DNA from: an uncultured Verrucomicrobiae bacterium
Lineage (GTDB): Bacteria; Verrucomicrobiota; Verrucomicrobiia; Limisphaerales; UBA11358
Direction of reading: 5' to 3'
Assembly: GCA_963797825.1 (NCBI GenBank)
Contig: CAWCRR010000047.1
Span: 108,060-172,059, forward strand
Length of the DNA: 64,000 bases
The position numbers and the translations under genes were made by a program. Of this stretch, positions 1 through 64,000 are shown one piece after another (positions within the stretch are counted from its first letter, which is position 1; each line of letters opens with the position of its first letter). A model generated the notes under the pieces. The model was not told where the DNA came from, ran no database searches, and saw only the letters and a program-made list of their open reading frames with translations.

Positions 1-701
1 CCCGGCAGCGGCGGGGCGGACGTTCCCGCGGGCCGGTTTAAATTTACGATTTCCAGCGGCGCATTATTTTCGCCGGCGATCTTTTTGATGACCGCCAGCG
101 CTTCCGGTTCATCCACCGTGGTCACGACTGGCAGCCCCGGCTTGATGATGCCACCCTTTTCAAAGGCAATTTTTCCCAGGGTATCACCCAGCCACTGCTG
201 ATGATCCAGCGCGATGTTGGTGATGATGCCGGCCAGCGGCGTCACGATGTTCGTGGCATCCAACCGTCCGCCCAGCCCGGTCTCCCAGATCACGACTTCG
301 CAATGCTGCTCCGCGAAATAATTCAGGGCCATGACCGTAACCACTTCAAAAAATGTCGGATGATGGCCTTCGGGAAACTGTTTTAGCAGCGGTTGAAGCC
401 CGGAGACGAGCCGCACAACGTCTTCTTCCGGAATCCATTCCCGGTTGACCTGGATGCGTTCGCGAAAGGAGACCAGGTGCGGCGAGGTGAAAAGTCCCGT
501 GCGCAGACCGGCTGCGCGATAGATGCCTTCCAACATCGCGCACGTCGAACCCTTGCCATTTGTGCCGGCGACGTGGATAAAACGAAGTTTCTGCTGTGGG
601 TTGCCCGCGAGCGCGGCGAGCTTGAACGTGTTTTCCAGCCCGAACTTTGCGCCGAACAAACGCAGCCCATAAAGAAACTGGATGGCTTCGGAGTAAGTCA
701 C
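1..701 (-). CDS. folC: Folylpolyglutamate synthase / dihydrofolate synthase, N-terminal ~233 aa; the C-terminus runs off the window start
   Basis: Not in the ORF track because it is open at the window edge. Reverse-strand translation from GTG (701..699) gives VTYSEAIQFLYGLRLFGAKFGLENTFKLAALAGNPQQKLRFIHVAGTNGKGSTCAML...TSPHLVSFRERI...WETGLGGRLDATNI. It carries the Mur-ligase P-loop (GTNGKGS) and the DATN motif, and has no stop down to position 1. Confidence 0.85.
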   Translation of the reverse strand, partial: MTYSEAIQFLYGLRLFGAKFGLENTFKLAALAGNPQQKLRFIHVAGTNGKGSTCAMLEGIYRAAGLRTGLFTSPHLVSFRERIQVNREWIPEEDVVRLVSGLQPLLKQFPEGHHPTFFEVVTVMALNYFAEQHCEVVIWETGLGGRLDATNIVTPLAGIITNIALDHQQWLGDTLGKIAFEKGGIIKPGLPVVTTVDEPEALAVIKKIAGENNAPLEIVNLNRPAGTSAPPLP

Positions 702-1018
702 GATAATGGCATATTTTTAGGATAAATTGCTGCCAGAGAAATATTGGTATTCATGGCATCCAAAAAAAACCGCAAATCACGTTCATAAAAGCCAGAAACA
801 TTTTCTTCCTTGCCGTTCGTTGGCAAGCCGGCTGCGCGAATAGCCGCCAATTTGCCATTCACCTCATGCGCCAGGTTTATGCGCCAGATAGCGAAAACAA
901 TCAACACCAGCACCGCGCAGGCGCACAAAGACCGGAAAATGATTTTGCGGATTTGCTTCACTAATTTGCAGCGCCGTCGGCGCGATATATTTGTAGTTTC
1001 AAATCCTAAACCCCGCAA
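698..1018 (-). CDS. Hypothetical membrane-anchored protein
   Basis: ORF-track ORF with one TM segment (IIFRSLCACAVLVLIVFAIW). Its stop overlaps the folC GTG start by 4 nt. The first 17-19 codons lie inside the left arm of the palindromic repeat 967..1122, so the true start may be the in-frame GTG at 961. Confidence 0.35.
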   Translation of the reverse strand: MRGLGFETTNISRRRRCKLVKQIRKIIFRSLCACAVLVLIVFAIWRINLAHEVNGKLAAIRAAGLPTNGKEENVSGFYERDLRFFLDAMNTNISLAAIYPKNMPLS

Positions 1019-1122
1019 GCTCCGTCAGGAGCGGTATCATCAGCCGGAATATGTCGCTCCTGACGGAGCTTGGAAAATTTTATTTGTTCGGGCTACAAAG
1101 ATTTCGCACCTACGGCGCTGCA
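967..1122. repeat. Palindromic MITE/REP-like element with outer inverted arms and an inner perfect hairpin
   Basis: The outer arms 967..996 and 1093..1122 are reverse complements at 26 of 30 positions. The inner 16-bp perfect stem is agctccgtcaggagcg (1018..1033) / cgctcctgacggagct (1055..1070) with a 21-nt loop. A 25-nt stretch of the left arm (970..994) recurs at 23006..23030 with 23/25 identity. Confidence 0.8.
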
Positions 1123-1150
1123 AAAAGCATTAAACGCATTTTAGATGAGT

Positions 1151-1390
1151 TCACAAAATGAACTCCGCGTGGCAACGGCGTTCCGCTTCCAGCTTTGGCA
1201 TTTTTTTCTTTTGCGGAAATTGGGAGAGCATTTCATCGTTCCAACGCACCGCTTCTTCAAAAGTCATCCGGGAACGGTGCGGCATCATTCCGCTCCAGTC
1301 GGGAAATTCCAAGCCGGGCGACTCGTGCAGGACGCTATCACTCGTTGGCGCAGGCGTGTCGTAGCTTGTCATAGATTTCCGCGTTTCCAT
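1151..1390 (-). CDS. Hypothetical protein (79 aa)
   Basis: ORF track only. It sits between pyrG and the folC-proximal gene on the same strand, and I recognise no motif. Confidence 0.3.
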   Translation of the reverse strand: METRKSMTSYDTPAPTSDSVLHESPGLEFPDWSGMMPHRSRMTFEEAVRWNDEMLSQFPQKKKMPKLEAERRCHAEFIL

Positions 1391-1504
1391 GCTTAAGGAT
1401 TGTCGCTCGAAGTTCCGGTTCGTTCAAGTCAAGTCGGCCAGAAACGCAATGCCATCTTCACAGGCATTCTTCGCAATTTCCCGAATGGGACACCTGGCCA
1501 TAGT

Positions 1505-3163
<1,659 letters not shown>

Positions 3164-3258
3164 TTAACCGCCCAGGCGCCTTGAGGCAATAAAACAAAAC
3201 AAAACGATGACGAAACCGTCAGGCGCCGCAAACGAAATGTTGGCAGTCAAACAGCAAT

Positions 3259-3489
3259 ATGTTAAAAAGAACTATGAAAACGATTCATGCCATTTACGAG
3301 CAAGGCGTCTTTCGCCCGCGCGAAGCTGTCGAATTGCCGGAGCGGACGGAAGTCGAATTTGAGCCGAAAATTGTCGGCAATGGACCGTCAGACACTGGTG
3401 ATATGCGTGGTATCATTGAAGTGATGTCCCATAGCTATCCGACTGGCGACCGCGAACTTTCTGCGCGCCATGACGAGCACCAATGTTAA
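3259..3489 (+). CDS. AF2212/DUF104-family antitoxin-like protein; the likely start is the ATG at 3274
   Basis: MKTIHAIYEQGVFRPREAVELPERTEVEFE is the typical DUF104 antitoxin N-terminus, and the tail ...RELSARHDEHQ is also typical. No toxin gene follows it. Confidence 0.6.
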   Translation: MLKRTMKTIHAIYEQGVFRPREAVELPERTEVEFEPKIVGNGPSDTGDMRGIIEVMSHSYPTGDRELSARHDEHQC

Positions 3490-4397
3490 GTTGTGGTCGC
3501 CAAAAGATAAATCGGCATCAAAGGTAACCGCGCTTTATCTTCATCGTTCAACTTTTCGTAGAATTGTTGCCAAAGCTGAATGAAGCGTGGCAAATCTACA
3601 AGTTCGACATGAACATTGGAATTTCGCGCAGTTGTTTTAGCATCAGGTGTAAAACCGCCGGATGAAATAAAAATTCCAACATCCCCGTCTTTTTGCAGCA
3701 ATCCCATTAATTGGCGAACTTCTTCTACTTTTGCGGAGGATTCACGATGCTTTATTTGAACTTTGATTCGCGGTGAGGACGTGCCTAACGGGTCACGATA
3801 AGCAACAATGTCAACGCCCCCGTCTTTCCCTGCCGGTGCAATGAACGGAGTGAAATAGCCCATGCCTCTCAATAATGCAGCCGCCAGGTCCTGAAATTCA
3901 TAGGGCGTTTTTCGATTTATGTAATTTTCTATTTGTTCGTCAGCTTCTTGCTCAATCTCTTCGGAAGAAATCTCATCTTGTTTTGCCGTGTCATCCGTTG
4001 CGACAGCTTCAGGCCCGGAAATTTCAGGTTGCTTTGGATTGGTTATCCGCCATTCGCGATATTTTTTCCCTACAGTTTCCCACAGAGCGGCCTCGCCGAG
4101 TTTTAGCGCAGAGTCGCCTTCTGGTGTTAAAAACCATACCCCCTTTCTTTTTATTAAAAACCCCGCCTTGGTTAAACCCATTGAACAAAAACCGAACATT
4201 AATTGCCAACGATAACGACCACTTTTTTCATATCGTTGTTTTTCCCAGTCATCTAATTGAACCTTTTTTCCGACTTCCTCAATAACTTGTCTTCCTCGCA
4301 TTTCGCCGCCGTTTTCTTTCAAAACTTTAAGGGCTGCAAAGCCGAGACGCGCCTCGATTACGCGCGTCTTTTCTCTTTGATTATCGTTGTTCGCCAT
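3486..4397 (-). CDS. mrr: Mrr-family restriction endonuclease (Mrr_N winged helix plus Mrr_cat nuclease)
   Basis: N-terminal block ...MRGRQVIEEVGKKVQLDDWEKQRYEKSGRYRWQ...FLIKRKGVWFLTPEG. C-terminal block YEFQDLAAALLRGMGY...GKDGGVDIVAY...IKVQIKHR...GIFISSGGFTPDAK...VELVDL. Confidence 0.85.
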   Translation of the reverse strand: MANNDNQREKTRVIEARLGFAALKVLKENGGEMRGRQVIEEVGKKVQLDDWEKQRYEKSGRYRWQLMFGFCSMGLTKAGFLIKRKGVWFLTPEGDSALKLGEAALWETVGKKYREWRITNPKQPEISGPEAVATDDTAKQDEISSEEIEQEADEQIENYINRKTPYEFQDLAAALLRGMGYFTPFIAPAGKDGGVDIVAYRDPLGTSSPRIKVQIKHRESSAKVEEVRQLMGLLQKDGDVGIFISSGGFTPDAKTTARNSNVHVELVDLPRFIQLWQQFYEKLNDEDKARLPLMPIYLLATTT

Positions 4398-4472
4398 AAT
4401 TATTTATATCAGTGAGCGAATGTTTCCTGGCAATAAAATTTCAATAATCCGTGTCCATCCGTGGTTAATTTT

Positions 4473-4571
4473 TCAACGCCAATTCAAAAAATCATCCGCC
4501 GTGAAATCCGCCTGTTTCAAAATTTGCAGCGTCAGTCCGCGGCCCAAATCATGGCTGGAATGGATCGGAAC
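4473..4571 (-). pseudogene. 3' remnant of a hicA toxin gene (last ~32 codons only)
   Basis: My translation is VPIHSSHDLGRGLTLQILKQADFTADDFLNWR*, which matches the conserved HicA C-terminus (..vPvH..dL..GtL..ILKQAgl...eF). There is no HicA N-terminal half, and the frame differs from hicB, which ends 2 nt upstream. Confidence 0.45.
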
Positions 4572-4573
4572 AG

Positions 4574-4765
4574 CTAGGAAATTGGGTCGCCATGAGCAAT
4601 CAGGCTTTCCAAATGCAAGGCAATCGCTTCGCGCATATTTTTTTTGGCCTCTGCTACTGAACCGCCATTGGAAAAACAACCGGGCAAATCGGGACAATAA
4701 ACCGAGTAACCCGCCTTGGGGTCTGCCTCGCGCTCAATCACGATTTCGTAAGTCTGCTTTTTCAT
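4574..4765 (-). CDS. hicB: HicB-family (UPF0150) antitoxin
   Basis: MKKQTYEIVIEREADPKAGYSVYCPDLPGCFSNGGSVAEAKKNMREAIALHLESLIAHGDPI contains the canonical PDLPGC...G.s..EA..n..EAI block. Confidence 0.7.
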   Translation of the reverse strand: MKKQTYEIVIEREADPKAGYSVYCPDLPGCFSNGGSVAEAKKNMREAIALHLESLIAHGDPIS

Positions 4766-4778
4766 TTGGCTTGCGGAG

Positions 4779-4964
4779 TCATTCTAGGCCGTAGCGTTTT
4801 TTTACTTCATTATGGGTGAGGCGCGGTTTGCCTTCGTCGCGCACGCGGGCTTCGGTCACGTCCAGATAATCGTTCAAATCTTCCAGTTCCTCGCGCAGCG
4901 TGGCAATTTGTTTCCGCTTGTGAGAAATGTCGCGGACGACGGTTTGTTGAATGGCTTTAGTCAT
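4779..4964 (-). CDS. Putative antitoxin partner of the upstream RelE/ParE toxin (61 aa from the ATG at 4964)
   Basis: Small ORF overlapping the toxin stop by 8 nt. The acidic/coiled segment LREELEDLNDYLDVTEARVRDEGKPRLTHNEVKKRYGL resembles the C-termini of small antitoxins. The family is not identified. Confidence 0.4.
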   Translation of the reverse strand: MTKAIQQTVVRDISHKRKQIATLREELEDLNDYLDVTEARVRDEGKPRLTHNEVKKRYGLE

Positions 4965-5214
4965 ATACGTCTTTTCGATTACCAATCTTGCGAATGACTA
5001 TAACATCGCCTTCCACGTCAAACAAGATGCGATAGTCGCCCATGCGGAGGCGATACATGGCCTCGGCCTCGCGCAAGTGTTTGATGTTACTGTGCAAACC
5101 GGATTGAAGGCGTTCAATCTTGCGGATAATTTGCGCCCTTTCACGGGCAGGTAATCCGTCAAGGTCATCCAAGGCAGAAGCACCGTATTCGATTTGAAAA
5201 CGATGACCATTCAT
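4957..5214 (-). CDS. RelE/ParE-family type II toxin
   Basis: 85 aa. ...LPARERAQIIRKIERL...IKHLREAEAMYRLRMGDYRILFDVEGDVIVIRKIGNRKDVY is the typical RelE/StbE C-terminal signature. Confidence 0.75.
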   Translation of the reverse strand: MNGHRFQIEYGASALDDLDGLPARERAQIIRKIERLQSGLHSNIKHLREAEAMYRLRMGDYRILFDVEGDVIVIRKIGNRKDVYD

Positions 5215-5252
5215 CGCGTGTTAACCGGGTTCAATCTGAGTTTCATCCGTCT

Positions 5253-5993
5253 CTAATCTTTCTTCAAAAACCGTTCCACCCATTCCACGTCGTCCGGGCT
5301 GTCCACGCCCACGCTGTCGTACTCCACCTTCACGACCGCGATCGGGATGCCGATCTCCAACGCCCGCAACTGCTCCAGCTTCTCCGCGTTTTCGAGCGCG
5401 GACACCGGAAATTTCACCAGCCGCAACAGCGTCTCGCGCCGGTACCCGTAGATGCCGAGATGCTTCAAAAAAGCAAACGCCGCCAACTGTTCGGCGGTCG
5501 AACCATTGGCGGCCTCGCGCAGATACGGGATCGTGCGCCTCGAAAAATATAACGCCCGGCCCGCCGCGTTGACAACTACTTTCACCACGTTCGGATTGTC
5601 CAATTCGGCCGGATTCTTTATGCGCGTCGCCGCCGTGGACATCTCGCACCCTTCCAATGCCTTCGCCACCGCGTCGATCACCCCCGGTTCGATCATCGGC
5701 TCATCCCCCTGGATGTTCACAATGCCATCGCACGAAATCTTCTCCGCCACTTCCGCAATCCGGTCCGAACCGCTCGGGTGCCTCGGCGAAGTCAGCTCCA
5801 CCCGGCAGAATTTTTTTGCGACATTGGAGATCCGTTCATCGTCTGTGGCCACGATGATTTCCGCCAGCGTCGGGGCCTTTTGGCATTGCTCGACCACGCG
5901 TTGGATCAGCGGTTTGCCCGCGATGAGCGAGAGCGGTTTGCCGGGGAAGCGGGTGGATGCATAACGCGCGGGGATGATGCCAACGATTTTCAC
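5253..5993 (-). CDS. kdsB: 3-deoxy-manno-octulosonate cytidylyltransferase (CMP-KDO synthetase)
   Basis: MKIVGIIPARYASTRFPGKPLSLIAGKPLIQRV...NIQGDEP...GIYGYR; full length at 246 aa. Confidence 0.95.
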   Translation of the reverse strand: MKIVGIIPARYASTRFPGKPLSLIAGKPLIQRVVEQCQKAPTLAEIIVATDDERISNVAKKFCRVELTSPRHPSGSDRIAEVAEKISCDGIVNIQGDEPMIEPGVIDAVAKALEGCEMSTAATRIKNPAELDNPNVVKVVVNAAGRALYFSRRTIPYLREAANGSTAEQLAAFAFLKHLGIYGYRRETLLRLVKFPVSALENAEKLEQLRALEIGIPIAVVKVEYDSVGVDSPDDVEWVERFLKKD

Positions 5994-6356
5994 ACGGACA
6001 TCTTAGCTGAAATTGGGGGATGAAAGAAACCCGATTTTACGGGCGAAATACCTTCGGCGCCTGATGCCAGGGAGTTGCTTCTAGTGCATCTCGCCGCGCA
6101 ACGTCATATATGCAAAAACCGCTGCCACCCCAAGTGGTAGAGCGAATAATAAGCTATCCATGTCCTCAAAGTAGAGTATTTTTTGTCAAATGCAACAATT
6201 ATGTTACGAACAGGTTACAAATTCGTAACACAAATGACAAAAATGAGATTGTTAATGACCATAACATCCTAGTAATAGGCTATTTGAGAAGAAATAATCA
6301 ATAAAAACAAATTCCCTAATGATGCATGGACAATCCTATGACAGCCTTGAATCTGA

Positions 6357-6391
6357 ACTAAAAAAATGCTCCGGTCACCCATGACCGGAGC
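6357..6391 (-). terminator. Rho-independent terminator of the small KGG gene
   Basis: Perfect 10-bp stem gctccggtca / tgaccggagc (6368..6391) with a 4-nt loop. On the minus strand it is followed by attttttt and lies 22 nt after the stop of 6413..6544. Confidence 0.6.
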
Positions 6392-6412
6392 TTGATTCGT
6401 CTCAGCCGTCGT

Positions 6413-6544
6413 TTAACGGATGCGGCGTGAACGGCCTCCCTTGGACGCGATGTTCCGGCGCTGTTCCGGACTCAAGGCGCCAAACCCTCGCCGATTGCTG
6501 CTGCGACTGCGACTTATCATGTTTAGCTTTTTAGTTGTTGGCAT
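6413..6544 (-). CDS. Small KGG-motif general stress protein (43 aa)
   Basis: Below the ORF-track size cut-off. My translation is MPTTKKLNMISRSRSSNRRGFGALSPEQRRNIASKGGRSRRIR*. GFgA(l/m)sPEqrR.IASKGG is the KGG stress-protein motif. An aaaggaag Shine-Dalgarno lies 3 nt before the ATG, and the gene has its own terminator. Confidence 0.55.
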   Translation of the reverse strand: MPTTKKLNMISRSRSSNRRGFGALSPEQRRNIASKGGRSRRIR

Positions 6545-6838
6545 AACTTCCTTTTTTTCGTTTCCCCACTGTGTTTCAGCTTTCATTTAGCTAGGGACAT
6601 GCCAATAAGGAACTTGCGCGGAAATCCCCTTCGTCCGTTGCACAATTTAGAATTATTTGCACAATGCTGTAAGATTATCCCTAAATTCATTTCATTATCA
6701 CGCTCTTGGCATGGTTTGCGGTTTGTCCACGTCATACCCGCGTGGCGCCGACAATGTGATATGCAAACAATTGCATCGGCACCGCCCCCAGGAAACGCCG
6801 CGCCGACCGCGATCAAGTTGATGCATGATGCCGCAGTG

Positions 6839-9688
6839 TTATGGCGTTGAGATCCGATAATATCTCTGCTGAGATAATGTGTTGGTGTCGGTGAACTGCC
6901 ATGCGCCGCTGGGGGACGTGACGAAGTTTGTGAATATGGGCGTCCAATCTGTCGGCACTGCAAGGTTGGTCGTGGCCCATAGTCGTGACGTAACGTTGGT
7001 CAGGCCCTGGAAATCCAATGTCACGGTCCCGTTGGCTGACAGAGCGATGCTGGAAACTAGCGGTCCACCCCAAAGCGTCAACGATGCCACGGCGCTGGTG
7101 GCGCTACCCCAAGCATTGCTGACGATGACCGAATAATTGGCCGCGTCCCCGGCGGTAAACCCAGGAATGACCAGCGCGCAGTTGGTTGCCGCGACAATGG
7201 GAATGTTATTGGAAAGCCATTGGAAGGAATAAGGCGCCGTGCCAAAAAGCGTGACTGATAGAGTGACCCCCGCGCCCGTGGCTACGGACTCGCTTGCCGG
7301 CTGCAGAATGATTTCAGGCGGCAGGTCAAGGCGATAGAGTTCGCCAATTCCATCCGCGCCGCCATAAGAAGTCGTGCCGTAGAAATTGCCATCCGGTCCC
7401 AGGACTAAATTCCCTTTGGGATTTTCTCCGTTGGTGCCTGCAAAACTGGCCAAGGTGGCGAACGCGCCATTGGACGTCACCTCAAACACCGTGCCCCAGG
7501 GATTGCTGCCGCCTTCATAAGGCTCGATGCCATAAGTCGTGCCGTAGAAATTGCCGTCCGGCCCCAGAATCAAGGCCCCGTCAGGAGAACCGCTATCATT
7601 GCCGCCCGTGAAAGTGTAAAGGTTGGTCAACGCGCCATTGGGCGTTATCTCGAACACATTGCCGTATGTATTGCCGCCGTCTCCAGAGGTTGTGCCGTAG
7701 AAATTGCCGTTTGGCCCCAACGTCAAAGCGTAAGGATCCGCCCCATCGCTGCCGTCGGTAAAGGAATGGAGGGTCGTGAACCCGCCGGTATTCGTTTCTT
7801 CAAACACTGTGCCATAATATTTGGCGCCGCCACTGACGGTTGTGCCGTAGAAATTACCATTTGTCCCCAGCGCCAATCCCGCATAAGGATTTGCTCCATC
7901 ATTGCCGCCGGTAAAAGAGTAGAGCATGGTCAATACGCCGTTGGTTGTAACCTCAAACACCGTGCCCAAATCGTCGGTGCCGCCATTGGCTGTGGTGCCA
8001 TAGAAATTGCCGTTTGTCCCCAGGGTCAAGCTCGCTGCTGGATTTGCCCCGTTGGTGCTGGCGAAGCTGGCCAGCGTGGTCAAAACGCCGTTGGTGGTCA
8101 TCTCAAACACCGTGCCAAAACCCTTGATGCCGCCGGAATAGGTCGTGCCGTAGAAATTGCCATTTGTCCCCAAGGTCAAGTTTGCCTCTGGATTCGCCCC
8201 GTTGGTGCCGGCAAAGTTGACCAGCGTGGTAAAAACGCCGTTGGTGGTTTCCTCAAACGTTGTGCCATAACCATCCGGGCCCACATCAACCCAAAGACCA
8301 TTCGTGCCGCCTTGGTAGGTCGTGCCGTAAAAATTGCCGTTTGATCCCAGGGTCAAGCCCGCATAGGGGCTGGCGCCGTTGCCATTGGCAAAGCTGAACA
8401 GTATCGTCAACGTGCCGTTGGTCGTCACTTCAAATATTGTGCCGTTGCCGCTGCTGCCGCCTTCCCCTGTCGTGCCGTAAAAATTGCCGTTTGCCCCCAG
8501 GGCCAGCGTCCCCCCCGGATTCGATCCATTGGCGTTTGTAAACGTGAGTAAATGCGTAAACGTGCCGCCGATTGTCACTTCAAACAGCGTGCCGATACCG
8601 CTGCTGCCGCCTCCGGAAGTCGTGCCGTAGAAATTGCCATTCGGTCCCTGCGCCAAGCCCGCGTAAGGAAAAGCCCCATCGGAGTTGGTGTAAGTGTCCC
8701 TTTCGCCAATCAAAATGGAACGGCCTGCGGTAAACGTATAGAGCGTGGTCAACATGCCGTTGGGTGTCACCTTAAACAACGTGCCGCTGCCGGATTTACC
8801 GCCCCCACGTGTCGTCCCATAGAAATTGCCGTCAGCACCCAGCGTCAAGGCCGCCGTGGGATTCGCCCCGTCAAAGTTCGTGTCAGGTTCACCGATGCCG
8901 CTGTCATTGTAGTTTTCTGCGCTGAACGTATAAAAGTTGGTCCATGCGCCATTCGTGGTCACCTCAAACAGCGTGCCACTGTCGCCGCTGCCACCCATAG
9001 AAGTCGCTCCGTAGAAATTCCCGTTTGTTCCCAGGGTCAAGCCCGCGTACGGAGCCTCCCCATCCGTGTTGGTGTATTCCCCATTAACACTATCGTAATT
9101 GCCTGCCGTGAACGAATGGACCGTGGTCAAAACGCCATTGGTCGTCACCATGAATACCGTGCCGTCGCCACCGCTACCGCCTCCATAGGTCGTGCCGTAG
9201 AAATTGTCGTCAGGCCCCAGCGTCAAGCCCGCCTCTGGATTCGCCCCGTTGGTGCCGGCAAACGTGACCAGCGTCGTCAAGATGCCGTTGGTCGTTACCT
9301 TAAACACCGTGCCATTGCCACCAGTGCCGCCTTTCCACGTCGTGCCGTAGAAATTGCCGTCTGAGCCCAGCGCCAGGGCGGCCTGAGGCTGCGCACCGTC
9401 AGAGTTGGTCAAAAAGGTGCCGGCAACTGCCGTTGGCGGGCTGAACGAATACAGCCTGGTCATCACGCCATTGGTACTGACCTTAAATACCGCGCCATCA
9501 CCGCCGGTGCCACCAGCCCAAGTCGTGCTGTAGAAATTACCGTCCTGTCCTTCCACTAGAGCAGCATAAGGAATGGCCGGGCTCTCTGGAAATGAATAAA
9601 TCGGAACAATGCTTTGCCCCGCCACACGAGCCGTCAACCAGGCGAAGGCGAGGAATGTTAGACTCGCGTAGCGCAATTTCCATTTCAT
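6839..9688 (-). CDS. Secreted choice-of-anchor GloVer (Gloeo_Verruco) tandem-repeat protein with a C-terminal Ig-like domain and FYR-type terminal module
   Basis: 949 aa with a signal peptide (MKWKLRYASLTFLAFAWLTARVAG). About 19 repeats follow the pattern ..G.NP.AgLtLG.nGNFYGTT..GG..g.GTvFevTtNG.lTtL.sF. An Ig-like block follows (LQPASESVATGAGVTLSVTLFGTAPYSFQW...ANYSVIVSN). The protein ends ...WQFTDTNTLSQQRYYRISTP. Confidence 0.8.
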   Translation of the reverse strand: MKWKLRYASLTFLAFAWLTARVAGQSIVPIYSFPESPAIPYAALVEGQDGNFYSTTWAGGTGGDGAVFKVSTNGVMTRLYSFSPPTAVAGTFLTNSDGAQPQAALALGSDGNFYGTTWKGGTGGNGTVFKVTTNGILTTLVTFAGTNGANPEAGLTLGPDDNFYGTTYGGGSGGDGTVFMVTTNGVLTTVHSFTAGNYDSVNGEYTNTDGEAPYAGLTLGTNGNFYGATSMGGSGDSGTLFEVTTNGAWTNFYTFSAENYNDSGIGEPDTNFDGANPTAALTLGADGNFYGTTRGGGKSGSGTLFKVTPNGMLTTLYTFTAGRSILIGERDTYTNSDGAFPYAGLAQGPNGNFYGTTSGGGSSGIGTLFEVTIGGTFTHLLTFTNANGSNPGGTLALGANGNFYGTTGEGGSSGNGTIFEVTTNGTLTILFSFANGNGASPYAGLTLGSNGNFYGTTYQGGTNGLWVDVGPDGYGTTFEETTNGVFTTLVNFAGTNGANPEANLTLGTNGNFYGTTYSGGIKGFGTVFEMTTNGVLTTLASFASTNGANPAASLTLGTNGNFYGTTANGGTDDLGTVFEVTTNGVLTMLYSFTGGNDGANPYAGLALGTNGNFYGTTVSGGAKYYGTVFEETNTGGFTTLHSFTDGSDGADPYALTLGPNGNFYGTTSGDGGNTYGNVFEITPNGALTNLYTFTGGNDSGSPDGALILGPDGNFYGTTYGIEPYEGGSNPWGTVFEVTSNGAFATLASFAGTNGENPKGNLVLGPDGNFYGTTSYGGADGIGELYRLDLPPEIILQPASESVATGAGVTLSVTLFGTAPYSFQWLSNNIPIVAATNCALVIPGFTAGDAANYSVIVSNAWGSATSAVASLTLWGGPLVSSIALSANGTVTLDFQGLTNVTSRLWATTNLAVPTDWTPIFTNFVTSPSGAWQFTDTNTLSQQRYYRISTP

Positions 9689-9731
9689 AACGAACAGGAT
9701 TTTTTGATTTGAGCTTGAAAATAATAGCTAA

Positions 9732-10076
9732 TTATGGAGATGTGGTCAATAAGAATACGACATATGCCTTGGCGCCATTTTTAAACAACGACATGGGAAT
9801 GGATACATGCTCGACGTCGTATTTGGCGTGGATGCCTTCGCGGATCAGGGCATTGCCACCGTCAATCGCCGGGCGCACCAGGGTGAACATTTTGCTTTCA
9901 TCGTTCACATAAATTTCCGTGCGGCCATAATACGAACTGGCGTAGGCGATGGTCAGCGTGGCCTTGCCGCTCGGCGGCGCGTTGGTGAGATTGAAATGGA
10001 CCCGCCATTTCCACGGCGTCCACACGCCATCTTTCAGGTATCCGCACTGGCCGCGACTCTCTGCCCAAAACGCCGT
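9732..10076 (-). pseudogene. Fragment resembling the C-terminal beta-sandwich of PL4 rhamnogalacturonan-lyase-like proteins
   Basis: Only the last ~115 aa of ORF 9732..10343 look protein-like: ...TPWKWRVHFNLTNAPPSGKATLTIAYASSYYGRTEIYVNDES...DGGNALIREGIHAKYDVEHVSIPMSLFKNGA. The upstream part overlaps the preceding gene in another frame and has no credible start. Confidence 0.3.
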
Positions 10077-10756
10077 GCGGCCCGCTGTTGGAAGGCATAG
10101 GCGGCGCCAGCCGCCAGTAGTGGAATCATTCCCCGGTACCATGGCATATGCAGAAAACTGTAAATGGAAGTGCCCAGGCCAAAACCCAGGGAGAAAATAT
10201 GAGTATCCGGGTCGAGCCTGGTGTAGGTAATAACTGCAATCATCGAACAAATGGCACAGCAAATCGCCATCCACTTCAGTTTTACCGCCACGTGTCGCGC
10301 CAGCCAACAGAACAGGAATGTCGCCAGCGCAATTGCGAGACAATCCATGTATTGGACCGCCGCGGCGAAATAAGGGTTGCCGCCGGCAGCATGAAGTTTT
10401 TTTGCATCAAAGCCAAAGCCCAGCCCGGATACCAACAAGAACTCGAGGGCCAGGAACAGGAGCCAGATCACCGGATAGGCCAGGACCGGCAGCAGGCCGA
10501 AAGTGACCACGTAGTGCCGCCCCCACCAACTCGATCGCCGCACGGTTTCCATCATTTGCTCTGCCACGGCCAGCGGGTCGCCCAGCGACGCATTCGCGCG
10601 GGCTTCCGCCTCCGCTTCGGACAAGCCCCCGGCCAGGCCGGCTTGTTTCAAATCTTCACGGTGCTCAGCCACTTCCCGGACCAGCCGGCGGACATGAGTG
10701 ATTGGACAGCCCAGTTTCAGCAGTTGCGCGCGCAATGGTTCAATGAAATCACGCAT
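10034..10756 (-). CDS. PadR-associated polytopic membrane protein (permease-prefix-type N-terminus)
   Basis: 240 aa. The N-terminus ...LVREVAEHREDLKQAGLAGGLSEAEAEARANASLGDP is followed by 5-6 TM segments. It overlaps the padR stop by 8 nt. Confidence 0.55.
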   Translation of the reverse strand: MRDFIEPLRAQLLKLGCPITHVRRLVREVAEHREDLKQAGLAGGLSEAEAEARANASLGDPLAVAEQMMETVRRSSWWGRHYVVTFGLLPVLAYPVIWLLFLALEFLLVSGLGFGFDAKKLHAAGGNPYFAAAVQYMDCLAIALATFLFCWLARHVAVKLKWMAICCAICSMIAVITYTRLDPDTHIFSLGFGLGTSIYSFLHMPWYRGMIPLLAAGAAYAFQQRAARRFGQRVAASADT

Positions 10757-11168
10757 ATTTTTCCTCCATCAAAAGCGCGACGCCTGACGTCACGCGGTTC
10801 CATTCGCTCGTCAGGGCTTCCAGCCGTTTCCCGCCCCGGGCGGTGAGCTTGTAATAATTGCGGCTGCGGCCATCCACTTCCTGGCGGCGGCTGCTCACGA
10901 GCTTTTCCGCCTCCAAATAATGCAGATAGGGATAAATGCAACCTTCGCCGAAGGACAGCGCCGTGCCAGACCGGGTCCGGATTTCCTCGACGATCTGGTA
11001 CCCATACATTTCCTGGCGGGCCAACAACCGCAGCACCAGCAATTCCGGGACCCCATTCAAAAAGCTGGGATTGGTTTTCTTCATTCCGGCCATCATACCT
11101 ATAACTGTGATGCTTGTCAACATAAAATTAAACCCTTCCTTCGTAGGATGCGATTGGATGCGCGGCAC
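10749..11168 (-). CDS. PadR-family transcriptional regulator; start uncertain, possibly the ATG at 11084
   Basis: FLNGVPELLVLRLLARQEMYGYQIVEEIRTRSGTALSFGEGCIYPYLHYLEAEKLVSSRRQEVDGRSRNYYKLTARG is the PadR winged-helix signature. Confidence 0.85.
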   Translation of the reverse strand: MPRIQSHPTKEGFNFMLTSITVIGMMAGMKKTNPSFLNGVPELLVLRLLARQEMYGYQIVEEIRTRSGTALSFGEGCIYPYLHYLEAEKLVSSRRQEVDGRSRNYYKLTARGGKRLEALTSEWNRVTSGVALLMEEKYA

Positions 11169-11201
11169 CGTGAGCAGGCGAACCGCGTCGGGGCAGACTA
11201 A

Positions 11202-11984
11202 TCAATTTTGCGCGGGGCGGGCGTAAACTTTCAGGTCCTGAAATTCAAAACGTGCGTCATCGGTTTTTGATTGCACATAAATTCCGATTTTATCCAGCGT
11301 CTTGTTTCCCTTCGCCACCACCCATGACCCCGCATAGTTGCCATCAAGATAGTAGCTGAAGGTTGCGCGGCGGCCGTCAGCCGAGTCGAAATGGACCCCG
11401 AGAATATGCGGCATGTTCCAATCAAACGTCACAGGCCGCCCATGATCATCGAAGGCAATCGGGACCCACGTGGTTCCGTTCCAGGCGAGCAGTCCGGACG
11501 GGCCACTCGTCAAATCGCTTCCGACCCGCAACTGATCAGAATCAAATAGTTCGACGCCCAATCCGCCCTCGTCGCTCAACCGGCGCAGGGTGATCTCAAA
11601 ATAATCGCCGGCCCGCAAGCCTCGGCCCAGGATGGCGGGATTGGCCAGATTCAGCGTCGCCGATCCCCACGGAATGTCATGGCCACTCGGAATGTCCAGG
11701 CGCAAGCTATGGTTTAAAATTTGTTCATTGACCAATCCGTAGTGCGCGGCTTGCGTCCATCCCCGCCCGAGATTCTTCCCGTCCGGCCGGTCAAATTTGT
11801 CTTCAAAAACCTGGACCAATTTTGATTTGATTGCCGTTGTCGGATTCTTTTCCGATGGCGAGCCAGGTTGAGCCGCGCGTAAAGGAGCGGCCCAAAGGAG
11901 CAGGATTCCCAGAACGATTAATCGCGGCCCGCAAAACCCTGGACTAAAAAACTGCGCAAAATACATTCGGCAACCTACACCCAT
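11202..11984 (-). CDS. Secreted hypothetical protein
   Basis: ORF track. Signal peptide LIVLGILLLWAAPLRAAQP. No recognisable catalytic motif. The start is probably the ATG at 11966. Confidence 0.45.
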   Translation of the reverse strand: MGVGCRMYFAQFFSPGFCGPRLIVLGILLLWAAPLRAAQPGSPSEKNPTTAIKSKLVQVFEDKFDRPDGKNLGRGWTQAAHYGLVNEQILNHSLRLDIPSGHDIPWGSATLNLANPAILGRGLRAGDYFEITLRRLSDEGGLGVELFDSDQLRVGSDLTSGPSGLLAWNGTTWVPIAFDDHGRPVTFDWNMPHILGVHFDSADGRRATFSYYLDGNYAGSWVVAKGNKTLDKIGIYVQSKTDDARFEFQDLKVYARPAQN

Positions 11985-12010
11985 GGCAATTCCTATTCAA
12001 TGGCGATTCC

Positions 12011-13840
12011 CTACTGCGTGACGACCCGGTAAAAGCGCGTGGTGAACTGGCTGGAATACAGATCCTCAAAATCATAATCGCCGCTGTCCCCGTCTTGAAA
12101 CGGTGTTCCCACAGTCGTCCAATGCGTCAGGTCCGTTGATGCCTGCACCACATAATTGAGGGCCGGGTCCGCCGAAAATTCCAGCACCGGTATTTGATTT
12201 TCCTGGCCGATGGCGAGGTCGGTGACCGGTTCGGCGGGGTGGCCATAAAGATCAGGAATCTGGTAAGCCCGATAACAGGTATATCCAAGATAACCCACCT
12301 TGCTGTCGCCATAATTAAAAAACGAAAGATCAAAGACCACCTGCGGGATCGGGTCATGGGTATATTCGATGAGCCGCACCATCGTCGCATTCGGGGCGTA
12401 TGGGTCGGGATGAACACCGTTGACGTAGTTCACATAGCCATAGGCGGCGAAGACGTTTCGGGTTTGGGGAAGCCATTGCACCCTTCCTACGATTGGAGTA
12501 AAGAGCCGGTCCTGATTCGTCTGCCACGCCGAATTCCATACCTCGGATACCGTCATGTTGGTTTGATTGATGCTGTATTCCACAGCGCTGGTGTAATTGC
12601 TCGGGTCCGCCACCGGGGGGTCGAAAGGGCTTGACTGGTAAATGTCATCGTTGAAGACCATCAGGGTGCCCTGGGGCGTGAGATACGGCGCGTGCTGGCC
12701 ATAGTTCCAATTGAACGGCGTGCTCGCCGGCGTAAGCAGATATTGCTGCCAATTCGCCCCCCAAAGCTCATGCGGCCCCAGAATCCATTCCAGTTGCCCC
12801 GTGGACCGCGAGAATTTGTAAACCGTGTTCTGATCGCGCAGGGAAACAATGATGGAATTGTCGTTGGTGTCGTCAATCAAGGCGTTGGCATGCTCGTTGT
12901 CTATTCCATTGGGAGCGCCGGAAAACTCCCCATAGGTCAGATAGGTCACCCGCGTCGGGTCCAGCACCGCCAGCGGCGACCACTCGTTCACGAGCGCCGA
13001 GTTGGTATAGGAAATTTCCACGATCGGATTGTCGTCAACGTTGGTCTTTACCAATAAGGGAGGATTTGAATTGGTATCATTGGCCGGGAAATTGGAAACC
13101 ACTTCAGTGACATCGCTCAGGTAGAGGATGGTTCCATGGCTGGTGACGATCCCCTCGTGCAAATCGACTGGATAATTCACCGGCGGAGCCCATGTTCTGA
13201 CCGTTTGTCCGAGCATATTCACTTCAATGAATTCATTCGACGGCGGATTTAGTTGCAGGAACAAATCGCCATTGTCCATTTGCCGCACATCCGCATAGGC
13301 GGAAATGGAGGCGCTGGTCGGAACCGGGCTATACCAGACCACGTTCCCGAAATTATCCAGGATGGCGATGTAGTCGCCAAGCCTGGTATAAGCGGTATCA
13401 ATGACCATCAACATATATCCCGGCTCCATTTCATCCGGTTGGTTGGTCAAGACCGTGTAGGTGGGAAAGTTTGCGGGCAGGGGCGGGCTGACAAACGTCA
13501 ACAACTCCGGCGCGATGGCCGCGTTTCGATTCCTGTCATAAACCGTGACCTGGATCAAGTTCGCCTGATTGGACTTGAAGCCAAGCAGGATCTCTGAATG
13601 CGTCGTGCCGTAATCGTAATAATCCTTTTCCCAAATGCTGGTCCCATCGCTGACTAGAACGCTGATCCTTGAATCCACGTCCGTGCTCAACTGCAATGTT
13701 CCTGCCAGCGGCGCATTCGTTGCGGGGGTAAACGAAGGTCCCGACAAAATGGTTACCGCGTAGGCCCACGGTGAAATCGTCAGTACGACTGCCGTCCAAC
13801 ACGTGATTGCGAACCTCCGCGGTAAAAAATGATGATTCAT
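12011..13840 (-). CDS. Secreted aryl-sulfate sulfotransferase (ASST)-family beta-propeller protein with FYR-type C-terminal module
   Basis: 609 aa with a signal peptide. ASST-like blocks: DLHEGIVTSHGTILYL, DNEHANALIDDTNDNSIIVSLRDQNTVYKFSRSTGQLEWILG and WNYGQHAPYLTPQGTLMVFNDD. It ends ...THWTTVGTPFQDG...TTRFYRVVTQ. Confidence 0.65.
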   Translation of the reverse strand: MNHHFLPRRFAITCWTAVVLTISPWAYAVTILSGPSFTPATNAPLAGTLQLSTDVDSRISVLVSDGTSIWEKDYYDYGTTHSEILLGFKSNQANLIQVTVYDRNRNAAIAPELLTFVSPPLPANFPTYTVLTNQPDEMEPGYMLMVIDTAYTRLGDYIAILDNFGNVVWYSPVPTSASISAYADVRQMDNGDLFLQLNPPSNEFIEVNMLGQTVRTWAPPVNYPVDLHEGIVTSHGTILYLSDVTEVVSNFPANDTNSNPPLLVKTNVDDNPIVEISYTNSALVNEWSPLAVLDPTRVTYLTYGEFSGAPNGIDNEHANALIDDTNDNSIIVSLRDQNTVYKFSRSTGQLEWILGPHELWGANWQQYLLTPASTPFNWNYGQHAPYLTPQGTLMVFNDDIYQSSPFDPPVADPSNYTSAVEYSINQTNMTVSEVWNSAWQTNQDRLFTPIVGRVQWLPQTRNVFAAYGYVNYVNGVHPDPYAPNATMVRLIEYTHDPIPQVVFDLSFFNYGDSKVGYLGYTCYRAYQIPDLYGHPAEPVTDLAIGQENQIPVLEFSADPALNYVVQASTDLTHWTTVGTPFQDGDSGDYDFEDLYSSQFTTRFYRVVTQ

Positions 13841-14294
13841 GATGTTTAATTCAATTAAACAGCCGGGTTAAGTGTATTTGTTTCGTCCGCGAACCATCGC
13901 GGCCTGTTGAATATCCACCCCTGAATTAGTCTATTTCTGACGAAAAAAGTCGCAAGTTTTTTAATTCTTTGCGTGGGCCGAGATGTGAAAATGTCTGAAA
14001 AATTCGTCTGCGATTGACCGTTCTCCCCCTTCTCGACATTGTCGGTATTCGCAAGGACAATTGGAAGTTTCCATCTTCCATCTCAAATCGCCGCTCATTC
14101 GGTTACCAACAAAAATGCATTTGCAGCATTCCCAGCGAAAGTAAACCTGATTTACCGTTGGTTCTAACGCACTCCTCACCAAATTTCCTCAGGCCACCGC
14201 GACGGAATGCGCGGAGTAACGGGTTCAAACCACGTTTAAGGTCTCGACGGGCAACCGGTTGCCACCCGGCGATGCCGATGCGAACCGATTCAGT

Positions 14295-15647
14295 TTAAAA
14301 AAGACTTGGGCTTACACGGTAGTAGGCCGATGGGTAGTTGGCTCTATCCGCTGACACGCTAAATAAGAGGTTGCTGCCGGTCCCTTTCGATTCAGGCACG
14401 TTCTGCCAGTTTGGCGGGTTTATGCTTGTGCTCCGCTGCAGTTGGTAATAGCGGCGTGCTGAGGTGTACTGAACATTCACGGCGAAATTGGTACTCCACG
14501 CCAGCCCCAGGCCCGTGGCCGGATTCGTGGGACACGTGTCGAGCAACCAGTCTTGCAAAACCGTTCGACCGTCGCCGCCCAGTTGCTGCGATTCCACGCT
14601 ATCGTTCGTTGATAACCCGTAATATATCAACCAGGAGAATGGAATCCCATGGGTCGTTGATTGCGCGAGGGCGTATATTGATTTGTCGGCGGGATTGAAA
14701 GCGTAGAGGACGTTGGTGTGGCTGTCGAAGATCATGATCGTGGTCGAAAACGGCATATTTGTGATCTGAGTGGCATTGCCATGAATCGGGAAGGTCGTCG
14801 TATCCCAAATGTTGGTCTGCCCGAAAGCGACCGAGCCATCGCCGTTGAGAGCGTAGATCTGTTCCGGGAACTCGCCAATCTGGTCGGCAAAATTCGTTGC
14901 CGTAAACATTATTTGTCCATACCCCAGGTAATGGCTGTCTCCAGAAACCGAGTAATTGTCGTAATCCCAACCGTAAGGGTATGGGCTATAATACGCCGTA
15001 TCAAGCAGGGCAATCGTATCTGTCGCTACATCAAAATCTCCCATGGCGCCGAGGTTTCCGGTGTAAGCATATTGCCCGAATAGATGCGTTTTATCCGCAG
15101 AGATCACCATCCGGGTCTTAATATAGTTAAAAGCCCCCAAATCCGTCGCGGTATCGGTATCCACTGAATGAACTTCGTTGCCATCATTGTAATAAAGACG
15201 TCCGGAACGACCGGCAGTAACGTACACCGCGGAGACCAAAGTGATAATGGAATTGGCGAGGGTCTGGTTGGTAAGAGCCACCACGCCAATGCGCCAGGAG
15301 CCGTACAGGCCGGTGCCCGGCCCTTGGTTCGCGACATACAGGAAGTTGTCCGACGCGTCTATGTCCAGATCCGAGGGGCTATCTCCTACATAAATGCTTT
15401 TCGAGACCGATGCCGTGCGAAGGTCGATAAACAGAACCTCGCTGTTCACCTGGTCAATGGCATAGAGCCATGGGCGGCCAGGATCGGGCCGCATCCACAC
15501 GACATTTTCTCCCAAAGGGATTTTTTCGCAGATTGCCCAGGTGGCCCCGGTCGCGGTGAGGCTTATCAGCCCAAGCGCCGCGCCAACAAGTGGAGCCAAG
15601 AGCCGTCGAAAAGGCGATCGGCGTGTAGAAACTTCGTTAGTGCTCAT
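14295..15647 (-). CDS. Secreted beta-propeller (YVTN/YncE-like) protein with FYR-type C-terminal module
   Basis: 450 aa with a signal peptide. Contains ...IYVGDSPSDLDIDASDNFLYVANQGPG... and ends ...PPNWQNVPESKGTGSNLLFSV...SAYYRVSPSLF. Confidence 0.55.
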   Translation of the reverse strand: MSTNEVSTRRSPFRRLLAPLVGAALGLISLTATGATWAICEKIPLGENVVWMRPDPGRPWLYAIDQVNSEVLFIDLRTASVSKSIYVGDSPSDLDIDASDNFLYVANQGPGTGLYGSWRIGVVALTNQTLANSIITLVSAVYVTAGRSGRLYYNDGNEVHSVDTDTATDLGAFNYIKTRMVISADKTHLFGQYAYTGNLGAMGDFDVATDTIALLDTAYYSPYPYGWDYDNYSVSGDSHYLGYGQIMFTATNFADQIGEFPEQIYALNGDGSVAFGQTNIWDTTTFPIHGNATQITNMPFSTTIMIFDSHTNVLYAFNPADKSIYALAQSTTHGIPFSWLIYYGLSTNDSVESQQLGGDGRTVLQDWLLDTCPTNPATGLGLAWSTNFAVNVQYTSARRYYQLQRSTSINPPNWQNVPESKGTGSNLLFSVSADRANYPSAYYRVSPSLF

Positions 15648-15801
15648 GCGGAACCTTTCTGTCGATGCGGCAGATCTAACACCGTGTGGCTCGAGCGTTT
15701 CGCTCAGATTTATTTTCCGTTATGCAACTTCCCAGAATTGCATATTGCACAAATAAACCTCAACCTTCGTGGAAAAGTATGTCAAAAAAATTGGGAGATT
15801 G

Positions 15802-15847
15802 TCAACCCACATTTTTTGACACCCACATTTTTTGACACCCACATTTT
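15802..15847. repeat. Three tandem copies of a 16-bp unit (gacacccacatttttt) in a divergent promoter region
   Basis: tcaacccacatttttt (15802..15817), gacacccacatttttt (15818..15833) and gacacccacatttt (15834..15847). The array lies between the divergent genes 14295..15647 (-) and 16040..17452 (+). Confidence 0.9.
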
Positions 15848-15866
15848 CCGGCTTCGCCTTCCCGTA

Positions 15867-15960
15867 TCATTCCACCGTGACACTCTTGGCCAAGTTGCGC
15901 GGCTTGTCCACATCGCATCCGCGCGCCACCGCCGTAGTCTGTGAACAGTGGCTGGAAGCC
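15867..15960 (-). pseudogene. Displaced 3' fragment of a second glmS allele
   Basis: The reverse strand reads ...[20 protein letters not shown], identical in protein to the end of the intact glmS (20916..). Positions 15867..15929 align with 20916..20978 at 56 of 63 nt, and all 7 differences are synonymous third positions. Homology decays beyond about 15930. Confidence 0.8.
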
Positions 15961-16039
15961 GTAACGAACGGTCCGGATTTATGCCCCGGCTTTGAACGCC
16001 ATCATCGTATTTTGAGTCTTAATCAGTAATCCTGAATCT

Positions 16040-17452
16040 ATGAATAAGGCATTTTATTGGTGTTTGATTGCGGGCCTGCTTTGTTCCAACGCCGCCATCG
16101 GACAATCATGGCAAATCCATGAGTGGGGCACGTTCACGTCCTTGCAGGACGAATCGGGCCAGGCCATCGGCTGGATCAACACGGACGATGAACCGGTCCC
16201 TTCGTTTGTTCATAGCGATTTTCTCCCAATCCTACCGGCCGGTGCGCCGGTTCCCGAACTCTTTAAAGGACTGCCGCGATGTCATCCTGATGTGACTATG
16301 CGATTGGAAACGCCGGTCATCTATTTTCATCCTCCGGCGGGAGCACACAATGGCCAAAGCGCCAGCGTTCAGGTAAAATTTCGTGGAGGTTGGTTGACGC
16401 AATTTTATCCCGATGCCATACCCATTTCGCCGGGTTTGACGAACGGCTTTCATTTACGCTCCGATACCGTGGGCACTCTTGCATGGAACAACCTGCAAGT
16501 GGGCGGCGATTGGCCGCTCACGGAAGCCACCGAAGATAATGTTTGGACATCCCCACGCAACGTGGATGCATCGTTGGTACAGAATGACAGCGGTGAAAGT
16601 GAAAAATTTTTGTTTTATCGTGGCGTCGGCCACATTGATTCTCCCCTCAAAGTCAGTCGCGACAGCGTCGCCGATGAACTGGTATTTCACAGCCAGATCC
16701 CGGACCTGCCCGGAGACTCCTCCTTAAAAGTTGATTTTGCCTGGCTGGTGGATATCCGTCCGGATGGCCGCATTGCCTTTCGCACTCTCCCCGCGTTTGC
16801 CCTCAGCCATGATGCCAACGATACCTTGCTGCGCACTCCCGCCACCTTCACGCCGGAGAATTTCAGCGCCGGTAATTTGGAAGCGTTGAAAAGCTCGTTG
16901 AAATCGGCCCTGGTTTCCGAGGGCCTTTTCCCGGACGAAGCCCAGGCCCTGTTGAATACCTGGCAGATCTCTTATTTTAAAAGTCCCGGCCTGCGGGTAT
17001 TTTTTCTCGTTCCCCGCGAATGGACCGATTTTTACCTGCCGTTACAGATTTCCCTCCCGTCCCAAATCAATCGCGTGATGGTTGGCCGCATCGAGGTGGT
17101 GACGCCTGAGCAGCGGGCCAAATTGCGAAAAATTTCGGAATCGTCTCCTGTCTCCATCAGCAGTCAACAACAACAATTTTTGAAAGCTCTGCCTCTGGCC
17201 TTGGTAAATGGTGGTCCCAATTCGTACCAACGCCTTATGGAGGGACAAACTCCGCTTTCCAGTGTAGTTTCCATCCCGCCAAGCTACCAAACCTATCTGG
17301 ACCTTGGCCGGTTTCGTAATGCCTTGCTTCTGGATGAGGAAAAGAAATGGCCCACCCCCGGCCTGAGAACGTTTATTAATGGCTATGGCTTAACGGGCTA
17401 TAAAACCGACGAAAGTTTCTCCGGCAAGCTGACGAGTATCACTCCGCGGTGA
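16040..17452 (+). CDS. Secreted hypothetical protein (470 aa)
   Basis: ORF track. Signal peptide MNKAFYWCLIAGLLCSNAAIGQ. No recognised domain. Confidence 0.55.
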   Translation: MNKAFYWCLIAGLLCSNAAIGQSWQIHEWGTFTSLQDESGQAIGWINTDDEPVPSFVHSDFLPILPAGAPVPELFKGLPRCHPDVTMRLETPVIYFHPPAGAHNGQSASVQVKFRGGWLTQFYPDAIPISPGLTNGFHLRSDTVGTLAWNNLQVGGDWPLTEATEDNVWTSPRNVDASLVQNDSGESEKFLFYRGVGHIDSPLKVSRDSVADELVFHSQIPDLPGDSSLKVDFAWLVDIRPDGRIAFRTLPAFALSHDANDTLLRTPATFTPENFSAGNLEALKSSLKSALVSEGLFPDEAQALLNTWQISYFKSPGLRVFFLVPREWTDFYLPLQISLPSQINRVMVGRIEVVTPEQRAKLRKISESSPVSISSQQQQFLKALPLALVNGGPNSYQRLMEGQTPLSSVVSIPPSYQTYLDLGRFRNALLLDEEKKWPTPGLRTFINGYGLTGYKTDESFSGKLTSITPR

Positions 17453-17500
17453 CGCCTTGGCCAAATTTCTCGGTTTTTATTCATTCCGGCGAATGATCAT

Positions 17501-18205
17501 TCAAAATTTGTTCCATTTGCACTGGTGTAAAGATCTTTTTTGCAGCGTCAACGAATTCAATTGATCCGGCATGGTAATTTTGGCTAAAAACACGCACATT
17601 ACCGATCCTCCTTTCATCTTCTCAGCCAGACGGAACTCAATATTTCCCTCCGGAAATTGCGCAACCAGATATTTGGTGAATTTGCTGGTGCTGGCAAACG
17701 TGGCTCCTTTTGCTTCCAATCCGTTTACAATCCCATCCAGAATGAAGATGGCCCGCCGCATTAGCTTCTTGGACACCCACAAATCAAAATGTCCATCCTT
17801 TATCTGAACCGGCCCATGTTAAACGACCGCTGCGTCTTTCATGTCAGTATATTGAGCGTGGACTCGCCGGTGCAATTGGCGAACGTCATCAACTGCGGAT
17901 GGTTCGTGCGTCGCCATGTGTTTTGGACGATCAACTGGACTTTTTTCTATAGGCGCGGACCGGTCAAGGGGTGCAGCATCGATTGATGTCTGGCCAATGG
18001 GCGGCAACGGCTCGCGCTCAATCGACCAGCTGCGGGCGACGAGTTGCCAGTGCCCCGAACCAGGTCGCGGTATATTCATTTTCTGGCAGGCATTGGCGAT
18101 CTTGTTAATGGTAACGCCCCATTCTGTGGACAGTTTGCTTAGCGGTTTTTCCCAGACTGCGTTGTAAAGGGCCTGACGCGTGATTTTTATTTTCGGAGTG
18201 CTCAT
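17501..18205 (-). pseudogene. Hypothetical gene split by a single in-frame TAA (17819..17821)
   Basis: ORFs 17819..18205 and 17501..17782 are in the same frame. Translating through the stop gives ...DMKDAAVV*HGPVQIKDGHFDLWVSKKLMRRAIFILDGIVNGLEAKGATF... The N-terminus ITRQALYNAVWEKPLSKLSTEWGVTINKIANACQKMNIPRPGSGHW recalls a family I have seen in mobile-element contexts. Confidence 0.5.
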
Positions 18206-18434
18206 GGCGAGAAATTCACTTGCCGGGTTTCATTTAGACTTCTGAATCTTCATGGGTTCTTTTCCTGCACAATTTCTATTCCAACTTGATCATTCGTCCA
18301 GATCCAAATCTTCCCTCTCCCATCAACAAATGAAATTAGCATGCAGGGCGGGCGCAGTGGGCCTGAAGCGCATTCATGGGCAAGCTGACCACTGACTCCA
18401 TCGTTCCGCCGGGAAGGGAAAAGGAAAACCATAA

Positions 18435-18995
18435 TTGACAACTGAGAAAATGCGCGGCGACAATGCGTCTGTGCAAAAGAACAAGACCGTGCTGGCATTT
18501 TTGGACGACATTTATGAAGACTTGGAACTGTGGTATCCAAAGCTGAGGTTGGAGGAGGCGGGTTATTCGCTGAAGTGCGCCGCGCCGGAAATCAAGACTT
18601 TCGCAGGCAAGCACGGTTATCCTGCGCAGGCGGATTTGCTGCTGAAAGATGCGCGAAGCGAGGATTTTTGCGGGTTGCTCGTGCCAGGCGGCTTCATGCC
18701 GGACAAACTGCGGCGCGATGCCAGGGTGCTTTCCCTGACGCGAGAATTTTATGAGGCCGGCAAGTTGGTGGCATTCATCTGCCATGGCGGGTGGATTCCA
18801 ATCTCAGCCAAAATTCTGAAGGGGAAACGCGTCACCGGCTCGTTGGGCATCAAAGACGATTTGGAAAATGCCGGGGGCATCTGGGTGAACGAGCCGGTGG
18901 TAGAGGACGGCCACCTGATCTCCAGCCGTACCCCGCGTGATCTCCCGGCGTTTGGCCAGGCATTGGTGCGCTTTCTCGACACACACTCGCACTGA
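18435..18995 (+). CDS. DJ-1/PfpI-family protein (class I glutamine amidotransferase-like)
   Basis: ...VLAFLDDIYEDLELWYPKLRLEEAGY...GLLVPGGFMPDKLRRD...GKLVAFICHGGWIPISAKILKGKRVTG...VEDGHLISSRTPRDLPAF, with the nucleophile-elbow Cys in ICHG. Confidence 0.85.
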   Translation: MTTEKMRGDNASVQKNKTVLAFLDDIYEDLELWYPKLRLEEAGYSLKCAAPEIKTFAGKHGYPAQADLLLKDARSEDFCGLLVPGGFMPDKLRRDARVLSLTREFYEAGKLVAFICHGGWIPISAKILKGKRVTGSLGIKDDLENAGGIWVNEPVVEDGHLISSRTPRDLPAFGQALVRFLDTHSH

Positions 18996-19198
18996 AGTTT
19001 TAGACCTTACGGCTTTTTTGTCTTTTGCGGGAAGGACCCCAACGTTTGAAGCGTCTTGCCTCACCAATCTCCCCCTTTGCCAATCGCACCCTCTCGCGCG
19101 AGGACAATGTAGTATGCGAGCAATTCCCGGAGTGCGCCTTTCCAAGATTCTAAAAAATAATTTGTCTGATTTTGCGGTGGGCGGGCGTTTAATGTTGA

Positions 19199-20908
19199 AT
19201 GCTGACTATGGAAGATGCCGCCTTGTTGCAGGAATATGCCCGCACACAATCGGAATCGGCCTTTGCCACGCTCGTGGAAAGGCACATCGCGCTGGTGTAT
19301 TCAGCGGCGTGGCGTCAGGTGCGTGACCGGCAGTTGGCGGAGGACGTGTCCCAGGCCGTTTTCCTCATCCTCGCGCGCAAAGCAGGGCGATTGTCGCAGC
19401 ATTCCGGCTTATCTGGTTGGTTGCTCAAAGCCACGCGCTATGCCGCCAGTGCTCAAATTCGCGCAAACAGCCGCCGCACCCAACGTGAACAAGAGGCGTA
19501 TATGCAATCCTCATTGAATGATCAGACTGGAGTAAACGCAGATGCCTCCTGGATACGGTTGGAACCATTGCTGGACGAAGCGATGGCGTCGTTGGGCGAG
19601 ACCGACCGCACTGCCTTGGCGCTCCGATATTTCGAGAACAAGTCCTTGCGCGAAATTTCTGTGGCGTTGCGGATGGAAGAAGGAGCGGCGCAAAAGCGGG
19701 TGGCGAGGGCGCTGGAAAAATTGCGAGTGCGTTTCACAAAACGCGGAGTGAACTTGCCATCCGCAGAGATCGCTGAATCCATGGCCGCGAACTCAGTACT
19801 GCCAGTGCCGTTGGGATTGGCCACTTTGGCAACGGCGGCGGCAAAGGGTGCGGCGGGCAGTTCAATCCTGAGCCTTGTGAATGGATCGTTGAAACTTATG
19901 GCATGGGCAAAAGCGAAAATGACGATAGCCGTCGGCGTGGGCGCATTGCTCGTAGGGGCGACGACGACTGTAATCCTGACAGAGGGAGGACCTGATTGCG
20001 AATATCAAGGCACGATAACGATTGTTTACCCGATGATTCCAAATGGACAACCCACGAACCACTATACGTTTCGTTTGTTGTCAAAGCCGCCGGATTGGGA
20101 ATTATTTTTGACGTCATCAAATGTAAACTACGAGGCCTTTTCCTCACCCAAACAGACCTATGAAGTATATTTGTTCACAAACACTCCACCCTCGGGGCCG
20201 ATGAACACTTGCCAAATCAGTATCATACCGGGTCCAAGGCCAATGTTTGAAATGGGGGCGGAACATATTTGGCTGGCTTTGTTCTCAAGTGACACCTACA
20301 TCAAAATGCGACCTGGAATGCTAGATCCCGGCATGGCTACGATCCAACCTTCACTGATTGACCAAATAAGTGAGACGAACGGCGATACCTCTCCCCGCCA
20401 AATAAGTTGGACCAACGTATTCGGAATCCGAAATCGGACTTACGGAGACTTTCACTGGCTGGCTGACACGAACACGCCTGGAGGTTTGAACTTTCCAACT
20501 GAAAGCCAGTGGACAATGCATTTCGTTACCACAAACGGCGATTGGAAAACCAACATCTTTTCGGACCTGGTCATTGACCGCGTGGAGCCTTTGACAGAAA
20601 ACCTGGTTCGTATCCCTAAAATCCCCGGTCGCAACTTTGTTGTCGACTACCGGCAATGTGACTTTTCGAAACTTGGGTATGAGACGGCCGTAAAACAATA
20701 TAATCTTCAAGATGGCGAAGGACTTGAAAAAAACACGAAAGCGATCTTACAGCAAATCAGGCAGACTGCGTCGCTCACTCCTGCGGTTCGCTATCGTTTG
20801 CAATTGGCACAGCAGTCGCGCCGCAAATGGATATGGCTTTCCGCAACATTGATCCTCTGTGCTGTCGCCATTATTGCGGGATTAATCAAGAGACAACGCA
20901 GAATTTAA
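19199..20908 (+). CDS. ECF-type sigma-70 factor fused to a ~370-aa membrane-spanning C-terminal extension
   Basis: Region 2 ([41 protein letters not shown]) and region 4 ([35 protein letters not shown]). A TM segment follows ([21 protein letters not shown]), then a ~290-aa domain and a terminal TM ([20 protein letters not shown]). Confidence 0.8.
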
Positions 20909-20915
20909 GGCAACC

Positions 20916-22757
20916 TCATTCCACCGTGACGCTTTTGGCCAAATTGCGCGGTTTGTCCACGTCGCACCCGCGTGCCACGGCAATATGATACGCAAACAAT
21001 TGCAACGGCACCGCCGCCAGAATGGGATTCAGCGCCTCCAGCGTCTTCGGCAAATAGATGACATCGTTCGCGACCTTCTTGATCGCCTTGTCCCCTTCCG
21101 TCGCCAGCGCGATGATCGGGCCCCGGCGCGCGCGAATCATCGCCAGGTTGGCCATCGTCTTTTCGTACATTGAATCGCCCGGCACCAGGAAAACCGTCGG
21201 CGTCTTTTTGTCGATCAACGCAATTGGCCCGTGCTTCATCTCCGCCGCGGAATAGCCTTCCGCATGGATATAAGAAATCTCCTTCAGCTTGAGCGCGCCC
21301 TCCAGCGCCAGTGGAAACGTGTAACCGCGCCCCAGAAAAAAGAAATCGCCGGCCTTCGCATATTTTTTCGAAACCTTTTTCAACGCGCCATCCTGCGCGA
21401 TAATTTTTTCGATCTGTTTCGGCAATTGCAACAGCGCCCGAAGCACCGGCAATGCGTGGGGCGCGGAAAGATTCCGCATCCGTCCCAGGTGGATCGCCAG
21501 TAATGTGAGGATGGTCAGCGTCGAGACGAACGCCTTTGTGGAGGCCACGCCGATTTCCGGGCCGGCGTGCATGTAGATGCCGCCGTCGGCTTCCCGCGCG
21601 ATGGTGCTGCCCACCACATTGACGATGGCCAGCGCCTTGTGCCCGCGCCGTTTGGCCTCGCGCAACGCAGCCAGTGTGTCCGCTGTCTCGCCCGATTGCG
21701 AGAGCACCAGGATGACCGTGTTCTTTTCCAGCGGTGCGTTCCGGTAACAAAATTCATGCGCAAATTCCACCTCCACCGGGATGCCCGCAAATTCCTCGAT
21801 CAGATATTCGCCCACCAGCGCCGCGTGCCAACTCGTGCCGCTGGCCGCGATGACAATGCGGTCGATCGCACGCAATTCCTTTTCGCTCAGGTTCAACCCG
21901 CCGAACTTCGCCGTGGCGTTCTTCAAGTCCACGCGCCCGCGCAATGCGTTCTCGATGGTGCGCGGTTGCTCGAGGATTTCCTTGAGCATGAAATGCGCGT
22001 GCTCGCCGCGGATCGCATCCTCCAGGTCAAACTCCAGCCGGCTGATCTGGATCTTCGCCGTGTCCGCGCCCAGGTTCTGCACCTCGAACCGCTTCGCCGT
22101 CACCGTCGCCACGTCGTAATCGTTCAGGTACACGACGTTTTTTGTATGCGCAATGATTGCCTGGGAATCGCTCGCCAGAAAATTTTCACCCCGGCCGATG
22201 CCGATGATCAGCGGCGAACCGCGCCGCGCCCCGACAATCGTCTCCGGTTCATCCGCGCAGATCACCGCGATGCCATACGTCCCAATCACCTCGCGCAACG
22301 CGTCGCAGACCGCCCGCGTCAAATCTTTCGTCCGTTGTTTCTCGTAATTCGCGCCGATCATGTGCGCGAGCACTTCCGTGTCCGTGTCGGATTTGAACGT
22401 ATGCCCCGCCGCCAGCAGCTTGTCCTTGAGCCGGTCATAATTTTCGATGACGCCGTTATGGACCACCGCAATGCGCTCCGCCTGGTCGAAGTGCGGATGG
22501 CAATTGGCATCCGAAGGCACTCCATGCGTGGCCCAGCGCGTATGGCCGATGCCTAGGTTTCCGGAGACCGGGTCGGATTGCAGGAGCGCGCCCAGGCCGC
22601 TGTCGATGCGGCCCTGTTTTTTGCGCATCACCAGGTCCGCCGTTTGCAGGATCGCCACCCCGGCGCTGTCATAACCGCGATATTCCAGCCGCCGCAACCC
22701 TTCCAACAGGATGGGCGACGCCGCTTTCTTTCCGACATATCCGATGATTCCGCACAT
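20916..22757 (-). CDS. glmS: Glutamine--fructose-6-phosphate aminotransferase (isomerizing)
   Basis: 613 aa. MCGIIGYVGKK..., two SIS domains, and the C-terminus ...[19 protein letters not shown]. Confidence 0.97.
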   Translation of the reverse strand: MCGIIGYVGKKAASPILLEGLRRLEYRGYDSAGVAILQTADLVMRKKQGRIDSGLGALLQSDPVSGNLGIGHTRWATHGVPSDANCHPHFDQAERIAVVHNGVIENYDRLKDKLLAAGHTFKSDTDTEVLAHMIGANYEKQRTKDLTRAVCDALREVIGTYGIAVICADEPETIVGARRGSPLIIGIGRGENFLASDSQAIIAHTKNVVYLNDYDVATVTAKRFEVQNLGADTAKIQISRLEFDLEDAIRGEHAHFMLKEILEQPRTIENALRGRVDLKNATAKFGGLNLSEKELRAIDRIVIAASGTSWHAALVGEYLIEEFAGIPVEVEFAHEFCYRNAPLEKNTVILVLSQSGETADTLAALREAKRRGHKALAIVNVVGSTIAREADGGIYMHAGPEIGVASTKAFVSTLTILTLLAIHLGRMRNLSAPHALPVLRALLQLPKQIEKIIAQDGALKKVSKKYAKAGDFFFLGRGYTFPLALEGALKLKEISYIHAEGYSAAEMKHGPIALIDKKTPTVFLVPGDSMYEKTMANLAMIRARRGPIIALATEGDKAIKKVANDVIYLPKTLEALNPILAAVPLQLFAYHIAVARGCDVDKPRNLAKSVTVE

Positions 22758-22765
22758 ACATCAAA

Positions 22766-22793
22766 TTACGATTTACGATTTACGATTCACGAT
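22766..22793. repeat. Heptanucleotide tandem repeat (TTACGAT)x4
   Basis: ttacgat ttacgat ttacgat tcacgat, starting 9 nt upstream of the glmS start codon. Confidence 0.9.
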
Positions 22794-23231
22794 TTAAGTC
22801 AGGACACGGCCATTGTTTTAGCCACGGAGTGGCGAGCGATAATAGGCCCACGGTGGCAACCGTGGGGACGATGCCGTTCAAACATTTTAAGCCCCGGACG
22901 GGGCGAAAGAAATGAATTTCTGTTATGCGATTTGCTGTCGCCCCTTTCGGGGGAATGGCGCTTAGTTAAAAAGCAAAACTTTGGCGCACAATGACATGCG
23001 ACAACGTCGTCGTTAGCGCCGTAGGCGCGACATATTTGTCGAACCGAACGTTTGTAAATTTTGAGAGCGCGTTGCTGCGGACAGGAATGTCCGCGCTCCG
23101 CCGTGCTGGTCATAATCGGCGCGCGGACTTTCTAGTCCGCAGCAGCTTCCCGAATGTTCCCGGGGCCGCAATTTTCGAGTGCCAGCACAGACTGAACCTT
23201 GCATAAAACATCTTTGTCCTTCAGCATTTCC

Positions 23232-23441
23232 CTAATGTGAACTCTTATATTGGCTCAAACAAAGAATCAAAATGACGAGTCCAAATCCAATCAGGACGAA
23301 TCCCCACTTTTTTAGGTGCTGTTTATTTTTCTCAAGTTTGAGAATGCCAGTGCAAATCATGATGCCATTGCATATAAACAAACAACTTATAATGGCATCT
23401 GGCCAAAAGCCGAAAAACCAAGAATTTGCTGAGTCATTCAT
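23232..23441 (-). CDS. Possible small two-TM membrane protein (69 aa)
   Basis: ORF track only, in a visibly AT-rich patch (23220..23520). Hydrophobic segments are AIISCLFICNGIMICTGIL and WGFVLIGFGLVILILCL. Confidence 0.3.
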   Translation of the reverse strand: MNDSANSWFFGFWPDAIISCLFICNGIMICTGILKLEKNKQHLKKWGFVLIGFGLVILILCLSQYKSSH

Positions 23442-23519
23442 GTTTTCATTCTTGTCACATCTCTCACGGTTTGACTCGCGCCTTCTCGTTTAAAATCCTG
23501 TCCATTCTGTTAATTCTGT

Positions 23520-24065
23520 CTAAATGTTTTTTAAAATCCACTCCGCCGCCCCATCCAAATCATCCACCACCACGGCTCGCGAAATTGTTTCCGGCTCGTC
23601 GCGTTCCACTTCCGCACCATAACCCGTGCGCACGAGGATGCTTTTTCTGACACCCGCGTTCCAGCCGCATTCCAGGTCGATCACCTTGTCGCCCACCAAA
23701 AAACTCCGCGCCAGGTCCACGCCAAACTCATCGCGCGCATCAAACAGAAATTGCGGCGACGGCTTGCGCCCGCGGCTCGGTTGTCCAGGCGCTTCGGGCG
23801 CGATGTAAATCGCGTCAAAACGGATGCCCCCACGCGCCAGCTCGGCGGCCATGTGCGCGTTCACCGCGTCCACGTCCGCCATCGTGAAATAGCCGCGCCC
23901 CACGCCCGATTGGTTCGAGACGATGAACAATTTGTACCCGGCGGCGCACAGTTTTTTCAAGCCAATCGGCGTGGCGGGAAAGATCTGCACCTGGTCGGGA
24001 CGATGCAAATAGTTCGCTTCGGCGATCAGCGTCCCGTCACGGTCGAGAAATACGGCCCGGTTCAT
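23520..24065 (-). CDS. gmhB: D-glycero-D-manno-heptose 1,7-bisphosphate phosphatase (HAD-IIIA)
   Basis: From the ATG at 24065: MNRAVFLDRDGTLI...LFIVSNQSGVGRGYF...PSRGRKPSPQFL...FLVGDKVIDLECGWNAG. The HAD motifs DxDGT, SNQSG and GD are all present. Confidence 0.8.
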   Translation of the reverse strand: MNRAVFLDRDGTLIAEANYLHRPDQVQIFPATPIGLKKLCAAGYKLFIVSNQSGVGRGYFTMADVDAVNAHMAAELARGGIRFDAIYIAPEAPGQPSRGRKPSPQFLFDARDEFGVDLARSFLVGDKVIDLECGWNAGVRKSILVRTGYGAEVERDEPETISRAVVVDDLDGAAEWILKNI

Positions 24066-24169
24066 GGACAAATAGTGGTGTGATTTTGGCAAGAATGGAA
24101 TTGAATTTTTTCTTCCACTCCCGCACCCTGCTACTGTTCCGTTTTGTTTAACCATCAATATATATACAC

Positions 24170-25456
24170 ATGAGCAACGGCAGATTAGGAATTTTGGTCG
24201 GCGGCGGTCCTGCGCCCGGCATCAACGGTGTCATCGCGGCGGCCACCATCGAAGGCATCAACAATGGCTTTGAAGTCATCGGCTTTCGCGACGGCTTTAA
24301 ATGGCTGGCGCAGGGCGACGTGCACCAGTGCAAACCCCTTTCCATCCGCGACGTCTCCGGCATTCACCTGCGCGGCGGCTCCATCCTGGGTACGGCCCGC
24401 ACGAACCCGACGAAGTCCGAGGAGATGATGAAGAATGTCTTCGCCTCGTTCGAGAAACTCGGCATCACCAACCTCGTCACCATCGGTGGCGATGACACCG
24501 CCTTTTCCGCCAGTCAGGTCTGCAAGCGCAGCAACGGCAAGATCAAGGTCGCCCACGTGCCCAAGACCATTGATAACGATTTGCCCCTGCCCGGCGCCAC
24601 CCCCACGTTCGGGTTTGAGACCGCGCGCCATTACGGCGTCCACCTCGTGCGAAACCTGATGGAAGATGCGCGCACCACTTCGCGCTGGTACCTGATCGTT
24701 TGCATGGGCCGCGCCGCCGGCCATCTCGCGTTGGGCATCGGCAAGGCCGCCGCCGCCACCCTCGTCATCATCCCCGAGGAATTTCATAAACAGCAGGTCA
24801 CCATCGATGAAGTGTGCGACATCATCATCACCTCCCTCATCAAGCGCCGCGCCGAAGGCTCGCACTACGGCCTCGTCATCCTCGCTGAAGGCATCATCGA
24901 ATCCCTGGGCGAAGCCGGCCTCATCAAGTCGGTCCCGGAAGGTGACCTGGGCCGGTACGGCAAAATCATCCGCGATGACCACGGCCATTTGAGCCTGGGC
25001 GAGATTGAATTCGGACGCCTCCTCAAAGACCTCCTGCTCGCGCGCCTCGAAAAGCTCGGCATCAAGACCGCGTTCATCGACAAGGACCTCGGCTACGAAC
25101 TCCGTTGCGCCGACCCCATCCCCTTCGACGCCGAATACACCCGCGACCTCGGTTACGGCGCGGTCAAATTCCTGTTGTCGCCCGAATCGCAAAAGTACGG
25201 CGCCATCATCAGCTTCGTGGACGGCAAGATGAATCCGCTGCCCTTCGAGAAGATGCTCGACCCCAAGACCGGCCGCATGCAGAACCGCAAGGTCAATGTG
25301 GACGGCGAAGCCTTTGAATGCGCCCGGGCCTACATGATCCGGCTCGAACGCGAGGACCTGGAAGACTCGAAAAAGCTGACCAAGCTCGCCGGCGCCGCCT
25401 CGATGACCCCCGAACAATTCAAGGAACGGTTTGGATATTTAGTGGGGATGAAATAG
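24170..25456 (+). CDS. pfp: Phosphofructokinase, pyrophosphate-dependent type
   Basis: GILVGGGPAPGINGVI..., IGGDDTAFSA (GGDD instead of the GGDG of ATP-dependent PFKs), PKTIDNDL, TFGFETA. Confidence 0.88.
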   Translation: MSNGRLGILVGGGPAPGINGVIAAATIEGINNGFEVIGFRDGFKWLAQGDVHQCKPLSIRDVSGIHLRGGSILGTARTNPTKSEEMMKNVFASFEKLGITNLVTIGGDDTAFSASQVCKRSNGKIKVAHVPKTIDNDLPLPGATPTFGFETARHYGVHLVRNLMEDARTTSRWYLIVCMGRAAGHLALGIGKAAAATLVIIPEEFHKQQVTIDEVCDIIITSLIKRRAEGSHYGLVILAEGIIESLGEAGLIKSVPEGDLGRYGKIIRDDHGHLSLGEIEFGRLLKDLLLARLEKLGIKTAFIDKDLGYELRCADPIPFDAEYTRDLGYGAVKFLLSPESQKYGAIISFVDGKMNPLPFEKMLDPKTGRMQNRKVNVDGEAFECARAYMIRLEREDLEDSKKLTKLAGAASMTPEQFKERFGYLVGMK

Positions 25457-25628
25457 TTTTGGAAATGAATTGCGGAAATTGCCCGAAGGCCCTGTCATTC
25501 CCTGACAGCATAATGTGCGATTTTGCGCCTGAAATGTTTCATCGTCAACACCACATTCAAATGCGGCAGAATAACCGCTGAGATGCGGAGGAGGGGCCAG
25601 GTAGGGGGCAGTCCCTTGCCCGCCGCTC

Positions 25629-25655
25629 GGCGCGCACGGAGTGACGCGCCCTACC
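25629..25655. repeat. GC-rich hairpin repeat (copy 1 of 3)
   Basis: ggcgcgcacggagtgacgcgccctacc. The 20-nt core gcgcacggagtgacgcgccc (25632..25651) is identical to the reverse complement of 37039..37058. A related copy, ggcgcgcagaggactgcgcgccctgcc, lies at 29729..29755. Confidence 0.85.
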
Positions 25656-25796
25656 ATCATCCAATTTCCATCCACCATCTTCGTCCTTTCCTTTCTTCCC
25701 CACGGCGGAATGTGTCGGTGAGGCCGCAAAAATGGAAGTGTCCTCGCTGTTCCTTCTCCAAGGGGAGAAGGATGAGGGGGTCTAAAAACTAAATCC

Positions 25797-25926
25797 GTTA
25801 AACCACCTCCTCACCCCGGCCCTCTCCTCCGACCTGCCGCGACGGTGCGCGAGCACGGCGGGGGAGAGGGAGAAACGCTCGGCGCTTTTGTTTGAAATTC
25901 GGTCAGCGGAATGTGTTTGAATGGCT
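25797..25926 (+). repeat. Dispersed hairpin element, family B (copy 1; loop expanded by 29 nt)
   Basis: gttaaaccacctcctcaccccggccctctcctccg[29-nt loop]ggggagagggagaaacgctcggcgcttttgtttgaaattcggtcagcggaatg... aligns with the reverse complement of 51281..51384; the first 35 nt match at 34/35. Confidence 0.85.
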
Positions 25927-26127
25927 TTCTGCTTTTCTCTCTGCGAAATCTGCGGTTCCACCTTCTTCCCCCTTCGTTGCCTTCGTTTTCTTGGTGTAAA
26001 AAGTTATTTTTTTGTCTTTTATTTGCGTCTATTCGTGTCCATCCACCTTCCGCAGTATTGCTACGGAGGACGGGTTCGCGGTTGAAATTTTCCTCCGCGC
26101 CTTTGCGCCTTTGCGTTAAATTCCTTC

Positions 26128-26162
26128 GATGTTGAGCGTTGAATGTTGGATGTTGAATGTTC
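26128..26162. repeat. Heptanucleotide tandem repeat (NNNGTTG)x5
   Basis: gatgttg agcgttg aatgttg gatgttg aatgttc. Shorter copies of aatgttgaatg occur at 19191..19201 and 63611..63621. Confidence 0.85.
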
Positions 26163-26206
26163 CCCATTTTCTCCCGCAGCCCAGCGCCGGGTGTTAAAGT
26201 GGCAGA

Positions 26207-27292
26207 ATGACGCAATTCGCGCTACACTCTCTCATGTTTATTTCCGGACTCGGGACCGCCACCCCCTCGCAACGCTACACCCAGCGCGAGTGCTGGGACG
26301 CCTTGCAAAAATCTCCGCATCTCGCGCGCCTCAACCATCGTTCCCGCGCCATCCTCAAGAAAGTTCTCTGCGGCGACAATGGCATCGCCTCGCGCCATCT
26401 CTCTCTCAAGCCGCTCACCGAGGCTTTCCGGATGAACCCCGATGCCTTGCAGGCGCGCTTTACGGAACATGCGCCCGCCCTTGCCGTCGCCGCCGCCAGG
26501 CGCGCCCTGCGCAATGCCGCGGTTGCGGCCAAAACGATTGACGCCGTCCTCATCAGCACCTGCACCGGCTATCTGTGTCCCGGCCTCACCAGCTATGTCA
26601 GCGAGCAGCTCGGTTTGCGTGAAAATGTTTTTGCCCTCGATCTCGTCGGCCAGGGTTGCGGCGCCGCTCTGCCCAACTTGCGCGCCGCCGATGCCATCCT
26701 TGCCGCCGGTCACGCCGAAAACATCCTGTCCATCTGCGTCGAAGTTTGCAGCGCCGCATTCTTTCTCGATGACGACCCGGGCGTGCTGGTCAGCGCCTGC
26801 CTGTTCGGCGACGGCGCGGGCGCGGCGGTTTTGACGCATGTGCCGAATCCCCATGCGCGTCGTGTGGAATGGAAATTCTCGGCGTCGCACCTCGCGCCCG
26901 GCAAACGCGACACCCTCCGTTTCGGCCACAAGGATGGGATGCTGCGCAACATGCTGTCGCCGCAAGTCCCGCAGATCGCCGGCACGGCCGCCGCAAAATT
27001 ATTTTCGGAGACCATTGCCAACGCCGGCGTCCGTCGCAATAAAATTTCCGGCTGGGTCATGCACACCGGCGGACGCGATGTCCTGGCCGCCTTGCGCGAG
27101 CGGTTGAAATTGAAGGAATCGGACCTTCGCCACAGCGCGGCGATTCTCCGCGAGTTCGGAAATATCAGCAGCCCCACGGTCTTTTTTGTGCTCGAACGCG
27201 CTTTGCAAGACACGGTGCCGGATGGCTATTGGTGGATGAGTTCGTTCGGCGCGGGATTTAGTTGCCACGGCGCGCTTCTCGAAGTCAAATAA
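26207..27292 (+). CDS. Type III polyketide synthase (chalcone/stilbene synthase family)
   Basis: 361 aa. The Cys-His-Asn triad sits in its usual contexts: LVGQGCGAALPNL, WVMHTGGRDVL and FGNISSPTVFFVL. Also FGDGAGAAVL and SFGAGFSCHG. Confidence 0.9.
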   Translation: MTQFALHSLMFISGLGTATPSQRYTQRECWDALQKSPHLARLNHRSRAILKKVLCGDNGIASRHLSLKPLTEAFRMNPDALQARFTEHAPALAVAAARRALRNAAVAAKTIDAVLISTCTGYLCPGLTSYVSEQLGLRENVFALDLVGQGCGAALPNLRAADAILAAGHAENILSICVEVCSAAFFLDDDPGVLVSACLFGDGAGAAVLTHVPNPHARRVEWKFSASHLAPGKRDTLRFGHKDGMLRNMLSPQVPQIAGTAAAKLFSETIANAGVRRNKISGWVMHTGGRDVLAALRERLKLKESDLRHSAAILREFGNISSPTVFFVLERALQDTVPDGYWWMSSFGAGFSCHGALLEVK

Positions 27293-27315
27293 CGGCTGCA
27301 CAAGGATGCACTGCC

Positions 27316-27984
27316 ATGAGCCGCATCGTTGAACCTGAAATTCTCGATTCGCTGCCGCCGGATGATCCGCGCGCGGTGCGGTCCCGGCGCGATTTGCATC
27401 GCGTCAATCTTTTCATGGGCAATCACCGCATCATGGCCCGCGCGCTGAAGGAGTGCTGTCCCGTCCCGCCAAAAAAAATCGCCGAGATCGGCGCGGGCGA
27501 CGGAAACTTTCTCCTGCGCGTCGCCCGGAAATCCGCCTGGCAAAATGTGGATGCCGTTTTGCTCGACCAAACCAAAGCCGTTTCCACCGATACCCTCGCC
27601 GCGTTCTCAAAATTCAACTGGCGCGCCGAGCGGGTCACCGCGGACGTCTTTGATTGGAACGGTCCCGCGGAAGTCGTCATCGCCAATCTCTTCATTCACC
27701 ATTTTAAAGATGCGGATTTGGCGCGATTGCTCCGGAAGATTGCCGGTCACGCGAAACTTTTCATCGCCCTCGAACCGCACCGGTTTTATTACCCGCGTCC
27801 CTGCGCGCTGACCACGTTGCTCGTGGGCTGCTCCCGCGTGACCCTCCACGATGCCGAGGCCAGCATCCGCGCCGGGTTCGTCCGCCATGAAATCACGCCT
27901 TTGTGGCCGACCCGACAGAACTGGCAATTGACCGAACGGCGCGCCGGCCTGTTCAGCCATCTTTTCATCGCCAATCGGATTTGA
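27316..27984 (+). CDS. Class I SAM-dependent methyltransferase
   Basis: From the ATG at 27316: MSRIVEPEILDSLPPDDPRAVRSRRDLHRVN...IAEIGAGDGNFLLRVA (SAM motif I). It is a co-directional neighbour of the PKS. Confidence 0.7.
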   Translation: MSRIVEPEILDSLPPDDPRAVRSRRDLHRVNLFMGNHRIMARALKECCPVPPKKIAEIGAGDGNFLLRVARKSAWQNVDAVLLDQTKAVSTDTLAAFSKFNWRAERVTADVFDWNGPAEVVIANLFIHHFKDADLARLLRKIAGHAKLFIALEPHRFYYPRPCALTTLLVGCSRVTLHDAEASIRAGFVRHEITPLWPTRQNWQLTERRAGLFSHLFIANRI

Positions 27985-27985
27985 A

Positions 27986-29023
27986 ATGCCCGGCGCAAAA
28001 CCCATCCATATCATCGGCGGCGGGCTGGCCGGTCTGACCCTCGGCATCGCCCTGCGCCAGCGCGAGATCCCCGTCATCGTCATCGAAGCTGGAAATTACC
28101 CGCGCCACCGCGTCTGCGGCGAGTTCATCAGCGGCCACGGCTTGGAGGTTCTTGACGCGCTGGGATTAAAGCAGGCCTTTTTGAATGCCGGCGCCATTGA
28201 AGCGCGCTCCGCCGGCTTCTTTTTGGAGAATTTTTCATCGCCTGTCCATCCATTATCGCCCTCAGCGCTTTGCCTTTCGCGCTTTGCCATGGACAAATTA
28301 TTGGCGGATGAGTTCCAAAAAATCGGGGGCGAATTGCACGTTGCCAAACGATGGAACGGCGAGAGCGTTGACGGCCTGGTGCGCGCCAGCGGGCGGCAAT
28401 TAAAACCTATGGAGAACGGCTGGCGCTGGTTCGGGCTGAAGGCCCATGCGAAGAATGTTTCGCTCGTCACCGACCTGGAGATGCATCTTTTCAAAAACAG
28501 TTACATTGGCCTCTGCAAACTCGCGGGCGGCGATGTGAATATCTGCGGCCTGTTTCGTCGCAATGGCCGCGAGAACTTGTCGAAGAATGGATTCGATCTG
28601 TTGCGCGGCGAGCCGGGCAGCCTTTTGCGCGAGCGCCTTTCGGCAGCCCAATTTGATGAGGACTCGTTTTGCTCCGTGGCCGGCTTGTCACTCACGCCTC
28701 GACGGGCGTCCGCGCAACCCGAAATCTGCATCGGCGACGCCCTCACCATGATCCCGCCTGCCAGTGGAAACGGGATGTCCCTCGCCTTCGAATCCGCGCA
28801 ATTGGCCGCCGGACCGCTGGCGGCCTTCAGCGCGGGCGGGATTCAGTGGAACGCCGCGCGCCGGCAAGTGGCCCGCCTGTGCGACGAAGCCTTTTCCCGG
28901 CGGCTGCGCTGGGCGAACTGGCTGCAGCGCCTCATGTTCTCGCCCGCGGTGCGATCGCCGTTCGGCAAAATCCTCTTTCAGTCGGATGCCTTTTGGCAAA
29001 TGATGTTCGCCAGGACACGATGA
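27986..29023 (+). CDS. FAD-dependent oxidoreductase / monooxygenase
   Basis: Rossmann dinucleotide motif IHIIGGGLAGLTLGIALRQREIPVIVIEA, then RVCGEFISGHG and ...IGDALTMIPPASGNGMS. It starts 2 nt after the methyltransferase stop. Confidence 0.8.
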   Translation: MPGAKPIHIIGGGLAGLTLGIALRQREIPVIVIEAGNYPRHRVCGEFISGHGLEVLDALGLKQAFLNAGAIEARSAGFFLENFSSPVHPLSPSALCLSRFAMDKLLADEFQKIGGELHVAKRWNGESVDGLVRASGRQLKPMENGWRWFGLKAHAKNVSLVTDLEMHLFKNSYIGLCKLAGGDVNICGLFRRNGRENLSKNGFDLLRGEPGSLLRERLSAAQFDEDSFCSVAGLSLTPRRASAQPEICIGDALTMIPPASGNGMSLAFESAQLAAGPLAAFSAGGIQWNAARRQVARLCDEAFSRRLRWANWLQRLMFSPAVRSPFGKILFQSDAFWQMMFARTR

Positions 29024-29667
29024 AACCACTGGCCGATTGCAAACTGTACACGTTCATTGACACGGCCTATTTGCATGGCCGCGCGCCGGAACTCGTGGCG
29101 CGGCAATTGTGCGATGGCGGCACTGATTTGATCCAACTTCGCGCCAAAAAATCCACTGCGGCGGAAATCCGCGCCATGGCCCAAAAAATCCTGCCCGTCA
29201 CACGCCTCGCCAATGTCGGCCTCGTCATTAATGACCACTTGGACATCGCTCGCGAATTGGGCGCGGAATTTTGTCATCTGGGACAGGAAGATTTTTTTGA
29301 TGCCGGCTTCAAAAATGTTTCCGGTCTTAAATCTCAAATCTCAAATTTTCAGATTGGCCTCAGCACCCATTCGCCCGAACAAGCGATGCGTGCCCTGGCG
29401 GCCCAGGCCGATTATCTGGCTATCGGGCCGATCTTTGCCACCGGCACCAAGCCGGCCGCCAAACCCGTGACGCTCGAATATGTCCGGTGGGCGGCGGCGC
29501 ACGTCAACGTCCCCTGGTTCGCCATTGGCGGTGTCAACCTGCGGAATCTTGAGGACGTCCTCGCGGCAGGCGCCACCCGTGTCTGCGTCGTTTCGGCCAT
29601 TCTTAACGCGCCGGATGTTACCAGGGCTTGTGCTGAATTTCGGAAGAAAATTTCCCAACGCTCTTAG
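29020..29667 (+). CDS. thiE: Thiamine-phosphate synthase
   Basis: From the ATG at 29020, which overlaps the TGA of the upstream gene (ATGA): MKPLADCKLYTFID...LIQLRAKK...VINDHLDIA...HLGQED...IGLSTHS...DYLAIGPIFATGTK...FAIGGV. Confidence 0.9.
   Translation: MKPLADCKLYTFIDTAYLHGRAPELVARQLCDGGTDLIQLRAKKSTAAEIRAMAQKILPVTRLANVGLVINDHLDIARELGAEFCHLGQEDFFDAGFKNVSGLKSQISNFQIGLSTHSPEQAMRALAAQADYLAIGPIFATGTKPAAKPVTLEYVRWAAAHVNVPWFAIGGVNLRNLEDVLAAGATRVCVVSAILNAPDVTRACAEFRKKISQRS
29329..29349. repeat. Heptanucleotide tandem repeat (AAATCTC)x3 inside thiE coding sequence
   Basis: aaatctc aaatctc aaatttt, translated in frame as LKSQISNFQ in the loop preceding IGLSTHS. Confidence 0.8.
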
Positions 29668-29728
29668 GCGTCCCCGCGCCTGCGGGATGCGCGCCGGCGT
29701 GGACCCAAGGATTCCTTTTTCGGTGCGT

Positions 29729-29755
29729 GGCGCGCAGAGGACTGCGCGCCCTGCC
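29729..29755. repeat. GC-rich hairpin repeat (copy 2 of 3) in a convergent gene gap
   Basis: ggcgcgcag agga ctgcgcgcc forms a perfect 9-bp stem between the thiE stop and the stop of 29772..30215. It may act as a bidirectional terminator. Confidence 0.7.
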
Positions 29756-29771
29756 GGTTCATGGAAATGTT

Positions 29772-30215
29772 TCAGTGTACGGACAGCGCGCGTTTGATCT
29801 GGTTCATCGCATCGCTGACATGCTTGCTGATGCGCGGCTGGTCTTTCACTCCCGCCGCGTTCAAAACATGCGAGAGCAGGTCGTCCGCGGTGCGCAGCCG
29901 GTCATCCGACCAGACCTGCCGTTCGCGGGCGCGGTCGTCGCCGGCGTTCAAGTCCAATCCGAGCAATCCGGCGGCCGTCTTGATTTGCTTCATGGCCTTG
30001 ACGCGGTGGCCGGCGTAATCTTTGTTGGCGGAATCCAAAATCCAATAGGAACGCCGCAGCATTTCCGCCTCGGCCGTATCCGAAAAAGCGACCGTTTCGA
30101 AGTGATTTTGCGAAACCGTCGCAACGCCCGCGGCCTGCGGCGAAGTGCTTGCCAGCAAGCTAATGCCGCCCAACATCGTAACCATAACCACGGTTGATAA
30201 TGTTTTTGTCTTCAT
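29772..30215 (-). CDS. Small secreted hypothetical protein (147 aa from the ATG at 30215)
   Basis: MKTKTLSTVVMVTMLGGISLLASTSPQAAG is a signal peptide. No family recognised. Confidence 0.45.
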   Translation of the reverse strand: MKTKTLSTVVMVTMLGGISLLASTSPQAAGVATVSQNHFETVAFSDTAEAEMLRRSYWILDSANKDYAGHRVKAMKQIKTAAGLLGLDLNAGDDRARERQVWSDDRLRTADDLLSHVLNAAGVKDQPRISKHVSDAMNQIKRALSVH

Positions 30216-30272
30216 AGTCACTCTTTGCTGACGAAATTGAACGGGAAAAGTTACAACCAAAGTCAATTCTTC

Positions 30273-30349
30273 CATCTTCTATCCTCCATCCTCGTCTTCT
30301 CCCTTCCGCCTTCCTCCTTCCGCCTTCCTCCTTTCCCCCTCCCGCCCTG
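30273..30349. repeat. C/T-rich tract with 7-bp periodicity
   Basis: catcttc tatcctc catcctc gtcttct cccttcc gccttcc tccttcc gccttcc tcctttc cccctcc..., immediately downstream of the pilT stop. Confidence 0.8.
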
Positions 30350-31531
30350 CTATCTCCTGCGGGATTTTTCCTGCTCCTGCATCTTCAATTCGGCGAACAA
30401 TGAACCGCTTGAGTGGCTCTTCCGCGGTTTTTGGAGGGAGAGGGCATCAATCCTTTGCGCCATCTTCATCTTATTCGAGCAGTAGAGCATCGCCACTTCA
30501 TCCGTGATCAAATCCTGTTCGTAGGCCTTGTAGAGCGATTGCTCGAAACTATGCCAGCCGAAGACGCTGCCGGCCTCGATAATGTCATCCAGCCGGCGCC
30601 CCTCGTTCTCACCCAGCAAAATGGCTTCGCGTGAGCGCAGGCTGTTGCCCATCATTTCCGTCACCAGCAAACGTTTGCCGGAAATCGACGGGACCAGCCG
30701 GAGACTCACGATATAGCGCATCGACCCCGCCAGCCGCTCGCGCACTTGCGCTTCCTCGTCCGTGCCGAACATGCCGATGATGCGGTTGACCGTCTGGGCC
30801 GCGCTCGTGGTGTGCAGTGTGCTGAACACCAGATGCCCCGTCTCGCCCGCATTCAGCACGATTTCCATCGTGTCGCGGTCGCGGATTTCGCCGATGAATA
30901 TGATCTTGGGCGCCTGCCGCATCGCCGCGCGCATGCCTTTCTGAAATGTGAAAAAATCGCGCCCCAGTTCCCGCTGGCTGAAGGTCGCCTTGACGGGCGT
31001 AAAGACAAATTCAACCGGGTCTTCCAGCGTGAGGACGTGGATGTTGCGGGTCTTGTTGATTTCGTTCAACATCGCCGCCATGGTCGTCGTCTTGCCCATG
31101 CCCGTGCCTCCCGTCACAAAGACAATGCCGTTCTTTTCCTTGATGATCTCGTTGAAAATGGACGAAAGATGGAGCGCTTCGAATGTGGGGATCAACGGTT
31201 TGAGATGGCGCATCACCATCGCAAAATTCCCGTTTTCGAAATAGATATTGACGCGAAACCGGCACGCGCTCTTTAACGTGTAACCGCAATCGCACGAACC
31301 TTGCTCCTTCAGATCGGCCAGGAGGCGCGGGTTGTTGTTCAGAATGACCCTGGCGAGGGATTCGATATATTCGCTGGTAAGCAAACTCGGATATTTTTCC
31401 TGGACAAACGGACGCAGTTCGCCCTGGGTTTCAATCTGGATCGGTCGCGCGGCCACGAAGACCAGGTCCGAAATCCCTTCGGCCGAAGCCACCATCGTTT
31501 CCAGCAATTGATCAAGTTCCTCTTTATTCAT
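30350..31531 (-). CDS. pilT: PilT/PilU-family type IV pilus retraction ATPase
   Basis: Walker A VFVTGGTGMGKTTT, LTLEDPVEF, Walker B/Asp box IIFIGEIRD, His box GHLVFSTLHT. It has a ~45-aa basic C-terminal extension. Confidence 0.9.
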   Translation of the reverse strand: MNKEELDQLLETMVASAEGISDLVFVAARPIQIETQGELRPFVQEKYPSLLTSEYIESLARVILNNNPRLLADLKEQGSCDCGYTLKSACRFRVNIYFENGNFAMVMRHLKPLIPTFEALHLSSIFNEIIKEKNGIVFVTGGTGMGKTTTMAAMLNEINKTRNIHVLTLEDPVEFVFTPVKATFSQRELGRDFFTFQKGMRAAMRQAPKIIFIGEIRDRDTMEIVLNAGETGHLVFSTLHTTSAAQTVNRIIGMFGTDEEAQVRERLAGSMRYIVSLRLVPSISGKRLLVTEMMGNSLRSREAILLGENEGRRLDDIIEAGSVFGWHSFEQSLYKAYEQDLITDEVAMLYCSNKMKMAQRIDALSLQKPRKSHSSGSLFAELKMQEQEKSRRR

Positions 31532-31697
31532 ATTTCATTGCTGCCTTTTCGTCATTTTTCTCTGGAGCGACTTCCCCGCTCCGCTTCTTATTTTGCGACT
31601 GCCGGTGTAAAAGCGCAAAATAATTTATTAAAAAAATTCCCCGGCAAATTTCGCGCGCTTAACCCGTTGCCGACCGGGATTTCGTCGTCATTATGGT

Positions 31698-32063
31698 TTA
31701 CAGCCCCAAACGTTTCCCCGCCTCGGCCATGGTTTTGCAAGTCACGATTTGCGGATGACTCGCGTAATGAAAAATCGTCAGAATGTTGAACCCGATGTCT
31801 TTGTAGGGATCCGGTATGACCCGCACGACCAATCCCACGCCGCTTTTTTCGGCCATCTCCATCAGGCGGCCAAGCCCCTTGAGACAATCCAAATCCATAG
31901 AATCCAGGTTCGTCAAATCGACCAGCACCCGAAACCCCGGCGCCAATTCAGCCGACAGCGCCAGGACGTCCGGTTCCACGCGGGCCAATTCCTCCGGACG
32001 CACCCGCCCGCTGTATCCGAAATATAACAACCGTTTCGTTTTGTTCGATAGCACCACCACCAT
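31698..32063 (-). CDS. STAS-like domain protein
   Basis: 121 aa. ...RLLYFGYSGRVRPEELARVEPDVLALSAELAPGFRVLVDLTNLDSMDLDCLKGLGRLMEMAEKSGVGLVVRV has the STAS/anti-sigma-antagonist-like layout. No conserved phosphorylatable Ser was checked. Confidence 0.5.
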   Translation of the reverse strand: MVVVLSNKTKRLLYFGYSGRVRPEELARVEPDVLALSAELAPGFRVLVDLTNLDSMDLDCLKGLGRLMEMAEKSGVGLVVRVIPDPYKDIGFNILTIFHYASHPQIVTCKTMAEAGKRLGL

Positions 32064-32197
32064 GCGCCAAGACTAATCTTTCAACGGTGCCGATTCGATA
32101 AAATTCTCCATCAAGCGCCTGGCTTTTTGTTTGGAGCCACCCTGCGATTGACTTGCCGCGCCCCCCCAATGAATATGGCGCGCAGGCTGACAACATC

Positions 32198-35100
32198 ATG
32201 AACCGGAACGCCTTTGTTTTCGTGGTATGCGGCAACCGCCATGCGGCGCGCGCGCGCATCGCGTTGAAATTCCTCAGGCGTTTTTCCCGTAGCGAAATCA
32301 TCGTGGTCAAATCCCGCACCCGTCAACGGTTTGACGCCGGCCGGGTTATCGATGTCAAGACGCCGGCCCGCCTGGACAACCGGCAAGCCGCCATCTTTCT
32401 CAAAACCTCCCTCCACAAAATCCTGGAGCCGGGCCAGACCAAGTTCTGTTACCTCGACAATGATGTCCTGGCGGTGAATCAAGACGTGGACACGGTCTTC
32501 AATCATTTCCAAGCCCCCATTTCATTTGGCGCCGACCATTGCAGTTTCCGCCAATTCAGCCGTTATGCGGTCCGCTGCGGTTGCGTTAAATCGGAGTGCG
32601 ACCATTTGAAGACCGCCATTCGGCGGCAATTCGGAGTGAAGATCACCGATAAATCCTGGCAGCATTGGAATGGCGGCGTGTTTGTGTTCGACGAAACCTC
32701 CGCGCCGTTCCTGGACCGCTGGCATGAAAATACGCTGGCCATCTTCAAAAATCCGCACTGGCAGGCGCGTGACCAGGGCACGCTGGCCGTGACGGCATGG
32801 CAATTGAAGCTGCAAAACCACCCGCTGTTGCCGCGTGAATTCAATTTCATCCTCGACCCGTTGATCGGAGTGCCGCGCGCGAGGCGGGCCATCGCCAAAC
32901 CGCGTGAATTGAAACCAATTGAATCCTATTCCTTGCAGGGCGATCCCGCCAAACCGCAGCCGCGGTTGCTGCATTTCATCAACGACGGCATCGGCCGGCG
33001 CGGCTGGAAAAATTGGGACGACGCCGAGCGCCTGCTCGCGCCGCCGCCAAAATCTTCTACCAGCCTGTCCCCGGACAACCGCATCGTTCACGGCTTGTGG
33101 ATCGGGACCACCCTTTCGAAGATGGAACTGCTCACGCTCCGCTCGTTCGTGCGCCACGGCCATGAGTTTCATCTGTGGGCCTACGACAAAATCGAAACCC
33201 CATTGCCGCCCGGGGTCGTCATTGAAGATGCCAACCGCATCATTCCCAGATCGCAGATCATCAAACGGGCGGACACCGATACCGAGACCGGTGTCGGCAA
33301 GGGCAGCGTCAGCTCGCCGTTCTCCGACTTGTTCCGTTACAAATTGCTTTATGAAAAAGGCGGCTATTGGGTGGACATGGATGTCACCTGCCTGCGCCCG
33401 CTCAATTTTTCCGCGCCCTATGTCTTCCGCCCGCACCGGGTGGGAGTGGTTGGGAACATCATCAAATGTCCGCCGGGCAGCCCGCTCATGAAATCGGTTT
33501 ACCAGAAAGTGGCCCGCATCGCAAATGAGCACACCGATTGGTTGCTTCCCAACAAAGTGCTCTCGCAAGCCATCCGGCGGTTGAAGCTGACGCGCTACAT
33601 CCGCGGCGGCATCTGGAACCCGGAATCATGGTGGGACGCCATCCGTCCGCTCGCCCTGGACACCGCGCCCATCCCGTCCGATTGGGTTGCCATCCATTGG
33701 ATCAATGAATTCTGGCGCACGCTTAAACAGAGCGGCGGCGTTTATCGCGGACAACGCCTGTTCACCACCGTCCCCGACAAGGACCAGCCCAAACCCGGCA
33801 GCGCCCTGGCCAAACTGTATGCCGATTACGGACTGTCTCAATCGGCTGGCCAAACGAGCGGAGCGCCCGCGCCGATCCCCTTGCCACTGGAAAAGCCCGC
33901 GGAACGGCAGCCCGCCACGCCTCAATTTTTGCTGACGAGCCACCTCAATGTCCTCCTGCCCAGCCTCACTCGCGGGGGAGCCGAACGCAGCGTCGTGGAA
34001 GCCCTCAACGGCCTCCAGCGCCGGAACGCCTCGGCCAACCTCTTCGTCCTCTATAACGCCAGGCCCGCTTATGCCTTCGATGGCATCGGCGGCGTCAGGA
34101 TTTGCCGTCTCTCGGCCCTCGACCTTCCCGCCAAATTGCATTCCGTGGCCATGGAAGTTCTCGCCTCGCCCGAGCCGGTTTTGTTCACCCACATGGTTAA
34201 AGCCGAAATGCTCCGGCCCTTGTGGGAGCGCGGCGTGAAAACCGTGCCCGTCATCCAAAATTCAAAACCTGCCTGGCAGGACCCGCCCTCAGCCTGCCAA
34301 CATCCCAACGTTCCCTTTGTGGTGGCCGTCTCCGAGGCCGTCGCGGAACAATTGCGGGAGGCGCGTTGCCCAAAACCCGTCATCGTCATGCGCCACGAAT
34401 TGCAACGCTGGTCCACCCCGGAGGAGCAAAAACATAACCGTCACCAAATTCGGGAACGCTATGGTATCGCCGATGACGTGCTCGTCATTGGCATGGTCGG
34501 CCAATTCAAATCCCAAAAATCCTATACGCGCGCCATCCGTGTCCTCGCCCGCCTGCGGCAGATCCGCCCGGCTAAATTGATGATCCTGGGCGGTTGGGAC
34601 TCCGATTGGGGACATGCCCGGCAGGCTTACACCGCCACTTGCCGCCTCGAGCTCGAGTTGGAAGTGATCACCGACCTCATCACGCCCGGCCCCGTGCCCG
34701 ATGTCGAAAAGTATTACGCGGCCTTTGATGTCTTCTTGTGTACGAGCAGTTTCGAGGGATTGAGCGTGTCGCTGCTCGAAGCGATCCAGACCGGCTGCCC
34801 CATCGTCACCGCCGACGCCGGCGGCAACCGCGAAGTCCTGCCCGAGCGCGCCGTCCTCGTCCGGAACCCATCGGATACGAATGCCTATGTGCAAGGCATC
34901 GCGCACGCGCTCCAGAGCCGGTCCCGTGTGCTGGTCCCCAAACCCCTGGATTTCGACCTCGTCCCGCGCCTTTGGTGTATGCTTGGACGGTATGCCCGGC
35001 CGGACTCGTTCACGCCGATTTCCACGCGCACCGGAACTTTTTTTTTGACCGATAGCCTGGGGATGGATGCCGCGCCGCGCACCCTCACTGATTTGTTGGG

Positions 35101-36148
35101 AAATCTTTCACCAGGCATCCCATTGTGGCTTTGCGTCCTCTACCACACTCCGGGGCAGGCCCATCTGGACGAGTTGCGGAAAAAGAACGCCCCCGTTTTT
35201 TCTTTGCAGAGCTGTGCCGATTACCTCGAACGGATCGAGCGCATCCTTTCCATTTTGGGCCGCTTGAATGTGCGCAATATCTGTTTCTGGAACGTCGATC
35301 CGCGCATCAAGTTATTGCTGGCAAAAATTTTACCGGCGGGTGTATTCCGCCTGGTCGACGTCAGTCCCAATAGCTCCCTTTTCAGCCAAATGGAACATTC
35401 CGCCGCATTTCAGCGGCGTATTTCTTTTTCGGCAAAGGATTATTGGGCAAGACTGGACCGTTTTGTCGCCAAATACCCCGGCGGCGCACCGCCCAATGTC
35501 CGTTTGCGGCCGCGGCAATTGGCCGTGATTCCCGACGGCGTGCCCGTGCCCGACGCCATCGAGCCGGCGTATCATCTGTTGCCGGGCAACGCCGACCCGA
35601 ACCTCATTCTCGGCGCCTGTTGCCCGCTTGTGCCCGGCAAACGGATCGAGTTTCTCATCGAAATGATGGCCGAATTGAACCGGCAATTTAAGGGCGCGAC
35701 CCTGGTAATTGTTGGCGGTGTCGATCCCAACCGCGTTGATTATTGGCCCGTCCTGCTCGAAACACTTCGGGCGCGCGCCATCACCAACATTCATTTTGCC
35801 GGCACGCACGCTGATGCCATGCCGCTCATTAAACTGTTCAAGGTGTTCCTGGCAGTTTCGGAATGGCCGGGATTTCCGCCCGGTTGCCTCGAGGCCATGG
35901 CCCTGGGAATTCCCATCATGACCAGTGGTGCGCAGCCCGTGTGGGCGCGTCCCGTGCGAACGAAAAGGCCCTTTAATGTCCATGCCAACAGCCCCCAGGC
36001 GGCGGCGCAATATGCCCGTGAACTTTTGACCGACCCGGCTTTGCGGCGCGAGTTGGGCAGCGCCGCCAAAACCGCCGCCCGCAGCGAATTTTCCCTGGCA
36101 AAAATGGTCCGGAATTATCGCCAACTGTTTACCCGGGCTGCGTCTTAA
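32198..36148 (+). CDS. Four-domain glycosyltransferase fusion: GT-A DxD domain, Gly_transf_sug (DXD) domain and two GT4/GT-B modules
   Basis: From the ATG at 32198. Domain 1: ...FVFVVCGNRHA...FCYLDNDVLAV. Domain 2: IVHGLWIG...FSDLFRYKLLYEKGGYWVDMDVTCLRPL. Domain 3: LNVLLPSLTRGGAERSV...FLCTSSFEGLSVSLLEAIQTGCPIVT. Domain 4: ...PGKRIEFLIEMM...LVIVGG...SEWPGFPPGCLEAMALGIPIMTS. Confidence 0.8.
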   Translation: MNRNAFVFVVCGNRHAARARIALKFLRRFSRSEIIVVKSRTRQRFDAGRVIDVKTPARLDNRQAAIFLKTSLHKILEPGQTKFCYLDNDVLAVNQDVDTVFNHFQAPISFGADHCSFRQFSRYAVRCGCVKSECDHLKTAIRRQFGVKITDKSWQHWNGGVFVFDETSAPFLDRWHENTLAIFKNPHWQARDQGTLAVTAWQLKLQNHPLLPREFNFILDPLIGVPRARRAIAKPRELKPIESYSLQGDPAKPQPRLLHFINDGIGRRGWKNWDDAERLLAPPPKSSTSLSPDNRIVHGLWIGTTLSKMELLTLRSFVRHGHEFHLWAYDKIETPLPPGVVIEDANRIIPRSQIIKRADTDTETGVGKGSVSSPFSDLFRYKLLYEKGGYWVDMDVTCLRPLNFSAPYVFRPHRVGVVGNIIKCPPGSPLMKSVYQKVARIANEHTDWLLPNKVLSQAIRRLKLTRYIRGGIWNPESWWDAIRPLALDTAPIPSDWVAIHWINEFWRTLKQSGGVYRGQRLFTTVPDKDQPKPGSALAKLYADYGLSQSAGQTSGAPAPIPLPLEKPAERQPATPQFLLTSHLNVLLPSLTRGGAERSVVEALNGLQRRNASANLFVLYNARPAYAFDGIGGVRICRLSALDLPAKLHSVAMEVLASPEPVLFTHMVKAEMLRPLWERGVKTVPVIQNSKPAWQDPPSACQHPNVPFVVAVSEAVAEQLREARCPKPVIVMRHELQRWSTPEEQKHNRHQIRERYGIADDVLVIGMVGQFKSQKSYTRAIRVLARLRQIRPAKLMILGGWDSDWGHARQAYTATCRLELELEVITDLITPGPVPDVEKYYAAFDVFLCTSSFEGLSVSLLEAIQTGCPIVTADAGGNREVLPERAVLVRNPSDTNAYVQGIAHALQSRSRVLVPKPLDFDLVPRLWCMLGRYARPDSFTPISTRTGTFFLTDSLGMDAAPRTLTDLLGNLSPGIPLWLCVLYHTPGQAHLDELRKKNAPVFSLQSCADYLERIERILSILGRLNVRNICFWNVDPRIKLLLAKILPAGVFRLVDVSPNSSLFSQMEHSAAFQRRISFSAKDYWARLDRFVAKYPGGAPPNVRLRPRQLAVIPDGVPVPDAIEPAYHLLPGNADPNLILGACCPLVPGKRIEFLIEMMAELNRQFKGATLVIVGGVDPNRVDYWPVLLETLRARAITNIHFAGTHADAMPLIKLFKVFLAVSEWPGFPPGCLEAMALGIPIMTSGAQPVWARPVRTKRPFNVHANSPQAAAQYARELLTDPALRRELGSAAKTAARSEFSLAKMVRNYRQLFTRAAS

Positions 36149-36160
36149 TCCTGTTCACAT

Positions 36161-37021
36161 TCAACGCTTCAATCGCGGCCTTATCTGCGACAGCCCTCGC
36201 AGGCTGAAATCAGGCCATTCCCTGCCCCAGTTATTTTTGGCGGGAACATTGCGGATGACTCCAAATCCCGGCGCAATCACTCCGGGACGCCGGATGCTCT
36301 CATCCACTTCAGTAGCGTCGATGACGTTTTTGCTCCCGTAACGCGACCGCAAGAGTTCCCATAATTTTTCCATCCCGGGATTGAGCGAGATGTCATCCAG
36401 CACTATATATTTGGCCGCGCAGATTTCCCCGTAGATCAAAACGCTCATGAGCGTGAACCAAAAATCGTGCATCCCGTCGATGAACACCAGGTCGATTCGC
36501 GGTTCGCCGAATTGTTCGATCACCTGATTGAACCCCTCTTCGCTGTTGGCATCGCAAGTATAGGCCCGTATCGCTGGATGCCCGGCAAACATCTGGCTGC
36601 CGTAGGGTGTAATGTCAAAGGTCAGGATCTTCCCCGTGCCCGATCCCTGGAAGGCTTTGGCCATGGCGCGGGCCGAACCGCCCTGGTGGGTCCCCACCTC
36701 CACAATCTTGCGCGCGCCCGTGATTTTGACCAATCCGGCCAGAAAGAAATAATAAGGATGCGGCGCCACGACGGGTTGGTTCGTGTTTCCCCAATGAGGC
36801 TGTCCGTATCCGATGCCGCTGAGATCGAAGGAGTCGCGTTCGCTCCATGCCCGCCCGCCCAATTCCTTCATGGAACAGGTCTTTAGATTAAACGCCTTGG
36901 GTTTTGAGGACCTTTGCTTCTTCATCGTTGTTCCTACTCGGTAATACAAAGGCTGCCTTGCCCTGCCGTCCAGCAAAAATAGTCTTAATCGTGACGTCAT
37001 TGGCTTTTGCCAATTGGCCAT
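36161..37021 (-). CDS. Class I SAM-dependent methyltransferase (CmcI / Methyltransf_24-like)
   Basis: ...KIVEVGTHQGGSARAMAKAF...GKILTFDITPY...DLVFIDGMHDFWF... Convergent with the glycosyltransferase gene. The start is uncertain. Confidence 0.6.
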   Translation of the reverse strand: MANWQKPMTSRLRLFLLDGRARQPLYYRVGTTMKKQRSSKPKAFNLKTCSMKELGGRAWSERDSFDLSGIGYGQPHWGNTNQPVVAPHPYYFFLAGLVKITGARKIVEVGTHQGGSARAMAKAFQGSGTGKILTFDITPYGSQMFAGHPAIRAYTCDANSEEGFNQVIEQFGEPRIDLVFIDGMHDFWFTLMSVLIYGEICAAKYIVLDDISLNPGMEKLWELLRSRYGSKNVIDATEVDESIRRPGVIAPGFGVIRNVPAKNNWGREWPDFSLRGLSQIRPRLKR

Positions 37022-37038
37022 TGGCTATTTTCTCGGCA

Positions 37039-37058
37039 GGGCGCGTCACTCCGTGCGC
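37039..37058. repeat. GC-rich hairpin repeat (copy 3 of 3, inverted)
   Basis: gggcgcgtcactccgtgcgc is the exact reverse complement of 25632..25651. Confidence 0.85.
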
Positions 37059-37214
37059 ATCGCCATTTCGACCCCCCTCCCCTCGGGGTAGACTTGAGCC
37101 GTTTTGGAGTAAATAAATACCCAAAATAAACGTTGCAATTAGCGTTTGACGAAAACCTCTAAATTGGCAATACTGACCCTGCATTTTGGCTTTGTTCGTG
37201 CTAAATTACCCCTT

Positions 37215-37820
37215 ATGAGTCCAGCGTTCGCCCATCGTAAAGCGACGCAAGCCTTGAACTTTTTGGCCCGCCAATCCGGCGGGCATATCAACAAGCTCAA
37301 AGCCCTCAAACTCGTGTTCTTCGCCGACCGCTATCATCTGCGCAAATATGGACGCACCGTCACAAATGACCGCTATTTTGCGATGAACTATGGTCCCGTT
37401 CCTTCTGGCACGAAAGACATTGCGGAAATGGGTGAGTTTCTCGGCCAGCAGGAGCAACTTTACGCCCAGCAATTTTTGCAGCGCGATCCGGACGACGTTC
37501 ACGGCTTCAAGTCCATCGGTGAATTTGATCCTAACGTTTTCTCTGAAAGCGACCGCGAGGCGTTGGCGTTTGCCATAAAGAACTTTGGGCTGGTGGATAG
37601 TTTTCAATTGGCCGAGCTTACGCACTTGTATCCCGAATGGAAGCGGCACGAGGCGGCACTCGAATCGGGGGGTGCATCCCGGGTTCCAATGTGCTATGAA
37701 GATTTTTTGGACGACCCTCCGGCTGGCGTTGAACCTTGTCATACGTTGACCGACGACGAACGCAATGACCGTCGCGAAATGCTCGGCGATATTCGCGCGT
37801 TTGAACAACGCTGGAATTGA
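37215..37820 (+). CDS. SocA/Panacea (DUF4065) domain antitoxin-like protein
   Basis: From the ATG at 37215: ...ALNFLARQSGGHINKLKALKLVFFADRYHLRKYGRTVTNDRYFAMNYGPVPSGTKDI..., the core of the DUF4065 family. Confidence 0.75.
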   Translation: MSPAFAHRKATQALNFLARQSGGHINKLKALKLVFFADRYHLRKYGRTVTNDRYFAMNYGPVPSGTKDIAEMGEFLGQQEQLYAQQFLQRDPDDVHGFKSIGEFDPNVFSESDREALAFAIKNFGLVDSFQLAELTHLYPEWKRHEAALESGGASRVPMCYEDFLDDPPAGVEPCHTLTDDERNDRREMLGDIRAFEQRWN

Positions 37821-37823
37821 GCC

Positions 37824-45476: not shown

Positions 45477-48400
45477 ATGCCAGCATCTTTAGCACTGCTA
45501 ATCTCTTGCATTTGCGTTCCTGCTGCTTTAGATTGGCACCTTAAGGTGATTGTGGATACTTTCAGCTTCAAACCCTTATTCGACGCCGGACTGCGAATCA
45601 AATGGCCGGGCATTTGTGCGCGGTTGGTTTTGGCGGGCTTGATTTTTTCAACTTTTTCGACGGCGGCGCAGTCCAATAACGCTGCCTATACGTGGACGAC
45701 GTTCGCCGGTCAGGCCAGTGTCGGCAGCGTGGATGGCGTGGGCAACAATGCGCGCTTTTCCGGTCCGAGGGGCATCACCGTGGATACCCATGACAATCTT
45801 TACGTAGTTGATTCCGCTAACGACACTATTCGAGAAATTACCGCTGCGGGCGTGGTGAGCACCATTGCCGGTTATCCCGGCGCTATCGGCACGAACGATG
45901 GTATGAGTGGTAGTGCGCGATTTTTTGACCCCTTTGGCATCACGATAGATAGTGCCGGCAACCTTTATGTGGGGGATACCGGGAACGATACCATCCGGAA
46001 GCTGACAGCGGTTGGCACCAACTGGGTGGTCAGCACGATTGCCGGGCTGGCGGGAAGTGTTGGCAGCGGTGATGGCACAGGAACCAATGCAGAGTTTGAT
46101 TCCCCCGCAGGCATCGTGGTGGATGGTTCCGGCAACCTATATGTGGCGGATTTCGGTAACGATACGATCCGGAAGTTGACATCGGTTGGCACCAACTGGT
46201 CGGTCAGCACGATTGCCGGCCTGGCTGGAAATTTTAGCAACAATGACGGGAGTGGAACCAATGCCTCATTTGAAGGGCCTGCTGGCATCACGGTGGACGC
46301 ATCGAACAATCTTTATGTGGCGGATTTCTACGACAACACGATCCGGGAAATAATGCAGGTTAAGTCCAACTGGGTGGTGAGTACCTTGGCGGTGATTGGG
46401 GGCGATGAAGGCCCTGAATGCATCACAGTCGACAACTCGGGCAATCTCTATGTCGGAGGAGGATTTTTCGATGAAACGATTAACAAGATCACGCGGGTGG
46501 GACTCATTTGGAGTGTCAGTGCGCTGGCCGGATCGGACGGTTGTTTCAGTTGTTACGCCGATGGGACGGGGACCAACGCCATGTTTCAAAGTCCCTCCGG
46601 CATCACGGCGGACGCGTCAGGAAATCTGTTCGTGGCGGATACAGACAACAACGTCATCCGGAGTGTGACTTCGAGTGGGGTGGTAAGCACATTGGCAGGG
46701 ACTGACGCGAATGCCGGCAGTGCCAACGGCACGGGCACGGCCGCGGCGTTTAACGGCCCGAGGGCAGTGGCCGTGGACAAGACCGGTAATATCTATGTGG
46801 CGGATACCGGCAACCGCACCGTTAGGAAAATCACGCCGGCTGGCGTGGTGAGCACCATCGCCGGGCAGGCCGGAGTCTCCGGCACCAATGACGGTGTCGG
46901 CAGTTACGCGCAGTTTGGCGCTCTCCACGGAGTGGCGGTGGACGGCGCGGGGAATGTTTATGTGACAGATGAATTCAACGATGCGAACGGATCGACGATC
47001 CGGAAGATCAGTCCAGGCGACGTGGTGACAACTTATCTGACGGGGTTTGATGTTCCCTCTGGGATTGCGGTGGACGCATCGAACAATTTCTTTGTCTCGG
47101 ATATTTTCAGCGAGATAATCTATGTCGAGTCGCCTACCAGCCCGGCTTACATCACGGGACAGATTTACGACCCGGTAAGCATTGCCGTGGATGGTTCGGA
47201 TAACCTTTATGTGGCGGATCCTAATGGCGATGTGATCCAGGAGATCAGCCTGGTCAACTCGGTTTGGGTGGCGACGACCATTGCGGGACAGGCTGGAATG
47301 GCCGGCAGTAACGATGGCATGGGAACCAACGCATTATTTAACGAACCCAATGGCGTCGCAGTAGACAATTCGGGCAATCTGTATGTGGCAGATACAGGGA
47401 ACAATGAAATTCGCGAACTGACCTTTGCCGGCGGCAACTGGGTGGTGAGCACGATCGGCGGAATGGCTGGCAGCGCTGGAAGTTCTGATGGTGCGGGTAA
47501 TGCGGCACGATTTGATTCCCCTCTCGATGTTACGGTGGACGGTTCAGGTAATGTTTATGTGGCCGATACGCGGAACAACACAATCCGAAAAGGAGTGTTC
47601 ACAGCCTATGCGGGGGCGAATGCCGCGGCCTACACTGCGCCGGTGATGACCGGGAGTTTGAAGGTAACGTTGTTGCCCGCTCAAGCCAGCGGACAATGGC
47701 GATTGCCGTGGGAACAAACCTGGCACAACAGCGGCGACGTGGTTTCCAACCTGGCGCAGGATAATTACACGCTTGAGTTTCAAAGTGTGCCCGGGTATCT
47801 GGTGATCCAGACCAACTTCACCGTGGCCGTGGTCAATGGCGCGACGACCTCCATCACCAACCAGTATTATCCGACGTTGGATGACGGAAGCACGAACAGC
47901 ATCGGTTCACTCACGGTGGAAATCGGCCCGAACCTGGTGGCCGGCACCGGCTGGCGATTCCTGGGGGAGAGCAATTGGCGCGCGCCCGGTTCCACGGCGT
48001 CCAATTTGCAACCGGACATTTATTTCATCGAGTTTGAGCCGGTGACCAATTACTCCAAACCCTCAAGCCAGGCGGTGCAGGTGTATGCCGGATTGCCCAC
48101 GATCATCTCGGCCAATTATGTGCTGGCTTCATCGGCGCCGGGCGGGGTGCTGCTGCCCTTTCCCGTGCCGGCCAATGAGATCAGCGACATAGCCGATTAT
48201 CCCTTTGGCTTCAACGGCCAGTTGCAATCGGACGTGGGCTACGGCAGCGGCGTGGCGGTGCAGCCCAACGTGGTGCTGACCGCGGCGCACATGGTGTTCA
48301 ACGACCAGACGCTCGGGTATGTGAACCAGATCTTTTGGTATTTCCGGCAGGAGACGGGGGTATCTGCCCCCGAACCACAGTCGGCGCGGGGCTGGTATGT

Positions 48401-49436
48401 GTTGAGCGGCTATGCGTCACAACGGACCAATGATTTGCTGGGCGGGTTGGGAGTGGACCAGTCCAGTCCGCAGTCGCGGAATCTGGACGTGGCGGCACTA
48501 TACTTTTTGTCGCCGGTGGCGGGCGGGGGTTCCGGCGGTTATCTGCCATCGGATGCCTCACCCAATCCATGGCTGACGGGCAACAGTTCGAAAATGCTCG
48601 TGGGTTATCCGGTGGACGGATCAGAGTTTGGAAACTCTTCAATTGTGCCGGGCGAGATGTACCAGACGCAGCCTCAGCCCTATCCACTGGCCCTGGCGAC
48701 CGATCCGGTGACGGACCAGGAGGTATATAACGCGAATTGGTTCTTGAGCTACCCGGGTAATAGCGGTGGGCCGGTATACGTGCAGTATAACGGTTATTAC
48801 TATCCGGCGGGAGTGTATCTGGGGACATTGTATAATGGAGTGACACCCTATGCGTCGGCAGTGCGGGCGATCGACAGTACGGTGGTGAATTTGATCACCA
48901 ACGCGGAGACGTTGGGCGACTTCGGGACCAACCATACGGGCGGCGGCGTCATCACTATCGTTGCCAACCAGGCCATCAACGGAAACAATCCTGGATATTT
49001 GGAATTTCAACTGGGCCCGTCGGCGGCGGTGACGGCGGGGGCTGGCTGGAAGCTATCGGGGGATTCGGCCTATGGGAGCGCGTCGAACTACATCCGCGCG
49101 GTGACTTCAACCAACGTCACTGTGCTCTTCAATCCCATCTCCGGTTGGAATTCGCCGGCGAACCAGGCGGTGGCGGTCTTGCCCAACCAGATCACCAGTT
49201 ACAGTGTGTCTTACACGGTGAGTAACCCCTTGATGGCCATCAACGGAACCGTTGGCTTTGGAATCATTGGCACCACTGGAACAGTATATCGGATTGAAGA
49301 GAGCAGTTCACTCACGACGGGGACTTGGACGCCGTTAAGTACCAATACCATCACTTCAAGTGGCTTCAATCTGGTATTACCAGGACCGTTGACCAATGGG
49401 CCTGCCATGTTCTATCGCGCGGTCTGGCTGCCGTAG
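45477..49436 (+). CDS. Giant secreted protein: ~12 NHL repeats, a trypsin-like (S1) serine protease domain and the FYR-type C-terminal module
   Basis: NHL units follow the pattern F..P.GI.VD.sGNLYVADtgN.tIRkit. The protease triad contexts are VVLTAAHMVF (~48288), NLDVAALYF (~48486) and YPGNSGGPVYV (~48762). It ends ...TWTPLSTNTI...GPAMFYRAVWLP. The start is uncertain. Confidence 0.78.
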   Translation: MPASLALLISCICVPAALDWHLKVIVDTFSFKPLFDAGLRIKWPGICARLVLAGLIFSTFSTAAQSNNAAYTWTTFAGQASVGSVDGVGNNARFSGPRGITVDTHDNLYVVDSANDTIREITAAGVVSTIAGYPGAIGTNDGMSGSARFFDPFGITIDSAGNLYVGDTGNDTIRKLTAVGTNWVVSTIAGLAGSVGSGDGTGTNAEFDSPAGIVVDGSGNLYVADFGNDTIRKLTSVGTNWSVSTIAGLAGNFSNNDGSGTNASFEGPAGITVDASNNLYVADFYDNTIREIMQVKSNWVVSTLAVIGGDEGPECITVDNSGNLYVGGGFFDETINKITRVGLIWSVSALAGSDGCFSCYADGTGTNAMFQSPSGITADASGNLFVADTDNNVIRSVTSSGVVSTLAGTDANAGSANGTGTAAAFNGPRAVAVDKTGNIYVADTGNRTVRKITPAGVVSTIAGQAGVSGTNDGVGSYAQFGALHGVAVDGAGNVYVTDEFNDANGSTIRKISPGDVVTTYLTGFDVPSGIAVDASNNFFVSDIFSEIIYVESPTSPAYITGQIYDPVSIAVDGSDNLYVADPNGDVIQEISLVNSVWVATTIAGQAGMAGSNDGMGTNALFNEPNGVAVDNSGNLYVADTGNNEIRELTFAGGNWVVSTIGGMAGSAGSSDGAGNAARFDSPLDVTVDGSGNVYVADTRNNTIRKGVFTAYAGANAAAYTAPVMTGSLKVTLLPAQASGQWRLPWEQTWHNSGDVVSNLAQDNYTLEFQSVPGYLVIQTNFTVAVVNGATTSITNQYYPTLDDGSTNSIGSLTVEIGPNLVAGTGWRFLGESNWRAPGSTASNLQPDIYFIEFEPVTNYSKPSSQAVQVYAGLPTIISANYVLASSAPGGVLLPFPVPANEISDIADYPFGFNGQLQSDVGYGSGVAVQPNVVLTAAHMVFNDQTLGYVNQIFWYFRQETGVSAPEPQSARGWYVLSGYASQRTNDLLGGLGVDQSSPQSRNLDVAALYFLSPVAGGGSGGYLPSDASPNPWLTGNSSKMLVGYPVDGSEFGNSSIVPGEMYQTQPQPYPLALATDPVTDQEVYNANWFLSYPGNSGGPVYVQYNGYYYPAGVYLGTLYNGVTPYASAVRAIDSTVVNLITNAETLGDFGTNHTGGGVITIVANQAINGNNPGYLEFQLGPSAAVTAGAGWKLSGDSAYGSASNYIRAVTSTNVTVLFNPISGWNSPANQAVAVLPNQITSYSVSYTVSNPLMAINGTVGFGIIGTTGTVYRIEESSSLTTGTWTPLSTNTITSSGFNLVLPGPLTNGPAMFYRAVWLP

Positions 49437-49518
49437 TTTTTATTAGCTCGTTCTCTTCCCCCCTTATCCACCCCAGTGGGGAGAAGGGCAGCAAGCGGAG
49501 TGCAACCGGGAACCCAAA

Positions 49519-50484
49519 TCACCACCTCGCCCCGCGAAGGGCAAAAACCGTGGTGATAGTTCCGATCGTTGCATCCGCCCCAACCGCCGGCCAGATCTTT
49601 TGAGCCACGCATCCGGCGCCAAACAGCACCAGCCCCCCGAGCCAGATTCCCAGCGGAAAAAAGTCCGGCGCACTTTGTTGCCGTGGTTTCTTATTGATGA
49701 GCAGCGGGGTCACAAACGCCAGGATGAGGACGGTCACGACCATCCAGCCAAAAAAATCCACCAGAGGCGCGCCCTGCCAGGTCACGGGCAGCGCCGTTGG
49801 TTCCCAATACCAATAATGTTTCACGCGCGAGGCGAACGGCTCAAACGCAAACTCGAAGAGCACCGTCAGGACCGCGGCCACTCCGATGAGTCGGAAGCCG
49901 TACGACTTTGTTTTTCGCCACGGACGCAAAATCAACCGCGCCACGCCGCGCGAACTCAGGATGGCGACGGGCCAAAGCAATGGCAGCGCCCACGGCAAAA
50001 TATCAAACAGTCTGGCGCCGGATGCCTGTCCCACAATGTTTGCGCCAAACGGCATGCCGGTCTTGGCGTTGAGCACGGAGACCCCGCCGCCAATGAGGAT
50101 GATCAGAATCGTTGCGGACAACGCATGCAGCACCGGCAATTGGCGTGAAAGCGTGGCCACCGTGCCCGCGACGGCCACAGACAGCAGCGCCGTCTCAGGC
50201 CAGTTGAGGTCCGTCGCCACCAGGCATTTGATCACCGCCACCACGAGCGCCCCCGCGGACAGGAATGCTGTCGCCCAATAGAACCCTGATTTCAGTTTTC
50301 CAGCCAAATCCGATGTTGGCTGGTCGCGGTTTGGCATGGGTGGACGCATGAATCGCCACAATACAGGCTTCAAAGAGATTTTTGAATTTTTAATTTTGGG
50401 TTTTAAATTTGGAGCCAGGAAGATGGAGACAGAATGAAAAGGGCGCTTCGCGCGAGGCACGGCTCGCGGGGACGCTCGCCCCAC
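49519..50484 (-). CDS. Polytopic membrane protein, DUF422 / carotenoid-biosynthesis-protein-like
   Basis: ...VLFEFAFEPFASRVKHYWYWEPTALPVTWQGAPLVDFFGWMVV... resembles the DUF422 core (EP.a.....W.W......gvP..NF.GW). The start is uncertain. Confidence 0.45.
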   Translation of the reverse strand: MGRASPRAVPRAKRPFHSVSIFLAPNLKPKIKNSKISLKPVLWRFMRPPMPNRDQPTSDLAGKLKSGFYWATAFLSAGALVVAVIKCLVATDLNWPETALLSVAVAGTVATLSRQLPVLHALSATILIILIGGGVSVLNAKTGMPFGANIVGQASGARLFDILPWALPLLWPVAILSSRGVARLILRPWRKTKSYGFRLIGVAAVLTVLFEFAFEPFASRVKHYWYWEPTALPVTWQGAPLVDFFGWMVVTVLILAFVTPLLINKKPRQQSAPDFFPLGIWLGGLVLFGAGCVAQKIWPAVGADATIGTITTVFALRGARW

Positions 50485-50661
50485 CAGGATGGAAAGGAAG
50501 AATGAGGAAACGCTTACCGTTCATCACTGCTTTGCATCTTTGCGCCTTTGCGTTGAGCCCTATTGTTTTTATCTGTGTCTATCCGTGGTTAAAATTTTAT
50601 TTTGGAATTGCCTTGTCTGCGCCTCGGAAATTTGTTTTGTTGCCGTCGAAGGTAGTAATCC

Positions 50662-51117
50662 ATGACACTCGAAGAATCTGTTGTCCTCGTCAAAGCCTGC
50701 GCCAAAGAAATGGATGCGCGCTATGGCAAAACCGTCTTTGACGAATGGGCGATCGTGTCGTTGGCGGAGAACAAGGCCCGCGTGCTCTCCTATCTCGGCC
50801 CGCGCAATGACGATTTCCTGAAGAATTTTGCCGCCGACATCGGCGCCCTCCGCAAGGAGTTGCACGATATGAGCTATGGCACCGGCGATTTCGCCTTTGA
50901 ACGCCATGGCGTCGGCACCGGCTTCGAGGCCTTCATGGTCCTGGGCATGGGAATTTACCTCATTTGCAATAACACGCGCGAAAGCATGGATGTCATCGCC
51001 AAAAACCCGCGCTGGCTCTATGCCCAGGTGCCGTTCGCCGGGTTAAGCGACAGAATCCGGCCAAATCCAGTGAAAGTTTCCTGGGGCGACACCCAGTTTG
51101 TTAGAAAAAACCAGTGA
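50662..51117 (+). CDS. Hypothetical protein (151 aa)
   Basis: ORF track only; ordinary composition, no motif recognised. Confidence 0.4.
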   Translation: MTLEESVVLVKACAKEMDARYGKTVFDEWAIVSLAENKARVLSYLGPRNDDFLKNFAADIGALRKELHDMSYGTGDFAFERHGVGTGFEAFMVLGMGIYLICNNTRESMDVIAKNPRWLYAQVPFAGLSDRIRPNPVKVSWGDTQFVRKNQ

Positions 51118-51280
51118 ATCACCGGCCCGCTCACTCTATGAACCTCAAGGGAAAGAGAGAGTCACTCGTTTGAGTTTAGCCCAATCTCCCCTCATCTCTG
51201 GCCTTCTCCCCCCAGGGAGAAGGAACCCGCCGTCGCTACGCTATGGCGGGCAGGACAGCGAGAGGACGTTTTTGGTCATG

Positions 51281-51384
51281 GAATGGCTTCCTGACAGATT
51301 CTGCTGACGTATTTCAAACAAAGGCGCCGAGCGTTTCCCCCTCTCCTCGGAGGAGAGGGCCGGGGTGAGGAGGTCGTTTAACTG
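51281..51384 (-). repeat. Dispersed hairpin element, family B (copy 2)
   Basis: Its reverse complement aligns with 25797..25926. The central palindrome is ccctctcctc g gaggagaggg. Confidence 0.85.
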
Positions 51385-51423
51385 AATATGGTTCGGATCC
51401 GCGTCCACTCTTGAAAATCAAAC

Positions 51424-52440
51424 CTATCCCAGCAGTCCTTTCCAAAGAAACCATCCATAGGCGGCAACCAGGATCCAGCCGAAGAATTTTGGCAGTTGGC
51501 CAAAAACCAGCACGAAGAAAATGTGCAGCGCCGTCGCGCCCAGCAGAATGAACATTCCCGTCTGAAAAAAAGCGGGCATCACCATGTTCTGATAAAGGCA
51601 GTAAACACCCAGACATAAGGGGATCGAGACGTGGCAATCGCCCACCTGCGAGGCATAGACGGTTTCCGGTTGCCCGCGCCAGCCGTAATAAAACGCCAGC
51701 ATGGCGTTGGGCAGCACCATCAGCCAGCCCGTCAGCCAGCCGAGATGTTTTGCGCTGATAAAACCGATGTGGCGATTTTGGAGCCAGGCCACCAGCCAAT
51801 CCGTGCTGACGTAGATGCAATAAGCGCCGACGGCCAGCAGCACAATGTCCAGCGGCAGCATCCAGCCAAAGGCCGATTTGCCCTGGCGCACGTCCGACTT
51901 AAGCACTTCAAAAACGTGGATACATTGCCAGAACAGGAAAATACCGATCAGGACCATGCCGTCGTTGAAATTCAAATTGCCTTTGCGTCCCAGCGCCCAG
52001 ACGGCCCCGGTGAAAAATAAAATGGCCATCAAGGTCATCAACAACGCCAGGCGATTGAGTTGTTGGGCCTTTCCGTCGCCGGAACTTTTCTTCGCCGGAC
52101 TTTTCCCTTTGGATTTCGCCGGAATTACTTTTATGCCCCAAATGATTGCCGGCAATCCCAACACCAGGGTCATGTCGGTGACATTATTGACCAGGTTATT
52201 GGTCATCACGTCCGCGCCGCTGCCGCCGCCGCTGCCGAGGATGACGGCGAAGATCAGGTTGCCCATGCCGGAGCAATACGGCATCACGAGTGTGCCCAGC
52301 ACCGTGCCCTCAAAACCGCGCGCGCTCATCGCCTCCAGCCGCCAGATCATGATAAAGGACGCGCCGATGAACAACGCCACAAAGAGCCATGGCGCCCACA
52401 CACCTTTGGCCTCTATCCAATGGATGAACGGATCTGCCAT
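51424..52440 (-). CDS. Polytopic membrane protein, divergent Na+/Ca2+ exchanger (CaCA/YrbG)-like
   Basis: 338 aa with two internally similar halves. GTVLGTLVMPYCSGMGNLIFAVILG...NNLVNNVTDMTLVLGLPAI and ...GWLTGWLMVLPNAMLAFYYGWRG...QVGDCHVSIPLCLGV resemble the alpha-1/alpha-2 repeats. This is a weak call. Confidence 0.45.
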   Translation of the reverse strand: MADPFIHWIEAKGVWAPWLFVALFIGASFIMIWRLEAMSARGFEGTVLGTLVMPYCSGMGNLIFAVILGSGGGSGADVMTNNLVNNVTDMTLVLGLPAIIWGIKVIPAKSKGKSPAKKSSGDGKAQQLNRLALLMTLMAILFFTGAVWALGRKGNLNFNDGMVLIGIFLFWQCIHVFEVLKSDVRQGKSAFGWMLPLDIVLLAVGAYCIYVSTDWLVAWLQNRHIGFISAKHLGWLTGWLMVLPNAMLAFYYGWRGQPETVYASQVGDCHVSIPLCLGVYCLYQNMVMPAFFQTGMFILLGATALHIFFVLVFGQLPKFFGWILVAAYGWFLWKGLLG

Positions 52441-52638
52441 GCGCGGAGTTTAACTGGAAAAAATTTTCAAGCGATACAAACCGTAAAGGGGTCCTAGCTG
52501 GAATTATGACAATCGGCTTGCCGAGGGGGCGGTCGGAGGCATAATCCGGGTTGAAATGACCAAACTTTTTGCAGACGAGGCATTACACGCGGGTGACGCA
52601 GACGGCGGGCCGGATCAACCGAAAGACCGGGCGCATGT

Positions 52639-52779
52639 AACATCGGTCTCGACGACGGCATCATCAGCCCGACGCTTTTCAGGATGATGGTATTCATGAC
52701 GATCGTAACCACCCTGATGGCTGTGCCGCTGCTTTCGTTGATCATGCCTTCGGCGGCAAAGGTTGCATCCGTGATATGA
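52639..52779 (+). pseudogene. 3' remnant of a CPA2-type cation:proton antiporter gene
   Basis: My translation is NIGLDDGIISPTLFRMMVFMTIVTTLMAVPLLSLIMPSAAKVASVI*, which matches the last TM helix of Kef/NapA-type antiporters (..lGl..gvIs..lfs.mVlMalvTTlmt.Pll). No upstream reading frame exists, and its stop overlaps the UDG start codon. Confidence 0.4.
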
Positions 52780-53780
52780 AGGAAACTCGTATTTCCGCGG
52801 TGCAGACCCATCTCATCCTCGCCGCGCGGGAGCTTGCCGCGCAGGTTGATTTGCTGAAATTCAAGCCGCCGGTCACGCATGTCTATAATCCACTCGATTA
52901 TGCCTGGAGCGCGCACGAGAGGTACTTGCGGCAGTACGGCGGCGGAAAGAAACGAATCGTTTTTCTCGGGATGAACCCGGGACCGTTCGGGATGACGCAA
53001 ACGGGAATTCCCTTTGGCGAGATCGCCGCAGTCCGCGATTGGCTGGGAATTTCCGCCGCAATCAGAAAACCTGAGTTATGCCACCCTAAACGGCCGGTGA
53101 CCGGTTTCGATTGCCTCCACTCAGAGGTGAGCGGAAGACGCTTGTGGGGGCTTTTTAGGGAGCGGTTTGGGACGCCGGAAAATTTTTTCGCGGACCATTT
53201 TGTTGCCAACTATTGTCCGCTGGCTTTCATGGGGAAAAGCGGCAGCAACCTGACTCCAGATAAACTGCGCAAAGCCGAATGCAAAAAGTTGTTTCAGATT
53301 TGCGATGCGCATTTGCGCCGCGTATTGGAAATACTCGATCCGGAATGGTTGATCGGCATCGGCGGATTTGCGGCCAGGCAGGGGACAATGGTGGTGGAGG
53401 ATCTCAAGAACGAAGATGGAGGAGGGAGGATGGAAAAGACACAAAAGAAACATTCAACCCGCCTTCGTCATGCTACCCACCTTCGCCAAGCTACGGCGCA
53501 GCAGGCGGTGCGGCAGGTATTCAACATCCAACGTCCAATGGTGCCAGCGAAAATCCAAGTGGGTCAAATTCTGCATCCGAGTCCGGCCAGCCCGGCGGCC
53601 AATCGCGGCTGGGCGGAGGCGGCGATGAAACAATTGGTCAGCCTGGGGATTTGGAAGGAGGGGGTGGATCGCCCCTCACTTTCGGAAAAGCAGAAAAGAA
53701 ACATCCAACCTCCAACGCAGAACCTTCAACCCCCAATGGCAGCACGTCCCCTTTTCAAATGGGACCAAGGGACAAATTGA
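52776..53780 (+). CDS. SMUG1-family (family 3) uracil-DNA glycosylase with an in-frame repeat insertion and a read-through C-terminal tail
   Basis: VFLGMNPGPFGMTQTGIPFGE (SMUG1 motif), ...NYCPLAF..., ...ILHPSPASPAANRGW (HPSPRNP-type motif). About 45 extra residues precede the HPSP motif, and 41 extra residues follow the expected ...LGIWK end. Confidence 0.85.
   Translation: MKETRISAVQTHLILAARELAAQVDLLKFKPPVTHVYNPLDYAWSAHERYLRQYGGGKKRIVFLGMNPGPFGMTQTGIPFGEIAAVRDWLGISAAIRKPELCHPKRPVTGFDCLHSEVSGRRLWGLFRERFGTPENFFADHFVANYCPLAFMGKSGSNLTPDKLRKAECKKLFQICDAHLRRVLEILDPEWLIGIGGFAARQGTMVVEDLKNEDGGGRMEKTQKKHSTRLRHATHLRQATAQQAVRQVFNIQRPMVPAKIQVGQILHPSPASPAANRGWAEAAMKQLVSLGIWKEGVDRPSLSEKQKRNIQPPTQNLQPPMAARPLFKWDQGTN
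53549..53657 (+). repeat. 109-bp perfect direct repeat, copy 1 (inside the UDG gene)
   Basis: gaaaatccaagtgggtcaaattctgcatccgagtccggccagcccggcggccaatcgcggctgggcggaggcggcgatgaaacaattggtcagcctggggatttggaag is identical to 55952..56060. Confidence 0.95.
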
Positions 53781-53862
53781 CGGATAGGCCCGCACCCAAA
53801 ATTGAATATGTTTGACATGTTCAACAAGTTCCAGTTTTTTCCATGTTTAATCCAAACCTCTT

Positions 53863-55917
53863 ATGTTGCCTCTTTTACGCTTTATCCTGATAGCCAGTAT
53901 CTTCTTGTCCTGCTTCCTCAAAGGCCTGGCCGGCGAGCCAGGAACGCAAATCCTTCCTGAGTCCGCCCTCGCAACCCATTATTTCGGCAATGATGCTCCG
54001 TGGTATGAACAGAACATCCCCTTCTTCGACTGCTCCGATCCGCAGATCAACCAGATCTATTATTATCGGTGGCAACTGTATAAGGCGCATCTCAAGGACA
54101 TCGGCCAGAAGGGTTACATCGTCACCGAATTCCTGGATAACGTCGGGTGGGCGGCCCGTCCGTATCAAAACCTCAACGATGCCACCGCCTTTCATATCAA
54201 TGAAGGCCGTTGGTTGAAGGACCAGAGCTACATCGATGATTACATCGATTTCATGTATGCCGGTGGGAACGACCGCCATTTCAGCGAAGCCATTGCCGCA
54301 GCCACCTATGGCAGTTATCTGGCAAGCGGAGACCGGGATTTCGCCATAAAAAATTTGGACTCGATGAAACGCATCTACCAGGCATGGTCGGACCATTATG
54401 ATGCGTCCAAAGGGCTTTACTACATCCAACCCATCGCGGACGCCACGGAATACTCCATCGCTTCAATCGATGCCAGCGGCGGCAAAGATGGTTTTTTTCA
54501 CGGCGACGCCTTTCGCCCCACCATCAATAGCTTCATGTTCGCCAATGCGTTGTCGATCAGCCGTCTGGCCGCCCTCGCGGGTGATGCCAACACCGCAGCC
54601 ACCTATGCCGCAAATGCCGAAGCGATCCGGGATGACGTGGAAACGAATCTTTGGAATGACCATTTGCAACACTTCGTTGATCGGTATAAAGCGGACAACC
54701 AATTCGTTCATTATTGGGATTTTATCCGTGGCCGCGAGCTGGCCGGTTATGTGCCCTGGGCCTTTGAACTGCCTGACCGGGATCCCAAATACAACGCTGC
54801 CTGGACCTGCCTCCTTTCAACGAATGAATTTGCCGGCCCCTATGGATTGCGTACGGTGGGGCCAGACTACCAATATTATATGCGTCAATACCGCTACGCC
54901 TACGCCAATGGAAAAAAAATGCCCGAATGCCAATGGAATGGCCCTTCCTGGCCCTTCGACACCACGCTCGTGCTCGACGCCATGGCCAATCTCTTGAACG
55001 ACTATACCCAGAACGTGGTGAATGCCGCGGATTACGTTGGCCTTCTGAAACAATATACCCGCCAGCATTATTTAAATGGCCAGCCTGATGTGGAGGAAGA
55101 TTACAATCCGGATACCGGCAAGATCATCGTCGGGTTGCCTCGAAGCAACCATTACAATCATTCGGATTATAACGACCTGATCATCACCGGGCTTGCCGGT
55201 TTGCGGCCACGCGCAGACGATACTCTTGAGATCAACCCGCTCATACCCGCCGATCCCGATTCGACAAACTCCCTCGATTATTTTTGCTTGGAAAACGTCT
55301 CCTATCACGGACACCGGGTCACAATTCTTTACGACAAAGATGGCAGCCATTACAGAAAAGGCGCCGGTCTTTCAGTCTATGTGGATGGAAGCCTGGCATT
55401 ACCACCATCGGCATTGGGAAAAAAAACCATCACAATCCCCGCGCCGGTGATCCGCACCGATTCGCATCCCATTGACCTGGCGGTGAACTGCGCCGGGCAG
55501 GGTTTCCCCAAGCCTTCTGCTTCCACCAACAACTTTCCGAACGAACTCTTCCAGGCCATAGATGGACGCGTCTGGTTTTTCCCCAACGTGAGAAATTACT
55601 GGTCGAATATGGGGTCGCAATCGGATGAAGACTGGTACAGTTTGGATTTTGGCGCCCCTGCGCAATTCAGTTCCGTTCAATTGTACTTCTACTCGGATGG
55701 GACCCGATTTGAAGCGCCGAAAAAATATATCATCCAATACTGGCAGGATGGGAACTGGAAGAATGTTTCCGACCTCCACATGATTCCCAAAAAGCCGCTG
55801 GCCAACGGCGAGAACACCGCCAGCTTTCGGCCAGTGGACTCCCCGCAACTGCGGATTCGGTTCATCAATCCCCGGCCAGCCGCGATGGCTCTGGTGGAGA
55901 TCAAGGCGTTTCGTTGA
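53863..55917 (+). CDS. Secreted (alpha/alpha)6-barrel glycoside hydrolase (GH63/MGH1-like) with a C-terminal discoidin (F5/8 type C) domain
   Basis: 684 aa with a signal peptide. ...YYYRWQLYKAHL..., ...PECQWNGPSWPFDTTLVLDAM... The C-terminus ...AIDGRVWFFPN...WYSLDFGAPAQFSSVQLYFYSDG...YIIQYWQDGNWKNV is discoidin-like. Confidence 0.7.
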   Translation: MLPLLRFILIASIFLSCFLKGLAGEPGTQILPESALATHYFGNDAPWYEQNIPFFDCSDPQINQIYYYRWQLYKAHLKDIGQKGYIVTEFLDNVGWAARPYQNLNDATAFHINEGRWLKDQSYIDDYIDFMYAGGNDRHFSEAIAAATYGSYLASGDRDFAIKNLDSMKRIYQAWSDHYDASKGLYYIQPIADATEYSIASIDASGGKDGFFHGDAFRPTINSFMFANALSISRLAALAGDANTAATYAANAEAIRDDVETNLWNDHLQHFVDRYKADNQFVHYWDFIRGRELAGYVPWAFELPDRDPKYNAAWTCLLSTNEFAGPYGLRTVGPDYQYYMRQYRYAYANGKKMPECQWNGPSWPFDTTLVLDAMANLLNDYTQNVVNAADYVGLLKQYTRQHYLNGQPDVEEDYNPDTGKIIVGLPRSNHYNHSDYNDLIITGLAGLRPRADDTLEINPLIPADPDSTNSLDYFCLENVSYHGHRVTILYDKDGSHYRKGAGLSVYVDGSLALPPSALGKKTITIPAPVIRTDSHPIDLAVNCAGQGFPKPSASTNNFPNELFQAIDGRVWFFPNVRNYWSNMGSQSDEDWYSLDFGAPAQFSSVQLYFYSDGTRFEAPKKYIIQYWQDGNWKNVSDLHMIPKKPLANGENTASFRPVDSPQLRIRFINPRPAAMALVEIKAFR

Positions 55918-55949
55918 TATCTCGCTCAAAATCAGGACCGCCCCGCCTG

Positions 55950-56063
55950 ATGAAAATCCAAGTGGGTCAAATTCTGCATCCGAGTCCGGCCAGCCCGGCG
56001 GCCAATCGCGGCTGGGCGGAGGCGGCGATGAAACAATTGGTCAGCCTGGGGATTTGGAAGTAA
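55950..56063 (+). pseudogene. Displaced duplicate of the UDG 3' end that retains the native stop codon
   Basis: It reads MKIQVGQILHPSPASPAANRGWAEAAMKQLVSLGIWK* and contains repeat copy 2 (55952..56060) followed directly by TAA. Confidence 0.85.
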
Positions 56064-56255
56064 AACGGAAAAATTAGATTGACAAATTTTAGTTATTTGT
56101 AATTCTTAATTTCACAGAATTCGAAAAGGAAATCCAAATATAGAAAAGTGTCTGAGTTCGCTCAAGTTGCCAGTCTCCGGTTTTTTCGTGCCTCGGCACG
56201 AGAAAAATCGCATTTGTCAGGTACAACTATCACTCCAATACAGCAGAAGAAAATC

Positions 56256-59200
56256 ATGCGATCAACTATGAAAAACACCCTGGTGGTTCTAGTGTGGTTA
56301 TTTGCGATCGTCACGCAAGCGGCCACCTTCACCGTAACCCCAAACGTCGTAAGCAACAATTTCACCGGCCGCGTGGTCTTCCAGATGACGGGCCTGGCTT
56401 CCGGCGATAGCGTGCTGGTGCAGGAATTTTTCGATGCCAACAACAACGGCGTGGTGGATGCCGGCGATTTCGCCGTGCGCAGCGACTGGGTCACCGATGG
56501 CCGGATGAGCCTGCTGGCGGGGGCAACTAATCTGGACGTAGTGCATGACGAGGATGGCGCGACCAACGGCGCGATCACCGCGTCCTTCCGATTCCCCACG
56601 ACCCCCGACCTTGCCCGCACACTCGGTCAATACATTTTTCGTTTCAGCAGCCCGTCCAACCATTTCACCCCGTCCAACGCCGTCTTTACCGTGGCCAGTC
56701 CAACTTACGCCCAAAGCATCCAGGGAGTTGTCACCAGCAGCGGCACGAACGTCCCCAACGCGTTCATTGCTTTGCTCGATCCCGCGGCAGTCGAAGGAAC
56801 GCCGGCGATCATCCGAAATGTCGCTGACGCAACCGGCCATTACTCCATCCCCGCACCCTCGGGCACGTATCAAGTCACCGCTACCCGACCGGGCTACGTT
56901 GGCGACCCATCAGTGTTTCCGATTGTAACCCTGTCGCCGAATGTGACGATCACCACCAATTTAAGTCTCATTCCGGCCAATTGCACTATCTCCGGGTACC
57001 TGGCGGACAGTACCAACGCTGCTTTGAAAATCCTCCCTGGCGCGCAACTCCTGGCATTTTCCACCAATTCCCTCTTCACCATCGCGGTTGCCGACACCAA
57101 TGGCAACTTCTCGATTCCTGTCACAACTAATAATATTTGGACGATCCGGCCGTACGCGCAAAGCGCCATTTCACAGGCTTACCTGCCGCTGGACCCGGGC
57201 TTTGAGAGCCAGTATAACACTTCCTCCGGCTCTCTCGGCGCCTACATCTTCCTCGAACACGCCACCGCCATGCTCTACGGAACCGTCCAGGACAATCATG
57301 GAAACCCGATTGCGGGGGTCGGCCTTGCCGCTAACGTCATTACTCCATACGACTCTTATGGTTTCTCGGACACCAACGGCGCTTACACGATGGTAACCGA
57401 TCAAGGCGGAGGATTCATCAATGTGGAAAACACGGGAATCGCACCCGCGAACAGCTACCTCTTTGGCGGCACTGGTTTCAGCATCAATAGCGGACAGGCG
57501 ACGTCTTTAAACATCATTGGCTACCTTGCCACCGCACGATTTCGCTCGCATGTGATAGACGATTCCGGCGCGCCGGTGACCAATATGTTCGCTTTTGCCA
57601 ACAATTCTGAAACCGGCGTCACGACATTCGGCAACACCGGGACCAGCGGCTTCCTGGATATGCCCGTCTTCGCCGGCACCTGGACCCTGGAAGTTGGCGA
57701 GTATTTTCTCGTTTTCCCGGATATGACTCCATTCACCATCGTTGATGGAGTCAACCTGACCAATGATATCGTCGCTCACAGGGTCACAGGCAGCATTTCC
57801 GGCTATGTTCTCGGCACGAACGGCATCGGCATCCCCAACCTCCGGATCACAATCACTAACAGCATTGGCACCACCAATTTCACTCTTTCCAGGCAAACCG
57901 CCGCGGATGGCTCCTACTTCGTGCCGGTCTTCAACGGCACCTGGAATGTCAGTGTGGATCCTGACTATTTGAACTCAGCGGGTTATTATCCTGTCAACCC
58001 CGTTGATGTCCCCGTGCCACCGGCCCTTGCCGAGGCAGATTTCACAGCCACAAATCTGCCACCGATACCGCCGCCACAAATCCTTACCACGAACCTCCCC
58101 GACGGAAGTATCAGTAATTCCTATTTCACCCAAATAACAGTCATCAATGGCTCCGGTGCCTTCGTTTGGTCGGTGACATCCGGCGCCCTGCCAGGCGGGC
58201 TAAACCTGGACAATTTCGGCGATATTTATGGCGACCCAACCAATATCGGCCTGTTCACTTTTGCCGTGCAGGTGACGGATTGGCGCGGAAGCAATGACAT
58301 GCAGGTCTTGTCCATCAATGTTCTGGCGACGCCGCCGGGTCCATTGCAAATCTCCGCCATCACAATCCCAACCTTGGCGGTGGGTTGCCCTTACACCAAC
58401 CAACTTCAGGCCACCGGCGGCTCGCCTCCGTATTCCTGGACGCTGGCTCCGGATTCAAACCCGCTGCCCGACGGCTTGACCCTCGACACCAACGGCCTGC
58501 TCTCGGGAATCCCGACTGCCTCCAGCTATTTTTATCCGGTCGTCCAGGTCAGCGATTCTCTTGGAGCGGTGACAAATGAACAGGTGTCGATCTCGGTAAA
58601 CACTGAGTTGCAAACTTATTCGGCGCCCATGCCGGCCGGTTGGGTGGGTTGGAGTTACTACGGTTATCCGCCGGTGAGTGGCGGCGCGCAGTCGCAAACC
58701 TGGACCATCGTTTCCAACTCATTGCCACCCGGCCTGACCAATGACCCCGTGAACGGTGTGATCTCGGGCGTGCCCACGACGAATGGAGTTTTCAATTTCA
58801 CCCTCGAGATCAATGACGGTTGCACCATCGCCGACCTGGATCTCACCATCACGAATTATCCCGCGCCGCTGCAAATCACCACCACGTCGCTGCCGTACCC
58901 GACGGTGGGCTGTCCTTACACGAATCAGCTCCAAGCTCTTGGCGGCACGCCTCCGTATTCATGGGCGTTATCGCCTGATTCCGCTCCGTTGCCGGACGGA
59001 TTGAATTTCGATACGAATGGCGTGATTTCGGGCATCCCGGCAACGGCAGGCTTTTTTTACCCGACCTTCCAAATCGGCGATTCAGACGAATCGGTCACTA
59101 ACGAAGAGCTATATATCTCGGTGAATTCGGCGCTCATGGTTACTTCCTCGCCATTACCCCCGGGCGAGGTGGGTTTGAATTATTATGGCTATCCGCCCAT

Positions 59201-59855
59201 CAATGGAGGAAGCCAGACACAAACGTGGACCGTCGTTTCCAATTCGTTGCCGCCGGGCCTGACCAATGACCCCGCCAGCGGCGTGATCTCGGGGATACCC
59301 ACCACGGATGGCATTTACAACTTTACCCTCGAGGTGAACGACGGTTGCTCTATCGCCGACATTCCTCTCAGCGTCACGAATTATCCCGCGCTGCAGATCT
59401 CCGCCGCGAGTCTGCCGATTGCCCGGCCCAACGTCCCTTACACCGCCCAACTTTTGGAAACGGGAGGAATCCCGCCCGTTTATTGGTACACTTCCGATTC
59501 GCTGGGCGAATTGATCCTTAACTCCGATGGGTCGATCACCGGGACGCCCCTGGAATCAGGAAGCTATAATTTTCTGGCGCAGGTTTATGATGACTACGGA
59601 GGCTACGCCACAAACAACTTTGTGCTCGTCGTCTCGTCCCAACCCATGCTGGACCTGCCGAGGCATTCGGGGCAGCACCAATTCACTTTCCGTATCACGG
59701 GCGTTTCCGGCCAAAGCTATACGGTTCAGTTTGCGAACAAACTGACGAATTGGGCCGACCTCCTCACCACCAATGCGCCCGCCGACGTGTTCTTCCTCAC
59801 GGACACGAATGCCACCAACCAGAGCCGCTTTTATCAATTGAAAGTAAATCCTTAA
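56256..59855 (+). CDS. Giant secreted protein with CarboxypepD_reg-like and He_PIG (putative Ig) domains and the FYR-type C-terminal module
   Basis: From the ATG at 56256: signal peptide MRSTMKNTLVVLVWLFAIVTQAA. He_PIG units such as LAVGCPYTNQLQATGGSPPYSWTLAPDSNPLPDGLTLDTNGLLSGIPT. A 525-nt internal tandem duplication (58341..58865 / 58866..59387). It ends ...LTNWADLLTTN...QSRFYQLKVNP. Confidence 0.75.
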   Translation: MRSTMKNTLVVLVWLFAIVTQAATFTVTPNVVSNNFTGRVVFQMTGLASGDSVLVQEFFDANNNGVVDAGDFAVRSDWVTDGRMSLLAGATNLDVVHDEDGATNGAITASFRFPTTPDLARTLGQYIFRFSSPSNHFTPSNAVFTVASPTYAQSIQGVVTSSGTNVPNAFIALLDPAAVEGTPAIIRNVADATGHYSIPAPSGTYQVTATRPGYVGDPSVFPIVTLSPNVTITTNLSLIPANCTISGYLADSTNAALKILPGAQLLAFSTNSLFTIAVADTNGNFSIPVTTNNIWTIRPYAQSAISQAYLPLDPGFESQYNTSSGSLGAYIFLEHATAMLYGTVQDNHGNPIAGVGLAANVITPYDSYGFSDTNGAYTMVTDQGGGFINVENTGIAPANSYLFGGTGFSINSGQATSLNIIGYLATARFRSHVIDDSGAPVTNMFAFANNSETGVTTFGNTGTSGFLDMPVFAGTWTLEVGEYFLVFPDMTPFTIVDGVNLTNDIVAHRVTGSISGYVLGTNGIGIPNLRITITNSIGTTNFTLSRQTAADGSYFVPVFNGTWNVSVDPDYLNSAGYYPVNPVDVPVPPALAEADFTATNLPPIPPPQILTTNLPDGSISNSYFTQITVINGSGAFVWSVTSGALPGGLNLDNFGDIYGDPTNIGLFTFAVQVTDWRGSNDMQVLSINVLATPPGPLQISAITIPTLAVGCPYTNQLQATGGSPPYSWTLAPDSNPLPDGLTLDTNGLLSGIPTASSYFYPVVQVSDSLGAVTNEQVSISVNTELQTYSAPMPAGWVGWSYYGYPPVSGGAQSQTWTIVSNSLPPGLTNDPVNGVISGVPTTNGVFNFTLEINDGCTIADLDLTITNYPAPLQITTTSLPYPTVGCPYTNQLQALGGTPPYSWALSPDSAPLPDGLNFDTNGVISGIPATAGFFYPTFQIGDSDESVTNEELYISVNSALMVTSSPLPPGEVGLNYYGYPPINGGSQTQTWTVVSNSLPPGLTNDPASGVISGIPTTDGIYNFTLEVNDGCSIADIPLSVTNYPALQISAASLPIARPNVPYTAQLLETGGIPPVYWYTSDSLGELILNSDGSITGTPLESGSYNFLAQVYDDYGGYATNNFVLVVSSQPMLDLPRHSGQHQFTFRITGVSGQSYTVQFANKLTNWADLLTTNAPADVFFLTDTNATNQSRFYQLKVNP

Positions 59856-59872
59856 AGCGCCGGGCGAACAGA

Positions 59873-62800
59873 CTAACCTCCGGCCTCCGACCGGGGCGAC
59901 TGCCTCGCCGGCACAGGCAGTTCCAACACAAAGGTTGCGCCGCGGCCGGGACCTTCGCTCAAAACAGTCAGCGATCCGCCTAGGTCCTTGGCGGCCAGCG
60001 CGCCGCTATGCAGTCCAAATCCGTGCCCGTCCTTCCGCGTCGTGAATCCATGCGAGAAAATTCGCGTCAGATTCTCGGCCGGAATCCCCACGCCGTTGTC
60101 CGCCACCTCGATGCGCAATTTGCCGGGGCCGGCCAGGCGGATGCGGACGACGACTTTTCGCGCATGGGGCGGGTTGCCTTCGCAGGCCTGGTTCGCATTT
60201 TGCATGAGATTCACGAGAATCTGGATGACTTTATGCCTGTCCAGCGGAATGGGGGGGACGGCGGCGAACTCTCGCATGAGCCGCACGGAATGCCGCCCGT
60301 AAGCGTCTTGATTGAGGCGAATCGCCTGCTCGACCAGTTCAGCCGGCTGGACGGTTTCTGAAACGCCGATCATCCTGGCGTGTGATTGCTGGCTGGCAAC
60401 GATCCCCTTGATATGTTCCATGTTGGCCGCCAGTTCCCTGATTTCAACGAGCAAACTCGCTTGTTCCGTGCCTAAATGCCGGGCCAGTTGTTCCAGGTAT
60501 CGCGGCAGTTGCCGTCCCCGTTGATCTTCGGCAAGGAATTTTCCCAGATCGCCGGCGTTTGCCTGCAGGAGTTGCGCGGCTTTGGCCAGATTGGAAATTT
60601 CCAGCCTTCGAAGCCGCGCGGAAATCAGGCCGGTCGAAACACTGGCGCTGTTGAGAACATTGCCGATGTTATGCAACACGCTCGTGGCCACTTCCGCCAT
60701 GCCGGCCATGTGCGAAGCCTCCACGAGTTGCCGGTGCAGGGTTTCCGACTCTGCCTCCCATTTCTTGCGGTCCGAAATATCGCGGTTGATTCCCGCCAGG
60801 CCGGTGATCTTTCCCGAGCCGTCGCGCAACGGTACCTTGGTCGTCCGCAGCCAGCGGGCCTCACCCGTGCGGACGTCCACAATGGCTTCCTCCGCATTGT
60901 ATTCCGTTCCCTGCGCGATCAATTCCTGTTCGGCGGAAAACAGTTTTTCAGCCTCCGCTTTCGGCAGGCAATCAAGGTCCGTCTTGCCGACCGCTTCGGA
61001 CGGATTGTCAAAACCTAGCAATTGCGCGTGGGCAACATTGTCAATCAAGACACGGCTTTGGCGGTCTTTGATAAAAATGCCGTCGGGCAAATGATCAATG
61101 AGCGTGCGCAGCAAATTGCGCTGCTCGGCCAATTCGCCCGTCCGCTTCTCGACTTTCTTCTCCAACAACTCGTTGGCCTGTTGCAAATCCCATTGCTTCC
61201 TCGCCAGGCGCCGGACCCGCCAGCCATATCCGCCAAGGATCACCGCCACCCCCGCCAGGCAGGCCGCGGCGCGGAACCACCCCGTTTGATAAAAATGCGG
61301 CGGCAAAATAATTTCAAACCGGTCGGCCGCCGTGCTCCACATGCCATCCGCATTGCGAGCCTGCACGGCAAAACGGTAATGCCCCGGTTTTAAGTTCGCG
61401 TAAAAAACCGACCGCCGGTTGCCCCCGTCAATCCATTCGGAATCATAACCCTCCAGCCGATAGCGGAACGTGACTTTTTGCGGTTCGATGTAGCTAAGCC
61501 CGGTGTATTGCACAACCAGTTCATCCCGGCCCGGCCGGGCGCGCTTCGCATCCGGACCGGTTTGCTCCGTGCCGTTGACCAGGACATGTTCAATATGCAC
61601 CGGAGGGGGCACCACATTGCTCGCGATCTTTGCCGGATCAATCACTACCGCCCCCGACGGTGTTGGAAACCAGATCCGTCCGTCAGCAGTCTTGCAACCG
61701 TTAAACTCTACCGCGACCGTTTCAATTGATTTTACGGATTCCAGGCCGCTATAGGACACGCAGTCCACCCGGTTGGTTTTGCCATCGGCGAAATCGTCCA
61801 GACTCCGCCGGCTCGCTCGAATAAAACCATGGCTCGTCTGCATCCAGAGATTGCCGTGATCGTCCGGAACGATGGCACAGATGATATTGTCGGCCAGACC
61901 GTCCTTCTGGCCGATATTGCGAACCTGTCCATTCCTGATGCGCGCCAGGCCGGTTTTCAGGCCGGCCCAGATAGTGCCGTCGCTGTCGGCGCAAACGTAC
62001 TGCACGTCAAAATCCGATAGCCCTTCGCCCACGGACCAATGCTCAAATATGCCGTCCTTGATTTTGAAGACTCCATCCACGGTGGCGGCCAGGAGCGAGC
62101 CATCGGCGCAGCCAAAAAGGTTTCGCACCCAGTCCAATTTGGGGACTTTTCCGTCACGAAAAGCGTACGGACTGAATTCCGTGCGGCCCACCCGATACAA
62201 TTCACCTCCCAAAGCCACTACCACGCCTTGGTCATCTTCGGCGAACGCAATCGGCCAACTGCTGCAGCCGTAGCGCGCCACAATCCTGCCGTGGGACAAG
62301 ATACCTACTTCCCGGTTGGTGTCGGCGCGATTGGCATTGATGAAATAGAGATCGCCGTTTTCAGCTTCGAACACCCGCTTGACGTATGAGTTGGTGAGAC
62401 CGATGTCGCTTGAATAATTGATAAATTTTTTACCGTCAAACAGGGATATTCCCCTGCTTGTGGCCGTCCAAATCCCGCCATTGGCGGAGGCGCATAGACC
62501 ATGACATGATCCGTCCACCATGCCCTCGGCGCTCGTGTAAATCGGGAATTTTACGTCGCTAAGCTGGCTCAAGCCATCCAAAGTCCCTATCCAGATACTG
62601 CCTTCGTTGTCCTCCAACAGCGACGTAATGGAATCATTGGCCAACCCGTCGTTATGCCTGAAATACTGGGCCTGGCCTTCCCAATAACGAATCAATCCGT
62701 CCCCGGCTGTGCCAATCCACACCACTCCGCGCCGGTCCACGAGCAGGGCTTTGACATCCGTCGAGGTTTGCACAAGGTCGTGGCGCACGAAATTCGAATC

Positions 62801-63520
62801 GTAGCATTGGACACCAGCCTGCGTGCCCACCCAAAGGCGTTGGTGCCCGTCAACGGCCACGGCGAAGATGGCTTTTTCCTGAAGCGATGAGTCCGGAAAT
62901 GCCTTGATTTGACCATTTTGCCAGTAAAATAACCCGTGATCGGCCGTGCCAATCCAGGTGCGATGTTGGGAATCTTCGTAGATTGCGGAGGCCCCGTTCA
63001 ATTGCGGAAAAAAACTGCTGCCATTGGTGCTTTCTCCACCGCACCGTCCTGTGCCACTCCCTGCTCCCACCCATAACCAGCCGTCACGGCCTTTTAAGAT
63101 CGCCCCCACACCCATCGCCGGATCCACCCAACGATGCTGGTCCATCGGATGGAACCCCTGGCCATCGTATAATCCAAATGAACCGCCTTCTATTCCAAAC
63201 CACAGTCCTCCGTCTTCCCCGGCGGCGAGATGAATAATCGCCCCCTGGCGGAACTGCGGCAAATTGGGCACATTTATATGTTCAAAGCTGATTCCATCGA
63301 AACGGATCAATCCCGTTTGCATTCCCAACCAGAGATAACCATCACTGGTTTGGGCGATGTCTCGGACGGCATTGTCGGGCAGATCGGCCTGCCGTGTCCA
63401 AGTCCGGCAATTATACTGAAAGATGCTTCGTGAAGGGTCCAAGGCATGTAGCCGCAGGACCCATGGAAATAATCCCAACCATGTGCCTACGATAAACACG
63501 CACAAATGTTTCAGTTTCAC
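59873..63520 (-). CDS. Sensor histidine kinase with periplasmic two-component-regulator propeller and Y_Y_Y domains, a TM segment, a PAS domain and a kinase core
   Basis: 1215 aa. Propeller repeats (...DGYLWLGMQTGLIRFDG...), Y_Y_Y block (VTFRYRLEGYDSEW...PGHYRFAVQA), TM (FRAAACLAGVAVILGGYGW), PAS, H-box region MAGMAEVATSVLHNIGNVLNS, and an ATPase with DNGVGI and GFGLHS. Confidence 0.85.
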   Translation of the reverse strand: MKLKHLCVFIVGTWLGLFPWVLRLHALDPSRSIFQYNCRTWTRQADLPDNAVRDIAQTSDGYLWLGMQTGLIRFDGISFEHINVPNLPQFRQGAIIHLAAGEDGGLWFGIEGGSFGLYDGQGFHPMDQHRWVDPAMGVGAILKGRDGWLWVGAGSGTGRCGGESTNGSSFFPQLNGASAIYEDSQHRTWIGTADHGLFYWQNGQIKAFPDSSLQEKAIFAVAVDGHQRLWVGTQAGVQCYDSNFVRHDLVQTSTDVKALLVDRRGVVWIGTAGDGLIRYWEGQAQYFRHNDGLANDSITSLLEDNEGSIWIGTLDGLSQLSDVKFPIYTSAEGMVDGSCHGLCASANGGIWTATSRGISLFDGKKFINYSSDIGLTNSYVKRVFEAENGDLYFINANRADTNREVGILSHGRIVARYGCSSWPIAFAEDDQGVVVALGGELYRVGRTEFSPYAFRDGKVPKLDWVRNLFGCADGSLLAATVDGVFKIKDGIFEHWSVGEGLSDFDVQYVCADSDGTIWAGLKTGLARIRNGQVRNIGQKDGLADNIICAIVPDDHGNLWMQTSHGFIRASRRSLDDFADGKTNRVDCVSYSGLESVKSIETVAVEFNGCKTADGRIWFPTPSGAVVIDPAKIASNVVPPPVHIEHVLVNGTEQTGPDAKRARPGRDELVVQYTGLSYIEPQKVTFRYRLEGYDSEWIDGGNRRSVFYANLKPGHYRFAVQARNADGMWSTAADRFEIILPPHFYQTGWFRAAACLAGVAVILGGYGWRVRRLARKQWDLQQANELLEKKVEKRTGELAEQRNLLRTLIDHLPDGIFIKDRQSRVLIDNVAHAQLLGFDNPSEAVGKTDLDCLPKAEAEKLFSAEQELIAQGTEYNAEEAIVDVRTGEARWLRTTKVPLRDGSGKITGLAGINRDISDRKKWEAESETLHRQLVEASHMAGMAEVATSVLHNIGNVLNSASVSTGLISARLRRLEISNLAKAAQLLQANAGDLGKFLAEDQRGRQLPRYLEQLARHLGTEQASLLVEIRELAANMEHIKGIVASQQSHARMIGVSETVQPAELVEQAIRLNQDAYGRHSVRLMREFAAVPPIPLDRHKVIQILVNLMQNANQACEGNPPHARKVVVRIRLAGPGKLRIEVADNGVGIPAENLTRIFSHGFTTRKDGHGFGLHSGALAAKDLGGSLTVLSEGPGRGATFVLELPVPARQSPRSEAGG

Positions 63521-63652
63521 TTAGCGTTCCGGTTTCTGTCCACAACGTTATCGGCAAAATCTGGCTCGGAATTAAGGGCTTTTTCCACCCCGGGATGGGA
63601 TTTCTTTTTGAATGTTGAATGTTTCCTTTGCGGCCATTCCCCCTCCCACCCC

Positions 63653-64000
63653 TCAACTCAAACTCCTCTCAACTAAATCCACCACCTGCTCAACCGCAAT
63701 CCCCTTCATACACCGGAAATCAATCGGACATTCCCGCAGAAAACACGGCGAACAGGGCACATCTGACCTTATTATCCGCGAACCCTTCGAGAAAATCGGC
63801 CCCGTCAGTTCCGGCGACGTGCTCCCAAAAATCGCCACCACCGGCACCCCCAACGCCGCCGCCAGATGCATCGGCCCAGAATCATTCGTCAAAAGCGCGT
63901 TGCAAAGTTTAAGCGCAGCCATCAGCTCGCGCAGCGATGTCTTCCCCGCCAAATTTTGTATGTTGAGCTTTTGATTCTGTGCTTCGGATTCGATTTGACC
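63653..64000 (-). CDS. Glycosyltransferase family 9 (LPS heptosyltransferase-like), C-terminal part; the N-terminus lies beyond the window end
   Basis: ...NLAGKTSLRELMAALKLCNALLTNDSGPMHLAAALGVPVVAIFGSTSPELTGP...CSPCFLRECPIDFRCMKGI. The frame stays open upstream of the track start (GQIESEAQNQKLNIQN from position 64000). Confidence 0.85.
   Translation of the reverse strand, partial: GQIESEAQNQKLNIQNLAGKTSLRELMAALKLCNALLTNDSGPMHLAAALGVPVVAIFGSTSPELTGPIFSKGSRIIRSDVPCSPCFLRECPIDFRCMKGIAVEQVVDLVERSLS

Follow-up and report, generated by a model that had tools for sequence, protein, structure and literature searches.

Genes and features of the glmS locus

We analyzed a stretch of 64,000 nucleotides from an uncultured Verrucomicrobiae bacterium, here referred to as the window. 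Between the intact glmS and the genes kdsB and pyrG it carries 14.1 kb of accessory DNA (6792-20915), which is partitioned by displaced copies of the glmS 3' end. The features of the locus were as follows:

1505-3118, minus strand: pyrG (Pfam), a downstream neighbour
3486-4397, minus strand: Mrr restriction gene (Pfam) of low GC content, separating kdsB and pyrG here
5253-5993, minus strand: kdsB (Pfam), a downstream neighbour
6687-6791, minus strand: decayed glmS terminus, about 105 nt long and disrupted by an indel and an internal stop, adjoining kdsB
6839-15647, minus strand: older accessory block (GC3 0.60-0.67), all genes co-oriented with glmS, comprising the next five entries
6839-9688, minus strand: 949-aa GloVer-repeat protein
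9732-10756, minus strand: overlapping 240-aa and CBM-like ORFs
11202-11984, minus strand: 260-aa ORF
12011-13840, minus strand: arylsulfotransferase
14295-15647, minus strand: 450-aa beta-propeller-like protein
15867-15932, minus strand: displaced glmS terminus of 21 codons, still perfectly coding, identical at 58 of 66 nt to 20916-20981
16040-17452, plus strand: 470-aa protein with a hydrophobic N-terminus, without a Pfam or NCBIfam match
17439-17476, minus strand: weak decayed glmS-terminus remnant (KPRNLAK, a 1-nt deletion, then VTAE and stop), overlapping the stop of the convergent 470-aa gene
17501-18205, minus strand: pseudogene with a single in-frame TAA (between DAAVV and HGPVQ), without a family match
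18435-18995, plus strand: DJ-1/PfpI gene (PF01965, TIGR01382)
about 19038-19135, minus strand: second weak remnant of a decayed glmS terminus, located between DJ-1 and the sigma gene
19199-20908, plus strand: ECF sigma factor with a long fused C-terminal region (Sigma70_r2/r4, TIGR02937; GC3 0.57)
20916-22757, minus strand: intact glmS, 613 aa in full length (Pfam GATase_6/7 and two SIS domains)

The gene of the ECF sigma fusion is convergent with glmS, with a stop-to-stop distance of 7 nt. For the 5 kb next to glmS the initial annotation had listed a secreted protein (our 470-aa protein), a gene broken by an in-frame stop, a DJ-1/PfpI protein and an ECF sigma fusion but no recombinase, and this content was confirmed. 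The GC3 of the island was 0.55-0.70 and thus below the 0.77-0.82 found for glmS, kdsB, pyrG and PFK. Scans of the window for tRNA genes and Rfam families gave no matches.

For comparison, 160 glmS loci of Verrucomicrobiia, mostly from metagenome-assembled genomes, were used. Their GlmS proteins were 76-90% identical to that of the window. A metagenome scan for closer relatives or empty sites yielded nothing above 89% identity, the exact GlmS sequence had no record in the protein collection searched, and a word search of indexed sequencing runs led to one marginal soil run with 6% of the words.

Upstream of glmS the window carries HAD, PFK, a type III PKS, a methyltransferase, ThiE, a PilT-like gene and a glycosyltransferase. 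This side was conserved among the 160 loci, with HAD present in 135 and PFK in 119 of them. The downstream side was hypervariable, and its 391 ORFs fell into 306 clusters. In two loci (L080 and L083) kdsB-pyrG followed glmS after 8-112 nt, and in five others (L033, L046, L012, L025 and L004) after a few kb. These two genes, and not the gene at 14295-15647 considered in the initial annotation, are the ancestral downstream neighbours of glmS.

Homologues of the island genes beside glmS were nearly absent from the 160 loci. The exceptions were DJ-1, weak matches to the ECF sigma and GloVer-repeat proteins and one weak match to the pseudogene. The older block was represented by distant GloVer-repeat proteins only, and the 470-aa protein had no homologue at these loci. 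An orthologue of DJ-1 was located 31 nt past glmS in L006 and L088.

Displaced glmS termini in the window

The initial annotation had pointed to two stretches in the same orientation, 15867-15929 and 20916-20978, which are identical at 56 of 63 nt and differ by seven synonymous third-position changes. All of this was reproduced, and the similarity was found to reach one codon further. The resident copy of the repeated terminus therefore comprises the last 66 nt of glmS (20916-20981), and all eight differences to the displaced copy are synonymous. On the 5' side of these 66 nt the two copies are unrelated. In a self-BLAST of the window the stray copy at 15867 gave an E value of 1.8e-16, far beyond chance, which confirms that it exists; no other cast-off glmS end in the window is as well preserved.

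Because all differences are synonymous, the fragment represents a formerly functional glmS terminus of a different allele, as had been proposed. Alternatively, differences of this kind could stem from a later overwriting of glmS by a foreign allele. A comparison of glmS with 11 relatives showed no clear breakpoint of a mosaic structure. The fragment and the resident end were equally distant (about 52 of 63 nt) from 80 relatives, which gave no indication of a source lineage of the fragment. The first 15 nt, including the stop codon, are the longest identical run of the pair and are found nowhere else in the window. This stretch is not a conserved core, as the two copies in other loci differ in the last codons and in the stop.

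A second clear copy lies next to kdsB at 6687-6791. It was detected by blastn against glmS (74 nt, 86%, one gap, E = 1e-11), by self-BLAST (E = 5e-17), by nhmmer (E = 1.7e-15) and by a tblastn match (LGAVPMQLFAYHIV...). It probably is the oldest remnant, namely the original end of glmS that preceded the insertions. Two further remnants are only marginally significant when taken singly. The one at 17439-17476 reached a local alignment score of 48, attained by 3 of 600 random segments (nhmmer E = 0.94), and its CCG-AGA-AAT allele is also found in the intact glmS of the related loci L010, L016 and L044. The one at 19038-19135 had a score of 44, attained by 8 of 600 random window segments (nhmmer E = 0.11), and two frame-shifted tblastn pieces, ELLAYYIVLAR and ARGCDWQRGR. 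It faces DJ-1 in the same way as, in L006 and L088, the intact glmS end faces a DJ-1 gene of 90% identity.

In total, the window contains three to four displaced termini in addition to the intact end, all of them downstream of glmS and on its strand. Their decay grows outward with the exception of 15867. The 5 kb that the initial annotation took for a single inserted element thus form the glmS-proximal portion of a stack of 14.1 kb, in which at least two displaced ends are clear and two weak.

Displaced glmS ends in related Verrucomicrobiia

At a threshold of E < 0.01, 26 displaced fragments of the glmS end were found in 20 of the 160 loci. Without exception they were located downstream of glmS and on the same strand; there was none upstream in 1.30 Mb and none in antisense orientation. 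Three cassettes bounded by such fragments, carrying a GNAT gene, a GreA-like gene and an FMN-reductase/aldo-keto reductase (FMN_red/AKR), differed in order and position across at least 16 loci on contigs of up to 1.1 Mb. A recent horizontal spread of the cassettes was considered and rejected, as cassette identity was about the same as glmS identity and most of the sharing is old. Because cassette divergence tracks glmS divergence, the arrays are old and mostly vertically inherited, and their mobility is slow.

The fragments ranged continuously from about 36 to 105 nt within a block of high conservation. Their 5' boundaries were found at model positions 45-46, 51-58, 62 and 68-77, some also below 20. 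They cluster at 45-62, around the imperfect palindrome CGTCGC-N8-GCGACG, but share no single site. Nine well-preserved fragments differed from the resident ends in 41 codons, 37 of them synonymously and 4 not. Perfect repeats occurred as well: locus L075 carries a 5.6-kb insert between 84-nt repeats which run beyond the stop codon, and L044 a repeat of 56 nt.

Perfect repeats of this kind, including one of 109 nt at a UDG gene, could speak for a duplication in place, in which a staggered break or a tandem duplication copies the last 40-110 nt during the insertion of foreign DNA and the copies diverge afterwards. However, a displaced copy should then decay at all codon positions, contrary to the predominantly synonymous changes in the nine fragments and to the synonymous-only changes at 15867, and the glmS allele would moreover have to be replaced later in many lineages. 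We therefore regard such an origin as very unlikely.

No recombinase domain was detected by Pfam and NCBIfam in the ORFs of the window, the island included, nor among the ORFs scanned in about a dozen comparable related arrays, including that of L075. Phage_integrase was not among the families listed for 130 integrase-sized downstream ORFs and therefore has at most two members there. Searches of phage and plasmid collections with the GlmS C-terminus (tblastn) and a degenerate-pattern scan of viral contigs for an attP returned full-length or contig-truncated glmS only. A literature search on islands at the glmS 3' end gave nothing specific.

These results bear on the possibility that a single self-mobile element of 5 kb, or once larger, brought its own integrase and a replacement 3' end and that the recombinase decayed later. 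Direct repeats together with a replacement terminus are classic for integrase-bearing elements, one pseudogene lies within the interval, and phage-like genes are found at the same site in a relative (DUF5131, HNH and DnaB next to glmS in L167). Against this, the interval holds two more candidate glmS remnants, and another 9 kb of island DNA and a fourth terminus lie beyond it. Neither Pfam nor NCBIfam revealed an integrase remnant in the 5 kb, the related arrays were free of integrases among the ORFs scanned even in the fresh insert of L075, and single-gene cassettes of about 0.5 kb, which abut the repeats in some related arrays, leave no room for such a gene. An element that has lost its own recombinase, as the initial annotation had assumed, is consequently not favoured and appears improbable.

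The gene glmS is the classical target of Tn7, which encodes TnsABCD and inserts about 23-25 bp beyond the glmS stop with a 5-bp duplication. The end of Tn7 begins with TGTGGGCG, and exactly 23 nt past the stop of the 15867 fragment the window carries TGTGGGTGTCAAAAAA twice together with TGTGGGTTGACA, which resembles such an end. Furthermore, the shortest fragments match the footprint of TnsD in size (about 36 nt), and the arrays share with Tn7 the use of the extremely conserved C-terminal coding sequence of glmS and the accumulation of islands downstream. However, genes for TnsA/B/C/D, tniQ, rve or AAA transposition proteins were not found among the window ORFs of at least 110 aa, and the sigma gene ends nearer to the glmS stop than the attTn7 insertion point. 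The insertion distance, the 5-bp duplication and paired TGT...ACA ends were likewise not found. The TGTGGG repeats were rejected as a Tn7 right end because a partner end, the 5-bp duplication and tns genes are all missing. The well-known hotspot to which the initial annotation referred is of the Tn7 type, whose inserts lie downstream of the gene and leave the coding sequence unduplicated. A Tn7-like transposition into attTn7 is largely refuted and has hardly any probability left.

Formation of the island and comparison with known systems

Based on these findings we consider it likely that 6792-20915 is an additive island of accessory genes that arose through successive recombination events in the final 36-105 nt of glmS. 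The recombination step itself we infer as follows. Incoming DNA would bring along a copy of the conserved glmS terminus and recombine with the resident one. After each event glmS would be intact and end in the incoming allele, and the old functional terminus would be pushed downstream as a mark of the cassette boundary. This is in agreement with the earlier proposal that an insertion at the glmS end displaced the fragment at 15867 and left glmS intact. The number of such insertions, one after another, would be at least two and probably four. Phage-like DNA at this site in relatives, namely the genes behind glmS in L167 and a BRO-N gene behind it in L001, speaks for this reading. Counted against it are that neither a recombinase nor an excised circle nor an empty-site allele was observed, the marginal remnants, the scattered boundaries, the slow mobility, a conceivable later overwriting of glmS and the mostly metagenome-assembled nature of the related loci.

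Since the inserted DNA encodes no recombination enzyme, the enzyme must act in trans. It is conceivable, though with some reservation, that an integrative or phage-like element which targets glmS provided it as an integrase, either acting in trans or lost by now, and that homologous recombination of the repeated termini with one another reshuffled the arrays afterwards. A single site-specific enzyme fits poorly, because the 5' boundaries are scattered and not placed at one site.

Nearly as likely as an integrase in trans, yet doubtful in itself, is a purely RecA-driven capture without any site-specific recombinase, in which DNA with homology to the glmS end at its borders is inserted. A circle could enter by a single crossover of the Campbell type, or a double crossover could use the body of glmS as the left and a displaced fragment as the right arm; new junctions of cassette and fragment would stem from illegitimate joining within the terminus, which would be rare. 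Throughout the clade the end of glmS hardly varies, the fragments reach or exceed the usual minimal pairing length, and the repeats of L075 continue past the stop codon. The lack of a recombinase in the window and in the related arrays scanned, the slow divergence along vertical descent and the occurrence of the same signature at unrelated genes (purD, thiE, helicase-like, UDG) also point in this direction. However, the identical runs of at most 15 nt between the window copies are a poor substrate for RecA, and homologous recombination alone does not explain the first joining of a foreign gene to an internal point of glmS. The clustering of boundaries at 45-62 around the palindrome is not in favour of this route either.

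Islands built by the same logic as our serial recombination at glmS have been described for tRNA targets (10.1101/2020.12.28.424599; PMC10872708). The locus shows the characteristics of an additive flexible genomic island as defined in PMC10872708, namely one chromosomal site used in many genomes, a flank that is conserved on one side, differing gene content, and partial copies of the flanking gene that recur between modules. As in the flexible or tycheposon islands at tRNA genes of Prochlorococcus and Methylophilaceae, one site is used for integration repeatedly, so that older inserts move further into the island, and partial copies of the target 3' end lie between the cargo modules. Module sizes extend from a few hundred bp up to tens of kb, the cargo is metabolic or defensive, and many modules have no integrase. 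In contrast to these islands, insertion at glmS affects the coding end of an essential protein gene. Each event must therefore restore the correct reading frame, and the synonymous-only differences show that this succeeded. The repeats are also longer (36-105 nt versus about 20-40), no integrase-bearing member was seen in the 160 loci, and the hosts are Verrucomicrobiia.

A parallel at a protein-coding gene is found in phage 21 and the e14 element, which in E. coli insert into the icd 3' end. They supply a substitute 3' end with mainly synonymous differences, so that the gene stays intact, and the original 3' end survives as a pseudo-fragment at the distal border of the element. The direct repeats of the target 3' end in gene orientation and the preservation of the gene by a substitute terminus are alike. 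However, phage 21 and e14 are single insertions with their own integrase beside the att site, whereas at glmS insertions are stacked, some cassettes consist of a single gene and an integrase is missing.

With integron arrays the glmS arrays share compact, often single-gene cassettes without a recombinase, each followed by a site-like repeat, beside a fixed anchor, and a cassette order that differs between relatives. In contrast to integrons, intI was not found beside the glmS anchor, the orientation of the cassettes in the window is mixed, and the repeats are copies of coding sequence and not hairpin-forming attC sites; single-strand DNA folds of six fragments were no better than those of shuffled sequences (z-scores -1.4 to +0.8). 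Cargo-only modules with short copies of a chromosomal site and a recombinase encoded elsewhere are also known as pdif modules of Acinetobacter plasmids and as IMEX at dif. These use XerC/XerD sites of a defined 28-bp structure, whereas at glmS the repeat boundaries vary and a dif-like site was not identified.

A serial use of the glmS terminus would make it a recurrent site of gene gain in an abundant but poorly studied soil phylum, placed inside the coding sequence and thus distinct from the intergenic attTn7. The cast-off gene ends provide a readable stratigraphy of the acquisitions. If the recombination needs no enzyme encoded by the cassette, it would represent a simple and general route to accessory islands, and, if this holds true, the site may serve as a neutral landing pad for the engineering of Verrucomicrobia.

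Displaced 3' ends were also found at purD, thiE, a helicase-like gene and the UDG gene. The upstream copy of the perfect repeat at UDG is without a stop and reads on for 41 codons. Given the ends at purD, thiE and UDG, glmS is a hotspot of a wider process. On this basis one may, as a rather unlikely extension, think of an integrase-less addition of genes at the 3' ends of conserved genes as general in Verrucomicrobiia. Terminus copies of 36-110 nt would then be portable recombination sites. The chief anchor, comparable to attI, would be glmS, and a hitherto undescribed recombination system, either acting in trans or belonging to the host, would capture and reshuffle the cassette array. The same signature at purD, thiE and UDG suggests that a genome-wide census of displaced gene ends is worthwhile.

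Copies of the glmS terminus in the window

The glmS gene (20916..22757, minus strand) is intact and encodes a normal GlmS of 613 aa. The initial annotation had described a displaced copy of its 3' end at 15867-15929, in the same orientation as 20916-20978, with 56 of 63 nt identical and only synonymous third-position differences. The alignment confirmed this copy and extended it by one codon to 66 nt (58 identical, 8 synonymous differences, a 21-aa peptide), beyond which the similarity ends abruptly (E = 1.8e-16 in the self-comparison of the window). The longest identical run between both copies is 15 nt. These nucleotides had been considered a possible recombination core, but the identity is not general, since in other loci the two copies diverge in their final codons and stop. 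The genes reported for the interval, including one with a single in-frame TAA, were correct.

Querying the window with the glmS 3' end revealed further remnants:

6687-6791, minus strand: clear remnant of ~105 nt with an indel and an internal stop, reading LGAVPMQLFAYHIVGATRV-stop-RGQTANHAKSVIMK-stop
17439-17476, minus strand: weak remnant, KPRNLAK, 1-nt deletion, VTAE-stop
about 19038-19135, minus strand: weak remnant between the ECF sigma fusion gene and the DJ-1 gene

The first was found by blastn (E = 1e-11), self-comparison (E = 5e-17) and profile search (E = 1.7e-15). The alignment of the second was equalled by only 3 of 600 random segments, and its Arg codon AGA is also present in the intact glmS of several relatives. 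For the third, 8 of 600 random segments reached the same level; it faces the DJ-1 end as the intact glmS end faces a 90%-identical DJ-1 gene in the related loci L006 and L088. Every copy in the window is located downstream of glmS and shares its strand. In the self-comparison, a repeat of a uracil-DNA glycosylase (UDG) gene was the sole similar debris from other window genes.

The initial proposal is retained in so far as DNA was inserted at the terminus of glmS and supplied a replacement end; the single decayed element gives way to a multi-layered, recombinase-less additive island, a variant of an already known kind.

Exactly 23 nt past the stop of the terminus at 15867, a tandem array of two TGTGGGTGTCAAAAAA and one TGTGGGTTGACA begins (15800-15852, read on the minus strand). 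It resembles a Tn7 end and may just represent regulatory sequence, promoter or operator, of the 450-aa gene (14295-15647). No partner end for this array was found. Tn7 itself fails every defining feature besides the one-sided TGTGGG repeat.

Extent and surroundings of the island

The host belongs to the Verrucomicrobiia (Limisphaerales / subdivision 3), its closest GlmS proteins being 89-90% identical. The upstream side of glmS has a conserved gene order: of 160 related loci, 135 have HAD and 119 have PFK. The downstream side is not conserved: 391 ORFs from 80 loci fell into 306 clusters. Where a conserved downstream neighbour is present, it is kdsB followed by pyrG, with kdsB starting 8 nt after glmS in locus L080, 112 nt in L083 and within a few kb elsewhere. 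In the window both genes are located just past the remnant at 6687. Therefore the 14.1 kb from 6792 to 20915 are additional DNA, and the remnant at 6687-6791 is best interpreted as the former end of glmS before any insertion. The gene at 14295-15647, previously taken as the neighbour before insertion, is itself within the island, in its older portion. GC3 is lower in the extra genes (0.55-0.70) than in glmS, kdsB, pyrG and PFK (0.77-0.82).

Counterparts of the island genes beside glmS were absent from the 160 loci, with the exceptions of DJ-1, weak sigma-factor and GloVer-repeat matches and one weak pseudogene match. Large GloVer-repeat (choice-of-anchor) proteins directly downstream of glmS in L030, L040 and L100 share 35-37% identity with the 949-aa protein of the window (6839-9688) and may be a recurrent type of cargo. 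The kdsB and pyrG genes, adjacent in L080 and L033, are separated in the window by a segment (3119-5252) with a small ORF and an Mrr-type restriction endonuclease gene of low GC (3486-4397, GC3 0.39). The segment has the appearance of an independent insertion, although no repeat was observed on its flanks. Scans for tRNAs and Rfam elements in the window gave no hits. An inverted 123-nt similarity (51294-51385 versus 25794-25916, 69% identity, E = 4e-12) connects distant intergenic or gene-edge regions.

Displaced termini and cassettes in related loci

A profile built from the final 111 nt of glmS detected 26 displaced termini (E < 0.01) in 20 of the 160 loci; if only the 109 loci whose downstream sequence reaches 3 kb or more are counted, 17 have one. 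All were downstream of glmS on the same strand; none was found upstream (1.30 Mb) or in antisense. They always extend to the stop codon, whereas the 5' boundary is variable, lying at model positions 45-46, 51-58, 62 or 68-77 and occasionally below 20. Numerous boundaries are in or beside an imperfect palindrome, CGTCGC-N8-GCGACG, at consensus positions 48-67 (window 20960-20979) within the AVARGCDV codons, which is weaker in the window's own glmS. The fragments fold no better than shuffled sequence.

Three compact cassettes recur, each with its own characteristic glmS fragment at the distal border. One carries a GNAT acetyltransferase (about 0.5 kb), another a GreA-like gene (about 0.55 kb) and the third an FMN-reductase and aldo-keto-reductase pair (1.8 kb). 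Across at least 16 loci, some of them on contigs of 0.1-1.1 Mb, these cassettes differ in order and in distance from glmS. Since the nucleotide identity of cassettes between genomes is similar to that of glmS, the arrays are old and mostly inherited; reshuffling is occasional, and some additions are lineage-specific. Several contigs with clearly verrucomicrobial glmS (76-84% identical to the window protein, common synteny; L005, L006, L008, L015, L029, L038, L072) come from MAGs that bear names such as Methylomirabilota, Pseudomonadales, Bifidobacteriaceae and Acidoferrum, probably through mis-binning or mislabelling.

Origin of the ends and putative route of insertion

Codon differences in nine well-preserved displaced termini comprised 37 synonymous and 4 non-synonymous ones, and differences in decayed fragments fall at random positions. 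Resident and displaced termini therefore represent different functional alleles, which argues against duplication in place as the usual origin. Either a foreign terminus was brought by incoming DNA or, less simply, glmS was overwritten later.

The product consists of stacked inserts, each with a former glmS terminus at the distal border, and glmS is always intact. In the simplest process, a terminus copy on incoming DNA would recombine with the resident terminus, a step that would regenerate glmS and displace the old end. Phage 21/e14 at icd follows the same logic of a regenerated gene and a displaced old end. It has likewise been described for tRNA-anchored additive islands and tycheposons, which the glmS island resembles in this respect (10.1101/2020.12.28.424599; PMC10872708).

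Neither the scanned window ORFs of at least 110 aa nor those scanned inside related arrays contained an integrase, transposase or resolvase (Pfam, NCBIfam). Phage_integrase was absent from the families listed for 130 integrase-sized ORFs downstream of glmS, so at most two can be members. The 5.6-kb insert of L075, bordered by perfect 84-nt repeats, carries only MFS transporter, creatininase, enolase-family and SDR genes and one gene of unknown family. No recombinase was found among the scanned single-gene cassettes either, in which the gene starts and stops within tens of nt of the flanking fragments. The recombination enzyme is not encoded in the inserts. Phage-type DNA is present at the glmS site in L167 (250-12153; DUF5131, HNH and DnaB genes) and L001 (11849-12682; BRO-N gene). 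In L195 an IS30-like transposase (879-1961) lies immediately downstream of glmS.

Our tentative preference is for an integrase that acts in trans or has since disappeared, because the window copies share no identical run above 15 nt, the boundaries cluster around the palindrome and phage-like DNA occupies the site in relatives. Construction of the island by RecA and homology is somewhat less probable; it fits the spread of the boundaries, the finding that fragments stay within the block of highest conservation, and the perfect repeats extending past the stop. The island would gain in interest if recombination truly needs no dedicated enzyme.

The glmS gene is not unique as an anchor. In the window, a 2.3-kb segment that encodes an MGH1-like glycoside hydrolase (53863-55917) is inserted shortly ahead of the stop codon of a SMUG-type UDG gene and bracketed by a perfect 109-nt direct repeat (53549-53657 and 55952-56060). 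The first copy forms the 3' part of the UDG gene, after which 41 extra codons are read; the second copy ends with GIWK-stop, one codon past the repeat. Homologues have about 245 aa, and their alignments span ~84-88% of the 334-aa window ORF, roughly to the stop of the second copy. The architecture is that of the glmS island, but the UDG copies are identical. Displaced 3' ends were also present downstream of purD (two copies; L005 810-2845), thiE (L149 817-3984) and a helicase-like gene without family match (two copies; L060 10050-13634; C-terminus DPDAGKKMFDVLRSAIQ-stop). Insertions that duplicate the 3' end of a gene are therefore not restricted to glmS, which is by far the commonest anchor (by rough estimate about 12% of loci, versus a handful among roughly 3000 other genes).

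What the first reader, a model, noticed from the sequence alone, without database searches (positions are those of the whole stretch)
53549..56063. Perfect 109-bp direct repeat of the UDG 3' end brackets a glycoside hydrolase gene and deletes the UDG stop codon
53549..53657 and 55952..56060 are identical. Copy 2 is followed directly by TAA and reads ...ILHPSPASPAANRGWAEAAMKQLVSLGIWK*, which matches the native C-terminus of SMUG1-type glycosylases (HPSPRNPQANKGW...). Copy 1 lies inside the intact UDG gene and continues for 41 extra codons (EGVDRPSLSEKQKRNIQPPTQNLQPPMAARPLFKWDQGTN*). So a ~2.3-kb segment (53658..55951) carrying only the GH63-like/discoidin hydrolase gene appears to have been inserted exactly before the UDG stop, duplicating 109 bp. 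That duplication is far too long for a transposon target-site duplication, and the perfect identity implies a recent event.
Basis: seen in the sequence. Interest (0 to 1): 0.6.

Follow-up and report, generated by a model that had tools for sequence, protein, structure and literature searches.

The report
Displaced hydrolase gene bracketed by UDG tails
A sugar-cleaving enzyme gene, cut out of its usual operon, now sits at the end of a DNA-repair gene between two identical copies of that gene's last 36 codons; this is the freshest of at least 14 similar "gene-tail" insertions in this soil Verrucomicrobia genome.

Summary
53549-53657 and 55952-56060 are identical and occur nowhere else in the 4.9-Mb genome. 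Copy 2 keeps the native ...GIWK-TAA end. Copy 1 lacks the stop, so the UDG runs on for 41 codons.

The arrangement is derived:
- About 8000 SMUG-type homologues scored; all 34 aligned end at GIWK plus or minus 4 residues.
- None of 40 related genomes has a second UDG tail.
- In two relatives the hydrolase follows a GH127-like gene. This genome has no GH127 orthologue.

- The repeat's left end coincides, within 3 nt, with the right end of a 144-bp in-frame insertion (X) of intergenic repeat modules, which is unique to this UDG.
- At least 13 other loci here (asd, pntB, uvrB, trpB, trpD, glmS, ilvE, comEC and others) show the same layout: conserved gene, 48-139-bp tail, accessory cassette, orphan tail. 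Their differences are mostly synonymous.

No integrase lies on the contig. There are no inverted ends, no attC-like fold and no shared end motif.

Best reading: a recent recombination event, not a transposon, and one member of a lineage-wide tail-duplicating process. The exact mechanism, and why the boundary coincides with X, remain open. No public data cover the two key junctions.

The parts
52776..53780 (+). SMUG-type (family 3) uracil-DNA glycosylase ORF of 334 aa. It consists of the native body A (52776 to about 53408), the insertion X, tail copy R1 and a 41-codon read-through.
   Evidence: PF03167. 66-68% identical overall, and 69-80% over aligned columns, to 240-250-aa homologues. The GMNPGPFG and HPSPASPAANRGW motifs are kept.
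53409..53552 (+). X: a 144-bp (48-codon) in-frame insertion made of intergenic repeat modules (GGAAAAG..AAAAGAAACATTCAAC, a 63-bp CCGCCTTCG...GGCAGG hairpin-type sub-element, then AACATCCAACGTCCAATGG). It is absent from all homologues.
   Evidence: In relatives, query residues 1 to about 210 and 258-294 are adjacent. Their sequences read ..ENTKIRVGQILHPSP (alignment A1). The same motifs are scattered in intergenic DNA genome-wide. A soil-metagenome contig carries X without the 63-bp sub-element, with ATC in its place. X is open in all three forward frames.
53549..53657 (+). R1: the proximal copy of the 109-bp UDG tail (KIQVGQILHPSPASPAANRGWAEAAMKQLVSLGIWK). It is in frame with the gene and has no stop after it.
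53658..53862 (+). X': the left end of the inserted segment. It is a second intergenic repeat module related to X (GGAAAAGCAGAAAAGAAACATCCAACCTCCAAC...CCAATGGCAGC). It supplies the 41-codon UDG extension (to 53780) and the 5' region of the hydrolase gene.
   Evidence: D5 and D15. It has no homology to the region upstream of the hydrolase in relatives. No terminator-like site lies between R1 and the hydrolase start.
53863..55917 (+). Secreted MGH1-like (GH63-related) glycoside hydrolase with a C-terminal F5/8 type C (discoidin) domain, 684 aa.
   Evidence: Pfam. 86% aa and nt identity to P0121/L019 and 71% aa to G001. In both relatives it follows a GH127-like gene.
55918..55951 (+). 34-nt spacer between the hydrolase stop and R2. 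Homology to the relative ends 4 nt after the stop. The spacer contains CTCAAAATC (55925-55933), identical to the inferred X-less native junction.
55952..56063 (+). R2 plus TAA: the distal, orphan copy of the UDG tail. It keeps the native stop and, by coincidence, is preceded by an in-frame ATG.
   Evidence: The native end is confirmed by homologues.
56064..59855 (+). AT-rich spacer and He_PIG/CarboxypepD_reg surface-protein gene (56148-59855). This is the DNA that follows the native UDG stop.

Best explanation
This is a real and evolutionarily young rearrangement. A roughly 2.3-kb piece carries one gene, a secreted GH63-like hydrolase that normally sits behind a GH127-like gene near tRNA-Leu in this lineage. 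That piece was joined into the 3' end of the UDG gene by host recombination or repair, not by a transposase or an integrase encoded in cis. Candidate processes are illegitimate or homology-anchored joining and template switching.

The event left the last 36 UDG codons on both sides. The proximal copy continues the gene but has lost its stop, adding 41 aa. The distal copy keeps the native stop and is an orphan. Because no terminator-like site intervenes, the hydrolase is now probably transcribed from the UDG side.

The locus is the youngest member of a genome-wide process that places accessory cassettes behind conserved genes and leaves 48-139-bp orphan tails. It is also the only perfect one.

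Shown: the anatomy, its derived state, the displaced origin of the hydrolase, the genome-wide pattern, and the lack of mobile-element hallmarks. Inferred: the recombination mechanism, the recency and the co-transcription.
For: - The repeat is exact and unique in the genome.
- The assembly resolves more than 10 identical 1.5-kb IS copies inside contigs, so it is long-read based and a 109-bp repeat should be spanned.
- Independent soil-metagenome contigs confirm the A-X-R1 junction region and the X'-hydrolase junction at 97-99% identity.
- About 8000 UDG homologues were scored. The 120 listed are 237-299 aa, and all 34 aligned lack both X and the extension.
- No second UDG tail occurs in 40 relatives.
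- The hydrolase follows a GH127-like gene in L019 and G001. In L019 it lies 80 nt from tRNA-Leu, beyond which L019 is syntenic with G000 contig C54 at 83-87%. G000 has no GH127 orthologue.
- At least 13 further tail-duplication loci sit behind asd, pntB, uvrB, trpB, trpD, glmS, ilvE, comEC and a GT4 gene.
- Differences between their copies by codon position 1/2/3 are 14/15/47. In codons, 40 changes are synonymous and 27 are not.
- There are no inverted ends and no transposase in the segment.
- None of the genome's 18 tyrosine recombinases is on this 191-kb contig.
- Cassette ends share no motif, and the repeat has no attC-like fold.
Against: - No empty site and no read across 53657/8 or 55951/2 could be found.
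- The repeat's left end coincides with the edge of X (P about 0.01 if the two are independent). A single simple event does not explain this.
- Microhomology at the junctions is only 1-3 nt.
- In the other loci the proximal tail keeps its stop and the two tails differ like alleles. The UDG case has identical tails and a lost stop, so it may have arisen differently.
- An integrase acting in trans cannot be excluded.
Confidence: 0.55

Rival explanations
1. Site-specific integration. R is an att site. A small integrase-less element (CIME-like) carrying the hydrolase and a replacement UDG tail was integrated by a tyrosine or serine recombinase encoded elsewhere in the genome.
For: Direct repeats that consist of the target gene's 3' end are the classic signature of such elements, and integrase-less att-flanked remnants are described (PMC5704250). 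The genome has 18 PF00589 genes. The two comEC orphan tails start at the same position.
Against: No integrase lies on the contig. No UDG tail duplication occurs in 40 relatives, so the site is not used recurrently. Orphan-tail boundaries differ between events at glmS and trpB. The supposed element-borne tail lacks a stop codon, which defeats the purpose of a replacement tail. Cassette ends share no motif. The cargo is a native gene, not typical island cargo.
Confidence: 0.15
2. Exchange between two alleles. Position p in the UDG is a hot spot for insertion of intergenic modules. One allele carried X at p (A-X-R). Another carried the module-led hydrolase segment at p (A-X'-GH-R). An unequal crossover, or loop-out followed by Campbell-type reintegration, at the short AAG / GGNGGATYT..AAG similarity between the end of A and the end of R joined them into A-X-R-X'-GH-R.
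For: This model explains why three junctions fall on the same native position, and why R1 ends exactly before the stop. Both inserts lie between ...AAG and AAAATCC. X and X' belong to the same module family (D5 and D15). A related strain has A-X(short)-R. The first bases of R, AAAATCCAAG, resemble the module heptamer AACATCCAAC.
Against: The second allele is hypothetical. The similarity at the crossover is about 10 of 15 nt with gaps, which is chance level apart from the AAG. The model needs two independent insertions at one site.
Confidence: 0.15
3. One complex replication or repair event (template switching, MMBIR-like, or a staggered break) at the edge of the structure-prone X module. Synthesis ran through R to the stop, switched to the hydrolase template, then returned to the X|R edge and copied R again.
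For: The result is a perfect 109-bp duplication of the target. The breakpoint sits at the edge of a module that contains a hairpin-type sub-element. A 9-nt copy of the inferred native junction, CTCAAAATC, lies 21 nt before R2 and looks like an abortive return. The hydrolase comes from the same lineage.
Against: X shows no significant predicted fold (z = 0.17). Microhomology at the switch points is at most 3 nt. No second copy of the hydrolase template remains in the assembly. The CTCAAAATC match is post hoc, and the 9-mer is over-represented genome-wide (91 found, 38 expected).
Confidence: 0.15
4. Assembly artefact or collapsed population heterogeneity. In that case the true molecules are A-X-R-TAA plus a separate molecule or locus carrying R-X'-GH-spacer.
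For: The genome is a metagenome bin (82.5% complete, 6.3% contamination). The two critical junctions have no independent read support.
Against: Multi-copy 1.5-kb IS elements are resolved within contigs, which implies reads far longer than 109 bp. Other parts of the locus are confirmed by independent samples. The same layout, with non-identical repeats, occurs at 13 or more other loci, and those cannot be graph artefacts.
Confidence: 0.07

Closest known systems
C-terminal displacement with orphan 3' ends at rhs, cdiA and vgrG loci (paired homologous and illegitimate recombination; Jackson et al. 2009, as cited in PMC8125069)
   Same: An intact gene is followed by new cargo and then by a cast-off copy of the gene's own 3' end. 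No dedicated recombinase is involved. In the other loci of this genome the orphan and proximal tails differ like alleles, mostly at synonymous sites.
   Different: The host genes here are housekeeping or repair genes, not polymorphic toxins. The tail is not replaced by a different one. In the UDG case both tails are identical, the proximal one has lost its stop, and the cargo is a native metabolic gene.
Integrase-mediated islands at gene 3' ends, and their integrase-less remnants (CIMEs, accretion arrays; ICESt1 at fda; PMC5704250)
   Same: [quoted passage not shown] Elements can stack in tandem. Remnants lack integration genes.
   Different: No integrase lies in cis. There is no recurrent use of the UDG site in relatives. 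Boundaries vary between events. There is no stop in the replacement tail. The repeat is 109 bp of perfect identity, whereas ICESt1 repeats are, from memory, about 27 bp.
Tycheposons and additive flexible islands at tRNA or gene ends (bioRxiv 10.1101/2020.12.28.424599)
   Same: Cargo modules accumulate at the 3' ends of conserved genes, separated by partial copies of the target.
   Different: Those elements encode their own integrases or replication genes and mostly use tRNA genes. None of that is seen here.
Homology-facilitated illegitimate recombination during natural transformation (de Vries and Wackernagel 2002; cited from my own knowledge)
   Same: A conserved gene serves as the homology anchor and the other end joins at microhomology. 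The genome encodes ComEC.
   Different: Uptake and donor DNA were not observed. Identical tails imply a donor from the same population or an event within the genome.

Membership tests
Transposon/IS insertion with target-site duplication | Short target duplication (about 2-15 bp, rarely up to about 30 bp) | tested here: not met
   The duplication is 109 bp.
Transposon/IS insertion with target-site duplication | Terminal inverted repeats and a transposase gene within the element | tested here: not met
   No inverted repeat pairs the ends of 53658-55951. The only supported ORF is the hydrolase.
Integrase-mediated island / CIME | attL and attR are direct repeats that contain the 3' end of the target gene | tested here: met
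   R1 and R2 are the last 36 UDG codons.
Integrase-mediated island / CIME | A cognate site-specific recombinase in the element or nearby | tested here: not met
   None of the 18 PF00589 matches is on contig C47. Serine recombinases were not searched.
Integrase-mediated island / CIME | Recurrent use of the same att site in related genomes | tested here: not met
   Only G000 has a second UDG tail among 41 genomes.
Integrase-mediated island / CIME | Excision to a circle and an empty site | not testable with these tools
   Public reads are too thin, at 0-4x word depth, and no joints were seen.
C-terminal displacement / HFIR-type tail orphaning | An intact gene, then new cargo, then an orphan copy of the gene's 3' end | tested here: met
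C-terminal displacement / HFIR-type tail orphaning | Proximal and orphan ends differ as alleles from different lineages | tested here: not met
   The UDG copies are identical. The feature is met at the other loci: differences by codon position are 14/15/47, and all 8 glmS differences are synonymous.
C-terminal displacement / HFIR-type tail orphaning | Microhomology at the illegitimate junction | tested here: inconclusive
   Only 1-3 nt (G, AA or AAG) are shared at the junctions, and the donor sequence is unknown.
Integron gene cassette | A structured attC site at the cassette end, with an IntI/attI platform | tested here: not met
   R, X and X' show no significant fold (z between -1.3 and +0.9). 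Cassette ends share no motif.
SMUG1-type (family 3) UDG (the host gene) | UDG-superfamily domain with the GMNPGPFG and HPSPxxxxANxGW motifs | tested here: met
   PF03167. Both motifs are invariant in alignment A1. Activity of the 334-aa form was not tested, and the AlphaFold model was poor.
MGH1-like / GH63-related hydrolase (the cargo) | Full-length match to PF22422 plus a carbohydrate-binding module | tested here: met
   PF22422 at 4e-78 covering profile positions 3-356 of 356; F5_F8_type_C at 3e-12.

The most novel reading that the evidence does not exclude
The UDG locus may be a freshly made example that shows how soil Verrucomicrobia create 'tail-anchored' cassettes. An insertion process would duplicate about 50-140 bp of a conserved gene's 3' end, here bounded by the edge of an intergenic heptamer module and by the stop codon. 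That duplication would turn any gene, even a native operon gene, into a unit carrying its own homology anchor. Ordinary recombination could then move the unit between lineages. This would be a recombinase-free, or unknown-enzyme, route of gene mobility operating across the group, and the heptamer modules would mark or cause the breakpoints.
Probability: 0.2. Interest if true: 0.7.

Novelty: new variant of a known kind. Interest (0 to 1): 0.45.

Why it matters
If the reading holds, the locus catches a gene-relocation event almost at time zero: identical repeats, a lost stop codon and messy junctions. It sits in a lineage where the same layout recurs behind many housekeeping genes with no visible recombinase. 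That gives a concrete substrate for asking how such tail-bracketed cassettes arise and move, using long reads, PCR for circles and empty sites, and recA or comEC dependence. It also shows a native operon gene being re-homed behind an expressed repair gene. Taken alone, it is one more example of a known layout, and the mechanism is not settled.

Tried and rejected
- Empty site in relatives: five UDG loci from the same genus share no synteny beyond the UDG. The best UDG homologue among 5.8 billion proteins is only 66-68% identical. An exact 28-mer scan of the JGI metagenomes found only distant UDGs.
- Reads: six soil or estuary runs were laid. Depth was 0-4x and no read crosses the two key junctions.
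- Horizontal origin of the hydrolase: rejected as unsupported. It is 86% identical in nt to L019, the same as the syntenic flanking genes. Its GC content is only slightly below the flanks. Its signal peptide is diverged but native.
- attC-like or terminator structure in R, X or X': none.
- A shared motif at cassette ends across 13 loci: none.
- Fixed left boundaries of orphan tails, as expected for att sites: the same at comEC but different at glmS and trpB, so inconclusive.
- Head versus tail asymmetry of duplicated gene ends: the 'head' class is confounded by paralogous signal peptides and was not used.
- Structure prediction of the 334-aa UDG, to judge whether X and the extension are tolerated: pLDDT was 56, so it is uninformative and no fold search was run.
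- X as a high-copy element: only short, diverged matches. It is a mosaic of common intergenic motifs, not a defined MITE.
Full report
**Observation.** The repeat is as described. 53549-53657 and 55952-56060 are 109 nt long, 100% identical and 2403 nt apart. They are the only two copies in the 4.9-Mb, 63-contig assembly. Copy 2 (R2) is followed by TAA. Copy 1 (R1) lies in the ORF 52776-53780 and reads through 41 further codons. The ORF is a UDG-superfamily protein (PF03167). The only supported gene between the copies is a 684-aa MGH1-like (GH63-related) hydrolase with an F5/8 type C domain.

**Is it an assembly artefact?** The assembly resolves more than ten identical 1.5-kb IS copies inside contigs, so it was built from reads much longer than 109 bp. 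Short contigs from independent soil metagenomes of one study match parts of the locus at 93-100%. One covers A-X-R1 (53371-53581, with a variant of X). One covers the X'-hydrolase junction (53716-53931). Others lie in the hydrolase and in the downstream gene. None crosses 53657/8 or 55951/2, so those two junctions rest on the assembly alone.

**The arrangement is derived.**
- About 8000 SMUG-type homologues were scored, and the 120 listed are 237-299 aa long. The closest is 66-68% identical overall, or up to 80% over aligned columns.
- In an alignment of 34 homologues, every one ends at ...GIWK plus or minus 4 residues, as R2 does.
- In 20 of 40 related genomes that have the gene, the body and the tail are contiguous. 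Only this genome has a second tail.

**The hydrolase is displaced, not obviously foreign.**
- Its closest homologue (P0121, 86% aa and nt) lies on a 311-kb metagenome contig directly behind a GH127-like gene.
- The same pair occurs in the same-genus genome G001, at 68% and 71% aa.
- In the close relative the hydrolase stop is 80 nt from the 3' end of tRNA-Leu(CAA).
- Everything beyond that tRNA is syntenic with contig C54 of this genome at 83-87% nt. On the other side of the tRNA this genome has comEC instead, and it has no GH127 orthologue.
- Nucleotide homology to the relative covers only 53941-55921 and ends 4 nt after the stop.

The gene therefore diverged at the same rate as its former neighbours but now stands alone behind the UDG. 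It is in the same orientation, with no terminator-like site between. The likely consequence is that it is transcribed from the UDG side.

Relatives read ...GGFAxxRGxxVxxxLKI(R/Q)VGQILHPSP. This genome has 48 extra codons between Leu-210 and Lys-Ile.
- This insertion, X (about 53409-53552), is built from motifs that fill intergenic DNA throughout the genome: AACATCC-type heptamers and a CCGCCTTCG...GGCAGG hairpin-type unit.
- X is open in all three frames. Its length is a multiple of three. A strain variant differs from it by 60 nt, also a multiple of three. This suggests the interrupted UDG is still under selection.
- R1 begins within 0-3 nt of the right edge of X. Three junctions (A|X, X|R1 and spacer|R2) therefore map to one native position. 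If the events were independent, I estimate P at about 0.01.
- The inserted segment itself starts with a related module, X' (D5 and D15). Both inserts lie between ...AAG and AAAATCC.
- A 9-nt copy of the inferred X-less junction (CTCAAAATC) lies 21 nt before R2. This observation is post hoc and weak.

I cannot explain this coincidence with certainty.

- A screen for direct repeats of 40-400 bp within 15 kb, with one copy ending at the stop of a long ORF, found at least 13 further loci.
- The host genes are asd, pntB, uvrB, trpB, trpD, glmS, ilvE, comEC and a GT4 glycosyltransferase.
- The tails are 48-139 bp long and include the stop plus 0-12 nt. The cassettes between them include PIN/VapBC pairs, HicB, sigma-factor-like genes and large surface proteins.
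- Differences between proximal and orphan tails by codon position 1/2/3 are 14/15/47. In codons, 40 changes are synonymous and 27 are not. All eight glmS differences are synonymous.
- These orphans therefore diverged while still functional. They are alleles from other lineages, or tails carried along with the cassettes, not decaying local duplicates.
- Cassette ends share no motif. Left boundaries are the same at comEC but differ at glmS and trpB.
- Earlier notes of this scan describe the same layout at trpB and glmS in this genome and in other Verrucomicrobia. I used them as leads and re-derived the pattern myself.

**How the UDG locus differs from the other loci.** The UDG tails are identical and the proximal one has lost its stop. 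The R1|X' junction is therefore a true breakpoint, not the end of allelic homology. The locus looks like a primary or very recent event.

**Mobile-element hallmarks are absent.**
- The ends of 53658-55951 carry no inverted repeats, and the segment has no transposase.
- None of the 18 tyrosine-recombinase genes is on this 191-kb contig.
- R, X and X' show no significant secondary structure.

**Mechanism.** I commit to host recombination or repair rather than a dedicated element in cis (0.55). Within that, three routes stay open:
- homology-anchored plus illegitimate joining, as in C-terminal displacement (PMC8125069);
- unequal exchange between two alleles that each carried a module-led insert at the same hot spot;
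- multi-step template switching at the edge of X.

An integrase acting in trans on R as an att site, giving a CIME-like element (PMC5704250), is a weaker rival. The site is not reused in relatives, and a 'replacement' tail without a stop makes little sense. An assembly artefact is unlikely (0.07).

**Age.** A strain about 97% identical already has X (in a shorter form) and the hydrolase. If it also shares the R-hydrolase-R structure, about 2-3 differences between the copies would be expected, and zero would have P of about 0.1. 'Recent' is therefore likely but not proven. Gene conversion or short-read polishing could also keep the copies identical.

**Verdict.** The locus is a new variant of a known layout, a gene-tail duplication around inserted cargo. 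It is of moderate interest on its own. It matters more as the cleanest, youngest case of a process that seems widespread in this lineage.

Noticed in passing
window 53409-53552: A 144-bp in-frame insertion of intergenic repeat modules lies in the UDG loop before the beta-strand that leads into HPSP. A soil-metagenome strain variant lacks the 63-bp hairpin-type sub-element (53459-53521, replaced by ATC), so the modules turn over while preserving the reading frame.
   Followed up: yes
genome contigs C36:113386, C41:27245, C41:37094, C56:15983, C59:12314, C54:17854, C28:135625, C44:85250, C47:128975 (window 20916), C7, C29, C35: At least 13 further loci have a 48-139-bp copy of a conserved gene's 3' tail repeated 0.4-5 kb downstream, with accessory cassettes between. 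Differences between the copies are mostly synonymous.
   Followed up: partly
L019:10148-10234 and G000 C54:20340-20428: The 3' end of tRNA-Leu(CAA) is a sharp synteny break between this genome and its 86%-identical relative. The relative has GH127-like plus the hydrolase there. This genome has comEC with two orphan comEC tails and a 1410-aa surface-protein gene.
   Followed up: partly
window 52639-52779: A 46-codon stump resembles the last helix of a CPA2/Kef-type antiporter and ends in a TGA that overlaps the UDG start. It has no other copy in the genome and no counterpart upstream of the UDG in five relatives.
   Followed up: partly
window 55925-55933: CTCAAAATC, identical to the junction expected in a UDG without X (Leu CTC, Lys AAA, Ile ATC), lies 21 nt upstream of R2. 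It may be a footprint of an abortive joining step, or chance: the 9-mer occurs 91 times in the genome against 38 expected.
   Followed up: partly
genome contig C48:1-859 and 4627-5485: An 859-bp perfect direct repeat lies on a short contig that also holds three tyrosine-recombinase genes. It may be a tandem or circularly permuted integrative element.
   Followed up: no
window 55950-56063: R2 is preceded by an in-frame ATG, giving a 37-codon ORF (MKIQVGQILHPSP...GIWK*). This is probably fortuitous.
   Followed up: no
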